In this document: in pieces, positions 1 to 32,000 of the stretch
How positions within the stretch are numbered: the first letter of the stretch is position 1
How the letters are laid out: every line of letters begins with the position of its first letter
Origin: Candidatus Methanoperedens sp.
GTDB lineage: Archaea > Halobacteriota > Methanosarcinia > Methanosarcinales > Methanoperedenaceae
Direction of reading: 5' to 3'
Assembly: GCA_027460535.1 (NCBI GenBank)
Contig: JAPZAR010000030.1
Location: 8,582-40,581, forward strand
Length of the DNA: 32,000 nt
Notes under the pieces: model-generated
Seen by the model: the letters and a program-made list of their open reading frames with translations, nothing else
Databases searched by the model: none
Told to the model about the DNA's origin: nothing
Translations under genes and position numbers: made by a program

Positions 1-447
1 GTTGGGATCAACGGCAGGGTTCCAGGCCGAGATTGTCCCGTCTTCCGTTACAAAGATGAACCGTGCCGGATTACCGGGCGTAACGTTGAATTCAGGAAGG
101 CCATTGAAAACGATTCCCGTTGGGGTAGAAGGGCTGCTCCCACCCGGAGGCGGAGGTATCGTAACGATCAGTGAGGAAGGTACACCTGTTCCATTATACA
201 GAGTTGAAACTCCCATACCGTTATCTGCTACCCACCATGGCGTCGTTGGGCCGTGCACAATGCCCCAGGAGTTCACGAGATTTGGATCGGTAATTTGTGC
301 CATTCCAGGGACATCAGAAACAAGATTTGTCTGCTGATACTGCTTCCCTGCCATGGCAGGAGAGGCACTCACGACAGCTCCTAATGCTAGAAACGCCAGT
401 ATTGCAAACATTGGCCATGCTAGCCTTTTTTCAATGGTTCCAGTCAT
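1..447 (-). CDS. Secreted protein, N-terminal part (gene runs off the left edge); resembles the TIGR03118-type beta-propeller family
   Basis: Absent from the ORF track because its stop lies outside the window. Reverse-strand ATG at 447-445 is open in frame to position 1. It gives MTGTIEKRLAWPMFAILAFLALGAVVSASPAMA/GKQYQQTNLVSDVPGMAQITDPNLVNSWGIVHGPTTPWWVADNGMGVSTLYNGTG..., which has a signal-peptide n-region, h-region and A-x-A cleavage motif. The NLVSD...DPNLVN.WG / WV.DNG.G.STLY pattern matches my memory of TIGR03118 proteins; this is not a search result. Confidence 0.6.
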   Translation of the reverse strand, partial: MTGTIEKRLAWPMFAILAFLALGAVVSASPAMAGKQYQQTNLVSDVPGMAQITDPNLVNSWGIVHGPTTPWWVADNGMGVSTLYNGTGVPSSLIVTIPPPPGGSSPSTPTGIVFNGLPEFNVTPGNPARFIFVTEDGTISAWNPAVDPN

Positions 448-710
448 CTCTTTTTCCTTTGATATCCTGACCGGATAGAATTTCATTTCATCGATTTTGT
501 CATTACTAACCATATTCTCACCACAGGAACATTAATTCTGAATATTGATAAACTTAATCCTCGAAGGTAACATGAGTAATTTTATCTAAAATTCTGCATT
601 CTTTTTCTTTAATAACTCAGATTTTTGGATCATTAATTTTCATTTTTTTAACCGGAACCAGCATAAGTAACTATATACTATATTATTCAAAATAAAGTCC
701 GGAGATATCA

Positions 711-3476
711 TTGGAAGACGTTACCGTTAAAATCAAGGGCATGATGTGCGGCCACTGTGAAAAAACAGTTACTGAAGCTGCAATGAGTGTTAAAGGAGTG
801 ACGAAAGCCCGGGCAGATCATAAAAAAGGCGAAGTAAGAGTTTCCTATGACACAAAAGTCACGGACCTTGAAGTAATACATAGCGCTATCAGAGCATCGG
901 GTTATGAGGTAATAGATGAAGAAGAAGCCTGCCCGCTCCCCGCCAGGCAGCCTGTGATACAGTCTGAAGCTGAAGAGAAACCAAAGGGGGAGGGAGGCTT
1001 TAGAAAAAGCTCCATCAAGATCACAGGGATGACATGCGCTTCCTGTGCCCAGAACATCGAGAAGGCGCTTAATAAGATAGAAGGAGTGGTAAATGCATCT
1101 GTTAATTTCTCATTCGAGAAAGCCGGAATCGAGTACGATTCATCAAAGGTGAACCCAGCAGTTTTCGAGAACACCATAACCTCACTGGGATATGGAGTTG
1201 CCAAAAGCGATATAACACTGAAAGTCGGTGGGATGCACTGCGCCTCCTGTGCTATCAATATCGAGAACGCGCTTAAGAAAACAAACGGGGTGGTTTCCGC
1301 GAATGTGAGTTTCCCGCTTGAACGGGCAAAGATTTCATATGACCAGGAACTCATCTCTGTTTCAGATATTAAAAAAGTAATCGAGAGTGTGGGTTATTCG
1401 GCTTCTGAGAAATTGGAGAGGTCAGATGCGGACAGGGAGCAGAGGGCGCGCGAAGAGGACATAAAGCGGCAGAGAACTAATTTTATCATAGCACTCCTGC
1501 TTGCAGTCCCTATCTCACTGGGCGACATGGGGCGCAATCTCGGATGGACTTTTGTGCCTGACATCCTGAAAAATGATTATGTGCTTTTCATCCTTGCAAC
1601 TATGGTGATGATGTTCCCCGGGCGGCAGTTCTTCGAAGGGACGTATAAAGGATTGAGACACGGCATGACGGATATGAACCTCCTGATCGCCACAGGAACA
1701 GGAGCCGCTTATGCCATCAGCGTTGCCGCCACTTTCCTTGATCTTGGCGCGGCTTATAAGCACACCTACTACGACACAGCAGCACTGCTTATTATGTTCA
1801 TCGTGCTCGGTCGTTATCTTGAGGCGCTCACAAAGGGAAAGACCTCGGAAGCTATCAGGAAGCTCATGGGGCTTGCGGCAAAAACAGCGCGCATAATCGT
1901 GAACGGGGAAGAGAAGGATATCCCTGTTGAGGACGTCAAGGTCAATGATATCGTGGTCGTCCGTCCAGGCGAGAAAATACCAGTGGACGGCAAGGTAGTC
2001 GAAGGTCTTTCAGCCGTCGATGAATCCATGATCACGGGAGAGAGCATACCGGTTGAGAAACCCGTGGGTTCGGAAGTAATAGGCGCCACAATGAACAAGA
2101 CCGGCATGATAAAGTTCAAAGCCACTAAAGTTGGTTCGGACACCGCTCTTGCCCAGATAATCAAGCTGGTCGAGGATGCACAGACACAAAAGGCGCCCAT
2201 CCAGAAGCTAGCAGACATAGTTGCAGGACATTTTATACTTGCAGTACACGTTATAGCTCTCGTTGTCTTTTTCTTCTGGTTCTTCATAGGATTTGAGCGC
2301 TTCAATGTGCTGTCCACATCTCTGGCAATGAACATGGGGCCCACTTCCCCGCTTCTTTTCTCGCTGTTAATATCAATAACGGTGCTCATCATATCCTGTC
2401 CGTGCGCGGTAGGACTCGCTACACCCATTGCGATCATGGTGGGCACAGGTAAAGGGGCTGAGAATGGCATACTCATTAAGGGCGGCGAGGTGCTTGAAAA
2501 GGCGCAGAAGCTGGATACCATTGTGTTCGATAAGACAGGCACGTTGACAAAAGGCGAGCCTGCGCTGACGGATGTGATAGCCATCAAAGGCGATGAGAAT
2601 GAAGTCCTGAAGCTTGCAGCAATAGCTGAGAAGGGGTCTGAACATCCGCTCGGAGAGGCCATACTTAAAGGTGCGAAGGCGCGCGGAATAGACGTGCCGG
2701 ATGCAAATGGGTTCAGGGCGATCCCCGGCCGGGGTGTCGAGGCGAGATACGGCGGTAAAAGGATACTAATCGGGACCCGGAAGCTGATGGTAGAGAACGA
2801 CATGGATACCGCTCACTTCGCCGGCAAGCTGGAAGAACTCGAACACAACGGCAAGACGGCCGTGCTTGTGGCGCAAGATAATGAGATTGCCGGAATAATA
2901 GCAGTTGCAGACACCCTGAAAGAGAATTCTGCGGACGCTGTGCATGAACTGCATGAGATGGGTTTTTCTGTGGCCATGATAACAGGCGATAACAGGAGGA
3001 CAGCCGATGCTATCGCAAAACAGGTGGGCATCGATAAAGTATTATCAGAAGTCCTTCCTGAGGATAAGGCAGCGGAAATAAAGAAACTGCAGGCAGAGGG
3101 CAGGAACGTGGCGATGGTGGGCGACGGTATCAACGATGCACCCGCACTTACGCAATCGGACGTTGGCATAGCCATTGGAAGCGGCACCGATGTTGCCATC
3201 GAATCAGCCCAGATCGTGCTGATAAAGAACGACGTGCGCGATGTGGCAAAAGCCATACGCCTTAGCAGACTCACGCTGAATAAGATAAAGCAGAACCTCT
3301 TCTGGGCATTCTTCTATAACTCGGTGGGGATACCCATTGCTGCCGGTATCCTGTATCCATTCACGAACCCGCCGTTCCTGCTCAATCCGGCAATTGCGGC
3401 AGCAGCCATGGCCGCCAGCTCTGTCACCGTGACGATTAATACCCTTCGCATGAAACGGATCAGGTTAAAGGAGTGA
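711..3476 (+). CDS. copA: Copper-translocating P1B-type ATPase with three N-terminal heavy-metal-associated domains
   Basis: 921-aa ORF with a TTG start 7 nt after GGAG. Three HMA motifs (GMMCGHC, GMTCASC, GMHCASC). Transmembrane CPC motif ([11 protein letters not shown]), phosphorylation site DKTGTLT, hinge motif GDGINDAP, and TGES in the actuator domain. Confidence 0.95.
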
Positions 3477-3480
3477 AAAA

Positions 3481-3702
3481 ATGGATAAAAAGCTCGGGTA
3501 TTACAGCGTGCTTGCAAGCCTTGTTACCTCAATAATAGTTGTGCTCCTGTTCTTTGGTCTTTCCTTGACGAAGATCAGCACCAGTCCCAATGTGTACACA
3601 AGAGTTGATGTGTATGCGGGAATGGTGTATGTATTCATTCTTTCCATGATCGTGTCGGCATCGATATGGCCCGGAATTATCGAGAAAAAATTAATGAAAT
3701 GA
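3481..3702 (+). CDS. Small two-helix membrane protein downstream of copA
   Basis: 73-aa ORF starting 5 nt after the copA stop, with AAGGAG just upstream. Two hydrophobic stretches (VLASLVTSIIVVLLFFGLSL and VYAGMVYVFILSMIVSASIW). No family recognised. Confidence 0.45.
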   Translation: MDKKLGYYSVLASLVTSIIVVLLFFGLSLTKISTSPNVYTRVDVYAGMVYVFILSMIVSASIWPGIIEKKLMK

Positions 3703-3721
3703 TTGCGAAAGGCTGCATATC

Positions 3722-4492
3722 CTATCCGTATTTTACAACTTCTGCGACCAGGATGACAGTGTCATATGCAAACCCAAGCTTCCCGTCTTTGAGGTTTACT
3801 CCGAGACCTGTGGCATCATCTATCGCGCTCTGCCTCATTAAATCCTCAATAAGGTTTGTTTTTGTTTCATCAGTCCCTGCCCTTCTGATCCACTCATCGA
3901 AATCCTGAGGTATATCCCAGTGTGTCAGATCGATGATATCCGCTCCGATATCATTGAACATATTTTTCATTTCGCTCAAAGGATATATCCGGACATGGGA
4001 TGGGTCGCGCATCTTTTCGATCCTGTTGTGAAACTGGCTTTTCCCTGGGTTTTCAGATGAAACGCCATCTACAAGCACGATTCGTCCTTTGGTTACGCGT
4101 TTCATTTCGGAAAGAGCTTTCTTTGGGTCGGGAAAATGATGGAATGCAAATCTGCATGATACGATATCGAATGACCTGTCGGGAAAAGGCAGAGATTCAA
4201 CGTCAGAAAGAAGAAATCCGGTATTCTCAAGTCCATAAATTTCTTGCTTTTCAAGGGCAAAGAGCAGCATATTGCGCGTAAGATCACAGCCTATCGCAGT
4301 GTTCGCTATTTTGGCATACTCAAACGCCAGGAATCCTGAGCCTGTAGCGATGTCGAGAACTATGTGGTTCTTCTTTACCCCGCTTCTTTTGACCACCTCG
4401 GAGAGATGAACCCCGTCCACAAAAATGTTCCCTTTTGAATATGCTTCGGCTCTCTTCCCGAACTGTTTTATCGCGTTTTCTTTAACTCCCAT
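3722..4492 (-). CDS. Class I SAM-dependent methyltransferase (UbiE/Methyltransf_11-like)
   Basis: 256-aa ORF. SAM-binding motif I VLDIATGSGFLA, then acidic CDLT and the post-I/II pattern LPFPDRSFDIVSCRFAFHHF typical of this fold. Confidence 0.85.
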   Translation of the reverse strand: MGVKENAIKQFGKRAEAYSKGNIFVDGVHLSEVVKRSGVKKNHIVLDIATGSGFLAFEYAKIANTAIGCDLTRNMLLFALEKQEIYGLENTGFLLSDVESLPFPDRSFDIVSCRFAFHHFPDPKKALSEMKRVTKGRIVLVDGVSSENPGKSQFHNRIEKMRDPSHVRIYPLSEMKNMFNDIGADIIDLTHWDIPQDFDEWIRRAGTDETKTNLIEDLMRQSAIDDATGLGVNLKDGKLGFAYDTVILVAEVVKYG

Positions 4493-4578
4493 TGCAGCCG
4501 GTGGAATACCCTGCGGAGATATATAATTTATGTTACTGGCGCGTTGGAAAATCCCGCCATGCCCGGGGGGCGACCGGG

Positions 4579-5829
4579 ATGGATAATAATAATATAATGA
4601 AAGGATATAATAAGCTTACAATGGACATCATAATAACTATACTCATAATTATAGTGTTAGCAAAGATATTCAGTGGGATCTTTGCGCACTTCAACCAGCC
4701 TGTTATCATCGGAGAGGTGGTCGCAGGGATTGCACTTGGTCCATCTATCCTCAATCTCGTAAGTCCGCAGGCAAACGGGTTGGATGCCCTGGCAGACCTC
4801 GGGGTTTTCTTTCTCGTATTGTTCGCAGGAATGCAGATGTCCCTGGCGAGCATGAAGGAGTATTATCGCCCCGCCTTTTTTGTTGCTTTTATGGGGAATA
4901 ATCTGGCCATTATTTCTGGTTTTGCTGTGGGGAAAATCTATAATATGGATTTTATAGGTTCGTTATTCATCGGCATCGTATTCTCTCTTACTGCTCTGCC
5001 CATTGGTGTAAAGATATTGATGGATCTTGGGAAATTGGATTCGCCCACAGGGAAAATCATCGTGGCTTCAGCAATACTCGATGATATTTTCAGTATTTTC
5101 CTATTTGTTCTTGTCCTATTCATTGTGGAAAGTGGTATCAAGAATCTGGAAATTGGTTTTATATTCACAACGCTAATAAAAATAATACTATTCTTATCAG
5201 TGGTCTATATTTTAAATAGATTCCTGACCATGAAAAGTGGAGATCAGGTACCGTATATCATCAGGTCCCTGGGCAAATTAACCAAGGAATCGCAATTTTT
5301 TTATATCCTCGTCTTCGGTATCTTTATTGGATACCTTGGAGGAATGCTGGGAATTACTTTCATCATTGGAATCTTTTATGCAGGAACTCTTATAAAAGGT
5401 TCAACGATCGGTGAGAAAGCGTATAGGCATGCTCACGATGTCATATCCTCCGTTACGTTCGGGATATTTTCACCAATTTTCTTTGCGTACATGGGATTGC
5501 TGATGAACGTGAAATCGGTTTTTGACTACACCAATCCATTCACATCTCAAAATCTCTACCAGTTATTCTTTTTCATGAATTCATTATTATTTGCGATGGT
5601 AGGGAAAAGCGGCGGGGCATTCATCGGTGGTCTGCTCGCCAATATGAAGATCAGGGACGCCGCTGCGGTAGGTATTGGAATGAACGCCCGGGGACTGATG
5701 GGGCTTGTGATTCTGGAAATCGGACTCAAAAACGGGCTTGTAAGCCAGAGTGTTTATGCCATGCTTGTGGCGATGTGCCTGATCACCACTTTTATGACTC
5801 CCAGCCTTCTTAGAAAGATCATTAAATGA
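4579..5829 (+). CDS. Cation:proton antiporter (Na+/H+ exchanger, CPA family)
   Basis: Polytopic membrane ORF. The N-terminus ...IIVLAKIFSGIFAHFNQPVIIGEVVAGIALGPSILNLV is the typical first TM segment of Kef/NapA-type exchangers. The track start at 4492 (TTG) overlaps the divergent methyltransferase start. In-frame ATGs at 4579, 4597 and 4621 are more plausible, so the exact start is uncertain. Confidence 0.85.
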   Translation: MDNNNIMKGYNKLTMDIIITILIIIVLAKIFSGIFAHFNQPVIIGEVVAGIALGPSILNLVSPQANGLDALADLGVFFLVLFAGMQMSLASMKEYYRPAFFVAFMGNNLAIISGFAVGKIYNMDFIGSLFIGIVFSLTALPIGVKILMDLGKLDSPTGKIIVASAILDDIFSIFLFVLVLFIVESGIKNLEIGFIFTTLIKIILFLSVVYILNRFLTMKSGDQVPYIIRSLGKLTKESQFFYILVFGIFIGYLGGMLGITFIIGIFYAGTLIKGSTIGEKAYRHAHDVISSVTFGIFSPIFFAYMGLLMNVKSVFDYTNPFTSQNLYQLFFFMNSLLFAMVGKSGGAFIGGLLANMKIRDAAAVGIGMNARGLMGLVILEIGLKNGLVSQSVYAMLVAMCLITTFMTPSLLRKIIK

Positions 5830-5938
5830 ATGAAAACTTGACAGATAATCCGTAACCCAATTCAGATTTTATTCACCGAGAAAATCTATATAGTGCGAAA
5901 CAGGATTAAGTACAATTCAATTACCAAGTGAATTCAGT

Positions 5939-7141
5939 ATGAACTTTGAAGAAGTCATCGCTCTTAGGAAAGCCTTTAAGTCGGTGAAAGAAAGGCAGGC
6001 ACAGAATGTGCCCAGAGACTTTAAGGGGAGGAAAAAGAGGCTCAAAGCTGACAGGGAGTTCTGCGTCGGGAATGAAGAGCTTCTTGCGAGGACTATCGAC
6101 AAGCTCAGGAAAAACGGCATAACAGTTCATTATGTAAAGGAAAAAAATGAGGCTATAAACGTAATCCTCGATGAGATAGGAAAGGAAAAACTCGTTGTAA
6201 AGTCCAAATCCAATGTCACCAAAGAAATAGAATTGACCAAAGCTCTTGAGAAAAAAGGATTGACCGTGGTTGAGACCGATATCGGAGATCGGATCTTGCA
6301 GCTGCTACATGCGAAACCTTCCCATCCTACGGGCCCTGTAACTCACCTTTCGGCTAAAGAAATAGCACATGGACTTTCAAAACACTATGGTACGTCTATA
6401 AAGGAAACTCCGGAAGACATTGTGAGAATAGTCAGGGAGGATGTGATCCTGAACATCGGGAAGGCAAAGATCGGCATCACCGGGGCCAATGCCATAACAG
6501 CCGAGGAAGGGTCCATCGTGCTGACCCATAATGAGGGGAATATCTACGAGGTCATGAGAAAAGAAAAGCATATAGTTGTGACCTCGATAGATAAGATATA
6601 TCCCGATATCGAATCGGCGATGAACATGCTGAAAATTTTATGCTACAATGCCACGGGTTCGACCATCCCTTCTTTCGTTGAGGTGATAAGCGGGGTCAGC
6701 AAGACCGCGGATGTGGAGAAGAAATTCATAAAAGGCGTTCATTATCCTTCTGAGGTCGTCGTGGTGCTGCTGGATAATAAAAGGAGCGAGCTTGCGGCGA
6801 AAGGGTTCAAGGAACTTCTCCAGTGCGTGGGATGCGGGAATTGCCTGCTCTGCTGCCCGATGTATAATACTGTTGGCAATGAATTCGCTCTGGATAATTA
6901 CCTCGGAGGGAAAGGGATCGCATATTATTCCCTCTGCAATAACGAAAAGAACGAGAAGCTGGAACTCTGTCTCACATGCGGTAAGTGCAAAGATAATTGC
7001 CCTGTAGAACTTGATATTCCAGCTCTGATAAAAAAGATCAGAAGTGAGGGAATTTCTTCAGAGATATATTATTTTTTGAAATCGCATGCGATGTGGGTAT
7101 ATTACCAGACCTGTCTTAGATTAGGGATGGAAAGCAAGTAG
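5939..7141 (+). CDS. LUD-domain (LutB/DUF162-like) protein with C-terminal 2x[4Fe-4S] ferredoxin motifs
   Basis: 400-aa ORF with two Cys clusters, CVGCGNCLLCCP and CLTCGKCKDNCP. The preceding region (ITGANAITAEEGSIVLTHNEGN) resembles the LUD/lactate-utilisation fold. Confidence 0.75.
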   Translation: MNFEEVIALRKAFKSVKERQAQNVPRDFKGRKKRLKADREFCVGNEELLARTIDKLRKNGITVHYVKEKNEAINVILDEIGKEKLVVKSKSNVTKEIELTKALEKKGLTVVETDIGDRILQLLHAKPSHPTGPVTHLSAKEIAHGLSKHYGTSIKETPEDIVRIVREDVILNIGKAKIGITGANAITAEEGSIVLTHNEGNIYEVMRKEKHIVVTSIDKIYPDIESAMNMLKILCYNATGSTIPSFVEVISGVSKTADVEKKFIKGVHYPSEVVVVLLDNKRSELAAKGFKELLQCVGCGNCLLCCPMYNTVGNEFALDNYLGGKGIAYYSLCNNEKNEKLELCLTCGKCKDNCPVELDIPALIKKIRSEGISSEIYYFLKSHAMWVYYQTCLRLGMESK

Positions 7142-7143
7142 CA

Positions 7144-7165
7144 TGCACCGATCGAGATTTGAACC
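7144..7165 (-). repeat. Orphan fragment of the tRNA-Gly 3' end (T-loop plus 3' acceptor strand); att-like direct repeat
   Basis: Matches the tRNA-Gly 3' end at 21638-21659 at 21 of 22 positions. The upstream sequence cannot form the T-stem or the rest of a cloverleaf, so this is a fragment rather than a gene. Confidence 0.65.
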
Positions 7166-7250
7166 GCCGCCCCCGACACTCGACCCCCCGCGCAGCCGTT
7201 GCGGACTCTGCGCACTTTGCGGTGAAGCCTCCTGATTCTTGCACGGAGCC
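7166..7250 (+). repeat. GC-rich dispersed repeat, copy A (degenerate)
   Basis: Core gcagccgttgcggactctgcgcactttgcggtgaagcctcctgattcttgca (7192-7243) aligns with the cores at 14305-14365, 14644-14703 and 15705-15746. Confidence 0.8.
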
Positions 7251-7447
7251 ACACCTCCCACCAAAAATCAAGCTCCGCAGATCACCCCGCTCTCCAGCAT
7301 GGCGCCGCTCTGAATCCTGCGCTCCTGTTCGCATATTCATGGTGTTTTTGAAGCCCTCAGCATGTAACAAGGCATATCATCTCGTAAATATACTAAATAA
7401 CCTGAATAAGCAGAGAAATAAAAGAGCGGACGAAGGTTGCGGTTATC

Positions 7448-7639
7448 ATGAAAGACAGGACTCATACCGAGCATATCGAGCGATGGGCCAAATTTATAAA
7501 AACACATCCTCGCTCAATCTGGATCAGGGAGGTTGGACCTCTGATAGACGCGCAGATAATCATGGCAAATACTTTCTATGAGCGCCTCGCTAAAGTTGAA
7601 GGTGGAATTGAGAAAATAAGAAAACTAAGGAGAATCTAA
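7448..7639 (+). CDS. Hypothetical 63-aa protein co-transcribed with cas6
   Basis: ATG ORF whose TAA stop (7637-7639) directly abuts the cas6 TTG start (7640). Its 3' end contains the cas6 Shine-Dalgarno AAGGAG (7627-7632). Helical, basic sequence; no family recognised. Confidence 0.45.
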   Translation: MKDRTHTEHIERWAKFIKTHPRSIWIREVGPLIDAQIIMANTFYERLAKVEGGIEKIRKLRRI

Positions 7640-8407
7640 TTGAGAAGTAAAATAACAGTCAGAAACATCTCAAACCTTCCTGTTAATTTCGATTATCAGT
7701 ATGGTCTGGCATCAATGCTCTATTTCAAACTTGCCGGCGCGGATGTCAAGCTGGCTAACGAAACTCATGCTCATCAGGGATTCAAGTTCTATACATTCTC
7801 CAATCTTGTGTTGATGAATAGAAAAACCTGTAAATCAGGTCTTTGTTTTGAGAGGGCATATTTTATCCTGTCCTCACCTGATGACAGATTCATCAAGAGT
7901 TTTACCGAAGGTCTTCTCCAACACTCAGAATTCTATTTAGATGGACCAGACGGCAGAGCAAATTTCGTAATTGAGCGCATCGAAATACTGAAAGAACCAT
8001 CTTTAGGCGACGAGTGCTGGTTCAAGACCGTATCTCCAATCTATGTCAAGACCATGCGTAAAGAGAATGAAAGTTTGAAAGAGGTCGATCTCTATCCTAC
8101 TGAGCCGAAGTTCTACGAGAACCTCCACAAGAACCTGACAGAACGCTTCACTGAATTTTATGGCAAAGCACCCCTTGATCATTTCGATGTAATTGAAACT
8201 GAGGGCATCAAGCCAAAGCGCATCAAAATATCAGAAGGCTATAGGCGATGCAATCTCATGAGTCTGCGAATCCAGGCAAGTCCTGAGCTTTTGAAGTTCG
8301 CTTACGATGCAGGGCTTGGGGAGAAGAATGCGATGGGGTTCGGATGTGTGGATGTTGTGGATCAGGGTCAACATATGAAAAATTTAACCGCAGATAAACG
8401 CAGATGA
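7640..8407 (+). CDS. cas6: Cas6 CRISPR repeat endoribonuclease
   Basis: 255-aa RAMP-like ORF. N-terminus MRSKITVRNISNLPVNFDYQYGLASMLYFKL and the C-terminal glycine-rich loop GLGEKNAMGFGCV are Cas6 hallmarks. TTG start lies 7 nt after AAGGAG. Position at the head of a I-B locus supports the call. Confidence 0.85.
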   Translation: MRSKITVRNISNLPVNFDYQYGLASMLYFKLAGADVKLANETHAHQGFKFYTFSNLVLMNRKTCKSGLCFERAYFILSSPDDRFIKSFTEGLLQHSEFYLDGPDGRANFVIERIEILKEPSLGDECWFKTVSPIYVKTMRKENESLKEVDLYPTEPKFYENLHKNLTERFTEFYGKAPLDHFDVIETEGIKPKRIKISEGYRRCNLMSLRIQASPELLKFAYDAGLGEKNAMGFGCVDVVDQGQHMKNLTADKRR

Positions 8408-8417
8408 ACGCAGATTT
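8388..8417 (-). repeat. Inverted fragment of the GC-rich repeat family overlapping the cas6 stop
   Basis: ccgcagataaacgcagatgaacgcagattt, a 10-nt cagatNaacg motif repeated about 3 times. Its reverse complement aaatctgcgttcatctgcgtttatctgcgg aligns with aaatctgcgttaatctgtgaaatctgcgg at 14754-14782. Confidence 0.65.
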
Positions 8418-8503
8418 ATTAATTGGGCTCTACATTCCGATTACCTGCAAGAAAGCCAAACTAAGAGATGTGCGGGAAAATAGTTTCACCCCGCTCCACA
8501 AAG

Positions 8504-8511
8504 TTTTATAA
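8504..8511 (+). promoter_or_regulatory. TATA box for the zinc-ribbon ORF / interference operon (leaderless start)
   Basis: TTTTATAA is centred about 29 nt upstream of the in-frame ATG at 8536. This is the usual archaeal TATA-to-TSS spacing and implies a leaderless or near-leaderless mRNA. Confidence 0.4.
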
Positions 8512-8535
8512 CCTCGCAGTTAATTTAAAGTGTTG

Positions 8536-8976
8536 ATGATGGTGGAGAAAAGAGGTGGAAAAGCAAAGAGCACAAAAATGTTGACAGTAGCATGCTCTAT
8601 CTGCGGCATGGACATGGACTGCCCGGAATCGATGCTGGGGGCGGAGCGGCATTTCTGCGCGCAATGTACTGATCTCATGGCTGAAGGCTATGAGCCTGAG
8701 GAACTGAAGATGAGCCCTGAGGATATAGCGCAGCATTTGCCCGGATGCGATGAGGTATCAATGCTGTTGATGGATCTTACCTTCGATGGCTACTGGAATA
8801 AAGTGCTGGAATACGGTATAGAGCATTTTGATAATGAAAGGCTTGCGAAACAGAGCTATCTCCGGGGGGCAACTTCGATGCTGGGGCTTTTGATAAGTGC
8901 GGGGATGCCGCCGGAGTTTCTGGATGAACTGGCGGAGGGGATAAGGGGGGAGAGGAGGATGGGGGAGGGGAAGTGA
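8536..8976 (+). CDS. Zinc-ribbon protein of unknown function, first cistron upstream of cas8b
   Basis: ORF open from 8530 (GTG), with ATGs at 8536 and 8539. CxxC-x18-CxxC motif (CSICGMDMDCPESMLGAERHFCAQC) followed by a helical acidic domain. The TGA stop (8974-8976) overlaps the cas8b GTG (8973) / ATG (8976). GC-rich, unlike the downstream cas genes. Confidence 0.55.
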   Translation: MMVEKRGGKAKSTKMLTVACSICGMDMDCPESMLGAERHFCAQCTDLMAEGYEPEELKMSPEDIAQHLPGCDEVSMLLMDLTFDGYWNKVLEYGIEHFDNERLAKQSYLRGATSMLGLLISAGMPPEFLDELAEGIRGERRMGEGK

Positions 8977-8978
8977 TG
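8926..8978 (-). repeat. Inverted, imperfect copy of the left end of the GC-rich repeat
   Basis: gaactggcggaggggataaggggggagaggaggatgggggaggggaagtgatg aligns colinearly with the reverse complement of 14268-14318 (gaactggcggcgcgggggtgagggaggatggggggcgggggagtggatgtg). The first 10 nt are identical. The gag(g)aggatggggg and agtg(g)atg blocks are conserved, with indels between them. Confidence 0.55.
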
Positions 8979-10367
8979 AATAACGATATCGAAATGAGAA
9001 ATGAATTTGTTGGGGATCCAATCGTTGATTCCGGTTTGCTCGCAATTAAATTATTGGGAAATAAAGAAATAAATGACTGTTCAAAAGAAGAATTAAAAAA
9101 GATTACAGATGAACTTATTGAGCTTTATCTAACACCTGCTTGGTCAAAAGATATTTTATCCATATTTCCAAATAGCACTTATGTTCAATATGCCAAGAAT
9201 TATGATAGAGAAGGAAAGTCCAAAGAGTTTCTATATGAATTAATAGAAGGTTTAGATAAATCTGAAAATGATGGGGATTATTGTATTTTTTGTGGGAAAC
9301 ATGCATACAAGAGGAAAGATAATAAACCTTTCGTCAAAACACAAATACCTTTAGTCGGTTCATCTGATTTTACTAATTTTTCCCCATCATTTAAAAATGG
9401 CATTGATATTTGTGCAAAATGCGCTTTGGCAATTCAATTTGCACCTATTCTATTTTATAAAACTGGTGGAAAACCAAGTTGCATAAGCTGTAACAATACG
9501 GACGTTATGAAAACATTTGGAGAAGAATGTATAGGATATATTACTCAAAAAAAATTACTGGGTGGTTATAAATCCAAAGACGTTTCTGGCATATTTGATG
9601 AAGGTTTTAAATCAACACAAAATGCCTTGTTTCATTTAGCATATAAAACCTCTACAAAATATAAAAAGTTGGGACTTTTAAAACAAAACGAAGAAATTGT
9701 AATATATCGCGTTGATAATTACAATCAAAATCCGGCCGGAGTTACAATACATAAAATACCGAATAATATATTCAGATTTGTTATCAATGTGATGACAAGT
9801 CCTCAATATAAAAAAAATTGGTATGATTTACTTTCAAAACATTATGCGAAATCTGATGCAAAAAGTGATTTTCCAGTCTGGAAAGTCAGTTATAATAGGA
9901 TTCATGATTCTTTATTAAAAAATGAAAGCATATTATGGGCTTTCAGAGATGATAACGAAAAGAAACCAACATTACCATGGATTATAGTTGAGTCCTATAT
10001 GGAGTTAGTGAGAAATATGAATAAACAGAGAATTGAGGGTATCAAAAATCTGGCTGATAAAATCGCCATCTGCATCGAAGAGAATAATAATAAAAAGAGA
10101 GTTAATGATATTATTTCAGCCAGAGATTTTCCAACTTTTAGAAATCAATTGAGATTAGTTTTCAGGGATTGGCAAAAATTAGGTAAGGAGCAACCTATGA
10201 TAACTTATGAAGATTATATCTCAGCAATCATCCCGGAAGATTATTCCAATTGGAAAGAAGTTCAGGATTTGATAATTATAAGGTTATACGAAAAATTGCA
10301 TAATATGCTATCGAGTGGAGTAATTGATGATGTCGAACAAGAAAAATCAATAGGTGATGAAGAATGA
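8973..10367 (+). CDS. cas8b: Type I-B large subunit Cas8b (Cst1-like)
   Basis: 464-aa ORF in the canonical position between cas6 and cas7. Cys pairs CIFCGKH...CAKCALAIQFAP recall the Cst1/Cas8 zinc motif. A 4-nt ATGA overlap couples it to cas7. The call rests mainly on position and size, because large subunits are poorly conserved. Confidence 0.7.
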   Translation: MMNNDIEMRNEFVGDPIVDSGLLAIKLLGNKEINDCSKEELKKITDELIELYLTPAWSKDILSIFPNSTYVQYAKNYDREGKSKEFLYELIEGLDKSENDGDYCIFCGKHAYKRKDNKPFVKTQIPLVGSSDFTNFSPSFKNGIDICAKCALAIQFAPILFYKTGGKPSCISCNNTDVMKTFGEECIGYITQKKLLGGYKSKDVSGIFDEGFKSTQNALFHLAYKTSTKYKKLGLLKQNEEIVIYRVDNYNQNPAGVTIHKIPNNIFRFVINVMTSPQYKKNWYDLLSKHYAKSDAKSDFPVWKVSYNRIHDSLLKNESILWAFRDDNEKKPTLPWIIVESYMELVRNMNKQRIEGIKNLADKIAICIEENNNKKRVNDIISARDFPTFRNQLRLVFRDWQKLGKEQPMITYEDYISAIIPEDYSNWKEVQDLIIIRLYEKLHNMLSSGVIDDVEQEKSIGDEE

Positions 10368-11407
10368 AAACTATAATAGGAACTTACTTAATTGATGCGC
10401 CTTTTTCGGCGCTGAATAATCGAGGAATAGATCAGGGAGCAGCGAACGAGAATGAAGTAGCAACCAAAGTAATTCAATCTCCAGAAGGAATGAGGCCATA
10501 CGTTTCAGCACAAGCGTTAAGATACTGGTGGAGAATGGTTTTAGAAAATAAATTTGGATGGAAATGCTCACCTGTGGAAAAAATTGGAAAAAATCAAGCT
10601 GTTACTAAAGGTGATCCGCTGGAATACGATGATGATGATATTTTTGGGTATATGAGTGCCAGAAAAATTGATACGGGAGAGAAGGATAAAAGTGATAAGC
10701 CAAAGATGGAAAATGTAACCGTGACAAGGGTATCTCCATTAAAATGCTCGCCTTTAATTGGATTTCCAATACGACCTACTTCAGATTTTGGTGTATTAGT
10801 GAGAAAACTTGAAACTGATCCAATACTTTTTACTCATCAATTTTATAGCAATATCTTTAAAGGTATTTTTGCGCTGGATATTGATTCCGTAGGGAAATTC
10901 ACAACAATTGATAAACCTGGTAGCAAAAACTTGTCAAAAGACCTTGCAGAAAAATATGAAAAAAATGGATTAAAAAAAGATGAAAAAACATATTCACTTC
11001 CGTTAGAAAAAAAGAAGACGCGAATTTCTGATACCATTAAAGCCTTGAAGTTTTTGAATGGCGGGGCAATGCAGACATTGCATCATACTGATGTAACTCC
11101 CAAGTTAATTATGCTGGCAGTATTGAATAATGGAAATAACATATTCATGGATGTAATGCCTCACAATAAATACGATAATGGATTGGTCAATATCGATGCA
11201 TTATCTGAGATGTTGGAGGATTATAAGGAATCACTGTTGAGCAAAGTCTATATCGGTAAATTATCGGGTTTTGGATCAGATAAAGACAAAGAATTAGAGA
11301 GTTTCAAAGCACCATCGGGAGTTAATGTTGTAATTACGACTCCAGTTAAAGCAATAGATCAATTCATAGAGGAGATATTAACTAATAATAAAATTATTGG
11401 CGAGTAA
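10364..11407 (+). CDS. cas7: Cas7 backbone subunit (Cst2/DevR-like)
   Basis: 347-aa ORF. N-terminal IIGTYLIDAPFSALNNRG...NE...K followed by YVSAQALRYWWR matches the Cas7/DevR signature as I remember it. Sits between cas8b and cas5. Confidence 0.85.
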   Translation: MKTIIGTYLIDAPFSALNNRGIDQGAANENEVATKVIQSPEGMRPYVSAQALRYWWRMVLENKFGWKCSPVEKIGKNQAVTKGDPLEYDDDDIFGYMSARKIDTGEKDKSDKPKMENVTVTRVSPLKCSPLIGFPIRPTSDFGVLVRKLETDPILFTHQFYSNIFKGIFALDIDSVGKFTTIDKPGSKNLSKDLAEKYEKNGLKKDEKTYSLPLEKKKTRISDTIKALKFLNGGAMQTLHHTDVTPKLIMLAVLNNGNNIFMDVMPHNKYDNGLVNIDALSEMLEDYKESLLSKVYIGKLSGFGSDKDKELESFKAPSGVNVVITTPVKAIDQFIEEILTNNKIIGE

Positions 11408-11408
11408 A

Positions 11409-12062
11409 ATGGAAGTTCTTCGTGTTGAAATACGGGCAATTACAGCCTCATTTAGATACCCCATGTTTGTGGTATCTTATCAGCCTACATATAAAATTCC
11501 TCCAATATCTACGATATACGGTTTGCTCTCCGCTGCAAAGGGTGAAAAAGTCAGTATTTATGATTTATCCATTGGTTATGATTTTACATCTAGAGGAAGT
11601 GGCGTTGATCTGGAGCGCATTCTGGAGTTCGGTGGAGGAGACAAAAATAAACCCGTTTCCTATCTTGGTAGCAATATAATACACAGGGAATTTTTATATG
11701 ATTGTATATTGACATTATATATATCTGATCTAGATTTTAAACAATATTTAGAGAATCCACGTTTCACTCTTTTACTTGGAAGGCAATCAGATTTAGCTAA
11801 GATAACAAAGATAAAAGAAGTGAAATTGATTCCAAAAGAAAATGTTGAAATATATAATACAATTATACCTTTCGATGGAAGAGTGCCAGGGCAAATCGTT
11901 GCTTTACCCTCTGATTATACTGACAAAGCTGAAAGAAAACCAATTGAAGTAAGAACTTATTGTATCGTAGAATCAAAACAACAGATTGAAAGGGGATACT
12001 ATGATACTGAGCTAAATAAGGGAGTTTTTATGCATGAGTTCAACAATAAAAGCCAAAAGTAA
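11409..12062 (+). CDS. cas5: Cas5 (Cas5t/Cas5h-like)
   Basis: MEVLRVEIRAITASFRYPMFVVSYQPTYKIPPISTIYGLLSAAKG is the canonical Cas5 N-terminal motif. The track start at 11397 (TTG) is an alternative start. Confidence 0.85.
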   Translation: MEVLRVEIRAITASFRYPMFVVSYQPTYKIPPISTIYGLLSAAKGEKVSIYDLSIGYDFTSRGSGVDLERILEFGGGDKNKPVSYLGSNIIHREFLYDCILTLYISDLDFKQYLENPRFTLLLGRQSDLAKITKIKEVKLIPKENVEIYNTIIPFDGRVPGQIVALPSDYTDKAERKPIEVRTYCIVESKQQIERGYYDTELNKGVFMHEFNNKSQK

Positions 12063-14214
12063 TGGCGAATCACTTGAAGAACATATAAATAATTGCCTTA
12101 ATATTTTTGCTCAACTAAAGGATATTTATCCAGATTTACAAAAATTTACAAATTATCCTTCTTTTTATAGTGATGCTTTTGATGCTTTGTTTTTTCATGA
12201 TTTTGGTAAAGCTGCAGAAGGTTTTCAAAAATCATTATCTCCAAAAGGAGAAAAATGGAAGTATAGGCATGAAATTCTTTCAACACCTTTTATTAACTGC
12301 CTGAACAAAGAAAATCTCGATTTTGTCAAGATCTTAGTGCTAACTCACCATAAAGATATTAATAAATTAGTCGAATATATTGAAGATAATGATTTTTTGG
12401 GGATTCGTTATGAAGAACGATTAGAGGAAATCAAACCTAATATAAATGCACTGAATGAAATAATAAAGAAATATCCAGAAATCTCTAAAAAGATATTAGG
12501 CTCAATAGAATGCAAGGTCGATATTATAGAGAAAATATCAAAAGATAAGTCGATATGGGAGGAAATAATACAAAAGAAAAGAATGAACTTTTCATCAAAA
12601 ATAGGAATCTTTGGAAAAGGGATGATAAATTCTTGTGATTATTTAGCTTCAAGTGGGATAAAAAAGATACTTAAACCACTACCAAGCTTGAGTGAAGTAT
12701 ATAATTTTAAGTCCTTTACGAGTGTTCAGGCAAAATGTTTATCAACAAAAGGTAATGCGATAATTATTTCACCAACTGGTTCTGGAAAAACGGAAGCATC
12801 TCTGTTCTGGGCTACAAATAATCTCGATAAATCACAAGGAAATAGAATATTTTATGTTTTACCCTACACTGCGAGTATAAACGCAATGTATAGGCGATTA
12901 TTGATGAAATTAAGCCCATATTATTCAGATGATGGTTGTGTATCGCTATTACATGGAAAAGCGACTTATTTTTTATATAAGATGTTCGAGGATGGTGATT
13001 TTAGAGAAATACATAATTTATCTAAAAAAATTTATAGTCCATACAAAGTAATGACGCCTTTTCAATGTTTAAAACACTTCTTTTCATTGAAAGGATATGA
13101 GATGGGATTATTAGAAATGTACCGCGGGAGATATATTTTTGATGAGATACACTCCTATGATGCCAAAACAGCGGGATTGATATTATCAATGTGCGAGTAT
13201 TTGATAGAAGAGAATGATGCTAAGATATTGATAATGTCTGCAACGATGCCATCATTTCTGAAAAATATGTTTTTAGATAATCTTCATATTGAAAATGAAA
13301 TGGTTATGGATAAAAAAGAGTTGAGCAAATACCTTCGCCACAAATGCAAGATAATCGATGGAGATATCCTTGAAAATATTGATTTAATAATAAAAAGATT
13401 GCAGAATAAAGAAAAAGTATTGGTTGTGTGTAATACAGTAAATAGAGCCCAGGATGTTTATAAATTATTGAGAGATGAAGTTAACGACTCTGCTTTGTTG
13501 CATGGCAGATTTATCTTGAAAGATAGAGAAGCAATTGAAAAAAATCTTGAAAATCTGAATTTATTAGTGGGTACACAAGTCATTGAAGTTTCATTGGATA
13601 TCGATTATGATGTATGTTTCTCTGAACCAGCTCCAATTGATGCTTTAATTCAGCGATTTGGAAGAATTAACAGACGAAAAAACAGCGATGGATTACCACT
13701 CAAAGGCATTTGCGATGTATTTGTTTTTTCAAAAGGTTCTGAAAATGATCGATATATCTATGATACAGAGATTGTAAATAAAACTTTAAAAGTTCTCAAT
13801 GAAATTGATTTATTGTTTGAAGATAAATTATATGAAGCAGTCGATGAAATATACATTAATGGTTTTGGCGATAAACTAAAAGAATTTGAAGATACCAAAA
13901 CTTCATTTAGAAAAATGATAGATCGTATAGTACCTTTCAATAATTCAAACACAAAAGAATCAGACTTTTATGATTTATTTAATTCCATAGAAGCGGTTCC
14001 TGAAAAATATCGGCATGAATATCTTGATTGTATCCGAAATAAAAAGTTATTCGATGCTATGCAATATTGTCTGCAATTAACGAACGGTCAATTTCAAAAA
14101 CTACTCAAAGAAGGACGGGTTGATTTCGAAAAAAAGATTTTTATAGAGGCAAAGTATGATCCAGAATTGGGATTATTGATAAATGAACATGAAGAGAATC
14201 AAAATATAATATAA
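12034..14214 (+). CDS. cas3: Cas3 HD nuclease-helicase fusion
   Basis: 726-aa ORF. N-terminal HD motifs (FFHDFGK, YRHEILS, LTHHK). SF2 helicase motifs I SPTGSGKTE, II FDEIHSYD, III MSATMP and VI QRFGRINRR. Overlaps the cas5 end by 29 nt. Confidence 0.92.
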   Translation: MSSTIKAKSNGESLEEHINNCLNIFAQLKDIYPDLQKFTNYPSFYSDAFDALFFHDFGKAAEGFQKSLSPKGEKWKYRHEILSTPFINCLNKENLDFVKILVLTHHKDINKLVEYIEDNDFLGIRYEERLEEIKPNINALNEIIKKYPEISKKILGSIECKVDIIEKISKDKSIWEEIIQKKRMNFSSKIGIFGKGMINSCDYLASSGIKKILKPLPSLSEVYNFKSFTSVQAKCLSTKGNAIIISPTGSGKTEASLFWATNNLDKSQGNRIFYVLPYTASINAMYRRLLMKLSPYYSDDGCVSLLHGKATYFLYKMFEDGDFREIHNLSKKIYSPYKVMTPFQCLKHFFSLKGYEMGLLEMYRGRYIFDEIHSYDAKTAGLILSMCEYLIEENDAKILIMSATMPSFLKNMFLDNLHIENEMVMDKKELSKYLRHKCKIIDGDILENIDLIIKRLQNKEKVLVVCNTVNRAQDVYKLLRDEVNDSALLHGRFILKDREAIEKNLENLNLLVGTQVIEVSLDIDYDVCFSEPAPIDALIQRFGRINRRKNSDGLPLKGICDVFVFSKGSENDRYIYDTEIVNKTLKVLNEIDLLFEDKLYEAVDEIYINGFGDKLKEFEDTKTSFRKMIDRIVPFNNSNTKESDFYDLFNSIEAVPEKYRHEYLDCIRNKKLFDAMQYCLQLTNGQFQKLLKEGRVDFEKKIFIEAKYDPELGLLINEHEENQNII

Positions 14215-14267
14215 AATTGCATCAAGAAATCTCATCTCTTATTGCGTTTCATATGGTGTCGCCCTGC

Positions 14268-14897
14268 CACATCCACTCCCCCGCCCCCCATCCTCCCTCA
14301 CCCCCGCGCCGCCAGTTCTTTGCGGACTCTGCGCCCTTTGCGGTGATGCCTCCTGATTCTTGCATGGCACCGCATGGAAAAACATCCTAGCAAATGCGAT
14401 ATATCCCATGCAATAAATCCGCGTTCATAAACCGGAACTTCGGTTTACGCAGTGTTGGGGTATGCGAAGCATATCCCTCGTTTGATAAAACTTTCATAAA
14501 GTTTTGCGTCCATCTGCGGTTTCGTTTTTCGCAGAAGCGCCGGAAATTTATCGCATTCTGTTTATAAAATTTCACCTCAAAGACTGTAAGGAGCCCGCCC
14601 TCCTGCACGTTCTTCCCCGACCCGCCGATACGCGCTCACTTCCGCGCCGCCTGCTCTTTGCGGACTCTGCGCGCTTTGCGGTGGTGCTCCCTGATTCGTG
14701 CACAGCGCCGCAGAAAAAAACAGTCTGAAGAGTGCGATATATGCCCTTGCAATAAATCTGCGTTAATCTGTGAAATCTGCGGATTCGTTTTTCGGAGAGT
14801 GATTAACCATTGTTCTCTGGAATATTTTTTGCGTTTTTGTGGTTGCTCCGGTCTCCATGAAGCGCCAGAAATTTATCTGGTGCTATATATATAATTC
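14268..14897 (+). repeat. Two tandem ~330-bp units of the GC-rich repeat family
   Basis: Unit cores begin with ctttgcggactctgcgc at 14318 and 14656. Each core is followed by a hairpin (14340-14373 and 14678-14711) and a tgcgatatat..tgcaataaatc(c/t)gcgtt block. Each unit ends in gaagcgcc(g/a)gaaatttatc (14534-14573 and 14859-14897). Confidence 0.85.
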
Positions 14898-14970
14898 TTT
14901 CTAAAAATTTATTGAAGCACAGTAAAATTTTGTGATAAGGCGTCTGAGGTTGTTTTGATCCATAACAATG

Positions 14971-14980
14971 CTTATATAAG
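14971..14980 (+). promoter_or_regulatory. TATA box for the vapBC pair (leaderless)
   Basis: cttatataag is centred about 25 nt upstream of the ATG at 15001. Confidence 0.4.
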
Positions 14981-15000
14981 ACAATATCAAACTATAATAT

Positions 15001-15231
15001 ATGGCTGAATTGAAAGTTACCATTCCTGAAGAACTCTGGAGAAAAATGGCAAGCTTTGAAATAGACTGGCATGCGATCACCAGAGATCTTCTCAAAAAGA
15101 AAGTCAATGAACTGAGTGATTTGAAATCCATTGTTTCCAAAAGCAAGATGACCGACGAGGATGCGTTAGAGCTTGGTAGAAAGGTTAATAAATCACTTGC
15201 AAAAAAATTCAAAACTTCAGCGATGGGATAA
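15001..15231 (+). CDS. VapB-type antitoxin (small, helical; partner of the PIN toxin)
   Basis: 76-aa ORF directly abutting the PIN gene (TAA then ATG). The pattern KVTIPEEL...W....R......V.......I..KSKMTDEDALELGRKV is what I recall for archaeal PIN-associated antitoxins. Confidence 0.6.
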   Translation: MAELKVTIPEELWRKMASFEIDWHAITRDLLKKKVNELSDLKSIVSKSKMTDEDALELGRKVNKSLAKKFKTSAMG

Positions 15232-15654
15232 ATGCTCCTCATTGTTGATGCCAACGTTGTTTTTTCGGTTCTCATAAAAGGTGGGAAAACATTAGACATT
15301 TTTTTTTTGAATAAAGCTAAAAAAAGATTTGATTTTGTAGCTCCTGAATTTCTTATGGTGGAAGTTGAAAAACACACCAGTGAGATTATTAAGAAAACTG
15401 GACTTTCAACAGAAGAGATTGGAAAGGTGTTTGATTTTCTTGAAAAAGAAATTGAATTTGTTTCATTTGAAGAGTTTGAAGAATTCTATAAAGAAGCAGA
15501 GCAAATATCTCCTGATCCCAATGATGTTCAGTATTTTGCGCTTGCTATGAAATTAAATGGGGCTATTTGGTCTAATGACAAGGCATTAAAAAAGCAGTTT
15601 GTAGTTGATGTGCTATCTACAGGGGAAATAATAAAATTAATGGAATTTGAATAG
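15232..15654 (+). CDS. vapC: PIN-domain ribonuclease toxin (VapC-like)
   Basis: 140-aa ORF. N-terminal acidic motif LIVDANVVFSVLIKGG, a mid glutamate (APEFLMVEVEKH), and the C-terminal motif DPNDVQYFALAMKLNGAIWSNDKAL. Confidence 0.8.
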   Translation: MLLIVDANVVFSVLIKGGKTLDIFFLNKAKKRFDFVAPEFLMVEVEKHTSEIIKKTGLSTEEIGKVFDFLEKEIEFVSFEEFEEFYKEAEQISPDPNDVQYFALAMKLNGAIWSNDKALKKQFVVDVLSTGEIIKLMEFE

Positions 15655-15676
15655 TTCATATTGTATTATTTTGTTA

Positions 15677-15760
15677 TCCCCCGCTCCCCATCCTCCCTCA
15701 CCCCCGCGCCGCCAGCTCTTTGCGGACTCTGCGCCCTCTGCGGTGGGTACGATTCGTACC
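15677..15760 (+). repeat. GC-rich repeat, copy E, ending in a 15-bp palindrome
   Basis: cccccgctccccatcctccctcacccccgcgccgccagctctttgcggactctgcgccctctgcggtg aligns with 14279-14345. The hairpin of the other copies is replaced by the palindrome GGTACGAtTCGTACC (15746-15760). Confidence 0.8.
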
Positions 15761-15828
15761 AATCTGTGCAAGGACAAAGAGTCATCTAAAAAGATGAACC
15801 CAACCGTATATTTCATTCATCCCAAACC

Positions 15829-15866
15829 TTTATAAATTCAAAAATGAATAAATTCATTCAAAAATG
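15829..15866 (+). promoter_or_regulatory. Promoter/operator upstream of the wHTH-NTase gene
   Basis: TATA box TTTATAAA at 15829-15836. Inverted repeat AATGAAT-aa-ATTCATT at 15843-15858. Direct repeats ttcaaaaatg at 15837-15846 and 15857-15866, 20 nt apart. All lie between the TATA box and the ATG at 15878. Confidence 0.4.
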
Positions 15867-15877
15867 GTTATATAACT

Positions 15878-16477
15878 ATGAAATTCCACAATGTTCTTGA
15901 CGAGATATTAGGCAATAGAACAAAGGTGAAGCTGCTAAGGGCATTTTTCACCTATCTTGAAAAAGAATTCACAGAAAGCGAACTCCAGAGGATAGCGGGG
16001 ATACCGCAGGCGAGCGTTCACAGGAACGTAAAGTTTCTCCTCGCGAATGGACTTCTTGACAGGGAACGCATCGGAAAGGCAAATCTGTATTCGCTGAACA
16101 AAGAGCATATTCTTTATGCTCTTCTACAGAACATTTTTGAGAATGAAAAAAACCTTCTCTCTGAACTTAAAAAGTCGCTTAAAGGTTCGATTGAAAGCTT
16201 TTCTGGGATAGAGTTAGCAGTACTCTTCGGAAGCGTTTTAAAAGGCACTGAGAGAGCGGACAGCGATATAGATATTTTCATCGTCTGTAAAGCAGATAAA
16301 TCACAGGTGGAAGAAGAGATGAAAAACCTGATCCAGGTTATCGGAAATAAATTCGGAAACCCGGTATCGCCGATGATAAAGAATGATACAGAGATGAAAG
16401 ACATAAGAAGCAGTTCAATATACAAAGAATTAAAAAGAGGTGAAGTACTCTTTAAGCGCGAGGGATTTGAATGGTGA
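15878..16477 (+). CDS. Winged-helix DNA-binding domain fused to a minimal (Pol-beta superfamily) nucleotidyltransferase
   Basis: 199-aa ORF. The N-terminal part (TKVKLLRAFF...FTESELQRIAGIPQASVHRNVKFLLANGLLDRERIGKANLYSLN) looks like a wHTH. The C-terminal part carries the NTase motif LFGSVLKGTERADSDIDIFIV (G[SG]...D.D). Confidence 0.8.
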   Translation: MKFHNVLDEILGNRTKVKLLRAFFTYLEKEFTESELQRIAGIPQASVHRNVKFLLANGLLDRERIGKANLYSLNKEHILYALLQNIFENEKNLLSELKKSLKGSIESFSGIELAVLFGSVLKGTERADSDIDIFIVCKADKSQVEEEMKNLIQVIGNKFGNPVSPMIKNDTEMKDIRSSSIYKELKRGEVLFKREGFEW

Positions 16478-16562
16478 AAGGTCTATCAACAAAACCTGCA
16501 CAGGAAATGTTCAGGGATGCAGAACGTCTAGTGGAATGGGTTGAAAATAGGAACATGGTGGC

Positions 16563-17129
16563 ATGAATCCGCAAGATGTAACTTTGGAAGAAAAAGAAAG
16601 ACCCCAACCTGAAGACATCATGGCCGGTGCCATGCGCATCACAGGCATTAAAGTAACATACTACTTCATCTGCCATACCAAACTCTGGCTGTTTTCGCAC
16701 AATATCACGCTTGAGAAAGAGAATGACAATGTGAATATTGGAAAACTCCTGCATGAAGACCGCTATAAGCGCGACTCAAAAGAGATAACAATCGACCAGA
16801 CGATAAGCATCGATTTCATCCGGAAGGGTGATACCATTGTTCTCCATGAAATAAAAAAAACAAAAAGCATGGAAGTGGCACATCGCTGGCAGATGCTATA
16901 TTACCTGTATTACCTGAAATCAAAAGGTATCAGCGCCACAGGCGAAATAAATTATCCCCTCGTTAGCAGGAAAGAAGAGATAGTGCTTCTTGAAAAAGAT
17001 GAATTGGAAATGGAAAATGTGATAAATGATATCAGGAAGATCGCAATGGGAAGGATGCCGCAACCTAAAAGGATAAAGATCTGCCCGAAATGCGCTTATT
17101 TCGAATTCTGTTTTGGAGATGAAGTATGA
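16563..17129 (+). CDS. cas4: Cas4 RecB-like nuclease with Fe-S cysteines
   Basis: [18 protein letters not shown] supplies the N-terminal Cys. Nuclease motifs IDF...LHEIKK. C-terminal [10 protein letters not shown] supplies three Cys. The true start may be the internal ATG at 16620 or 16632. An ATGA overlap couples it to cas1. Confidence 0.85.
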
Positions 17130-18115
17130 AGGAAGATTATTATATCACACAGGACGGCGGCCTTACAAGGCATGAAAATACGGTATATTTCGAGAACGAA
17201 AACACAAAACGCGCCCTTCCGGTAAATAAGATATACTCAATATACGCATACGGCAGGCTCAGCTTTTCATCCGGGGTCGTGGATTATCTTGCAAAGAGCG
17301 GGATACCGATACACTTCTTTAATTATTATGGTTTTTACGAAGGCTCATTCTATCCGCGCGAAACGCTGATAAGCGGCGATCTGACCGTGAAGCAGGCATC
17401 GAATTATCTCGACAGCGCAAAGAGACTGATACTTGCAAAATCCTTTGTTGAAGGCGCTTGCGGCAATATCCTGAAAAATCTCAACTATTACGCGCGGGAG
17501 ATGAAAAGTCTTGAAACACATATCAGCGGCATCGAATCCGAGATCGCGAGACTGCCGGGGACAGCAACTATCCCTGAGGTCATGAATGTAGAAGGACGGA
17601 TAAGGAATATTTATTATACGGCGCTTGATGAGATATTCCCTGAGAATTACAGGATAATCAAAAGGTCAAGGATGCCGCCGGCGAACAGGATGAACACGTT
17701 AATCAGTTTCGGGAATTCCCTGATGTACACAACAACTCTTTCGGAAATATACAATACCCAGTTAAACCCCACTATTTCTTTCCTTCATGAGCCATTTGAA
17801 AGGAGATTCTCGCTTGCTCTTGATGTAAGCGAGATATTCAAACCCATAATTATCGACAGGATCATCCTGAAGCTTGTGAATAAGAACATGCTTGACGATG
17901 CTTGTTTCAGGGGGGAGATAGGAGATATGCTGCTCAGTGAAAAAGGGAAAAAGCTGTTCCTGGCAGAATATAATGAGAAGCTTTCCACAACTATCAAACA
18001 CAGAGGACTGGAACAAAATGTTTCTTTCAAACGGCTTATAAGACTTGAATTGTATAAACTCGTGAAGCATTGCCTTGGTGAAAAGGATTACAAACCTCTC
18101 ATTATGTGGTGGTAA
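17126..18115 (+). CDS. cas1: Cas1 integrase
   Basis: 329-aa ORF with the typical Cas1 layout. N-terminal beta domain ([19 protein letters not shown]), then the catalytic helical domain ([11 protein letters not shown]...[12 protein letters not shown]...[22 protein letters not shown]). Confidence 0.95.
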
Positions 18116-18381
18116 TCTTGTATGTAATAATTGTTTATGATGTGGGGGTGGAAAGGGTGAACAAGGTGAGGATTTACCTCAAGCAGTATCTTAATTGGGT
18201 GCAGAATAGTGTGCTGGAAGGGGAGCTTACAGAACCTGAATACATGAAGATAATGAATGGGCTCAGGGATGTAATAGATGAATCCCAGGATAATGTTATC
18301 TGTTATAAATCGAGAGATCGGAAGTATCTCGCTATTGATGAAATAGGAACTAAAAAGGCTGAGATCACAACAATAATCTGA
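18106..18381 (+). CDS. cas2: Cas2
   Basis: [36 protein letters not shown] is the canonical Cas2 N-terminus. GTG at 18106 overlaps the cas1 stop. TTG at 18118 (giving MYVIIVYDV) is an equally plausible start. Confidence 0.9.
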
Positions 18382-18576
18382 TGTCGATGATCTAAAGTCG
18401 TGGATCTTTATAAAGCAAATACAAAACCTGGGATGCACGACTGAAAATTCTATTTTTGCAAAGGTTTTTGTGGAATGAGTTCTATTTATATTTGAGAGAA
18501 AATCAATAGACGATACCTGAAAAATTGTCTGTTTTTTCAACCAAATTCAACCGAAAATCCAGCTGGAAAAAGCTTG
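18382..18576 (+). promoter_or_regulatory. CRISPR leader (AT-rich) with candidate TATA boxes
   Basis: 195-bp AT-rich spacer between cas2 and the first repeat. TATA-like TTTATAAA around 18406-18413 and TTTATATT around 18484-18491. Orientation follows from the repeat 3' handle ATTGAAAT. Confidence 0.6.
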
Positions 18577-21408
18577 GTTAAAATCAGCCCTTGGAGGGAT
18601 TGAAATCCTGGAGGAAATGCTCTTGCCTAAATCTGTTATAAAGTTAAAATCAGCCCTTGGAGGGATTGAAATACGTAGATGTACCCGGTGTTCGCGTCAA
18701 GGTTTGTCAGTTAAAATCAGCCCTTGGAGGGATTGAAATACTATATACGTGCATACATACATAGATATGTATGCTGGTTAAAATCAGCCCTTGGAGGGAT
18801 TGAAATTATTCTGCTCCTCAGGCGATGCCGCCTTCCTTGAGGTTAAAATCAGCCCTTGGAGGGATTGAAATGGCGGTGATCGTATGAAATGCATCCACGC
18901 GATATATCGTTAAAATCAGCCCTTGGAGGGATTGAAATATGATATGGTGCCTTGTGCGCGAGGGCAGCCTCCTTGGTTAAAATCAGCCCTTGGAGGGATT
19001 GAAATGACTCTCCGGCGCTGAGCCTTTGGCTGCTGTATCACGTTAAAATCAGCCCTTGGAGGGATTGAAATTACTGAGATCGTGAAGCTGCGAACGCCCC
19101 TGGGGAGCGTTAAAATCAGCCCTTGGAGGGATTGAAATGTGTGAGCCCGAACTTTTCCGAGGTCAGTTCCGCCAGTTAAAATCAGCCCTTGGAGGGATTG
19201 AAATCGTGGTACCACGTGCTCCCCTCAACCCCATAGCGTGCGTTAAAATCAGCCCTTGGAGGGATTGAAATACGGAACGAACACGCACAAAATCCGTCGT
19301 GGCGTTATGTTAAAATCAGCCCTTGGAGGGATTGAAATAAGGCAAAACGCTCGAACAGGATCACCTTCATGGACGGTTAAAATCAGCCCTTGGAGGGATT
19401 GAAATCTGCGTATGCAGTGCGTTTCCGATCTTGTTCACGCGTTGTTAAAATCAGCCCTTGGAGGGATTGAAATTCTCTATGATCCTTATGATCGGGGGTT
19501 CATACTACCAGTTAAAATCAGCCCTTGGAGGGATTGAAATTTAAGACTATGTCGTCTTTTGAGCAGATCGGTAAGAAGTTAAAATCAGCCCTTGGAGGGA
19601 TTGAAATATATCTGTTTTTTCAGATATAGAAATTTTGAAATATTGTTAAAATCAGCCCTTGGAGGGATTGAAATATCATAATTATTATGTTTTGAGAGTA
19701 GATCATAAGGAGTTAAAATCAGCCCTTGGAGGGATTGAAATGTCTCAGCACAGACGACAAGCAACCAGACCTACACGAGTTAAAATCAGCCCTTGGAGGG
19801 ATTGAAATAGCGATGTAAAGAACATCCAGGGAGCGCACTTCAAATGTTAAAATCAGCCCTTGGAGGGATTGAAATACGCCTAGGCTTTCCTTGCCTCTTC
19901 CCTGACTTCTTGTTAAAATCAGCCCTTGGAGGGATTGAAATTCACTTGTAGCCCTTGAGGAAGTTGAGCGTATCGAGGTTAAAATCAGCCCTTGGAGGGA
20001 TTGAAATCAATAAGAACCTCCTCTACCCTTGGTTGTTATTTCATGTTAAAATCAGCCCTTGGAGGGATTGAAATAGCAAACAACGATACCGAGCAGCCCG
20101 GGTAATTCTCGTTAAAATCAGCCCTTGGAGGGATTGAAATATTCGCCCTCGCTCTCGGTCATGGTTCCCTATAAAACGTTAAAATCAGCCCTTGGAGGGA
20201 TTGAAATGAAGTGGACGAGTGCGGATGGAATTGAAGTCACCATGGTTAAAATCAGCCCTTGGAGGGATTGAAATCATCAACTTGCACCTCACACTTAAGA
20301 TAATGCTCAATGTTAAAATCAGCCCTTGGAGGGATTGAAATAAGGAATGGAGATGAAGATTTCTGCAGGCATACAAGTTAAAATCAGCCCTTGGAGGGAT
20401 TGAAATACGGTTTGATGAGCTTCTTGATAAAATACAGAACCAAGTTAAAATCAGCCCTTGGAGGGATTGAAATATGCAAGGTGCTGCTACAACTGCGAAC
20501 CGTGTGAATCGTTAAAATCAGCCCTTGGAGGGATTGAAATTTATAACTACTTCGACGTTCCCGCTTGCTGTGCTGAGTTAAAATCAGCCCTTGGAGGGAT
20601 TGAAATCTTGATACTTCCTGATTGGTGAAGTTCGCCCATCCGTGTTAAAATCAGCCCTTGGAGGGATTGAAATGGGTCTTTAGCAAGCTACCTGAGTATG
20701 TGCAAAAGAATGTTAAAATCAGCCCTTGGAGGGATTGAAATATTAATCAAGCAAACCGTTCAAGGAGGAAGGCTTCGGTTAAAATCAGCCCTTGGAGGGA
20801 TTGAAATATTTCGACTGCTCCATTTGCAAATATCACGAGCGTGGTTAAAATCAGCCCTTGGAGGGATTGAAATGACAATAGTGACATACAACACAAACGG
20901 AATTGCAGGTGTTAAAATCAGCCCTTGGAGGGATTGAAATATAGCGAATCGAGGCACGACACCAAGTCCGTGCGGAAGTTAAAATCAGCCCTTGGAGGGA
21001 TTGAAATAGATTAGTTAAACTAACTAACGGCTCTGTATATGATGTTAAAATCAGCCCTTGGAGGGATTGAAATATGTAACCAAAAAAGAACCAGATGAAA
21101 TAATCCCGGCGTTAAAATCAGCCCTTGGAGGGATTGAAATCAATGATATCATAGGGATGTTGTTATATTAATCCCTTGTTAAAATCAGCCCTTGGAGGGA
21201 TTGAAATCGAATACCTGGAAACATGCCGTCATGCCCGGACGAGGGTTAAAATCAGCCCTTGGAGGGATTGAAATGTGATCAAGGCGCTCCCGGACCTCAA
21301 TGCCCTGGTCGGTTAAAATCAGCCCTTGGAGGGATTGAAATGCAGACGTAATCTTAGCTGGGGCAAGTATCCCACTTAGTTAAAATCAGCCCTTGGAGGG
21401 ATTGAAAT
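18577..21408 (+). CRISPR. CRISPR array: 43 repeats of GTTAAAATCAGCCCTTGGAGGGATTGAAAT (30 nt), 42 spacers of 35-38 nt
   Basis: I located every repeat start by hand, from 18577, 18643, 18710 ... to 21312, 21379, with a period of 65-68 nt. I noticed no repeat variants. The repeat has a CCCT-TGG-AGGG mini-hairpin and ends in ATTGAAAT. It closely resembles the Haloferax I-B repeat ...CCCTTGTGGGATTGAAGC. Confidence 0.98.
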
Positions 21409-21637
21409 GGAGTATCTATCATGTGGGCACCGAGGGCATTAATTTGCATATCTTGATGTTGATTTTGTCCGGTTAACATTTAATAAGAAATCATCAATAA
21501 ATAACCGCTGTCCATGAATATTTTAATGCTAGAAAGATGATAATAAATAGTGGATTCATTTTAGATTCTTTTGAAGCATTAGGAATCGTTCAAAAGTATC
21601 GATAATCTTTTTGCCCGGTTTTTTTTAAAACCGAAAT

Positions 21638-21709
21638 GCACCGATCGGGATTTGAACCCGAGTTATTAGCTTGGAAGGCTAAAGTCATAGCCGCTAGACC
21701 ATCGGTGCT
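21638..21709 (-). tRNA. tRNA-Gly (anticodon UCC)
   Basis: Reverse complement is GCACCGATGGTCTAGCGGCTATGACTTTAGCCTTCCAAGCTAATAACTCGGGTTCAAATCCCGATCGGTGCA. Acceptor stem GCACCGA/TCGGTGC, D-arm GTC..GAC, anticodon stem TTAGC/GCTAA with loop CT-TCC-AA, and T-arm TCGGG-TTCAAAT-CCCGA. 72 nt, with no encoded CCA. Confidence 0.92.
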
Positions 21710-21853
21710 ACGATGCCTTCCTAAGTGAGTAAAAGGATTTAATTGTTTCGTATTGGGAAATCAGCAATTTCCATACAGGATGTTTGCTAATTATAAATAA
21801 AATTTTGTGCAGTATGACATATGGACTGCACAGAGTTGATATGGTGAAATTCC

Positions 21854-22132
21854 CTAATCCGGCAACAGCCCCTCCCCCTTGAATATCTTCTTAGCCTCCT
21901 CGATCGTGATATCCCCTGGCGGTATTATCACATCGCTCGGCTTCAGGATCTCATGCGGAATCGGCTTCCCGTACTTTCGCACATAATCGTTGAGCTTCTT
22001 GAATTCGCTTTTAAAGACCTTCTCATTCCCTTTGTTAACGATCTTCACAATATTATTGTCTATTTTATTTATCTCATCCACATGCTTCTTATCGATCTCA
22101 AACTGTCCTTCTCCCATTAATCTCACTATCAT
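21854..22132 (-). CDS. PspA-associated small protein (PspAA-like)
   Basis: 92-aa ORF beginning MIVRLMGEGQFEI and ending ...DITIEEAKKIFKGEGLLPD, as I recall for the PspAA family. Its ATG overlaps the pspA stop in an ATGA. Confidence 0.7.
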   Translation of the reverse strand: MIVRLMGEGQFEIDKKHVDEINKIDNNIVKIVNKGNEKVFKSEFKKLNDYVRKYGKPIPHEILKPSDVIIPPGDITIEEAKKIFKGEGLLPD

Positions 22133-22830
22133 TTTCCCATCTCCTTCTTCAGCGCCTCAAGCTGCGCATCCACATCTCCCTTGGATTTTATCTTTGAAAG
22201 CTCCCTGTCAATATCATCCTTCGTTCCTCCAGTCACATCCTCAAGCGTTCCTGCATCAACAAGTTCATCCAGCGCATCCGCGCGCGCTTTCATGGTCTCT
22301 GTCTTATCCTGCGCCCGCTGGACTGCAAGGCCCACATCGCTCATCTCTTCCCCGATGCCGCTGACGGCTTCCGTGACCTTGACCTGCGCCTCTGCCGCGC
22401 TGTACTGGGCTTTTATCGTTTCTTTTGTGGAGCGGAAGGATTCTATCTTCGTGGAGAGTCGCTTTTCAGTTGCTGTAAGCTTCTCCTGCTGATTTGCAAT
22501 ATCTGCGATCTGCTGGGTGAGGCTTGCGATTTCGCCCTGCGATGTGCTCTTCCTCTCAAGCGCGATCCTGGCAAGGTCCTCCCTTCCTGCTTTTACCGCC
22601 TCTCGCGACTGATCGTCCAGTTTCTGCACGTTTTGCTCGAGTTTTACTTTCTGGATTTCAAGCCGTTTCTTCGAGGTCGTGACCTCCGCAACGCCTCTCT
22701 TTACGTTCTGCAAGAGTTCAAGCTGTTTCTCATAAGAGTAATCAAGAGTTTCCCTCGGATCCTCGAATTTCCCTAAGATCTTGTTTATTTTTGATTTTAT
22801 GATCGTACTTGTTCTTTCTATTAGCCCCAT
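22129..22830 (-). CDS. pspA: PspA/IM30/Vipp1 family membrane-remodelling protein
   Basis: 233-aa coiled-coil ORF. MGLIERTSTIIKSKINKILGKFEDPRETLDYSYEKQLELLQNVKRGVAEV is the conserved PspA N-terminus. GAGGT Shine-Dalgarno upstream. Confidence 0.9.
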   Translation of the reverse strand: MGLIERTSTIIKSKINKILGKFEDPRETLDYSYEKQLELLQNVKRGVAEVTTSKKRLEIQKVKLEQNVQKLDDQSREAVKAGREDLARIALERKSTSQGEIASLTQQIADIANQQEKLTATEKRLSTKIESFRSTKETIKAQYSAAEAQVKVTEAVSGIGEEMSDVGLAVQRAQDKTETMKARADALDELVDAGTLEDVTGGTKDDIDRELSKIKSKGDVDAQLEALKKEMGK

Positions 22831-22922
22831 GATTCTTACCTCATTAATTCAATTTCCTTCTACGGCTAAATACTTTCTCTAAAAGGAAACTATAATACTC
22901 AATGGAATAATTCTGATAGATA

Positions 22923-24629
22923 ATGGTAAAGGACTCAGTCGGCGTCATATTCGGAAAAACGGATTCTTTAAACTTCAGGTTCGCGGTTTCCAACATCATT
23001 AACACAAATAAATCTGATTATGTTAAAGTCTGGCACGAATCTGACGGATGGATACTTGCCCAGGTCACATCCATCACAAGTTCCAGCGAGGATTTCGACA
23101 TAGAGGAAGCCGTTGACGTAGCCGGGGGCGGTTCCAGGATGGGTGATATGGATGAGAGGATCATTGCCGAGGCAACTGTCATCGGTTCAAGAAGCAAGGA
23201 GGGAACCCTGAACGTGCCGAAATCCCCATTCAGCCCTGGAGATAAGGTCTTCAACGCAGACGAGATGCTCATAAGACAAACGCTGGGTCTGATGCGCGGG
23301 GATGTTTACATCGGTCTCCTTGAAGGGCAGAATATACATGTTAATCTGGATGCCAACAACCTTGTTCAGAAGCACTGTAGCATCCTTGCCAAGACCGGCG
23401 CGGGCAAATCCTATACCGGCGGGGTCATACTCGAAGAACTTCTCGATAAGAACGTGCCACTTCTCATCATTGACCCGCACGGGGAATACTCCACACTTAA
23501 ATTTCCGAATGAGGAGAAAGCGTCTTCCTTTGAGCGGTACGGCATAACGCCAAAAGGCTACGCCACGCAGGTTACAGTATATACGCCTGCCAATAAGATG
23601 CTTAATCCTGCGGCAGATACGCTTTTTCGGTTAAACGGCATAAACCTTGGAATAAAAGACCTGGCGCAATTTTTCTCTGAAGAAAGCTCTCAGAACCAGA
23701 CAGGTATACTCTACGAGGCTGTCTCGAAGCTCAAGGCCGAGAAATCGACATATACCATCGACGATATTATTTTCGAAGTGGGACAGAACAAAAGCAAGGT
23801 CAAATGGAACGTTATCAATAAACTGGAGGGGCTCAGGGAGACTGGTATATTATCAGACAGGGCGACGACGGTTTCCGAGCTCGTTCAGGATGGCAGGGCC
23901 TCCATAATTGATATGAAGGGTGTGAACCCCGATATGCAAGCCATGATAGTTGCGAAGTTGTGCGGAGACCTTTTCGAGGCTCGAAAGCTCAACACCGTGC
24001 CTCCGCTGATGCTGGTGCTTGAAGAGGCGCACAATTTCTGTCCTGAAAAGGGATTCGGGAGAACGGTGAGTTCGGATATCCTTCGCACAATCGCCTCGGA
24101 GGGGAGGAAATTCGGTCTGGGCCTGATGGTTGTTTCACAGCGCCCGGCAAGAGTGGATAAGAACATCCTTTCTCAGTGCAATACACAGATCATTATGAAG
24201 GTGACGAATCCCAATGACCTGAAAGCGATAAGCAAAGGACTTGAAGGTATAAGCTCAGATGTGGAAGAGGATATCAAGCGCCTTGCACCGGGCGTTGCGA
24301 TGATAGTAAGTACCTATATCGAGCGTCCCATACTGGTGGATATCAGGACAAGGAAAAGCAAGCATGGAGGAGCCAGCGTTCCTGTTGTCAAAGCCCAGGT
24401 TACAGAAGTGAAAAAAGAGACATTGCCTGTAAAAGCTGAACAGACTTCCCCTGCATCGCCTTCAATTTTGAAAAAGCTCATGCCTTTACCCATCATAGAA
24501 AAAAACAGGGATAATTTAGAAAAAAAAGAGCCAGAAAATCCATCAGGGGAAAAGCCAGTGCAAAAGAAACAAAGATCAAAGCGTGAAATGAGCCTTTATG
24601 CTAAAATGTTCGGTTCGAGGAAGAAATGA
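22923..24629 (+). CDS. HerA/DUF87-type (FtsK-HerA superfamily) ATPase with a ~90-aa Lys/Glu/Pro-rich C-terminal tail
   Basis: N-terminal HAS-barrel-like region, Walker [21 protein letters not shown], Walker [12 protein letters not shown], and [34 protein letters not shown]. No NurA-like partner is present in the window. Confidence 0.85.
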
Positions 24630-25891
24630 CCACATTGATGGAGCAGGCGCATGCAGGTCTTGTGACATCGGAGATTAAGCGTGTTGCTGCAAATGAGGGG
24701 GTAAACGCAGAAACGGTCCGGACGCTCCTTGCCCAGGGGCTGCTCGTCATCCCGAAGAATATCAAAAGCAGATCACTTCCAGTCGGCATAGGAAAACTGA
24801 TGCGGACAAAGATCAACGCAAATCTTGGCACTTCAAGGGATTACGCGGATATCGATGCAGAGGTGGAGAAGGCAAAAACCGCTGAAAAATACGGCGCCGA
24901 TACCATAATGGACTTATCCACGGGCGGAGACCTTGACCTTGTGCGCAAGCGTATTATGGATGCTGTCAGTGTCCCGGTAGGTTCCGTTCCGATATACCAG
25001 GCAGCAAGCCAGGGTATCGAGAATATGACCTCCGATGATATGTTCAATGCCGTAAGAAAGCATGCTGAAGACGGCATTGATTTTATCACAGTGCATGCGG
25101 GGGTGACCCGAAGTTCATTCGAGCGCCTGAAAAACAGTGAAAGGATACTCGATGTGGTCAGCCGTGGAGGTGCGTTCACTATATCATGGATGGAGCACAA
25201 CGGCAAGGAGAACCCGTTTTATTCAGAATATGATTACCTGCTTGAGATTGCACGAGAATACGACCTCACACTCAGCCTTGGTGACGGCATGCGCCCCGGG
25301 TGTATCAACGATGCTTCGGACAGGGCGAAGTTCCAGGAGTTCATTACCCTTGGCGAGCTTGTGAAAAGGGCGCGGGCGGCTGGCATCCAGACTCTTGTAG
25401 AAGGCCCGGGGCATGTCCCGATAGATGAGATCGGGCTTTCGGTGAGCGCGATGAAGCACCTGACAGGAAACGCCCCGCTCTATCTTCTCGGCCCGCTTGT
25501 TACCGATATCGCGCCGGGGTACGATCATATAACCGCCGCGATGGGTGGCGCGGTGGCAGGAATGCACGGCGCGGATTTCCTGTGCATGACCACGCCTGCC
25601 GAACATCTTGCGCTTCCGGACTTGGAGGACATCAGGGAGGGCACGATAGTGACAAGGATAGCTGCCCATGCAGCCGACCTGACAAAGGAAGGCGTGAGGG
25701 AACGGGCGCGAGCCTATGACCGTGAGATGGCGCTGGCACGGCGGGACCTTGACTGGAATCGGCAGTTCGCGATAGCCATAGATAGTGAGAAAGCCAGGAA
25801 GATCCATGCCAGGAGCAGGAATGTGGATACGTGCAGCATGTGCGGGGAGCTGTGCTCGATCAAGATGATGAGAGAAGTGATGAAGAAGTGA
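24626..25891 (+). CDS. thiC: Phosphomethylpyrimidine synthase ThiC (short archaeal form)
   Basis: 421-aa ORF with [37 protein letters not shown], and the C-terminal radical-SAM cluster motif CSMCGELCS. Its ATG overlaps the upstream stop in an ATGA. Confidence 0.95.
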
Positions 25892-25953
25892 ATTGTAAGC
25901 TCCGGCACTGCTGCAATATGCTCTCTTTACTGTAGGAAATTTCTATCGTTCAT

Positions 25954-26223
25954 TTATTCTTCTGTGCAAACATCCATTCCTTCCACTTTGCCGTACCCAT
26001 TTCTGGGTATCTTCACGATGCCGGGTTTGACCTCTGGTTCTTTTTGAGGCGGCGCCGAATCCTCGATCTTAAATAGCTCATCCTCATGCTTTAGCGCAAG
26101 CCGGGTCATGGCATCGATAAGCTCAGTGAGCGTCATTTTTTTGTGCCGGGCCAGGGTTATCCTTGCCTGGATCATATCCAGTAGCTGCTTTGTTTCATCT
26201 GTAACTTTGATTGTTGTGACCAT
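25954..26223 (-). CDS. Ribbon-helix-helix (CopG/antitoxin-like) DNA-binding protein
   Basis: 89-aa ORF. MVTTIKVTDETKQLLDMIQARITLARHKKMTLTELIDAMTRLAL fits a beta-strand/helix/helix RHH pattern. The C-terminal half looks disordered. Confidence 0.55.
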   Translation of the reverse strand: MVTTIKVTDETKQLLDMIQARITLARHKKMTLTELIDAMTRLALKHEDELFKIEDSAPPQKEPEVKPGIVKIPRNGYGKVEGMDVCTEE

Positions 26224-26232
26224 AGTATATTA

Positions 26233-26273
26233 GTATACTTTTTATTTTAATATACTTTTCTACTAGTATACTT
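26233..26273 (-). promoter_or_regulatory. Three AAGTATA(C/T) boxes directly upstream of the RHH gene (candidate operator/promoter)
   Basis: The minus strand reads aatAAGTATACtagtagaaAAGTATATtaaaataaaAAGTATACtaatatactATG. Boxes lie at 26266-26273, 26250-26257 and 26233-26240, spaced 16-17 nt apart, with a palindromic GTATAC core. Confidence 0.35.
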
Positions 26274-26444
26274 ATTGATGGTTACCAAACCTACCAGGAG
26301 CCATTGGCAACTTCTTCCTGACAATTGTAACTTGTCACAATATCATGAATCAATGTTAAACAAATAAATTCTTCAAATCTAAGGATTATCCTATTTGAAA
26401 AAAAAATTAAGTAAATATAAATTAAAAAAATGATTGAACCAAGA

Positions 26445-26579
26445 TTATTTTCGTGGCGAGCAATCTGTACAGGTGTATTTATCGAATCTCATATCATCGC
26501 CGAATTCAAAAGTACCTTCGCCGCAATTCTCACATTTCTTCCTTTTCATTACAAAGTCTGGTTGAACTAAAGTCTCCAT
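26445..26579 (-). CDS. 44-aa zinc-ribbon protein (below the ORF-track length cut-off)
   Basis: My own translation is METLVQPDFVMKRKKCENCGEGTFEFGDDMRFDKYTCTDCSPRK, which contains CxxC-x19-CxxC. GGGTGAT Shine-Dalgarno lies 5-6 nt upstream of the ATG at 26579-26577. Confidence 0.45.
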   Translation of the reverse strand: METLVQPDFVMKRKKCENCGEGTFEFGDDMRFDKYTCTDCSPRK

Positions 26580-26809
26580 TTTGATCACCCATTAATTAAT
26601 GATTATTCATTGTATTTAAGACTTATCATGATTATTCATGATTATTTGAAATATGATGATTCAATTAATTCCGTAATTTGAAGGGATAAAAAGTGATATC
26701 GATTTATAAATCTGCTTTTATCCGCGGCCTTATACAATTGCGAAATTATATTTAATCCTGTGAAGCGACTGCTAATTCCTCGAAAAACGCGGAATTTATT
26801 TATTATCTC

Positions 26810-27295
26810 CTAAATCTTTGCCAGCAGCACCGTATAATTCTTTCCGTAATATTCAGCGCACTTAGGGCAAGCGGTATAGAAGAAGTACAATTTCTTGAGC
26901 CCTTTGCCTTTTGAAACCGCATACGCAATCATTTCTTTTGCCCATTTCCCGGCATTCTTGTAGGGTCCTTCAAACACTTTCGAAAGAAAAGTCCCCGATA
27001 TCCTCTGCATCTTCGCCCCGGGCACTTCCCTGCTCACTGCGATATAAACATCGGCTCCCCAGAGCGAATTTTCATCGGAGAGCGTGATGGGTTGCGGAGC
27101 AAGAGCGCCTGCAGTTTTTATCCGTTCCATATTATTCACCATCACCTTCTCGAAATTGAGAGGGATGTGTAAGAAGCTCGTCACATGGTCCTTGAGGAAT
27201 AACTTATCCTGCCAGATGATCTCTTTTTCATCCCATGGCTCTGGATCGAATCGTGGGCAACAACCCGTTTCTGATTGCTCGTAAAGCTTTTCCAT
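26810..27295 (-). CDS. Conserved hypothetical Cys-containing protein
   Basis: 161-aa ORF with normal composition. N-terminal GCCPRFDPEPWDEKEI and C-terminal CPKCAEYYG motifs. I believe homologues exist in methanogens, but I cannot name a family. Confidence 0.6.
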   Translation of the reverse strand: MEKLYEQSETGCCPRFDPEPWDEKEIIWQDKLFLKDHVTSFLHIPLNFEKVMVNNMERIKTAGALAPQPITLSDENSLWGADVYIAVSREVPGAKMQRISGTFLSKVFEGPYKNAGKWAKEMIAYAVSKGKGLKKLYFFYTACPKCAEYYGKNYTVLLAKI

Positions 27296-27403
27296 ACATT
27301 TTAGCCCCCTTTATTGCATTTTGTCACTCCGAATATATTACATTTTTCAAAAAATCCAGCCATTGGAAATTCTTTTTAAGCATACATGCCTTTAGCATCA
27401 CAA

Positions 27404-29605
27404 ATGAAAATCCAGGACCTCAAACTTCCCGCCAATATTATCCGGTTCTATCACGATTCAGGCATAACAGAGCTTTACCCGCCGCAGGCAGAAGCCATCA
27501 AGGCCGGACTTCTTGAAAGCAAAAATCTCGTGGCTGCGATACCTACAGCCTCAGGAAAAACCCTGCTGGCGGAATTCGCGATGCTTAAATCAATACTGGA
27601 TGAAAAAAAGGAAGGAAAAGCATTATACATCGTTCCCCTGCGGGCGCTTGCCAGTGAGAAGTTCGATCGGTTCAGAAGCTTTGAAAGCATAAAAAAAAGT
27701 GATGGCAAGGGAGTATCATGCGGTATCGCGACCGGCGATTTTGATTCAACTGACGAGTGGCTGGGGAATTTTAACATCATAGTTGCAACCTCTGAAAAAG
27801 TGGATTCGCTCCTTCGCAACAGGAGCCGCTGGATGGAAGAGATAACTATCGTGATCGCGGATGAGGTCCATCTAATTGATTCTCCCGACCGCGGCCCGAC
27901 ACTTGAGATCGTTCTTGCAAAATTGATGCGCATCAATCCCGAAATGAACATCATTGCACTGTCAGCCACTATCGGGAATGCAAATGAGATCGCCAAATGG
28001 CTGAATGCCGAACTGGTGGTAAGCGACTGGCGCCCTATCGAATTAAAGGAAGGCGTCTTTTTCGGGAGGGCGATAAATTTCATCAACGGCCAGCGGGAGA
28101 TCAAGGAAACGCAAAGGGACAGCACCATTTCCCTCGTGGTGGATACACTCACCGAAGGCGGGCAGATACTTGTTTTTGAGAGCAGCCGGAAGAACGCCGA
28201 GGGTCTGGCTTCCCGCATCGGGACAGCGATATCCCCGCTTATTCCGAGTGAAACAAAAGAGAAACTCAAACTGCTGGCCGCAGACATACGCGAATCAAGC
28301 GAAGTGGACACCGCAAAAAAACTTGCCCTCTGCATCGAGAATGGAAGCGCATTTCATCATGCAGGTCTTATCTCGGAGCAGCGCAAAATAATTGAGACAG
28401 GCTTCCGAGCCGGAACGATAAAAGCACTTTCGGCTACGCCAACGCTTGCTGCGGGTCTTAATCTCCCCGCGAGGAGGGTCGTGATCAAAGGATACCGCAG
28501 ATACGACGCCAACTTCGGACTGACGCCCATACCCGTGCTTGAGTACAAGCAGATGGCGGGGAGGGCAGGACGTCCGCACCTTGACCCGTATGGCGAATCA
28601 GTGCTCGTGGCAAAATCATACGATGAAATGGAGGGACTCATGCAGGAGTACGTCCTTGCGAAGGTCGAAAAGATCTGGTCAAAGCTAGGGAGCGAGAACG
28701 CCCTGCGAACACACATCCTCTCCACCATTGCGACAGGTTTCGCGAGAAGCATGGAAGAACTCCTTGAGTTCATGGGCGCCACGTTCTATTCCTGCCAGCA
28801 GGAGCCCTGGAGCCTGAAGGTTGTTATTGATAAGGTGATCGGTTTTCTGGTCGATAAGAAAATGGTCGTTGAGAAAGATGGGCTTTTCCCGACGCGCCTC
28901 GGGGAACTGGTCTCCCGTTTGTATATCGATCCCCTCTCAGCTTCGATGATAATTGAGGGAATGGAGAAGATAGAAGAAAAGAGGATATTTTTTACTGAAT
29001 TGACCTTGCTCCATCTTGTCTGCAGTACCCCGGATATGCGCAAACTCTACCTTCGCTCCAATGACTATGACCCTCTGAGCGACATTGTGATGGAGCACCA
29101 TACCGAATTCGTGCAGATCCCCGCGCAGTTCAAGGTGGATTATGAATGGTTCCTGTCCGAGGTCAAGACGGCATGCGTTATGATTGATTGGATTACCGAG
29201 AAAAAGGAAGAAGAGATCGTCAAGAAATACGGCATCGGCGAAGGGGACATCAGGGCGCTGGCCGAAACCACACAGTGGCTCGTGCATTCGATGGCAGAGC
29301 TTGGTTCATTCCAGAAAAGGTCTTGCGCGCAAAAAGCAAGGGAACTTGTGGAGCGCGTGGAATACGGTGCAAGCCCCGAGCTGCTTGATCTTATCCAGAT
29401 AAGGGGCATCGGCAGGGTGCGTGCCAGGAGGCTGTACGATGCAGGGTTCAGGGACATGGAAGCGCTCAGGGTGGCAGAGCCGAAAATTATCGCAAAAATA
29501 ATCGGTACGAAAACAGCCCAGAAAATCTTAAGACAAATAGGAACACGTGCATCAATGGAACAGGAACCTGCAGAAAAAGAACAGAGCAAACTCGGAGATT
29601 TTTAG
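27404..29605 (+). CDS. hel308: Hel308 (Ski2-like) DNA repair helicase
   Basis: MKIQDLKLP...ELYPPQAEAI (Q motif), motif I PTASGKT, motif II DEVH, SAT, HHAGL, motif VI QMAGRAGRP, and a C-terminal HhH-like IRGIGRVRARRLYDAGF. The ORF is open from 27386. ATG at 27404 fits the usual Hel308 N-terminus. Confidence 0.92.
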   Translation: MKIQDLKLPANIIRFYHDSGITELYPPQAEAIKAGLLESKNLVAAIPTASGKTLLAEFAMLKSILDEKKEGKALYIVPLRALASEKFDRFRSFESIKKSDGKGVSCGIATGDFDSTDEWLGNFNIIVATSEKVDSLLRNRSRWMEEITIVIADEVHLIDSPDRGPTLEIVLAKLMRINPEMNIIALSATIGNANEIAKWLNAELVVSDWRPIELKEGVFFGRAINFINGQREIKETQRDSTISLVVDTLTEGGQILVFESSRKNAEGLASRIGTAISPLIPSETKEKLKLLAADIRESSEVDTAKKLALCIENGSAFHHAGLISEQRKIIETGFRAGTIKALSATPTLAAGLNLPARRVVIKGYRRYDANFGLTPIPVLEYKQMAGRAGRPHLDPYGESVLVAKSYDEMEGLMQEYVLAKVEKIWSKLGSENALRTHILSTIATGFARSMEELLEFMGATFYSCQQEPWSLKVVIDKVIGFLVDKKMVVEKDGLFPTRLGELVSRLYIDPLSASMIIEGMEKIEEKRIFFTELTLLHLVCSTPDMRKLYLRSNDYDPLSDIVMEHHTEFVQIPAQFKVDYEWFLSEVKTACVMIDWITEKKEEEIVKKYGIGEGDIRALAETTQWLVHSMAELGSFQKRSCAQKARELVERVEYGASPELLDLIQIRGIGRVRARRLYDAGFRDMEALRVAEPKIIAKIIGTKTAQKILRQIGTRASMEQEPAEKEQSKLGDF

Positions 29606-29623
29606 GTAAACTTTAATACTCAT

Positions 29624-30598
29624 TTGATTGTTAATGAGTTGAGGAAGATATTGAGTTTTGCAGGAAATCTAATATACGGAAGTTATGAAACGCTGCTTGC
29701 CAATGAAATAAAAGAAAAACCAGTCCCCTCGCATGTTGCGATAATCATGGACGGCAACAGGCGCTTTGCAAAAAAACATGGGATGGCGTACTATTACGGT
29801 CATTTCAAAGGTGCGGATACCACCGAGAACGTGCTTGACTGGAGTTTTGACCTGGGGATCAGCCAGCTCACGGTTTATGCTTTTTCCACGGAAAATTTTT
29901 TAAGACCGGTTGAAGAACAGAAGCGGCTTTTTGATCTTATAGGTATAAAGTTCGATAAGATATGCATGGATGCAAGGACTCATAAACGCCGTATGAGGGT
30001 CAGGATACTGGGGAACACCGACCTTCTTCCGGACTCGCTGAAATCGTCTGCAAGACATGCTGAGGAAATAACAAAGAATTACGATGGGGTTTACCTGAAT
30101 GTTGCCCTTGCTTATGGGGGAAGACAGGAGCTTGTGGATGCAGCCAGGGCCATGGCGGCGAAGGTCAAAAAAGGGATGCTGTCCCTGGAAGACATTGATG
30201 AAGATGCCATTACCGAGAACCTGTCACTCTCAGGTGGAGCCTTACCTTGTGTCGATCTTATTGTCAGAACAGGGGGGGATGAGAGGATCTCCAATTTTCT
30301 TCCCTGGCAGGCGAACGGGAATGAGTGCGCCGCTTATTTCTGCGCCCCCTACTGGCCTGAGTTCAGAAAGATCGATTTTCTCAGGGCCATCCGCACATAC
30401 CAGACGCGCGAGAGCGAGAGGCAAAAAAACACTGTCATGCGGATCGTGAGATTGCTGAGTTATTATGGCAGGGTGGAAGTGGAGGATGTTATCAGTATTT
30501 CAAGAAAGTCCATTGCCATCCCCAAACATGAGATCATCAAGATACTTCGCGACCTGGCATACAAGAATGTCGTAATAAGCAGAATGATAAAATGGTAG
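29624..30598 (+). CDS. uppS: cis-Prenyltransferase (undecaprenyl-diphosphate synthase family) with a ~59-aa C-terminal extension
   Basis: HVAIIMDGNRRFAKK, TVYAFSTENF, the RTGG.ERISNFLPWQ motifs, and the YWPEF end of the catalytic core near residue 265. TTG start, since no in-frame ATG precedes the catalytic motif. Confidence 0.88.
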   Translation: MIVNELRKILSFAGNLIYGSYETLLANEIKEKPVPSHVAIIMDGNRRFAKKHGMAYYYGHFKGADTTENVLDWSFDLGISQLTVYAFSTENFLRPVEEQKRLFDLIGIKFDKICMDARTHKRRMRVRILGNTDLLPDSLKSSARHAEEITKNYDGVYLNVALAYGGRQELVDAARAMAAKVKKGMLSLEDIDEDAITENLSLSGGALPCVDLIVRTGGDERISNFLPWQANGNECAAYFCAPYWPEFRKIDFLRAIRTYQTRESERQKNTVMRIVRLLSYYGRVEVEDVISISRKSIAIPKHEIIKILRDLAYKNVVISRMIKW

Positions 30599-30606
30599 CC
30601 TTTTAG

Positions 30607-31029
30607 TTATATTTCTTCGCCGGGCATGATCGTTGTCAATTTGACATGCTTCACACCTTTCAGTGTCATTATCCTCTCGGTGACGCTTTTAACGTCCCTG
30701 CCTTCTCCCCGTACCAGCAATACTTCCATGCACATATCGTGATTTATGTGAACATGAAGGGAAGAGCGTATTATTTCAGAGAACTCATGTTCGATATCAA
30801 GCAGTGCGTTGACAAGCCCTCTCTGGTTATGATCATAAACAAGTGAGATCGTTCCCAACCTTTCCCCTTCAACCTCGCTCATCCATGCATAGTAGCGTAT
30901 ATAGCTCCTTATTGCATCGCGTATGCCTTCAGAGCGTGAAGAATAACCTCTTTTGGCGATTATCTCATCAAATTTTTCAAGCAAGTTCTCGGGAAGAGAA
31001 ACGCCTATTCGGGCCAGATCCTGTTCCAT
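30607..31029 (-). CDS. nikR: Nickel-responsive regulator NikR
   Basis: 140-aa ORF. N-terminal RHH (RIGVSLPENLLEKFDEIIAKRGYSSRSEGIRDAIR) plus a C-terminal metal-binding domain with HxxxxxxxxxxxH..H.H..C-type residues (EHEFSEIIRSSLHVHINHDMCMEV). AGGAG Shine-Dalgarno upstream. Confidence 0.9.
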   Translation of the reverse strand: MEQDLARIGVSLPENLLEKFDEIIAKRGYSSRSEGIRDAIRSYIRYYAWMSEVEGERLGTISLVYDHNQRGLVNALLDIEHEFSEIIRSSLHVHINHDMCMEVLLVRGEGRDVKSVTERIMTLKGVKHVKLTTIMPGEEI

Positions 31030-31421
31030 TAATTCAATCTCCTGACAGTCAAATATAATTTAAGACTTGATAAATCTTTTCATGTGCCATCAATTATTGT
31101 ATGATGCATGGATACTTTTTGTTTTATCCTTAGCTGACACAGATACGACTCTAAAAAAAATACTGATACGATCCCGGCGAAGATTCGCATTTTTTTGTCA
31201 GTCTTCATTATCCCCGGTTCATTTTTTTTCTGCAAAGAGGTGCACTCTATATTAATGGCGATCAGGAAAGGGCTGCAAAAAGAGTTTTCGAAATAAAAAT
31301 AAGACTTTCTGAAAAACCTGTCTCTGTAACTCCAATTGAGCGAAAGCTTTTACCCAGATAACATATAACATTAATGTGTGAGTGGAAGGATCATCCATTC
31401 AAGAAGATAAGGGAGGAAAAT

Positions 31422-31931
31422 ATGCCAAAGGTAGTAGTTGTATATCTCAGTACATCAGGCAACACCAAAGCGATGGCAGATGCCATCGTAGAAGGTGCAA
31501 AATCAAGAAATATTGACGCTAAAGCCATGAATTTCCATGAAGCAAGAATAGAGGACATAAAAGCTGCGGATGCCATTGCGATTGGCTCTTCGACTTTCTA
31601 TTACAAGATGCTGCCTCCTATGGAAAAATTTATTGAGAGCCTTGAAAAAGCAAATGTAGCAAATAAAGTAGGGTCAGCTTTCGGCTCTTACGGATGGAGT
31701 GGTGAAGCACCTATAATGATCGCAGAAAAAATGCGTAAGCTTGGCATGGAAATAATAGATCCCGTATTGCGAATCCAGTATCAACCTACAGACAAAGATC
31801 TTGAAGAATGTAAAAGGCTTGGAAAAGATATCGCTAATAAAGTGAAAAAGAAATATACCAAGTCAGAAAGCGGTTCAAAGCTTGAAGATGCAACCATGAA
31901 GGAAGTCAAAATGGGTGAGGGAGGTCACTGA
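31422..31931 (+). CDS. Flavodoxin-like FMN protein
   Basis: MPKVVVVYLSTSGNTKAMAD carries the FMN phosphate loop (S/T-x-S/T-G-N-T), and ...GSAFGSYGWSGEA is also present. GGGAGG Shine-Dalgarno precedes the ATG at 31422. The track start at 31374 is probably too early. Confidence 0.85.
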   Translation: MPKVVVVYLSTSGNTKAMADAIVEGAKSRNIDAKAMNFHEARIEDIKAADAIAIGSSTFYYKMLPPMEKFIESLEKANVANKVGSAFGSYGWSGEAPIMIAEKMRKLGMEIIDPVLRIQYQPTDKDLEECKRLGKDIANKVKKKYTKSESGSKLEDATMKEVKMGEGGH

Positions 31932-32000
31932 GAGAGAGACGGTTGCGTGAGGATTTCTATCTTTCATCTGTTGTTTTGGCAATTGCTAAAAGAAGGAAAA

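Follow-up and report, generated by a model that had tools for sequence, protein, structure and literature searches.

A complete type I-B CRISPR-Cas locus between tRNA-Gly(UCC) and a displaced copy of its 3′ end in Candidatus Methanoperedens: a probable tRNA-targeted island

Introduction

In the methane-oxidising archaeon Candidatus Methanoperedens, a CRISPR-Cas locus lies between an intact tRNA-Gly gene and, at its opposite end, a partial copy of that tRNA. A preliminary description of the sequence read this arrangement as integration into the tRNA 3′ end. Here we ask whether the locus entered the chromosome in that way or whether the repeat has another origin.

Results

A displaced copy of the tRNA-Gly 3′ end

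Within the window (the whole 32,000-nt stretch of DNA that was analysed), ARAGORN and Rfam found a single tRNA, an intact tRNA-Gly(UCC) on the minus strand at 21637-21708 (Rfam score, 66 bits) whose 3′ end faces the island. The preliminary description had placed it one base too high, at 21638-21709, but its position for the second copy was correct. That copy, TGCACCGATCGAGATTTGAACC at 7144-7165, matches 21637-21658 with one mismatch, a G-to-A change. When the preceding A is included, the repeat is 23 nt long (7143-7165, minus strand, against 21636-21658, in the same orientation, with 22 of 23 positions identical), and it begins 2 nt past the stop codon of a LUD-domain gene ending at 7141; the adjacency reported earlier stands, and the 3-nt gap becomes 2. 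From the T-loop the fragment continues through the 3′ T-stem and 3′ acceptor strands to the discriminator, and it also includes 2 nt of the 5′ T-stem strand. It has no cloverleaf, and neither ARAGORN nor Rfam makes a call there, which rules out a second tRNA, as had already been argued.

Two matches were obtained in none of 100 dinucleotide-preserving shuffles, and the expected number of matches to a fixed 22-mer with at most one mismatch across the whole window is 2.4e-7. The rest of the tRNA region has no second copy in the window, and 7143-7165 is the only copy of the 3′ end. A 23-nt repeat of the tRNA 3′ end at the LUD stop codon is thus far beyond chance. Search and shuffles confirm the partial duplicate first described, and its geometry is also as proposed: with the tRNA on the minus strand, its 3′ end abuts the insert, forming an attL-like end, and the duplicate marks the far end as an attR-like direct repeat.

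Empty sites in related genomes

The LUD-domain/4Fe-4S protein gene (5939-7141, plus strand; Pfam LUD_dom and Fer4) is a conserved left flank outside the island, with orthologues in 16 Methanoperedens genomes that also conserve its upstream synteny. An empty site, with LUD directly beside tRNA-Gly, is what the preliminary description had proposed to look for in relatives, and it is present in two contigs from other Methanoperedens species: an intact tRNA-Gly directly follows the LUD stop in L001 (0 nt gap) and lies 8 nt past it in L004. The L001 LUD gene is 82% identical to that of the window and stands in the same ATPase/methyltransferase/Na-H exchanger/LUD order. Window positions 5938-7165 align to L001 10000-11225 and positions 21635-21751 to L001 11202-11318, and because these alignments overlap, both window junctions share the same 24 nt of the L001 site. 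The displaced fragment sits where the intact tRNA 3′ end stands in L001 and L004. No relative examined carries the fragment beside LUD without the insert, and cas genes were found downstream of LUD in 0 of 16 relatives, within up to 10 kb where the contig allows. The tRNA-Gly gene itself, with ~45-55 nt upstream, is conserved in 10 relatives. These alignments support the earlier interpretation, integration of the island at the tRNA 3′ end.

In most relatives the interval between LUD and tRNA-Gly holds variable, unrelated cargo and no tRNA fragment; examples are AbiTii with a subtilase, and a radical SAM gene with an acylphosphatase. Directly after LUD, L009 has a Fic gene, and its contig stops before any tRNA-Gly; in L004 a PIN gene lies just beyond tRNA-Gly. 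The LUD-tRNA-Gly region is a recurrent target, and in keeping with this L002 has, 940 nt away from its real tRNA-Gly gene, another copy that is truncated at the 5′ end. That duplication is longer, takes in ~45 nt of the tRNA trailer and is not a simple att core. The LUD 3′ end is duplicated in L016, hinting at import through flank recombination. To the right of the tRNA (PspAA, PspA, HerA), no relative has matching synteny; further rearrangement may have occurred at tRNA-Gly, and gene order in Methanoperedens is fluid around both LUD and PspA.

This fluidity, the synteny right of the tRNA that is unique to the window's lineage, and the trailer-containing duplication in L002 would all suit a non-specific rearrangement, in which illegitimate recombination, a segmental duplication of the tRNA 3′ end or some larger event joined CRISPR-Cas and tRNA-Gly to LUD. 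We nonetheless regard such an origin as highly improbable: the breakpoint coincides exactly with the boundary between T-stem and T-loop, the tRNA 3′ terminus is no more than one base from the end of the duplicated block, and the tRNA remains whole, a combination hardly expected of a random breakpoint.

Independent assemblies of the same population bear out both junctions. L017 and L019 cover LUD and the fragment and continue toward cas6; past the LUD stop, their first 450 and 441 nt match the window without a difference, and they end at window positions 8415 and 7582, respectively. L024 covers the right junction, from the last CRISPR repeat (window 21379) across the tRNA and as far as PspAA, and L027 is identical to window 7535-18407. 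All retrieved same-species contigs carry the insert junction, and none of them shows an empty site.

Content of the island

Between the two tRNA copies there is nothing but a type I-B CRISPR-Cas locus, including a toxin-antitoxin pair and a nucleotidyltransferase, and Pfam agrees with the inventory drawn up earlier (cas genes, toxin-antitoxin pair, nucleotidyltransferase and array). The genes, leader and array listed here lie on the plus strand. A small DUF8150 gene of 63 aa (7448-7639; a called gene with a weak DUF8150 match in L017) is homologous to DUF8150 genes placed mid-locus in L046, L048 and L050, and is followed by cas6 (7640-8407; Cas6_I-A and Cas_Cas6_C). Between cas6 and cas8b, a conserved 148-aa ORF belonging to no Pfam family (8530-8976) has homologues at the same position in L027, L044, L048 and L050. 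The effector cassette (8973-14214) consists, by Pfam, of cas8b (8973-10367), cas7 (10364-11407), cas5 (11397-12062) and cas3 (12034-14214). Beyond it are an RHH antitoxin (15001-15231) and a PIN_2 toxin (15232-15654), a pair also found in the homologous locus L044, and an HTH-nucleotidyltransferase identified by domain match (Polbeta/NTP_transf_2; 15878-16477), with homologues at the same position in L046, L048 and L050. The adaptation module (16563-18381), likewise assigned by Pfam, contains cas4 (16563-17129), cas1 (17126-18115) and cas2 (about 18106-18381); homologues of its Cas1 are named type I-B Cas1b by NCBI. A leader (18382-18576), conserved with that of L044, precedes an array (18577-21408) of 43 identical 30-nt repeats, GTTAAAATCAGCCCTTGGAGGGATTGAAAT, and 42 spacers of 35-38 nt. 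With cas6, cas8b, cas7, cas5, cas3, cas4, cas1, cas2, leader and array identified by Pfam and repeats, the locus is a complete type I-B system and is apparently functional.

Base composition deviates from the host only in the effector cassette, where GC is ~30% (0.28-0.35) versus 0.40-0.50 in the flanks. Between the array and the tRNA 3′ end is an AT-rich stretch of 228 nt (21409-21636) with no ORF and no homologue at other loci, which may be leftover element DNA.

GC-rich direct-repeat units, also on the plus strand, are found at every cassette junction of the locus. Unit 1 (7166-7400), which ends in a TATA-like box, is upstream of the DUF8150-cas6 cassette; units 2 and 3 are in tandem (14284-14900, comprising 14284-14620 and 14622-14900); and unit 4, which is partial (15684-15860), is upstream of the nucleotidyltransferase-cas4 cassette. 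A GC-rich unit is also present upstream of cas4 in metagenome locus L043 and adjoins cas4 in L039. Such units could drive homologous exchange. Unit 1 starts at the first base after the tRNA fragment, and the preliminary description had recognised that the fragment might be a regular part of this dispersed repeat. It is not: the fragment precedes none of the 3 other copies in the window and none of 9 copies in 6 metagenome contigs, and is also absent before one unrelated match (L038).

Mobility genes and excised forms

The absence of an integrase or recombinase from the island, reported from the reading frames, was upheld. Pfam identified none among the 14 largest island ORFs submitted, and a tblastn search of the window with the L050 tyrosine integrase found no remnant. 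No element-type genes (replication, transfer, virion) survive in the island, and comparison of its first and last 500 nt for inverted similarity gave no terminal inverted repeats. JGI metagenomes yielded no attP-type or circular junction, and IMG/VR does not contain the 22-mer. With the insert present in every same-species assembly and no circular junction detected, the data favour a fossil island over one mobilised in trans. The island appears fixed and immobile now, and the single mismatch in its core might prevent recombination.

These searches also bear on a transposition-type insertion by a casposon-like Cas1 integrase or a transposase, with the 23-nt repeat as a target-site duplication, since intact target, insert and duplicated target would look alike. 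The island resembles casposons in three ways: it encodes Cas1, it sits at a tRNA 3′ end, which they also target, and a direct repeat borders it as a target duplication borders them. The duplications that casposons make are reportedly only 14-15 bp, however, which 23 nt exceeds. The island ends lack terminal inverted repeats, there is no family-B polymerase (PolB) or transposase, and Cas1, which shares 96-98% identity with its counterparts in ordinary type I-B loci, is encoded beside the array as part of a standard cas4-cas1-cas2 operon. The repeat coincides, moreover, with the T-loop-to-3′-end block typical of tyrosine-recombinase cores. With no inverted repeats in the terminal 500 nt, no polymerase and a CRISPR array present, we consider a casposon identity, and transposition in general, exceedingly improbable.

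Homologous loci at other sites

At the nucleotide level, the effector cassette shares 90-94% identity with those of L044, L048 and L049, which occupy three unrelated chromosomal sites in other Methanoperedens genomes. In L050, a related CRISPR-Cas locus in the empty-site genome adjoins tRNA-Thr and a tyrosine-integrase element. Judged by these identities and positions, the CRISPR-Cas locus relocates between genomes. It is also a mosaic, with cas6 identity across species at ~80%, unlike that of the cassette. Homology to other CRISPR-Cas loci extends from a point ~20 nt past the left repeat to one 228 nt short of the right repeat, so that a decayed large element would need very clean trimming.

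Mosaicism opens a further explanation, which we consider unlikely: that the fragment is the scar of an older, unrelated element at a hotspot, and that CRISPR-Cas was a later arrival or replacement, brought by homologous recombination or cassette exchange and never cargo of the integration. The variable interval with its unrelated cargo and, in most relatives, no fragment would accommodate such a history, as would the flank recombination suggested by L016, the differing identities of effector cassette and cas6, the GC-rich repeats as substrates for exchange, and the loss of every element gene. Set against this, nothing except CRISPR-Cas content lies between the repeats; the GC-rich unit directly abuts the fragment, and a secondary replacement would therefore need exactness; and the fragment has a single substitution in 23 nt, so that the scar would not be very old.

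Discussion

Site-specific integration at the tRNA T-loop/3′ end, leaving what is now a fixed island without an integrase, is in our assessment the probable origin of this arrangement, and we infer a recombinase of the tyrosine type. In the ancestral Methanoperedens, tRNA-Gly(UCC) would have directly followed the LUD gene. An incoming element carrying a copy of the T-loop-to-3′-end sequence, with an attP core equivalent to the tRNA 3′ end as for tyrosine recombinases, would have recombined at the tRNA gene; the tRNA would have remained whole, its 3′ part now coming from the element. The host's own 3′ end would have been moved 14.47 kb away, to its place beside LUD, acquiring one substitution since, and the integrase would either have disappeared together with the remaining element DNA or have acted in trans from a plasmid or extrachromosomal element. 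Against this model stand the missing integrase, the lack of an attP form and of a within-species empty site, the mosaic locus and the unmatched right flank.

Cis-mobilisable elements (CIMEs) and mobilisable genomic islands are att-flanked, lack their own recombinase and are mobilised in trans; the window island shares the flanking att-type repeats and the absence of a recombinase, but neither a cognate integrase nor an excised circle was found for it. Defence-island hotspots provide another parallel, in that the LUD-tRNA-Gly interval or the post-LUD position holds AbiTii or Fic in relatives, but the window insert has a tRNA att duplication that most other contents there lack. In Vibrio, CRISPR-Cas islands usually keep integrases or other mobility genes; those hosts are bacterial, whereas the window island is archaeal and retains no mobility gene. 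One Vibrio study places CRISPR-Cas systems on genomic islands and other mobile elements (PMC6360697); the likeness is a complete CRISPR-Cas system as island cargo instead of a core locus.

As here, islands formed by tRNA-targeted tyrosine recombinases are bounded on one side by an intact tRNA and on the other by a direct repeat of its 3′ part, with an empty site in relatives. In mycobacteriophage Ms6, which integrates in tRNA-Ala, the 26-bp attP core defined by experiment has the same layout of T-stem, T-loop, T-stem and acceptor 3′ strand (PMC1762012). Within the same host genus, a 409-kb Methanoperedens extrachromosomal element integrates in tRNA-Asp with a tyrosine integrase and 14-bp direct repeats, and chimeric CRISPR-Cas loci acquired from Methanoperedens species occur on such elements (PMC13444090); phage-type integrases are also encoded on Methanoperedens plasmids (PMC9674854). 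The window island differs from tRNA-targeted elements in having no integrase beside its att sites, no replication, transfer or virion genes, a content that amounts to a single defence locus, and no excised form found in JGI metagenomes.

Given that integration occurred, whether the CRISPR-Cas locus was itself the cargo of the integrating element is, in our estimate, evenly balanced. If it was, the whole 14.5-kb CRISPR-Cas locus would have arrived in this Methanoperedens as, or inside, an inserted element that is now without its integrase.

Results

The only tRNA in the window is a tRNA-Gly(UCC) on the minus strand at 21637-21708, a call on which ARAGORN and Rfam agree; the preliminary description had named the gene correctly but placed it one base too high, at 21638-21709. 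The plus-strand text of its 3′ end, TGCACCGATCGGGATTTGAACC (21637-21658), recurs as TGCACCGATCGAGATTTGAACC at 7144-7165. Counting the A that precedes it, the repeat measures 23 nt with 22 of 23 positions identical; nothing else from the tRNA region recurs within the window. Two matches were obtained in none of 100 shuffles, and the expectation for this fixed 22-mer is 2.4e-7. Read on the tRNA strand (GG-TTCAAAT-CTCGA-TCGGTGC-A), the fragment consists of 2 nt of the 5′ T-stem strand, the T-loop, the 3′ T-stem strand, the 3′ acceptor strand and the discriminator. As first proposed, it is not a second tRNA: the cloverleaf is absent and no tRNA is called there. Its single substitution, a G-to-A difference, lies within the 3′ T-stem strand and represents either a later mutation in a non-functional copy or a difference between attP and attB beside the crossover. 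The fragment adjoins the gene for a LUD-domain/4Fe-4S protein (5939-7141, Pfam), starting 2 nt after its stop codon.

The interval between the two repeats is filled by a type I-B CRISPR-Cas locus. From the fragment inwards it contains a GC-rich repeat unit (7166 to ~7400), a small DUF8150 gene (7448-7639), cas6 (7640-8407), a conserved 148-aa ORF (8530-8976), and cas8b, cas7, cas5 and cas3 (8973-14214). Two tandem GC-rich units follow (14284-14900, comprising 14284-14620 and 14622-14900), then an RHH antitoxin with a PIN_2 toxin (15001-15654), a partial GC-rich unit (15684-15860), an HTH-nucleotidyltransferase (15878-16477), and cas4, cas1 and cas2 (16563-18381); the DUF8150, cas, toxin-antitoxin and nucleotidyltransferase assignments are from Pfam. 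Close homologues of the Cas1 protein carry the name Cas1b. A CRISPR leader (18382-18576) precedes an array of 43 identical 30-nt repeats (18577-21408), and an AT-rich stretch of 228 bases runs from the array end to the tRNA 3′ end. Even the terminal CRISPR repeat beside the tRNA is identical to the others (43/43), whereas the homologous array of locus L044 finishes in a degenerate repeat. The array trailers of the window and L044 share no similarity, and none of the 42 spacers gave a meaningful match to the window or to any of the fetched loci.

The island contains no recombinase ORF, in agreement with the earlier reading that it lacks an integrase, and a tblastn search of the whole window with a Methanoperedens tyrosine integrase as query uncovered no integrase remnant. 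Terminal inverted repeats and a transposon were considered and rejected; no inverted repeats occur at the two ends of the island. A G-rich/C-rich inverted repeat around the effector cassette (8945-8970 and 14280-14305) was also set aside, its G-rich arm coding for the conserved C-terminal end of the 148-aa ORF.

A protein search with LUD identified 16 loci at 70-82% identity, 14 of them titled Candidatus Methanoperedens and two (L002 and L003) titled only uncultured archaeon and Euryarchaeota archaeon. The empty site expected under the integration model, with LUD directly beside tRNA-Gly, is present in L001 (contig JAPMTX010000144). There LUD is 82% identical and is preceded, as in the window, by a heavy-metal ATPase, a methyltransferase and a Na/H exchanger, and the intact tRNA-Gly(UCC) 3′ end lies immediately after the LUD stop codon; in L004 the gap between stop codon and tRNA is 8 nt. 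In blastn alignments, window 5938-7165 matches L001 10000-11225 and window 21635-21751 matches L001 11202-11318. Because these ranges overlap, both window junctions share the same 24 bases of the uninterrupted L001 site. A relative retaining the fragment beside LUD but lacking the locus would have spoken against integration; the fragment is found beside LUD in none of the 16, and none carries cas genes in the stretch of up to 10 kb after LUD that its contig covers.

Eight more relatives have tRNA-Gly at a distance of 0.6-3 kb downstream of LUD, most of them with a conserved tRNA trailer in common. Across the genus, the stretch after LUD is a variable hotspot. Between LUD and the tRNA, L016 (11295-13814) holds a subtilase, AbiTii and a duplicated C-terminal fragment of LUD (12507-12743), and L014 (5134-7348) a radical-SAM gene and an acylphosphatase. 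In L009 (5232-6455) LUD is succeeded by a Fic gene, but the contig stops before any tRNA-Gly, and a PIN gene sits just beyond the tRNA in L004 (11357-11758). The content of these downstream regions is housekeeping genes or assorted cargo, with no integrase in any of the 16 relatives. L002 bears a second copy of tRNA-Gly(UCC), 5′-truncated and mutated, 940 nt from the intact gene (3260-3385 versus 4244-4317); this copy includes ~45 nt of 3′ trailer, and a 151-aa ORF of unknown function separates the two. This duplication is independent of the one in the window and belongs to another species, so within the genus tRNA-Gly has been hit at least twice.

To the right of the window tRNA, synteny is kept only for ~45-55 nt of promoter. 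PspAA, PspA and HerA, which adjoin the tRNA in the window, lie beside tRNA-Gly in no relative examined, and PspA and PspAA have different neighbours in every one of these, none with an adjacent tRNA-Gly. Because this side varies across the genus, the right flank neither supports nor contradicts the integration model. Six relatives (L002, L005, L007, L010, L011 and L016) share the order LUD, tRNA-Gly, LarA-type lactate racemase, tRNA-Met; where the contigs reach far enough, tRNA-Asn comes after these in five of them and tRNA-Cys in four. Pfam confirms the racemase of L002, and the others were grouped with it by similarity. This order suggests an ancestral pair of lactate-related genes with the tRNA splitting them. 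In the window, PspAA, PspA and HerA take the place of the racemase and tRNA-Met.

The fragment might instead have been a regular part of the dispersed GC-rich repeat, one unit of which begins directly beside it. The repeat core TTGCGGACTCTGCGC occurs four times in the window, always within the island and on the plus strand, and is absent from the window flanks and from the 16 related LUD loci; the units span ~100-330 nt, and their core is also given as TTGCGGACTCTGCGCNCTYTGCGGTG. When metagenomes were scanned with a 25-base version of it, seven contigs were returned. Six represent Methanoperedens CRISPR-Cas-type contexts (L037 and L039-L043), and the seventh, L038, is an unrelated match. In L043 the unit precedes cas4, cas1, cas2 and an array, with a Cas1 protein 97.6% identical to that of the window; in L039 it lies beside cas4, L037 has five tandem units, and L040, L041 and L042 carry further copies and no cas gene. 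The three other window copies have unrelated left flanks, and tRNA sequence precedes none of them, none of the nine copies in the six metagenome contigs, nor the match in L038. The fragment is thus not a component of the repeat. Each unit finishes in a TATA-like box, closely followed by a plus-strand cassette, and in the window unit and gene orientation always coincide. Units occur at every cassette junction of this CRISPR-Cas family, having been noted in L037, L039-L043, L044, L046 and L048-L050 as well. We infer that they are shared promoter or regulatory modules at cassette junctions, or they may provide portable homology for cassette shuffling.

The window is matched without difference by contigs from the same population, which come from MAG GCA_027460495.1 and from several Logan and ENA assemblies. 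Two of them (L017 and L019) cross the left junction, L024 spans the last CRISPR repeat, the tRNA and PspAA, and L027 equals window 7535-18407 with zero mismatches. Since same-population contigs that cross the junctions are identical to the window, the island arrangement is not an assembly artefact. Three independent short-read assemblies, including the NCBI MAG, stop at exactly window 7376, the MAG resuming at 7535; L017 and L019 read through this interval, and L023 has a 1-nt insertion near 7537, within the DUF8150 ORF. The breaks could be due to a local repeat or to strain heterogeneity.

Homologous type I-B loci occupy differing chromosomal sites. L044 (VEPM01000011) has a 104-repeat array followed by a CDC48 gene and no tRNA, the left neighbours of L048 are heterodisulfide-reductase-like genes, and that of L049 is an isopropylmalate/isocitrate dehydrogenase. 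The effector cassette (window ~8865-14223), with a GC content of ~30% versus 40-50% around it, is 90-94% identical at the nucleotide level to L044 287-5870, L048 11417-16778 and L049 10995-16292, whereas cas6 of the same locus pairs is only 80-83% identical and LUD orthologues are ~75% identical. This disparity indicates a recent exchange, between species, of the effector module alone. DUF8150, the first gene of the island, lies mid-locus in L046 (7938-8189), L048 (20184-20435) and L050 (18931-19125), just upstream of the nucleotidyltransferase-cas4 cassette and after a 187-aa gene with no counterpart in the window. The CRISPR-Cas locus is a shuffled mosaic whose cassette order differs between loci.

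The genome with the empty site carries a related locus on another contig (L050, JAPMTX010000159.1, 3476-10699), in the order tRNA-Arg, tRNA-Thr, a 395-aa tyrosine integrase, an HTH protein, a Gins51_C-domain protein and cas6. Its Cas6 is 86% identical to that of the window, and its effector set differs. The HTH and Gins51_C-domain proteins are plasmid-like. A search of the 17 kb available for an attR, which would repeat the tRNA-Thr 3′ end, gave none.

Discussion

The original observation holds, and the analysis supports its reading as an integration. The repeat has the same layout as the 26-bp attP core of mycobacteriophage Ms6 in tRNA-Ala (AGGGGTTCGAATCCCCTTAGCTCCAC), for which strand exchange likely takes place in the T-loop (PMC1762012). 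Within Methanoperedens, a 409-kb extrachromosomal element is integrated at tRNA-Asp between 14-bp direct repeats with an adjoining tyrosine integrase, and such elements bear chimeric CRISPR-Cas loci drawn from several Methanoperedens species (PMC13444090); plasmids of the genus encode phage-type integrases too (PMC9674854). In the proposed mechanism, an element with an attP core equal to the tRNA-Gly 3′ end would have integrated site-specifically, so that its own copy now completes the tRNA and the original 3′ end is stranded beside LUD. The predicted junctions are an attB of window 7120-7143 plus the full tRNA (GCAAGTAGCATGCACCGATCGGGATTTGAACCCGAGTTATT) and an attP of 21600-21636, the core and 7166-7200. 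Site-specific integration is the most economical account of the arrangement, and we consider it probable that such an event took place at tRNA-Gly.

Homology to other CRISPR-Cas loci extends from ~20 nt off the left repeat to the array end, 228 nt off the right repeat. Either the CRISPR-Cas locus is essentially the whole inserted unit or the remaining element DNA was removed very cleanly. It is also possible that the locus replaced an earlier occupant through recombination at the hotspot. Given an integration event, CRISPR-Cas is about as likely as not to have been its original cargo.

The preliminary description had offered a fossil or a trans-mobilised island. The predicted attP junction had no match in JGI metagenomes, the tRNA 22-mer had none in IMG/VR viral contigs, and Cas8b relatives were not found in viral contigs; queries of PLSDB plasmids with the cas-gene part (7144-18600) and with the tRNA trailer region yielded nothing beyond a haloarchaeal tRNA match. 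The insert is present in all same-species contigs retrieved, and because it thus looks fixed, a fossil is favoured over active trans-mobilisation. A broader proposal, which we regard as speculative and rather unlikely, is that the CRISPR-Cas locus is itself a mobile unit: integrase-less, att-flanked cassettes would be moved in trans by tyrosine integrases of plasmids or extrachromosomal elements, with tRNA-Gly(UCC) as one landing site, and the GC-rich, promoter-bearing units would supply portable homology for shuffling effector, toxin-antitoxin and adaptation cassettes. The proposal would account for three observations: the occurrence of nearly identical effector cassettes at unrelated positions in separate species, island boundaries that are very clean, and the reports of chimeric CRISPR-Cas loci on the elements.

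Our results support the view that this is a genomic island integrated at tRNA-Gly, lacking an integrase and made up entirely of a type I-B CRISPR-Cas locus. In principle this is nothing new: tRNA-targeted islands and mobile CRISPR-Cas systems are already well known, among the latter CRISPR-Cas on mobile islands in Vibrio (PMC6360697). What the window adds is a base-pair-resolved case of a complete adaptive-immunity locus entering the chromosome of an uncultured methane-oxidising archaeon, with entry point, displaced target and empty site all visible. The genus Methanoperedens is noted for its Borgs, large plasmids and jumbo extrachromosomal elements, which swap CRISPR-Cas modules with their hosts, and the local interest of the island derives from this host genus and this exchange. 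The tRNA-Gly(UCC) beside LUD stands out as a recurrent hotspot that merits screening in complete genomes, and the tRNA att scar around CRISPR-Cas links module exchange in the genus to a concrete integration mechanism.

Follow-up and report, generated by a model that had tools for sequence, protein, structure and literature searches.

Gene X, the open reading frame between cas6 and cas8b1/Cst1 in the 32,000-nucleotide stretch of Candidatus Methanoperedens DNA analysed here (the window), is best explained as a CRISPR accessory gene specific to the Methanoperedenaceae, which would form the first cistron of the interference operon and most likely act as a modulator. This reading, drawn from sequence comparison, is given a probability of roughly 0.45. 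We hold its descriptive part (the gene, its promoter, the junction and the exchange of cassettes) with considerable confidence; that the protein is a dispensable trans-acting modulator of interference is put forward tentatively, and any particular binding partner is doubtful. Because X keeps its position no matter which of at least five sets of interference genes comes next, the locus looks like a host-specific platform for the control and expression of swappable CRISPR effector cassettes.

Gene X and the protein it encodes

The genes of the locus, together with the zinc finger of X, lie as follows.

7640..8407, + strand: cas6 (TIGR01877, E=7e-45, 153.9 bits, cut-off 58.65)
8536..8976, + strand: gene X, encoding a 146-aa zinc-finger and acidic helical protein; putative first cistron of the interference operon
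8593..8667, + strand: C4 zinc finger of X (C20, C23, C41, C44; also C29-P30)
8976..10367, + strand: cas8b1/Cst1, large subunit (TIGR01908, E=5e-32, 111.5 bits, cut-off 19.4; PF09706)
10364..11407, + strand: cas7 (Cst2/DevR; TIGR02585, E=2e-53, 181.5 bits, cut-off 72.75)
11397..12062, + strand: cas5 (Cas5t; TIGR01895, E=8e-41, 139.9 bits, cut-off 96.7)
12034..14214, + strand: cas3 (HD and helicase; TIGR01587, E=9e-82, 275 bits, cut-off 102.45; TIGR01596, E=2e-19)

The five cas genes all score above their NCBIfam cut-offs, which places the locus in type I-B (Cst1/TNEAP), and the window holds the whole canonical set cas6-cas8b1-cas7-cas5-cas3. It differs from the canonical arrangement in having an extra conserved cistron and a promoter between cas6 and cas8b. 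Upstream of X, cas6 and a 63-aa ORF (7448-7639) make up a separate unit. A preliminary description of this DNA had stated that canonical I-B loci run directly from cas6 to cas8b, and this is what we see in Methanolobus (locus L040), where the same cassette is colinear, Cas8b is 65% identical and X is lacking. The same cassette without X is also found in Methanoculleus.

The reading frame of X extends from a GTG at 8530 or an ATG at 8536 to position 8976, and the N-termini of homologues (MKAEKRGG...) back the ATG, which gives 146 aa plus the stop codon rather than the 147 aa first reported. The cysteine motif reads C20-x2-C23-x17-C41-x2-C44 (CxxC-x17-CxxC, where a spacing of x18 had been given), with a nearly invariant C29-P30. 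The AF2 model of the protein (pLDDT 81) comprises the C4 zinc finger followed by three helices that form an acidic domain, with short tails at either end and a helix at residues 44-51 that begins at the second CxxC. The pI is 4.67 overall and about 4.2 for the zinc region and the helical part, in keeping with the acidic helical domain originally described after the CxxC pair; both short tails are basic, the N-terminal one with a pI of 10.5.

About 50 homologues were found at 44-89% identity, every one of them from Ca. Methanoperedens/Methanoperedenaceae. Hydrophobic core positions are invariant across this set, and the four Cys are invariant also in distant relatives at 20-30% identity. The dN/dS ratio of X is 0.16-0.44 in 13 locus pairs, all well below 1, compared with 0.07-0.15 for cas6. 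On these comparisons X is a genuine gene whose protein is under purifying selection, and the early suggestion of a real, uncharacterised zinc-finger protein holds. The dS of X is lower than that of cas6 in the same locus pairs, which could reflect gene conversion, or a constraint at the nucleotide rather than the protein level. The C-terminal helix and MGEGK tail are kept in most aligned full-length homologues, with the GEGK end present in about 10 of 19. The peptides LAKQSYLR and GATSMLGLLISAGMPPEFLDELAEGIR also lie within the protein.

No family match to X was obtained in Pfam, NCBIfam, PADLOC or PHROGs, a scan of IMG/VR for relatives came back empty, and no description of X was found in the literature searched. 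When the AF2 model was compared with PDB and BFVD by Foldseek, no hit had E<0.1, the best ones being generic zinc ribbons with E>0.1, and a PDB sequence-profile search returned only weak ClpX-ZBD, LIM or TetR noise. The ClpX ZBD structures were matched in that search at E=0.09-1.4. The ClpX ZBD (PF06689, zf-C4_ClpX), which is a protein-protein adaptor domain, resembles X in its CxxC-x17-19-CxxC motif, whose second pair stands, in X by prediction, at the start of a helix followed by (V/T)DL. The relatives P0065, P0067 and P0097 score 13-17 bits against PF06689, below its gathering threshold of 27 bits, and X itself gives no match to this model at E<=0.01. Unlike ClpX, X has no AAA+ module, and Foldseek gave it no significant match. 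Haloarchaeal CPxCG proteins and Brz are likewise small C4 zinc-finger proteins with regulatory and often protein-binding roles; we know of no detectable homology between these and X, which is larger, includes a defined helical domain and has a set place among cas genes.

The composition of X was compared with that of its neighbours. X has a GC content of 52% and a GC3 of 61%, where host genes have a GC3 of 53-62%, while the genes from cas8b to cas3 have a GC content of 30-35% and a GC3 of 24-29% (24% in cas8b). X is GC-rich unlike the cas genes it precedes, as had been noted from the outset; it appears host-like in codon usage, and the cas8b-cas3 cassette looks imported. The proposal that X arrived together with a repeat element is unsupported, because the codon usage of X is host-like and it is the effector cassette that is the foreign part. 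X was also considered as an anti-CRISPR or associated gene, and this was rejected on the empty IMG/VR scan, the lack of a PHROGs match and the host-like codon usage.

Promoter of X and its junction with cas8b

The signals that flank X are the following.

8481..8496, + strand: upstream promoter element TAGTTTCACCCCGCTC, almost unchanged in 12 of the 14 upstream regions aligned from X homologues
8500..8511, + strand: BRE-like AAAG and TATA box TTTTATAA, the latter at 8504-8511
8926..8978, + strand: G-rich 3' end of X, with the Shine-Dalgarno (SD)-like GGAGG, the TGATG overlap, the left inverted-repeat arm and the putative recombination junction
14270..14318, - strand: right inverted-repeat arm, the C-rich start of an R repeat of about 340 nt, 56 nt after the cas3 stop codon

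A TATA box had been proposed at 8504-8511, and TTTTATAA is present there. Its TTTAT core is invariant and stands about 24 nt from an equally invariant ATG, without gaps, in 12 X upstream regions, and no SD lies between the TATA box and the ATG. Given archaeal promoter geometry, this fixed gap and the lack of an SD suggest that the X transcript is leaderless or nearly so. We took a TATA box some 24-27 nt before the start codon, no SD and a stop/start overlap with the next gene as the marks of a leaderless, coupled first cistron, and the sequence geometry of X has all three.

The element TAGTTTCACCCCGCTC occurs once in the window and is also found upstream of orphan X copies. It offers a possible target if X is a DNA-binding autoregulator, whose zinc finger and basic N-tail (pI 10.5) would act on TAGTTTCACCCCGCTC or the nearby promoter to repress or activate the operon. 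That X is the first gene after a promoter element that is strongly conserved and unique in the locus is consistent with such a role, as is the retention of both promoter and gene in the orphan copies, and the dispensability of X would suit a repressor. We nevertheless consider autoregulation unlikely. As a whole the protein is acidic (pI 4.7), and no HTH, RHH, wHTH or other DNA-binding fold or family was found using Pfam, NCBIfam, the AF2 model and Foldseek. The element is not palindromic and is missing before second X copies that lie behind TA genes. In addition, the closely related ATAGTTTCACTTCGCTT precedes the TATA box of the X-less cas8b operon of Methanolobus, and therefore X need not act on the element.

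At the other end of the gene, the final A of the stop codon TGA (8974-8976) is also the first base of the cas8b ATG (8976-8978), so the overlap of the X stop with the cas8b start that was first reported is indeed present as TGATG. The last codons of X had also been proposed to serve as the cas8b SD; the purine-rich gagaggaggatggggg is found there, with GGAGG 9 nt before the cas8b ATG, and a G-rich, SD-like tail is kept across cassettes. We see the junction GGGGAGGGGAAG-TGA-TG before Cst1-type, 'L2'-type and 562-aa-type cas8 genes, and before cas10d a GGGGAGGGGAAG-type junction that has a spacer of 2 nt. Where the window is compared with L001, L024a and L024b, the breakpoints in homology map to 8880-8970, which is to say in the last ~100 nt of X. 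Reading by eye revealed no obvious A/T-rich promoter-like stretch in the final ~90 nt of the gene, which are G-rich.

The region 8926-8978 also pairs with the reverse complement of 14270-14318. This inverted repeat was found by gapped local alignment with shuffles (score 41, against 18.3 +/- 2.5 and a maximum of 28 for the shuffles), and gapless repeat searches did not show it. The R repeat has further copies on the flanks of the effector cassettes of L001, L007 and L033. The inverted repeat itself is significant only in the window and in L001; it was rejected as a universal cassette boundary because it is not significant in six other loci. The preliminary description took the 3' end of X to be built from the inverted-repeat arm, but the direction is probably the reverse: since the 3' end encodes the conserved C-terminal helix and MGEGK tail, it appears more likely to be the original, and the distal arm at 14270-14318 the copy. 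An Rfam scan of 6900-15300 gave nothing above noise. A candidate tRNA fragment or attachment site at 7140-7165 was discarded, its T-arm being unpaired and ARAGORN finding only a tRNA-Gly at 21637-21708.

Effector cassettes that follow X

Type I effector cassettes of at least five kinds begin directly after X or a remnant of its 3' end.

Cst1-type I-B: window, L007, L024, L034
'L2'-type I-B: L002, L009, L010/L022/L023
I-D, starting with cas10d: L001, L003
Csh2/Cas5h-type: L006, L014
562-aa cas8 type: L013
cas3-first type: L016

Of the 12 X-centred loci from the Methanoperedenaceae with visible downstream sequence, 10 have an effector operon immediately next to X or its remnant, and the remaining two are the orphan copies L005 and L008. 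When loci were instead centred on cas6, X was present in 8 of 10 with enough downstream sequence, and the two without X are also without effector genes. The preliminary description had called X the first cistron, with Cascade and cas3 behind it, and had asked whether its homologues are recurrently linked to cas genes; the promoter conserved in 12 of 14 upstream regions and the junction before at least five cassettes agree with the former, and the latter is answered positively within this family. Judged by its neighbourhood, X is thus a CRISPR-associated accessory gene in the Methanoperedenaceae. The same cannot be said of distant relatives in other archaea and other phyla; these are not cas-linked, and therefore the wider family would have no intrinsic CRISPR function. 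The contexts seen there, beside eIF2-gamma and between carA and carB, rest on two informative loci, from a distant-relative profile search that gave 6 proteins.

Such housekeeping contexts would fit an unrelated host gene that is merely hitch-hiking in a recombination hot spot. HEPN/MNT pairs have been inserted repeatedly next to or inside X, and L012 carries an X-MNT fusion, so a hitch-hiking component of a HEPN/MNT toxin-antitoxin system could be envisaged in the same way. Either version is very improbable in light of the position and junction of X, which are precise and conserved in more than 10 independent loci, whether these contain TA genes or not, and of the conserved promoter. The orphan L008 does not provide an independent context, as the first ~25 nt of cas8b remain after its TGATG and it is therefore a relic of a cas locus.

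Comparison of individual loci points to exchange of the cassettes. L001 has both flanks in common with the window, with TA genes and a I-D cassette in the interior where the window has I-B. The X proteins of L010b and L024b are 97% identical, yet different cas8 types follow them, while the window and L007 have a common cassette and X proteins that are 51% identical. In most related loci the Cas6 encoded before X belongs to one and the same family, while the effectors differ. By these sequence comparisons, X does not co-segregate with effector type or with Cas6. Because at least five cassettes follow, with crossovers in the last ~100 nt of the gene, X and its promoter represent a constant left-hand platform behind which the cassettes are exchanged.

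The use of one Cas6 family by nearly all loci, with varied effectors, might also be explained if X were a structural or assembly subunit, either Cas11-like or a bridge between the common Cas6-crRNA and varied Cascade backbones. Translational coupling of X to the large subunit would suggest matched stoichiometry, and X is small and helical. Cas11 small subunits (Cse2, Csa5, Cas11b/Cas11d) are likewise small, mostly helical and encoded in the interference operon beside the large subunit. This role is improbable, however. Unlike Cas11, X is encoded by a gene of its own ahead of the large subunit and contains a zinc finger, and its acidity (pI 4.67, helical part 4.2) is at odds with the basic surfaces of Cas11. 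No similarity was found to Cas11, Csa5 or other Cas models in PADLOC, Pfam or NCBIfam, and hhalign comparison with the Cas8b family, including its Cas11-like C-terminus, gave a probability of 0.8%; on these grounds X was rejected as a Cas11. X does not co-vary with effector type or Cas6, identical cassettes are found without X in other genera, and in L013, L014, L016 and L034 the effector operon is otherwise intact behind an X that carries a frameshift or an internal deletion or survives as a fragment. X also precedes both I-D and I-B cassettes, which are reported to make Cas11 internally, by translation within cas10d/cas8b (bioRxiv 10.1101/2020.04.18.045682; PMC11899642). We infer that X is not a structural subunit of Cascade, and of the roles first suggested, neither this one nor that of an anti-anti-CRISPR factor is favoured by any evidence.

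In some loci little of X is left but its 3' end (the L001 remnant, L016 and L034), and L013 has an internal deletion. The copies with only a 3' end count against our best explanation, as they suggest that a role in cis may be selected there. Taken to its limit, X would be a starter ORF that acts only in cis, loading ribosomes for termination-reinitiation and supplying homology for exchange, with a functionless protein. The persistence of these remnants where the rest of X is lost is consistent with this, as are the junction and G-rich SD kept across effector types, the breakpoints in the 3' end and the low dS relative to cas6. A purely cis-acting X is nonetheless distinctly unlikely: the four Cys and the hydrophobic core are invariant even at 20-30% identity, dN/dS is well below 1 in 13 of 13 pairs, and the fold is predicted with confidence. 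Furthermore, the orphans L005 and L008 are intact and keep their promoter while having nothing to couple to, and in other genera the same cassette is found without a starter ORF.

A possible platform for swappable interference modules

Effector cassettes are exchanged behind a constant X and its promoter. According to the modulator reading, a leaderless transcript would start at X, and the G-rich tail and stop/start overlap would pass ribosomes from X to the large-subunit gene. The X protein, made in step with the large subunit, would act in trans as a host-specific modulator, most likely via protein contacts of its zinc finger and acidic helical domain. A partner common to all cassettes might be Cas6-crRNA, Cas3, or the transcription machinery at X's own promoter, and the likely effect would be restraint or tuning of effector modules acquired by horizontal transfer.

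Chimeric cas loci have been described in Methanoperedens and ECEs (PMC13444090). As in CRISPR module shuffling and defence-island hot spots, varied effector modules are here combined with an unchanging scaffold made up of cas6, adaptation genes and array. Unlike in general module shuffling, the left junction is confined to the final ~100 nt of a single conserved protein-coding gene and carries a conserved stop/start signal. We found no description of an exchange junction pinned to the 3' end of one gene in the literature searched.

A more far-reaching account, which we consider distinctly unlikely, is that the promoter, X and GGGGAGGGGAAG-TGA-TG constitute a docking platform at which imported type I cassettes are received by homologous recombination, with the X protein as a universal host adaptor or governor that would let foreign Cascades cooperate with the resident Cas6-crRNA supply or keep them under its control. 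At least five kinds of cassette (several I-B, I-D and cas3-first) stand behind a fixed cas6, adaptation genes and CRISPR array. If true, the platform could be likened functionally to an integron, as an expression site for CRISPR effectors.

The 'extra' ORF between cas6 and cas8b is not annotation noise, and X represents an unnamed, family-specific addition to the CRISPR accessory repertoire. Its 3' end provides a concrete, sequence-defined junction for swapping effector subtypes behind the scaffold of cas6, adaptation genes and array. ANME-2d archaea host Borgs and jumbo extrachromosomal elements, and the turnover of defence systems in these organisms is therefore of current interest. If the X protein does modulate interference, it would be a host-encoded governor of horizontally acquired Cascades, and a candidate tool, or obstacle, in the heterologous expression of such cassettes.

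Gene X and its protein

ORF calls and Pfam/NCBIfam annotation place a complete type I-B (Cst1/TNEAP) CRISPR-Cas locus in the window, with gene X, the zinc-finger ORF under study, between cas6 and cas8b1/Cst1.

Layout of the CRISPR-Cas locus in the window
7448-7639 (+), 63-aa ORF, its end abutting the cas6 start (TTG 7640)
7640-8407, cas6
8536-8976 (+), gene X, ATG start
8976-10367, cas8b1/Cst1
10364-11407, cas7
11397-12062, cas5
12034-14214, cas3
cas3-cas4 interval, repeats, a PIN-domain ORF and an HTH-nucleotidyltransferase
16563-18381, cas4-cas1-cas2
from ~18578, CRISPR array

The X ORF is real, and the sequence-level statements made about it in the preliminary description all hold save two small counts. 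Homologue N-termini (MKAEKRGG...) fix the start at ATG 8536, giving 146 rather than 147 residues, and the pair of CxxC motifs is present but spaced C20xxC23-x17-C41xxC44 rather than by 18 residues. As described, the protein is acidic (its pI is 4.67, and both termini carry short basic tails), a TATA box, TTTTATAA, lies at 8504-8511, the TGA of X (8974-8976) shares position 8976 with the ATG of cas8b, and a Shine-Dalgarno (SD)-like GGAGG stands 9 nt 5' of that ATG.

Homologues with conserved sequence do exist: a search of 5.8 billion proteins returned 50, at 44-89% identity, every one annotated 'hypothetical' and all those named coming from Methanoperedens or Methanoperedenaceae. On this ground the window is probably a chromosomal segment of Ca. 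Methanoperedens (ANME-2d). The four zinc-ligand Cys, C71, G111, S114 and GMPP-(E/P)-(F/M)-LD are invariant or nearly so across 19 full-length sequences. X is under purifying selection (dN/dS 0.16-0.44; Nei-Gojobori, 13 pairs), weaker than that on cas6 (0.07-0.15). In the confident AlphaFold2 model (pLDDT 81), residues 17-50 form a beta-hairpin zinc finger in which a helix starts at the second CxxC, and three long helices follow at residues 70-146. X had no matches in Pfam, NCBIfam, PADLOC or PHROGs, and its model no significant Foldseek match in PDB or BFVD; aligning its profile with that of the Cas8b1 family, Cas11-like C-terminus included, also gave a negative result (probability 0.8%). The sole hint from these searches is that the finger resembles, below threshold, the zinc-binding domain of ClpX. 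X is a genuine host gene, and the protein it encodes is conserved and, by these comparisons, of no known family.

The 63-aa ORF is a second recurrent small cas-linked gene without a name; among the comparison loci (L numbers), its homologues adjoin cas6 in L006 and L013 and follow cas3 in L002, where the match to Pfam DUF8150 is weak.

Promoter, junction and effector cassettes

Loci were gathered around X homologues and around close Cas6 homologues, and annotated by phmmer against the Cas proteins of the window and with NCBIfam. Wherever an effector operon is visible, X or its 3' remnant lies directly 5' of the first effector gene, and the cassette differs, so that recurrent cas linkage of the homologues is seen across Methanoperedenaceae loci.

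Effector cassettes behind X
Cst1-type I-B: window, L007, L024, L034
Second I-B variant (502-aa Cas8, DevR Cas7, Cas5, 242-aa protein, 894-aa Cas3): L002/L004, L009, L010/L022/L023
Type I-D (cas10d-csc2-csc1-cas3): L001, L003
Csh2/Cas5h-type: L006, L014
562-aa Cas8 type: L013
cas3-first type, after an X fragment: L016

X is present in 8 of the 10 cas6-centred loci with enough downstream sequence, and the two without it (L020, L025) have a solo cas6 and no effector operon. Orphan X genes in L005 and L008 have kept the promoter; in L008 the first ~25 nt of cas8b remain after TGATG, and this orphan is therefore a relic of a cas locus. In Methanolobus the same Cst1 cassette (Cas8b 65% identical) runs from cas6 straight to cas8b, and in Methanoculleus the operon opens with cas8b; tblastn found no X relic in either locus.

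L020, L025 and L027 each carry a solo cas6 from the same family in housekeeping surroundings, with X and effector genes absent; they match the Cas6 homologues noted outside CRISPR-Cas regions (PMC13444090). At L042 1790-1830, cas8b is called 29 aa longer than in the window; the extension, MLDGVTPGEGVKI, encoded behind a TATA-like AAAGTTTATAAG, is similar to the C-terminus of X (FLDEL...GEGK) and may represent a remnant of X joined to cas8b.

Upstream regions of X align without gaps in 12 of 14 cases. They share ATAGTTTCACCCCGCTC followed by AAAAG-TTTATAA; an invariant ATG comes ~24 nt later, and no SD lies ahead of it. This archaeal promoter geometry implies that the mRNA would be leaderless. 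The two exceptions are second X copies behind HEPN/MNT genes, where an SD is present instead. At the 3' end, the junction GGGGAGGGGAAG-TGA-TG is found again ahead of three different cas8 types and, with a 2-nt spacer, ahead of cas10d. Read by eye, the G-rich last ~90 nt of X show no stretch that is obviously A/T-rich and promoter-like, and the genes after X overlap one another by 4-29 nt. Given the junction, these overlaps and no obvious internal promoter, the simplest reading would be co-transcription and coupled translation of X and the following cas genes. At the sequence level, both the promoter of X and its coupling junction are conserved, and X forms the conserved first cistron of interference operons, in agreement with the earlier proposal that Cascade and cas3 are expressed behind it.

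In Methanolobus sp. T82-4 (L040 ~3870-3915), ATAGTTTCACTTCGCTT and a TATA-rich stretch come right after cas6 and X is absent; the promoter element 5' of X therefore predates X or is independent of it. A 147-aa ORF lies divergently 5' of X in L006 (3468-3911 (-)) and L008 (9511-9954 (-)); from its sequence we would guess it to be Doc/Fic-like.

Recombination and insertion around X

Sliding identity and clade comparison place X at the left-hand boundary where recombination exchanges effector cassettes. From cas6 as far as ~8950 the window agrees with L001 and L024a, whose downstream content is different; its agreement with L024b, which takes in cas8b, begins only at ~8880. Both the window and L001 carry R repeats (~340 nt) 3' of cas3, with an interior of I-B in the window and of TA plus I-D in L001. 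The cas4, cas1 and cas2 of L006 score near self-match level against the window genes; its effector cassette is nevertheless different. X clades track neither effector type (the X of L010b and that of L024b are 97% identical yet precede different types of cas8; the window and L007 have a cassette in common with X only 51% identical) nor Cas6 (L002/L003, 81% in X and 69% in Cas6; window/L002, 60% and 83%). This mosaicism agrees with the chimeric cas loci that a 2026 paper (PMC13444090) notes, along with solo Cas6 homologues, for Methanoperedens and the extrachromosomal elements it hosts.

X was correctly described as GC-rich relative to the cas genes it precedes. The cassette from cas8b to cas3 (8976-14214; GC3 24-29%) is compositionally foreign to the host (housekeeping genes in the window, GC3 53-62%), X (GC 52%, GC3 61%) resembles those housekeeping genes, and cas6 and cas4-cas1-cas2 are likewise intermediate or host-like. 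This suggests that recent import was limited to the effector module. In the same locus pairs (window/L001, window/L024, L006/L007), dS is 0.23-0.41 for X and 0.45-1.25 for the adjacent cas6; the lower value points to gene conversion between loci or nucleotide-level constraint within X.

An inverted repeat does join 8926-8978 to the reverse complement of 14270-14318, an arm that lies 56 nt beyond the stop of cas3 (alignment score 41; shuffles 18.3 +/- 2.5, maximum 28); among the loci compared, it is significant only in the window and L001. The suggestion that the X 3' end was built from this repeat arm probably does not hold: because this 3' end encodes a C-terminus conserved in most aligned homologues, the distal arm is more likely to derive from X than the reverse.

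Repeats and insertions
Window 14284-14620 and 14622-14960, R repeats in tandem 3' of cas3
Window 7185-7253, partial R copy 5' of cas6
L001 18376-19847, L007 ~15740-15990 and L033, further R copies
L001 10488-11833, L010 10343-11982, L012 7383-7958, and L019, L021-L024, L028, L029 and L034, HEPN/MNT insertions

The R repeat has no Rfam match. In other Methanoperedens loci, copies of it lie on the flanks of effector cassettes that differ in type, and short inverted pieces occur at window 8377-8420. Insertions of HEPN/MNT toxin-antitoxin pairs recur between cas6 and X, or beside or between duplicated copies of X, and L012 carries an in-frame fusion of the N-terminal half of X with a nucleotidyltransferase. 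This pattern marks the interval from cas6 to X as a hot spot for insertion. That X itself is a hitch-hiker seems very improbable.

Possible function and wider family

We favour, with a probability of about 0.4, a trans-acting, host-specific modulator that would be made in step with the large subunit and probably act via protein contacts, as neither a structural nor a purely cis role is likely. An effector-complex subunit or bridge is quite improbable because the X protein is dispensable, varies independently of effectors and of Cas6, and is missing from identical cassettes elsewhere. A starter ORF acting only in cis is doubtful, given the invariant Cys and core residues, dN/dS below 0.45, the confidently predicted fold and the intact orphans that retain a promoter. 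A DNA-binding autoregulator is a somewhat better, if still unlikely, candidate.

An exhaustive profile search extended the X family to 99 representatives (E<=1e-3), including 120-240-aa proteins that have the finger and first helices in common at 20-30% identity. Two distant relatives could be placed in genomes and neither is cas-linked; one adjoins eIF2-gamma. The other, in the Micrarchaeota locus L039 (8001-8429), lies between carA and carB, its end 1 nt before the start of carB; like X, it is a small gene in tight coupling with a large one downstream. No cas homologues were found by phmmer within the 20-kb locus of an Altiarchaeota relative (L015). Since the distant relatives are not cas-linked, the CRISPR association of X is, as far as these placements indicate, a Methanoperedenaceae-specific recruitment. 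Gene X is not described in the literature searched, and what is new here is a lineage-specific accessory first cistron added to a type I interference operon.

Follow-up and report, generated by a model that had tools for sequence, protein, structure and literature searches.

An AT-rich interference cassette of probably separate ancestry in a chromosomal type I-B CRISPR-Cas locus of Candidatus Methanoperedens

CRISPR-Cas systems evolve in a modular fashion (PMC6452270), and in archaea the adaptation and interference cassettes of type I systems are exchanged as modules, according to the available part of the work of Garrett, Shah and Vestergaard (PMC3973734); in that part, exchange is reported to be especially common in I-B systems and the Tneap-type "I-G" group. 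Within Methanoperedens, chimeric CRISPR-Cas loci have been described on extrachromosomal elements (PMC13444090). The window considered here (the whole stretch of 32,000 nt that was analysed) contains a locus which, judged by its gene content, belongs to type I-B with a Cst1/Cst2/Cas5t ("Tneap"-type) interference module; housekeeping genes as neighbours mark it as chromosomal. Assignment to Candidatus Methanoperedens is backed by proteins identical to those of MAGs of that taxon.

All genes of the locus are on the forward strand. cas6 (7640..8407; TIGR01877, 153.9 bits) is followed by an ORF for a protein with four cysteines and a helical domain (zinc-ribbon ORF, 8530..8976; GC3 0.617), the stop of which overlaps the start of cas8b; the two genes are probably translationally coupled. 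The interference genes are cas8b for the large subunit (8973..10367; TIGR01908 Cas8b1/Cst1, 111.5 bits at a cut-off of 19.4; GC3 0.237), cas7 (Cst2/DevR, 10364..11407; TIGR02585, 181.5 bits; GC3 0.287), cas5 of the Cas5t type (11397..12062; TIGR01895, 139.9 bits; GC3 0.257), and cas3, an HD nuclease-helicase fusion (12034..14214; TIGR01587, 275 bits, and TIGR01596, 70.5 bits; GC3 0.237); the effector calls of the preliminary description were thereby borne out by NCBIfam. In public annotations (gene calls in L003) cas5 starts at 11409. Cas3 (726 aa) matches TIGR01596 at residues 14-207 and the DExH helicase model TIGR01587 at 243-590, and its cluster at ≥90% identity has 33 members, found in several Methanoperedens MAGs. 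Further downstream lie an RHH antitoxin (15001-15231) and a PIN toxin gene (15232-15654; GC3 0.255), a pair (PF26688/PF10130) forming a second AT-rich island (15001..15654), and a gene for an MntA-like HTH-nucleotidyltransferase protein (15878..16477; NF047752, PF18765, PF01909; PADLOC PDC-M05A, 2.7e-26), which is variable cargo of the cas3-cas4 slot, as L090 and L095 lack it and carry other genes there. The adaptation module (16563..18381) consists of cas4 (16563-17129; TIGR00372), cas1 (17126-18115; TIGR03641, 473 bits) and cas2 (18106-18381; TIGR01573); the CRISPR array (18576..21409, forward strand) has 43 copies of the 30-nt repeat GTTAAAATCAGCCCTTGGAGGGATTGAAAT. The zinc-ribbon protein belongs to a small family (58 representatives at E≤1e-3), the close homologues of which keep a CxxC...CxxC motif and the C-terminal tail ...PPEFLDE..R..(K/R)(K/R)MxxGEGK. 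It evolves fast (52-59% identity to orthologues next to cassettes 88-96% identical), had no match in Pfam, NCBIfam or PADLOC scans, and its predicted structure (AF2 pLDDT 83) found no fold in the PDB at E<0.1.

The cassette cas8b-cas7-cas5-cas3 (8973-14214) has a GC content of 31.6%, as opposed to 45.0% in the remainder of the window; in 500-nt windows, GC is 0.288-0.366 within the cassette and on average 0.450 (sd 0.054) outside. GC3 of its four genes is 0.237-0.287; that of the framework genes is 0.457 (cas6), 0.476 (cas4), 0.509 (cas1) and 0.457 (cas2). Measured in bins of 30 nt, GC drops at the left border from 0.70 (8946-8975) to 0.27 (8976-9005) and climbs at the right one from 0.27 (14214-14243) through 0.57 to 0.77 (over 14244-14303), i.e., the sharp switch previously noted at the cassette ends occurs about 30 nt or less from where cas8b begins and cas3 stops. 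GC values counted by hand at that time were exact on recount in the cassette (9061-9120, 21.7%; 12061-12120, 28.3%; 13201-13260, 35.0%) and in the zinc-ribbon ORF (8581-8640, 56.7%; 8881-8940, 61.7%); the figure of about 62% given for copA was wrong for the gene as a whole (50.5%). The AT-richness of the cassette relative to the adjacent cas genes is confirmed as real.

An AT-rich cassette amid GC-normal cas genes is not confined to the window: ten or more related loci of several genera have one, too (the hosts of L090, L091 and L092 being deduced ones). GC3 of cassette and neighbouring genes is 0.22-0.27 versus 0.41-0.57 in Methanolobus (L005), 0.29-0.35 versus 0.50-0.54 in L092, 0.26-0.36 versus 0.65-0.74 in L007, and 0.32-0.39 versus 0.49-0.69 in L008; L010, L011, L012 and L013 have the step as well, and it is absent from L025 and L033, whose hosts are uniformly AT-rich or GC-rich. 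Every long contig fetched had GC-normal flanks around the cassette. Methanolobus L005 and L092 share the composite architecture of the window with proteins 65-80% identical; therefore, the junction is old, and the GC step has persisted through 25-35% protein divergence across genera. Neither PLSDB nor IMG/VR contained a close relative of the cassette (plasmids gave distant ones only), and these searches of plasmid and viral contigs revealed no donor or AT-rich vehicle.

The claim that the cassette has a history different from that of cas6 and cas4-1-2/array is upheld by conflicting trees, by the company kept by Cas6 and the repeats, and by steps in divergence. In neighbour-joining trees of 13 loci (simple distances), cassette and Cas1/Cas4 are incongruent with 83-100% bootstrap support. 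The cassette tree places the window, L090, L095, L092 and L005 together with L007 and L008 (100%); the Cas1(+Cas4) tree unites the window, L090, L095, L092 and L005 with L013 and L025 of the Methanobacteriales (97-100%), and there L008 joins Methanomicrobiales loci in a clade with L011, L012 and L093 (83-87%). L008 and the window have cassettes 70-78% identical, but their Cas1 proteins are only 51% and their Cas6 proteins 23% identical, and the repeat is different; conversely, the repeat of M. thermophila L094 differs from that of the window at 3 of 30 positions, the cassette being merely 32-45% identical. Both CRISPR repeat sequence and Cas6 identities track Cas1 rather than the cassette: window Cas6 is 34-37% identical to that of L013/L025 and 22-25% to those of L008/L011/L012/L093. 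The preliminary description had counted a GC pattern common to all related loci against transfer; the pattern does recur, yet transfer is not thereby refuted, given that the phylogenies conflict as well.

Between Methanoperedens genomes, synonymous divergence of the cassette is three to five times below that of both flanks. Comparing the window with L090, dS is 0.18-0.34 in the cassette and 0.85-0.90 in cas4 and cas1; with L091, 0.34-0.44 and 0.84 in the zinc-ribbon ORF; with L095, 0.21-0.31, compared with 0.81 in cas1, 1.23 in the zinc-ribbon ORF and saturation in cas6 (78% protein identity, pS saturated). Composition-neutral changes at fourfold sites (A<>T and G<>C) are likewise about 2.5-10 times fewer in the cassette. 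L095/L103, the one pair (not including the window itself) for which genome-wide divergence was calibrated, has dS values of 0.03-0.08 in cas7/5/3, 0.73 in cas8b, and 0.24-0.32 in four syntenic housekeeping genes. Similarly, many MAGs have a Cas3 at 91-98% identity, and the other NCBI-sourced Methanoperedens ThiC proteins among the best 120 matches listed are at most 88% identical. A low local mutation rate or synonymous constraint that includes cas8b is contradicted as the cause of the low dS by the cas8b value of L095/L103. Identity steps lie at about 8950 (window versus L095) and at 14216, directly past the cas3 stop; divergence between related genomes changes abruptly where the modules meet, a mark of modular exchange. 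Recombination tracts also end within the cassette, which is internally mosaic; L103 has a divergent cas8b allele (75-77% amino acid identity, dS 0.70-0.73) beside nearly identical cas7-cas3. The earlier notion of a swap as a unit is therefore not supported as a general rule of how the cassette moves. The RHH-PIN pair has a cassette-like dS versus L090 (0.20-0.23), but 0.56-0.59 versus L095.

Polarised third-position changes in the cassette amount to 169 AT>GC and 118 GC>AT, an AT>GC fraction of 0.589, whereas 0.755 would be expected under a flank-like regime (p=6e-10), i.e., a flux of 1.4:1 instead of the approximately 3:1 expected of passive amelioration; in the control, cas4 plus cas1, the flux is balanced (83:94). 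The fraction also differs from 0.5 (p=0.003), a small net drift to GC, with parsimony polarisation in AT-rich sequence slightly inflating AT>GC counts; some amelioration may be going on. The cassette is close to its own AT-rich equilibrium at GC3 ~0.25-0.32. This flux, and the composite locus and GC step in Methanolobus L005 and in L092, contradict the single recent import envisaged initially.

The inverted arms seen around the cassette comprise, on the left (8926..8978, forward strand), the G-rich sequence with which the zinc-ribbon ORF ends, plus the cas8b start and its ribosome-binding region, and, on the right (14268..14318, forward strand), the C-rich 5′ end of an intergenic repeat unit. 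Over 55 columns, with four small gaps, 14269-14318 can be aligned to the reverse complement of 8900-8990 (score 41), and none of 500 dinucleotide shuffles (22.3 ± 3.7) reached that score, so the similarity does exceed that of shuffled G-rich sequence. As brackets of an import the arms do not qualify: the pairing is not significant in the relatives L095 (32/500 shuffles), L091 (149/500) and L096 (18/500), and no transposase or integrase was found among the window ORFs by NCBIfam, Pfam and PADLOC scans. The left arm is coding and specifies the conserved tail of the zinc-ribbon protein; the C-rich start of the right arm, CCCCATCCTCCCTCACCCCCGCGCCGCC, recurs at 15686-15713 and is shared by copies from L097 and L102. 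The 9 nt flanking the arms (TTTCTGGAT and TTTGCGGAC) agree at six positions, inexact for a duplication. The arms do not constitute the ends of a mobile element.

The repeat to which the right arm belongs has four copies within the window, sits at most module junctions of the locus, and follows the successive blocks LUD, cas3 and PIN in one orientation. Two tandem units of about 330 nt (14271-14624 and 14624-14906, forward strand; repeat families D1, D2, D9 and D11, and nhmmer) carry a TATA-like motif (TTTATAAAA/TATATATATAA) in their 3′ part; at this site L090 has a single truncated copy of about 70 nt. With unit 1 as query, nhmmer also detected copies of the 5′ and core parts on the forward strand at 7168..7354 (E=1.6e-10), 3′ of the gene for a LUD-domain protein and 5′ of cas6, with the core pattern CTTTGCGGACTCTGCGCNCTTTGCGGTG at 7197-7224 (one mismatch), and at 15677..15785 (E=1.4e-13), where homology between the window and L090 stops (blastn HSP end 15679). 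An inverted fragment of the middle of the unit (AATAAATCTGCGTTCATCTGCG...; 8377..8420, reverse strand) overlaps the cas6 stop, the final ~11 codons of cas6 running into it; it aligns locally with 14751-14793 (score 41; shuffles 17.7 ± 2.3, maximum 27). The metagenome contigs L001 and L004 terminate at this fragment. Repeat copies bracket the toxin-antitoxin pairs of the window, L095 and L099-L101, in varying number. No stable or covarying structure emerged from 16 copies (fold z-scores -0.81 and -0.22), nor is a tyrosine recombinase or integron integrase encoded in the window; in appearance the units are portable spacers of a terminator/promoter kind, not recombination sites.

Taken together, the locus probably has two parts of separate ancestry. 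Its framework would be cas6, cas4-cas1-cas2 and the array, host-like in composition and akin to I-B loci of the Methanobacteriales/Methanosarcina type; the Cst1/Cst2/Cas5t cassette would stem from a different lineage, AT-rich in every known setting. Cassette lineage and framework were joined before the loci of Methanoperedens, Methanolobus and L092 split, whether the cassette then entered the framework or the framework was put together around the cassette being readable from tree shape only, and since then cassette sequence has been moving among Methanoperedens lineages by recombination, with tract ends that recur where cas8b starts and cas3 stops and others inside the cassette. The swap may have been tolerated because both repeat families share the terminal 8-nt crRNA handle (ATTGAAAT/C) that is recognised by the Cas5/Cas7/Cas8 complex; for crRNA loading and interference the shared repeat end is only suggestive. 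We infer that AT-richness is a standing trait of the cassette lineage, owing to a long life in a horizontal gene pool or to selection on composition, and not the fading scar of one recent import. What stands of the idea of an imported or swapped module is the separate history; a single recent import, movement always as a unit and arms as brackets do not.

Strictly vertical descent, with a cassette made AT-rich by selection (low expression through rare codons, limiting Cas3 toxicity) or local mutational bias, would fit the GC step in all related loci with hosts not AT-rich themselves and the nearly balanced fluxes at GC3 ~0.25-0.32. It fails on the strongly supported tree conflict, on repeats and Cas6 that track Cas1, and on a cas7-cas3 dS three to eight times below that of flanks and housekeeping genes next to an equally AT-rich cas8b at 0.73; contradicted by the tree conflict and the L095/L103 dS, it is unlikely as the sole explanation, but a selective or mutational force may well help to maintain the composition. 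Less probable still is one recent insertion that came from a plasmid or archaeon of high AT content and left the arms as termini or scars, although borders are sharp, arm similarity in the window strain exceeds all 500 shuffles, and the second inverted pair (8377-8420/14751-14793) brackets the region, too. Old composite loci (Methanolobus, L092), the flux and the arms in relatives refute it for practical purposes; the coding left arm, the right-arm repeat after the LUD and PIN genes as well, the 6/9 agreement outside the arms, the lack of transposase or integrase in the window, and the lack of close cassette relatives in PLSDB and IMG/VR also speak against it.

A home of the cassette on an unsampled AT-rich, Borg-like replicon of Methanosarcinales/Methanoperedens that re-seeds chromosomes repeatedly would lead to low divergence together with unameliorated composition, the combination of low dS and near-balanced flux observed. 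The cassette GC of 30-35% would fit Borgs (~33%) better than Methanoperedens (40-44%; PMC13444090, PMC9605863), effector-only CRISPR modules occur on Borgs and other elements (PMC9605863), and 9 of the 18 best Cas3 matches are on contigs of 5.37-5.69 kb, approximately the cassette size, so assemblies break at the cassette edges. However, the multi-copy repeat that flanks the cassette accounts for these breaks, at least in the window strain; the type reported from Borgs is III-A and not I-B (PMC9605863); viral contigs yielded no relatives and plasmids only distant ones; and the flanks are GC-normal on every long contig fetched. Such a reservoir is, accordingly, improbable as the source. Somewhat less doubtful, though still speculative, is the wider proposition that the cassette keeps its own AT-rich equilibrium (GC3 ~0.25-0.32), bases away from cas genes at ~0.5, in at least five host genera through repeated transfers, which would imply an undescribed module-specific force; candidates would be re-seeding of chromosomal loci from an unseen AT-rich Borg-like extrachromosomal reservoir or, alternatively, selection for AT-rich coding by which expression of the nuclease complex would be throttled or made conditional in archaea.

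Exchange of the surveillance/nuclease module between species outpaces genome divergence, and divergent alleles replace Cas8b; the host retains cas6, adaptation genes and array. CRISPR spacers of Methanoperedens serve to tie Borgs, plasmids and viruses to hosts; similarity of cas3 or cas7 is a poor marker of host relatedness in this genus. The persistent AT-richness poses the small question of what sets the base composition of mobile defence genes. Horizontally acquired AT-rich islands are classically held to ameliorate, and the cassette resembles such islands in low GC3, sharp borders at gene boundaries and a different phylogenetic history; it differs in the weak amelioration signal (1.4:1 rather than ~3:1), in a step kept over 25-35% protein divergence across genera, and in that no integrase, tRNA border or direct repeats delimit it. 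The repeat-punctuated gene blocks with variable copy number recall integron-like or MITE-like arrays, but there is no integrase, and the repeat has no conserved hairpin or covariation; unlike a transposon or IS-like element, the locus has no transposase, and its inverted arms are not conserved in orthologous loci. The chimeric loci of PMC13444090 are from the same genus and likewise have parts best matching different Methanoperedens genomes; there, however, a type I/type III-A hybrid with host-like GC resides on a circular jumbo element, whereas the window has a chromosomal I-B locus with an AT-rich interference part. Closest is archaeal modular exchange, already in the literature as a basic phenomenon: there, too, a cas8-cas7-cas5-cas3 cassette occurs with non-cognate adaptation genes, cas6 and repeats, trees of Cas1 and of the interference module are incongruent, and the Tneap-type "I-G" group is the counterpart of the Cst1/Cst2/Cas5t cassette. 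What the window adds is the sharp, persistent step in base composition and the population-level, housekeeping-calibrated tracts in Methanoperedens, neither of which is mentioned in the available part of PMC3973734 (where "GC content" does not appear). The locus is a well-resolved, clear case of known archaeal CRISPR module swapping and not a new kind of element, an unusually clean and quantified example of how archaea rebuild CRISPR systems from parts.

The window holds a complete type I-B CRISPR-Cas locus: cas6 (7640–8407), a zinc-ribbon ORF of 148 aa (8530–8976, + strand), the interference cassette made up of cas8b (8973–10367), cas7 (10364–11407), cas5 (11397–12062) and cas3 (12034–14214), about 0.7 kb of repeats between cas3 and an RHH-PIN toxin-antitoxin pair (15001–15654), an HTH-nucleotidyltransferase gene (15878–16477, + strand), cas4-cas1-cas2 (16563–18381) and a CRISPR array of 43 repeats (18576–21409), about 230 nt past the last of which lies a tRNA gene (21637–21708, − strand). 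Around the locus lie ordinary chromosomal genes (copA, Na+/H+ exchanger, LUD-domain protein, PspA, HerA, ThiC, Hel308-type helicase, UPP synthase), and Cas3, Cas1, Cas6, ThiC and other proteins of the window have exact matches in Methanoperedens MAGs. One MAG contig from NCBI (L003) encodes Cas proteins identical to those of the window; its array (11043–13873) differs from the one at 18576–21409 by indels, which indicates spacer turnover.

Several smaller features of the locus deserve mention. A 63-aa ORF without family match (7448–7639, + strand) ends exactly at the start of cas6. The product of 15878–16477 combines an HTH with an MntA-like nucleotidyltransferase but has no HEPN partner next to it; it scores against the PADLOC candidate defence family PDC-M05A with E=2.7e-26 and weakly against Csa3-type HTH models. 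The HerA-type ATPase (DUF87; 22923–24629) and the Hel308-like helicase (27386–29605) encoded 3′ of the array match the PADLOC models for HerA and HamB, though both are probably paralogues with housekeeping roles and not defence genes. The cas3-cas4 and cas6-cas8b gaps are slots taking variable cargo (15001–15654 in the window, 12359–15617 in L095, 12561–13347 in L103, 12600–15870 in L007, 806–1512 in L092), which across the relatives includes RHH-PIN, TumE/MJ0235, UPF0175, DUF3368, Fic, HEPN-nucleotidyltransferase and AAA_14 ATPases; the RHH-PIN cargo is AT-rich as well (GC at third codon positions, GC3, of the PIN gene is 0.255).

The cassette has a GC content of 31.6%, as compared to 45.0% elsewhere in the window; GC3 is 0.24–0.29 in its four genes, 0.46–0.51 in cas6, cas4, cas1 and cas2, and 0.62 in the zinc-ribbon ORF. 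The sharp borders noticed in the preliminary description are real: on passing position 8976, GC in 30-nt bins goes down from 0.70 to 0.27, and it climbs from 0.27 via 0.57 to 0.77 within 60 nt past the cas3 stop. The hand-counted GC of five sampled lines was recovered to the percent throughout, the sole numerical slip being copA, given as 62% and measured at 50.5%. The same pattern, a cassette AT-richer than the adjoining cas6 or adaptation genes, which the preliminary description would have read (together with congruent phylogenies) as a sign of selection and not of transfer, is present in related I-B loci: GC3 of the cassette versus that of adjacent cas genes or flanks is 0.22–0.27 versus 0.41–0.57 in Methanolobus (L005), 0.29–0.35 versus 0.50–0.54 in L092, 0.26–0.36 versus 0.65–0.74 in L007, 0.32–0.39 versus 0.49–0.69 in L008, 0.35–0.47 versus 0.52–0.62 and 0.44–0.52 versus 0.66–0.73 in two Methanoregula loci (L011 and L012, respectively), and 0.22–0.25 versus 0.37–0.42 in a member of the Methanobacteriaceae (L013); in a Methanosarcinaceae locus (L010) cas3 has 0.27–0.28 and the flanking genes about 0.5. 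A modest surplus of AT over the flanking genes is seen in the Methanosarcina thermophila cassette. Only in uniformly AT-rich or GC-rich hosts (L025, L033) is the step absent, and in Methanoculleus (L093) the entire locus is AT-richer than the genome.

Loci encoding Cas3 relatives were fetched and each of their Cas proteins was compared with that of the window; a contig profile search with the Cas3 alignment returned mostly distant bacterial loci via the generic Walker-A pattern, and only L010–L013, L025, L030 and L033 were usable. The cassette proteins of L008 are 70–78% identical to those of the window, its Cas1, Cas4 and Cas6 51%, 49% and 23%, respectively, and its adaptation genes are in inverted orientation; for L007 the values are 62–74% (cassette) and 51% (Cas1). 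The Methanobacteriaceae locus L013 shows 33–46% identity in the cassette, 62% in Cas1 and 37% in Cas6. Neighbour-joining trees (200 bootstraps) of the concatenated cassette and of Cas1 with or without Cas4 conflict accordingly: the former unites the window with L090, L095, L092, L005, L007 and L008 at 100%, while the latter places the window, L090, L095, L092 and L005 with L013 and L025 (97–100%) and L008 with L011, L012 and L093 (83–87%); in each tree the rival grouping receives 0% bootstrap.

The CRISPR repeats track the Cas1/Cas6 framework. Window, L005, L095 and L102 have in common the repeat GTTAAAATCAG(C/A)CCTT(G/A)GAGGGATTGAAA(T/C), and the M. thermophila locus (L094, 508–6536) has an array repeat, GTTAAAATCAGACCTTAGAGGGATTGAAAC, that equals the one of Methanolobus save for the last base and differs from that of the window at 3 of 30 positions, its interference proteins being 32–45% identical to those of the window; L008, L011, L012 and L093 have a repeat of another type. 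The two repeat families have the same 3′ end, ATTGAAAT/C, which would plausibly let one cassette type serve either family. The preliminary reading was right in its core, namely that the cassette has a history different from that of cas6 and the cas4-cas1-cas2/array part; conflicting trees, the tracking of Cas1 by CRISPR repeats and Cas6, and the contrast in synonymous divergence (dS) described below all support it.

In comparisons of the window with three further loci of Methanoperedens type, dS of the cassette is well below that of both flanks: 0.18–0.34 as opposed to 0.85–0.90 for cas4 and cas1 (L090), 0.34–0.44 as opposed to 0.84 for the zinc-ribbon ORF (L091), and 0.21–0.31 as opposed to 0.68 for cas4, 0.81 for cas1, 1.66 for cas2 and 1.23 for the zinc-ribbon ORF, with cas6 saturated (L095). 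In the alignment with L095, nucleotide identity rises abruptly at ~8950, from about 0.65 to about 0.95, and falls from 0.95 to about 0.5 right past the cas3 stop; the divergence step therefore coincides in position with the composition step. The best calibration is provided by a pair of Methanoperedens MAGs, L095 and L103, that share their upstream neighbourhood; there dS is 0.24–0.32 for four housekeeping genes and 0.46 for cas6, but 0.03–0.08 for cas7, cas5 and cas3, and 0.73 for cas8b. The latter gene (6943–8334 in both) is alone in being hyper-divergent (75% amino acid identity), with cas7-cas5-cas3 3′ of it 98.5–98.8% identical, a pattern that suggests the PAM-reading subunit has been replaced by another allele. 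A tract of ~3.6 kb at 97–100% identity extends from mid-cas7 to the cas3 stop, and sliding comparison of four cassettes revealed further mosaicism, one instance lying in the HD region of cas3. In line with these contrasts, many MAGs encode a Cas3, normally a fast-evolving protein, that is 91–98% identical to that of the window, whereas all other NCBI-sourced Methanoperedens ThiC among the best 120 matches listed are at most 88% identical.

Low divergence of the cassette could in principle reflect constraint on A/T-ending codons, but this was rejected because composition-neutral differences at fourfold sites drop by a comparable factor (A<>T 0.04–0.05 in the cassette versus 0.15–0.21 in the flanks; G<>C 0.02–0.06 versus 0.21–0.22) and because the likewise AT-rich cas8b reaches a dS of 0.73. 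From the low dS, the breakpoints at the edges and the mosaic tracts it follows that cassette DNA moves between Methanoperedens lineages by recombination. That the module was “swapped as a unit” holds as far as exchange is concerned, but not as always one unit: the cas3 stop/repeat junction is a recurrent tract end, yet some tracts end within the cassette, and a divergent cas8b allele is sometimes swapped in. A single recent import from an AT-rich donor, as the preliminary description implied, would have left the cassette ameliorating towards its host; under the flank regime 0.755 of the third-position changes at a GC3 of 0.245 are expected to be AT>GC, whereas those polarised on the terminal branches of four close cassettes amount to 169 AT>GC and 118 GC>AT, or 0.589 (p = 6e-10; cas4+cas1 control, 83 and 94). 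Given this flux and the implied equilibrium GC3 of about 0.32, an estimate biased upwards by parsimony, the cassette is near its own AT-rich equilibrium. Relatives moreover share the step and the composite architecture, and since L005 and L092 have the latter at 65–80% protein identity, the cassette/framework junction is old. The AT-richness may stem from cassette lineages having diverged mostly outside GC-normal chromosomes, in a generally AT-rich mobile gene pool, or a selective force may hold the cassette AT-rich. Carriage by viruses or plasmids was rejected, as scans of IMG/VR, one with a single Cas7 and one with an alignment of Cas7 sequences, found no cassette relatives and PLSDB gave only distant matches at ≤37% identity. 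Borgs resemble the cassette in their GC content of ~33% (PMC13444090, PMC9605863); however, a Borg origin is considered unlikely, as the CRISPR systems published for them are of type III-A only (PMC9605863) and the cassette is of type I-B.

The second detail on which the preliminary description erred concerns the arms (8926–8978 and 14268–14318) thought to bracket the import. Their inverted similarity is genuine (55 aligned columns, score 41 versus 22.3 ± 3.7, reached by 0 of 500 dinucleotide shuffles). However, the left arm is coding sequence: it encodes how the zinc-ribbon protein ends at its C terminus (...PPEFLDELAEGIRGERRMGEGK), a tail kept at the protein level in the closest members of its family, and continues into the ribosome-binding region and start codon of cas8b; the right arm corresponds to the C-rich 5′ end of a ~330-nt intergenic repeat. 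In three relatives with both borders the similarity is not above chance (32, 149 and 18 of 500 shuffles for L095, L091 and L096, respectively), the 5′ ends of the remaining repeat copies show no match to the left arm of the window, and scans with NCBIfam, Pfam and PADLOC found no transposase or integrase in the window. For these reasons the arms are not cassette termini; in this strain they pair either by chance, a coding tail rich in Gly, Glu and Arg happening to resemble the C-rich start of a repeat, or as the result of local conversion. Descent of the arms from an inverted 3′ end of the zinc-ribbon gene is not favoured: read as its reverse complement, the right arm stays in frame with the tail of the ORF between ELA and MG, but the similarity ends at GAACTGGCGG and a stop codon lies between.

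Copies of the intergenic repeat follow the LUD gene (7168–7354), cas3 (two in tandem, 14271–14906) and the PIN gene (15677–15785), all in the same orientation, and an inverted fragment of its middle part (8377–8420; paired with 14751–14793, score 41 versus 17.7 ± 2.3) overlaps the cas6 stop. Cas6 of the window has 255 aa, that of L095 244, and the surplus residues at the C terminus (…KNLTADKRR, 8374–8407) come from this fragment; repeat insertion therefore appears to have lengthened the ORF. Copy number varies among related Methanoperedens loci: L090 has a single truncated copy of ~70 nt after cas3, L095 three (12216–12355, 13653–13946, 15583–15713) punctuating toxin-antitoxin genes, L097 a tandem array of at least 5 units (1963–3301), and in L099–L101 two copies bracket a PIN/UPF0175 pair. 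In L099, a stretch of 72% GC with long overlapping ORFs (1–1750) is fused straight to a repeat copy and the AT-rich PIN/UPF0175 pair; it may represent foreign DNA inserted there or a chimera of the metagenome assembly. The family is limited to this Methanoperedens locus group, sits at module junctions and has TATA-like motifs in its 3′ part. A structured RNA or attC-like site was rejected: RNAalifold on 16 copies gave 4 invariant pairs and zero covariation, single sequences fold no better than shuffles, and an Rfam search of the window found a tRNA only and no family matching the repeat. Metagenome assemblies tend to break at both cassette edges; 9 of the 18 best Cas3 matches are on contigs of 5.37–5.69 kb, about the size of the cassette, and for this strain the breaks are the flanking repeats (L004 corresponds to 8391–14473).

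The zinc-ribbon protein, whose gene lies directly 5′ of cas8b with its stop overlapping the cas8b start, consists of CxxC...CxxC and a three-helix C-terminal domain. It belongs to a small family (58 representatives at E≤1e-3), with a homologue in L007 (4805–5455); Pfam, NCBIfam and PADLOC gave no match, and its AF2 model (pLDDT 83) no significant fold match in the PDB. It evolves fast (52–64% identity, dN/dS about 0.3) between loci with cassettes 88–98% identical, and may act as a regulator or as a partner of Cas8b in an arms race.

Only the composition step lasting across genera, combined with near-balanced substitution fluxes, goes a little beyond the literature consulted. The phenomenon itself is the known modular exchange in archaeal type I CRISPR systems, of which the locus is a well-resolved case; PMC3973734 already describes exchange of interference and adaptation cassettes in these systems, as especially frequent for I-B and the Tneap-type group.

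Follow-up and report, generated by a model that had tools for sequence, protein, structure and literature searches.

The gaps between gene modules in a CRISPR-Cas locus of Candidatus Methanoperedens sp. carry a previously undescribed repeat family. The element is a genuine non-coding repeat, mosaic in structure and specific to Methanoperedens, and literature searches covering Methanoperedens repeats, islands and sequence words turned up no account of it. Module exchange in cas operons and defence islands is mostly deduced from gene order, and the DNA at the junctions is rarely identified. Here a discrete repeat marks the cas and defence junctions of an uncultivated, environmentally important methane-oxidising archaeon. 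The reading that we favour, with a probability of roughly 45%, is that of a BIME/BOX-like, recombination-prone junction element equipped with promoter and terminator signals.

In the window, the whole 32,000-nt stretch analysed here, there are four exact + strand copies of the 26-nt core TTGCGGACTCTGCGCNCTNTGCGGTG (starting at 7199, 14320, 14658 and 15720), with no match found or expected in shuffled sequences; the four direct copies proposed in the preliminary description of this DNA are thus real. Exact-core and profile searches place four to five copies of the element inside 9 kb and none in the remaining 23 kb (Table 1). The two tandem units of about 330 bp reported at 14268-14897 are also there, offset by 338 nt from core to core and by 325 nt from end to end. 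Unit 2 is 67% identical to unit 1 over 317 nt and 83% identical to the element of another Methanoperedens locus, L019; an insert of small hairpins at 14429-14535 is specific to unit 1. The solo head w15 matches the head of unit 1 at 95.7% identity over 69 nt, so that direct repeats bracket the rest of the units together with vapBC. Copy w7 begins directly at the att-like repeat described below, and the stretch downstream of it (7372-7430) is homologous to the head-promoter-gene junction of loci L009 and L021. An inverse fragment reported at 8388-8417 proved to be a tail match that overlaps the last codons and the stop of cas6 and is 97% and 94% identical to the tails of L019 and L035, respectively. 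A second one, at 8926-8978, did not hold: it is only G-rich, 77% complementary to a head over 26 nt, and the head profiles miss it at E<=10. That the repeat sits at every cas module boundary was therefore an overstatement. Among about eight junctions, three have head or unit copies on the + strand, one has the tail fragment and one is the unsupported G-rich stretch; the NTase|cas4, cas2|array and array|tRNA junctions contain no element copy.

Table 1 Repeat copies and island borders in the window; limits of the copies were extended by profile search (nhmmer)
Feature	Position	Strand	Support
Partial tRNA-Gly 3'-end copy, att-like left border	7144-7165	+	21/22 positions match 21637-21658
Copy w7: C-rich head, core (7199-7224), hairpin	7168-7270	+	nhmmer E=2.5e-14, exact core
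Inverted tail fragment (3 x 10-nt ATCTGCG)	8377-8428	-	nhmmer E=0.002; 10-nt periodic TGCG motif
G-rich stretch at ORF148/cas8b overlap, claimed inverse fragment; not supported as family member	8945-8970	-	
Tandem unit 1 (after cas3): head, core 14320-14345, hairpin 14338-14375	14260-14599	+	
Tandem unit 2: type-B head, core 14658-14683, hairpin, mid block, tail 14751-14785, T-runs	14596-14907	+	
Solo head w15: head, core 15720-15745	15673-15785	+	nhmmer E=3.7e-18
tRNA-Gly(TCC), right border of island	21637-21708	-	Rfam 66.3 bits, ARAGORN, empty site in L051

The entire 14.5-kb CRISPR-Cas locus (7166-21636) is inserted into tRNA-Gly, a point that the preliminary description had missed. The tRNA gene and, opposite it, a direct repeat of its 3' part flank the locus, and a related genome (L051) has the empty site, where the stop of the LUD gene is followed directly by an intact tRNA-Gly. 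The locus resembles other tRNA-integrated defence islands in its tRNA-Gly, its 22-nt 3'-end copy and its empty site, but differs from them in that no integrase gene is left: all ORFs of the island were annotated, and there is no integrase or other recombinase among them. A preprint on archaeal Tn7 elements was considered and found irrelevant to this locus.

Alignment of the family shows an invariant core of 28 nt, made of three 9-nt CTYTGCG units (TGCG-N5-TGCG-N5-TGCG), with flanking modules that vary. The modules follow one another as C-rich head, core, short weak hairpin, mid block, tail of three 10-nt ATCTGCG repeats, T-runs and a BRE/TATA-like end. In its short form the element is a solo head of 70-120 nt; in its long form it is a unit of about 200-340 nt, and such units make up head-to-tail arrays. 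Overall, unit length spans 170-340 nt through gain or loss of whole modules. With its modules in variable combinations and arrays, the element shows the mosaic, extragenic clustering of conserved motifs that is expected of REP/BIME sequences. Several candidate explanations of the sequence were discarded. No reading frame stays open across the units, which speaks against a hidden small protein; only 7 of 17 heads carry a canonical G-quadruplex motif, on the minus strand; and CreTA-like degenerate CRISPR repeats are absent from the cas gaps, the best matches to the 30-nt CRISPR repeat outside the array reaching 17-18 of 30 positions and none of them lying inside elements.

The repeat is not confined to the window locus. 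Profile matches were obtained in the Methanoperedens loci L004, L009, L019-L025, L034 and L035; at least eight Methanoperedens loci besides that of the window have copies, and the sample as a whole comprises about 25 copies from roughly eight independent loci. In the loci recovered, the copies again adjoin cas, toxin-antitoxin and NTase modules, as the preliminary description would have it. L020 contains six or more units in an array, each 170-320 nt long; in L009 and L021-L024, a UPF0175/DUF3368 toxin-antitoxin pair is bracketed by two copies; in L019, the final piece after cas3 and before a convergent core gene is the element; and L015 has a core-only copy. An exact-core count gave one core in each of four species-representative Methanoperedens genomes. 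The element is conserved far above its flanking genes: nucleotide identity between elements of the window and those of L019 is 83-94% (97% for the tail fragment), while the cas genes have no DNA similarity and the Cas3 proteins are 24% identical. Relatives of this I-B locus that are more distant, with Cas3 at most 78% identical, lack the element. Two such element-less relatives are compact, with the order cas6-8b-7-5-3-4-1-2 in L042 and cas3 followed directly by cas4 in L036, yet L037, also without the element, has two AAA-ATPase genes between cas3 and cas4. The idea that the many cas8b-cas3 contigs of about 5.4 kb in Logan end at flanking element copies was dropped, as those with Cas3 at most 78% identical contain none. 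Outside cellular genomes, four pattern scans of viral contigs returned a single, core-only match (L033), and BLAST searches of the units against phage and plasmid collections returned no match.

Comparison of strains places structural change at the element itself. Downstream of cas3, where the window carries two long units, L034 (92% DNA identity) has only a 77-nt truncated head; window positions 14335-14951 (617 nt) are missing, and the junction falls at a shared TTTG. At the same site, L035 (89% DNA identity) carries another array, with three or more units and then a toxin-antitoxin pair in reverse orientation. L034 also carries an unrelated 580-nt module in place of window positions 15680-16591 (head and NTase), and the synteny of the two loci breaks exactly at the 5' edge of the w15 head (15679/15680). 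In L025, a long unit and another module lie upstream of cas4-cas1-cas2 genes that are 93% identical to those of the window. Because breakpoints between strains fall at element edges, the earlier suggestion of a recombination scar associated with module shuffling fits the data. A search with the identical VapC protein for further strain variation retrieved only identical copies of the locus. A conserved head-NTase module was considered and rejected, the window NTase being unrelated to the 187-aa ORF beside the L009 and L021 heads.

The long units also have a constant geometry at their ends. The TATA-like ends noted at 14561-14569 (TTTATAAAA) and 14884-14893 (tatatatata) recur at unit ends in other genomes; in the window they are preceded by GAAGCGCCGGAAATTTATC at 14534-14552 in unit 1 and by the stretch 14859-14877 in unit 2. 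Every long-unit end keeps GAAGCGCCRGAAATTTATC and a TATA-like box, the sequence of which varies. From this box to the start of the next unit there are 18-27 nt, and the stretch between them is the conserved TTTCACCNCANAGA. T5 runs follow the tail. Window genes with a recognisable TATA box, such as copA, vapB and the NTase gene, have a box of the TTATATA/TTTATAAA type 30-48 nt upstream of their starts, and w15 sits about 85 nt upstream of the NTase box. The promoter and terminator reading is drawn purely from this sequence geometry. A promoter role cannot be general, because L019, L009a and L035 have the element opposite the 3' end of a convergent gene.

We infer a recombination mechanism, together with promoter and terminator activity, along the following lines. 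The element would serve as a portable junction in the DNA itself, with near-identical copies supplying homology where accessory cassettes (for example vapBC, UPF0175/DUF3368, NTase genes or small ORFs) are inserted, replaced or deleted. Exchange would take place at the junctions cas6|cas8b and cas3|cas4 and at the borders of cas islands, and arrays would grow and shrink by unequal or microhomology-mediated recombination. Each long unit might also provide oligo-T terminator signals and an outward-facing archaeal promoter, which would insulate adjacent modules and allow them to be transcribed independently. Simple homology-driven recombination does not account for the invariance of the 28-nt core across species, which suggests sequence-specific recognition by a protein or an RNA; the window encodes no recombinase, transposase or other candidate trans-acting factor. 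The repeats could also have piled up in gaps that were already variable, and the breakpoints could then be a consequence rather than a cause. Should the element be no more than such a passenger, what remains is a new repeat family restricted to this lineage.

A conserved structured RNA is not supported. The preliminary description had proposed a hairpin with a compensatory change, and with it a selected RNA or single-stranded DNA structure. Both hairpin sequences are present where they were placed in units 1 and 2, but at the position where an A-T pair was said to have become G-C, 10 of 12 members have A opposite C, unpaired. The hairpin has 11 bp, with 79% of cells paired and 4 of the 11 pairs often broken, and pair counting over 12 hairpins found covariation no higher than in shuffled alignments (54 of 500 shuffles reach the observed level). 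Single-sequence folds on both strands gave z-scores of -1.06, +0.30, -1.07 and -1.33, and RNAalifold on eight units gave -18.6 kcal/mol with a covariation term of +1.59, that is, a penalty. Rfam searches, run at the gathering threshold on 16 loci as well as the window and at E<=5 on positions 7000-16000, returned nothing beyond tRNA genes (in the window and L012) and chance-level matches. These results also weigh against the possibility that the element is a small RNA gene, each long unit yielding a transcript of about 200 nt from the TATA box of the preceding unit that would regulate defence or toxin-antitoxin mRNAs by base pairing. The layout would suit such a gene: a C-rich, CCUCC-containing head resembling an anti-Shine-Dalgarno sequence comes first, then core and hairpin, with a stop at the CGTTTTTCG T-runs. 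The conserved spacing from box to unit start, the conserved TTTCACCNCANAGA within it and the T5 runs after the tail are all in its favour, as are a strong C-over-G skew kept in 16 of 17 heads, even where head sequences differ, and two changes in the L020b hairpin that are G.U-compatible on the + strand only. However, the + strand folds (z of -1.06 and -1.07) carry no thermodynamic signal, the consensus fold is penalised, the hairpin covaries no more than shuffles do, no Rfam family matches, the solo heads w7, w15, L009b and L034 have no unit-end promoter upstream, and unit length varies between 170 and 340 nt by whole modules. We consider this unlikely.

Somewhat less likely still is that the core and the 10-nt periodic tail are arrays of transcription-factor sites (operators or upstream activating sites) that co-regulate defence modules, rather than recombination substrates. 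Direct repeats with a 9-10-bp period are typical of protein-binding arrays, and the core is invariant across species amid variable flanks. Heads lie 40-135 nt upstream of gene starts and in the same orientation at vapB (L034), the NTase gene (w15), the 187-aa ORF (L009b, L021) and the L015 reductase, the copy in L015 consists of the core only, and on a viral contig solo cores lie just upstream of two gene starts. Arrays of six units without genes, copies that face the 3' ends of convergent genes, the absence of a candidate regulator and the synteny breaks at the element, which it leaves unexplained, speak against it. In another reading, the head and core would be a site for site-specific recombination, like integron attC or att sites, with the recombinase encoded elsewhere in the genome or on a Methanoperedens extrachromosomal element and the cassettes arriving as integrated circles. 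Direct head copies do bracket cassettes, breakpoints cluster in the core or at its end, solo heads from three loci diverge immediately after TGCGGTGGG, and the first head abuts the tRNA att-like repeat. Against this, neither the window nor any recovered locus encodes an integrase or tyrosine recombinase, the attC-like R''/R' architecture is missing (the sole palindrome is the weak 11-bp hairpin), the modules are multi-gene and some tandem units are empty, and the viral, phage and plasmid collections searched have no element apart from the core-only L033; we regard it as improbable. We are just as doubtful about a transposing non-autonomous element, either a MITE or a REP-like element mobilised by a RAYT-type enzyme, that prefers itself and the AT-rich gaps of defence islands as targets. 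Highly identical copies at unrelated loci, subfamilies (head types A and B) common to several genomes, and an inverted left arm kept in some archaeal copies would agree with mobility, and the 28-nt core is the internal palindrome of a bona fide Anaerolineae MITE. But an inverted-repeat search of units and solo copies found no terminal pair, only short internal AT-rich words, and flanks compared between strains showed no direct repeats, hence no target-site duplication, at the edges of w15, L034, L009b and L021. Copy number also appears low, with a single exact core in each of the representative genomes of four Methanoperedens species. The preliminary likening to a MITE is not supported in the sense of a classical MITE. 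The window has no RAYT (Y1 transposase) gene or other transposase, and homology to the bacterial MITE is limited to the core.

In the junction-element reading, the repeat resembles bacterial elements of the BIME, BOX and Correia types. E. coli BIMEs (REP clusters) and pneumococcal BOX elements are extragenic and modular (boxA-boxB(n)-boxC), contain short imperfect palindromes, are often clustered after gene ends and can influence neighbouring transcription. The Methanoperedens element is likewise non-coding, with few conserved modules in variable number and order, and its short hairpin may correspond to the palindromes. It differs in its archaeal host, in units of up to 340 nt with an archaeal TATA-like box, in an apparently low copy number, in copies concentrated at defence-gene junctions instead of genome-wide, in the absence of a known RAYT and in its weak palindrome. 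Correia elements (CREE) of Neisseria are comparable as small intergenic repeats that bring promoter or processing signals and are hot spots of strain variation, but they are bounded by clear terminal inverted repeats and duplicate a TA target, and neither feature is found here. As with attC sites and Vibrio cholerae repeats, the copies separate cassettes, many of them toxin-antitoxin, that vary by strain while the repeats are conserved; unlike them, the element comes without an integron integrase or an R''-L''/L'-R' palindrome, its modules are multi-gene or empty, and its repeats, of at most 340 nt, stand in tandem.

The core extends beyond archaea. A MITE of about 150 nt from Anaerolineae MAGs and CTCTGCG palindromes of about 75 nt in several bacterial phyla have in common with the archaeal element a TGCGGACTCTGCGCNCTNTGCGGTG core, three CTCTGCG 9-mers ending in GGTG, after which some copies carry 10-nt tandem repeats of ATCTGC and an AT-rich block, ATATATG. 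Both palindrome arms are present in the bacterial elements, and the Anaerolineae copies are further bounded by TGTAYTGGTCA terminal inverted repeats and 14-16-bp target duplications. When the modules after the core were used as a profile, nothing in the bacterial loci matched at E<=10, so the homology is limited to the core. This common core prompts one to ask whether a recognition factor is shared or whether transfer between domains took place. It is conceivable, though we give the idea little credence, that the element represents an archaeal lineage within a family of TGCG-nonamer repeats spanning both domains. In Methanoperedens the repeats would then serve as programmed switch sites: tandem, strand-skewed, with promoters of their own and directing recombination, they would exchange accessory defence cassettes of CRISPR-Cas islands as integrons do but without an integron integrase, possibly through a protein that recognises the invariant 28-nt core.

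Whatever its mode of action, the repeat offers a concrete sequence for questions of recombination, promoter activity, insulation or protein binding at defence junctions. It is also a practical marker of variable defence regions and explains the fragmentation of Methanoperedens assemblies at such loci: in other samples, assemblies break 235-441 nt past the LUD gene, that is, in or just beyond w7.

The repeat family that punctuates this type I-B CRISPR-Cas locus is a real, lineage-specific mosaic, apparently without earlier description. Four + strand matches to its core (TTGCGGACTCTGCGCNCTNTGCGGTG) stand against a chance expectation of none, and a profile of the two tandem units delimits four copies and an inverted fragment near the end of cas6 (see table). 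The preliminary description thus largely holds for the family, and its tandem units lie at the claimed offsets of 338 and 325 nt. A second inverse fragment that it had listed (8926-8978) is merely a G-rich stretch that head-specific profiles miss at E<=10, and its placing of copies at every module boundary was overstated because the element is absent from the NTase|cas4, cas2|array, and array|tRNA junctions. The rest of the unit sequence, together with vapBC, lies between the head of unit 1 and the solo head w15. These two heads have 95.7% identity over 69 nt, and the neighbouring units 1 and 2 only 67% over 317 nt. The cas6 stop (8405-8407) and the last ~10 codons fall within the inverted tail fragment, so that the repeat appears to have supplied the C-terminus of Cas6 (…KNLTADKRR*).

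Features of the CRISPR-Cas island and its repeat copies (window positions unless another locus is named)
Feature	Position	Remark
Partial tRNA-Gly copy	7144-7165	22 nt
Inserted island	7166-21636	14.5 kb
w7	7168-7270	repeat copy
Gene remnant	7372-7447	promoter + gene 5' end
63-aa ORF	7448-7639	weak DUF8150 match
cas6	7640-8407	
Inverted tail fragment	8377-8428	
cas6|cas8b junction	8408-8972	
Zinc-ribbon ORF	8530-8976	148 aa, CxxC...CxxC
cas8b	8973-10367	
cas7	10364-11407	
cas5	11397-12062	
cas3	12034-14214	
cas3|cas4 junction	14215-16562	
Unit 1	14260-14599	tandem unit
Unit-1 insert	14429-14535	hairpins at 14429-14446, 14457-14477, 14487-14505, 14513-14535
Unit 2	14596-14907	tandem unit
RHH antitoxin/PIN (vapBC)	15001-15654	
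w15	15673-15785	solo head
HTH-nucleotidyltransferase (NTase)	15878-16477	
cas4/cas1/cas2	16563-18381	
CRISPR array	18.6-21.4 kb	about 43 repeats
tRNA-Gly(TCC)	21637-21708	
Empty-site tRNA-Gly	L051 7204-7275	

When about 20 copies, of the window and of further Methanoperedens loci (L-numbers denote loci of other genomes or metagenome contigs), were aligned, a mosaic of modules emerged: a C-rich, G-poor head of two subtypes (G-C skew -0.2 to -0.6 in 16 of 17 copies), the invariant core with its three 9-nt units (CTTTGCGGA-CTCTGCGCG-CTTTGCGGT), a short hairpin and, after it, an A-run, a mid block (cagcctgacgagcgcGATATATGcccgtgcaataa), a tail in which a 10-nt ATCTGCGTTC unit stands three times, T5 runs, and an end in which GAAGCGCCRGAAATTTATC precedes a TATA-like box. 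Solo copies (w15, L009b, L004, L034) consist of head and core only, about 70-120 nt, and three of them diverge right after TGCGGTGGG. Long units, of 170-340 nt, are arranged head-to-tail in arrays; that of L020 has at least six, one split by an inserted 1.8-kb segment. This segment (about 130-1925), edged by inverted aattgagcc/ggctcaatt and coding for a 508-aa protein without Pfam match (ORF 310-1833, + strand), is possibly an unclassified archaeal insertion sequence. In place of the tail, units of L020 (2400-2520, - strand) and L025 (120-240), both from one metagenome, carry a GC-rich, hairpin-rich extra insert (…aaaccccgccagcggcggcgcctcaccggggtctggggtcgcaaccccagcg…), and a short tandem repeat of CACGGAT stands at about 290-330 in L025. 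The ~100-nt insert of four small near-perfect hairpins is specific to unit 1; other family members lack it.

The window is chromosomal DNA from a Candidatus Methanoperedens archaeon: homologues of neighbouring proteins are 72-94% identical, those with a named source are mostly labelled Candidatus Methanoperedens, and the locus is also present in NCBI assembly GCA_027460495.1. Directly 3' of the stop of the LUD gene, which borders the island at left, the 3' end of tRNA-Gly(TCC) is repeated at 21 of 22 positions, and in L051 (LUD protein 82% identical) an intact tRNA-Gly directly follows the LUD stop codon, representing the empty site. The whole CRISPR-Cas locus has therefore been inserted into tRNA-Gly(TCC) at its 3' end, and the island retains no integrase; L052 holds 2.2 kb of other DNA at the same site. 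The att-like repeat is the starting point of w7, and six other assemblies end 235-441 nt past the LUD gene, in or just beyond this copy. Just downstream of w7, the head-promoter-gene junction seen in L009 and L021 survives as a remnant, so w7 came in with a larger segment. In these two loci the homologue of the remnant is the start of a 187-aa ORF; in the window its ATG has mutated to ATA, and the 63-aa ORF comes after it.

The most informative result is given by the strain comparisons. L034 (Cas3 91% identical, DNA 92%) is collinear with the window until 14334, within the unit-1 core, lacks 14335-14951, is collinear again through vapBC until 15679, and then has an unrelated 580-nt module in place of w15 and NTase, collinearity resuming at cas4; a shared TTTG forms the deletion junction. 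In L035 (Cas3 88% identical), cas3 is followed by a different array of at least three units, including an inverted core arm, and then by a reverse toxin-antitoxin pair, and in L025 (cas4-cas1-cas2 93% identical) the arrangement upstream of cas4 differs. Element positions coincide with the points of cassette difference. Between the window and L019, elements share 83-94% nucleotide identity, DNA similarity of the cas genes is not detectable, and the Cas3 proteins are 24% identical. By these comparisons and by the head and unit identities within the window, the elements act like units whose movement or homogenisation does not depend on the surrounding genes.

The element is wholly missing from more distant relatives of this I-B locus (Cas3 <=78% identical); L042 is compact, with zero accessory genes, and other accessory modules occur at the cas6|cas8b and cas3|cas4 junctions of L036 and L037. 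Both junctions are recurrent accessory-gene insertion points in the I-B lineage, holding vapBC, NTase, and the zinc-ribbon ORF in the window and AAA-ATPases in L037; a HEPN-MNT pair lies between cas6 and cas8b in L036 and within a rearranged cas4-cas1-cas2 block in L040. The zinc-ribbon ORF has no Pfam match and is kept in close strains (L026, L035 partial); its G-rich 3' end overlaps the start of cas8b.

In species-representative genomes, the exact core was found in four Methanoperedens MAGs, with one match each, and at 15 bacterial loci. A metagenome scan added six contigs, most of which start or stop within an element; five have Methanoperedens-like GC content and the sixth, L022 (GC 0.62), is apparently chimeric. 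Gene contexts recur: the element lies directly 3' of cas7-cas5-cas3 and abuts a convergent flavodiiron gene (L019), lies as a long unit upstream of cas4-cas1 (L025), encloses between two copies a UPF0175/DUF3368 toxin-antitoxin pair, followed by the 187-aa ORF (L009, L021-L024), adjoins a PIN gene (L004), or stands as core alone between genes for a helicase/DUF559 protein and a reductase (L015). Phage and plasmid collections contained no element, and the sole match in viral contigs was core-only (L033, IMG/VR). Its two solo CTTTGCG x3 cores (1841-1866 and 7593-7620) each precede a gene start by 30-60 nt, and after one of them comes another short tandem repeat (TCTCTGTG x2).

As preferred mechanism, with a probability of about 0.45, we tentatively propose a DNA-level junction element that would provide the homology by which cassettes are exchanged and arrays expand or contract, and that may bear terminator and promoter signals; in working, it is nearest to BIME/BOX/Correia-type intergenic elements. 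A TATA-like box of varying sequence is kept at every long-unit end (TTTATAAAA, TATATATATA, TTATATTTTT, TTATATAATT, AATTATATTG), with the next unit starting about 18-27 nt downstream; several window genes (e.g. copA, vapB, NTase) have a like box 30-48 nt upstream of their starts, and both strands of the unit carry T5-T7 runs. As judged from these motifs, a terminator-plus-promoter cassette would fit, and promoter function cannot be universal because some copies face convergent genes. In its invariance, the 28-nt core gives a hint of a putative specific recognition factor; rival readings make the element an array of transcription-factor sites or a site-specific recombination site.

The element could also be a C-rich sRNA gene, and the preliminary description had proposed a selected RNA or ssDNA structure. 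An 11-bp hairpin is indeed present (79% of cells paired), but the position of the claimed compensatory change shows an unpaired A.C in 10 of the 12 members of the family, and the level of covariation is matched by 54 of 500 shuffles. Whole-unit folding gave z-scores of -1.06, +0.30, -1.07, and -1.33, RNAalifold gave -18.6 kcal/mol with a positive (penalising) covariation term, and searches of the element yielded no Rfam match, no conserved reading frame, and no CRISPR-repeat-like sequence. A selected structure is therefore not supported. A transposing MITE is a further rival, and the core does occur in one. In MAGs of Chloroflexota, Acidobacteriota, Verrucomicrobiota, and Desulfobacterota, it makes up the right arm of a ~75-nt palindrome built from CTCTGCG nonamers, and in Anaerolineae (L002, L008, L012, L013, L018, around the core matches) this palindrome, with the 28-nt core, lies inside a genuine ~150-nt MITE. 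The latter has terminal inverted repeats (TGTAYTGGTCA...TGACNACTACA, i.e. TGTAYTGGTCAAC...GTCTGACNACTACA) and unusually long target-site duplications of 14-16 bp (e.g. attttgtgccataat, cttttaccggagttc), whereas the archaeal units have neither. The archaeal post-core profile matched none of the bacterial loci, so that the demonstrable similarity is limited to the core; some archaeal copies keep an inverted left arm.
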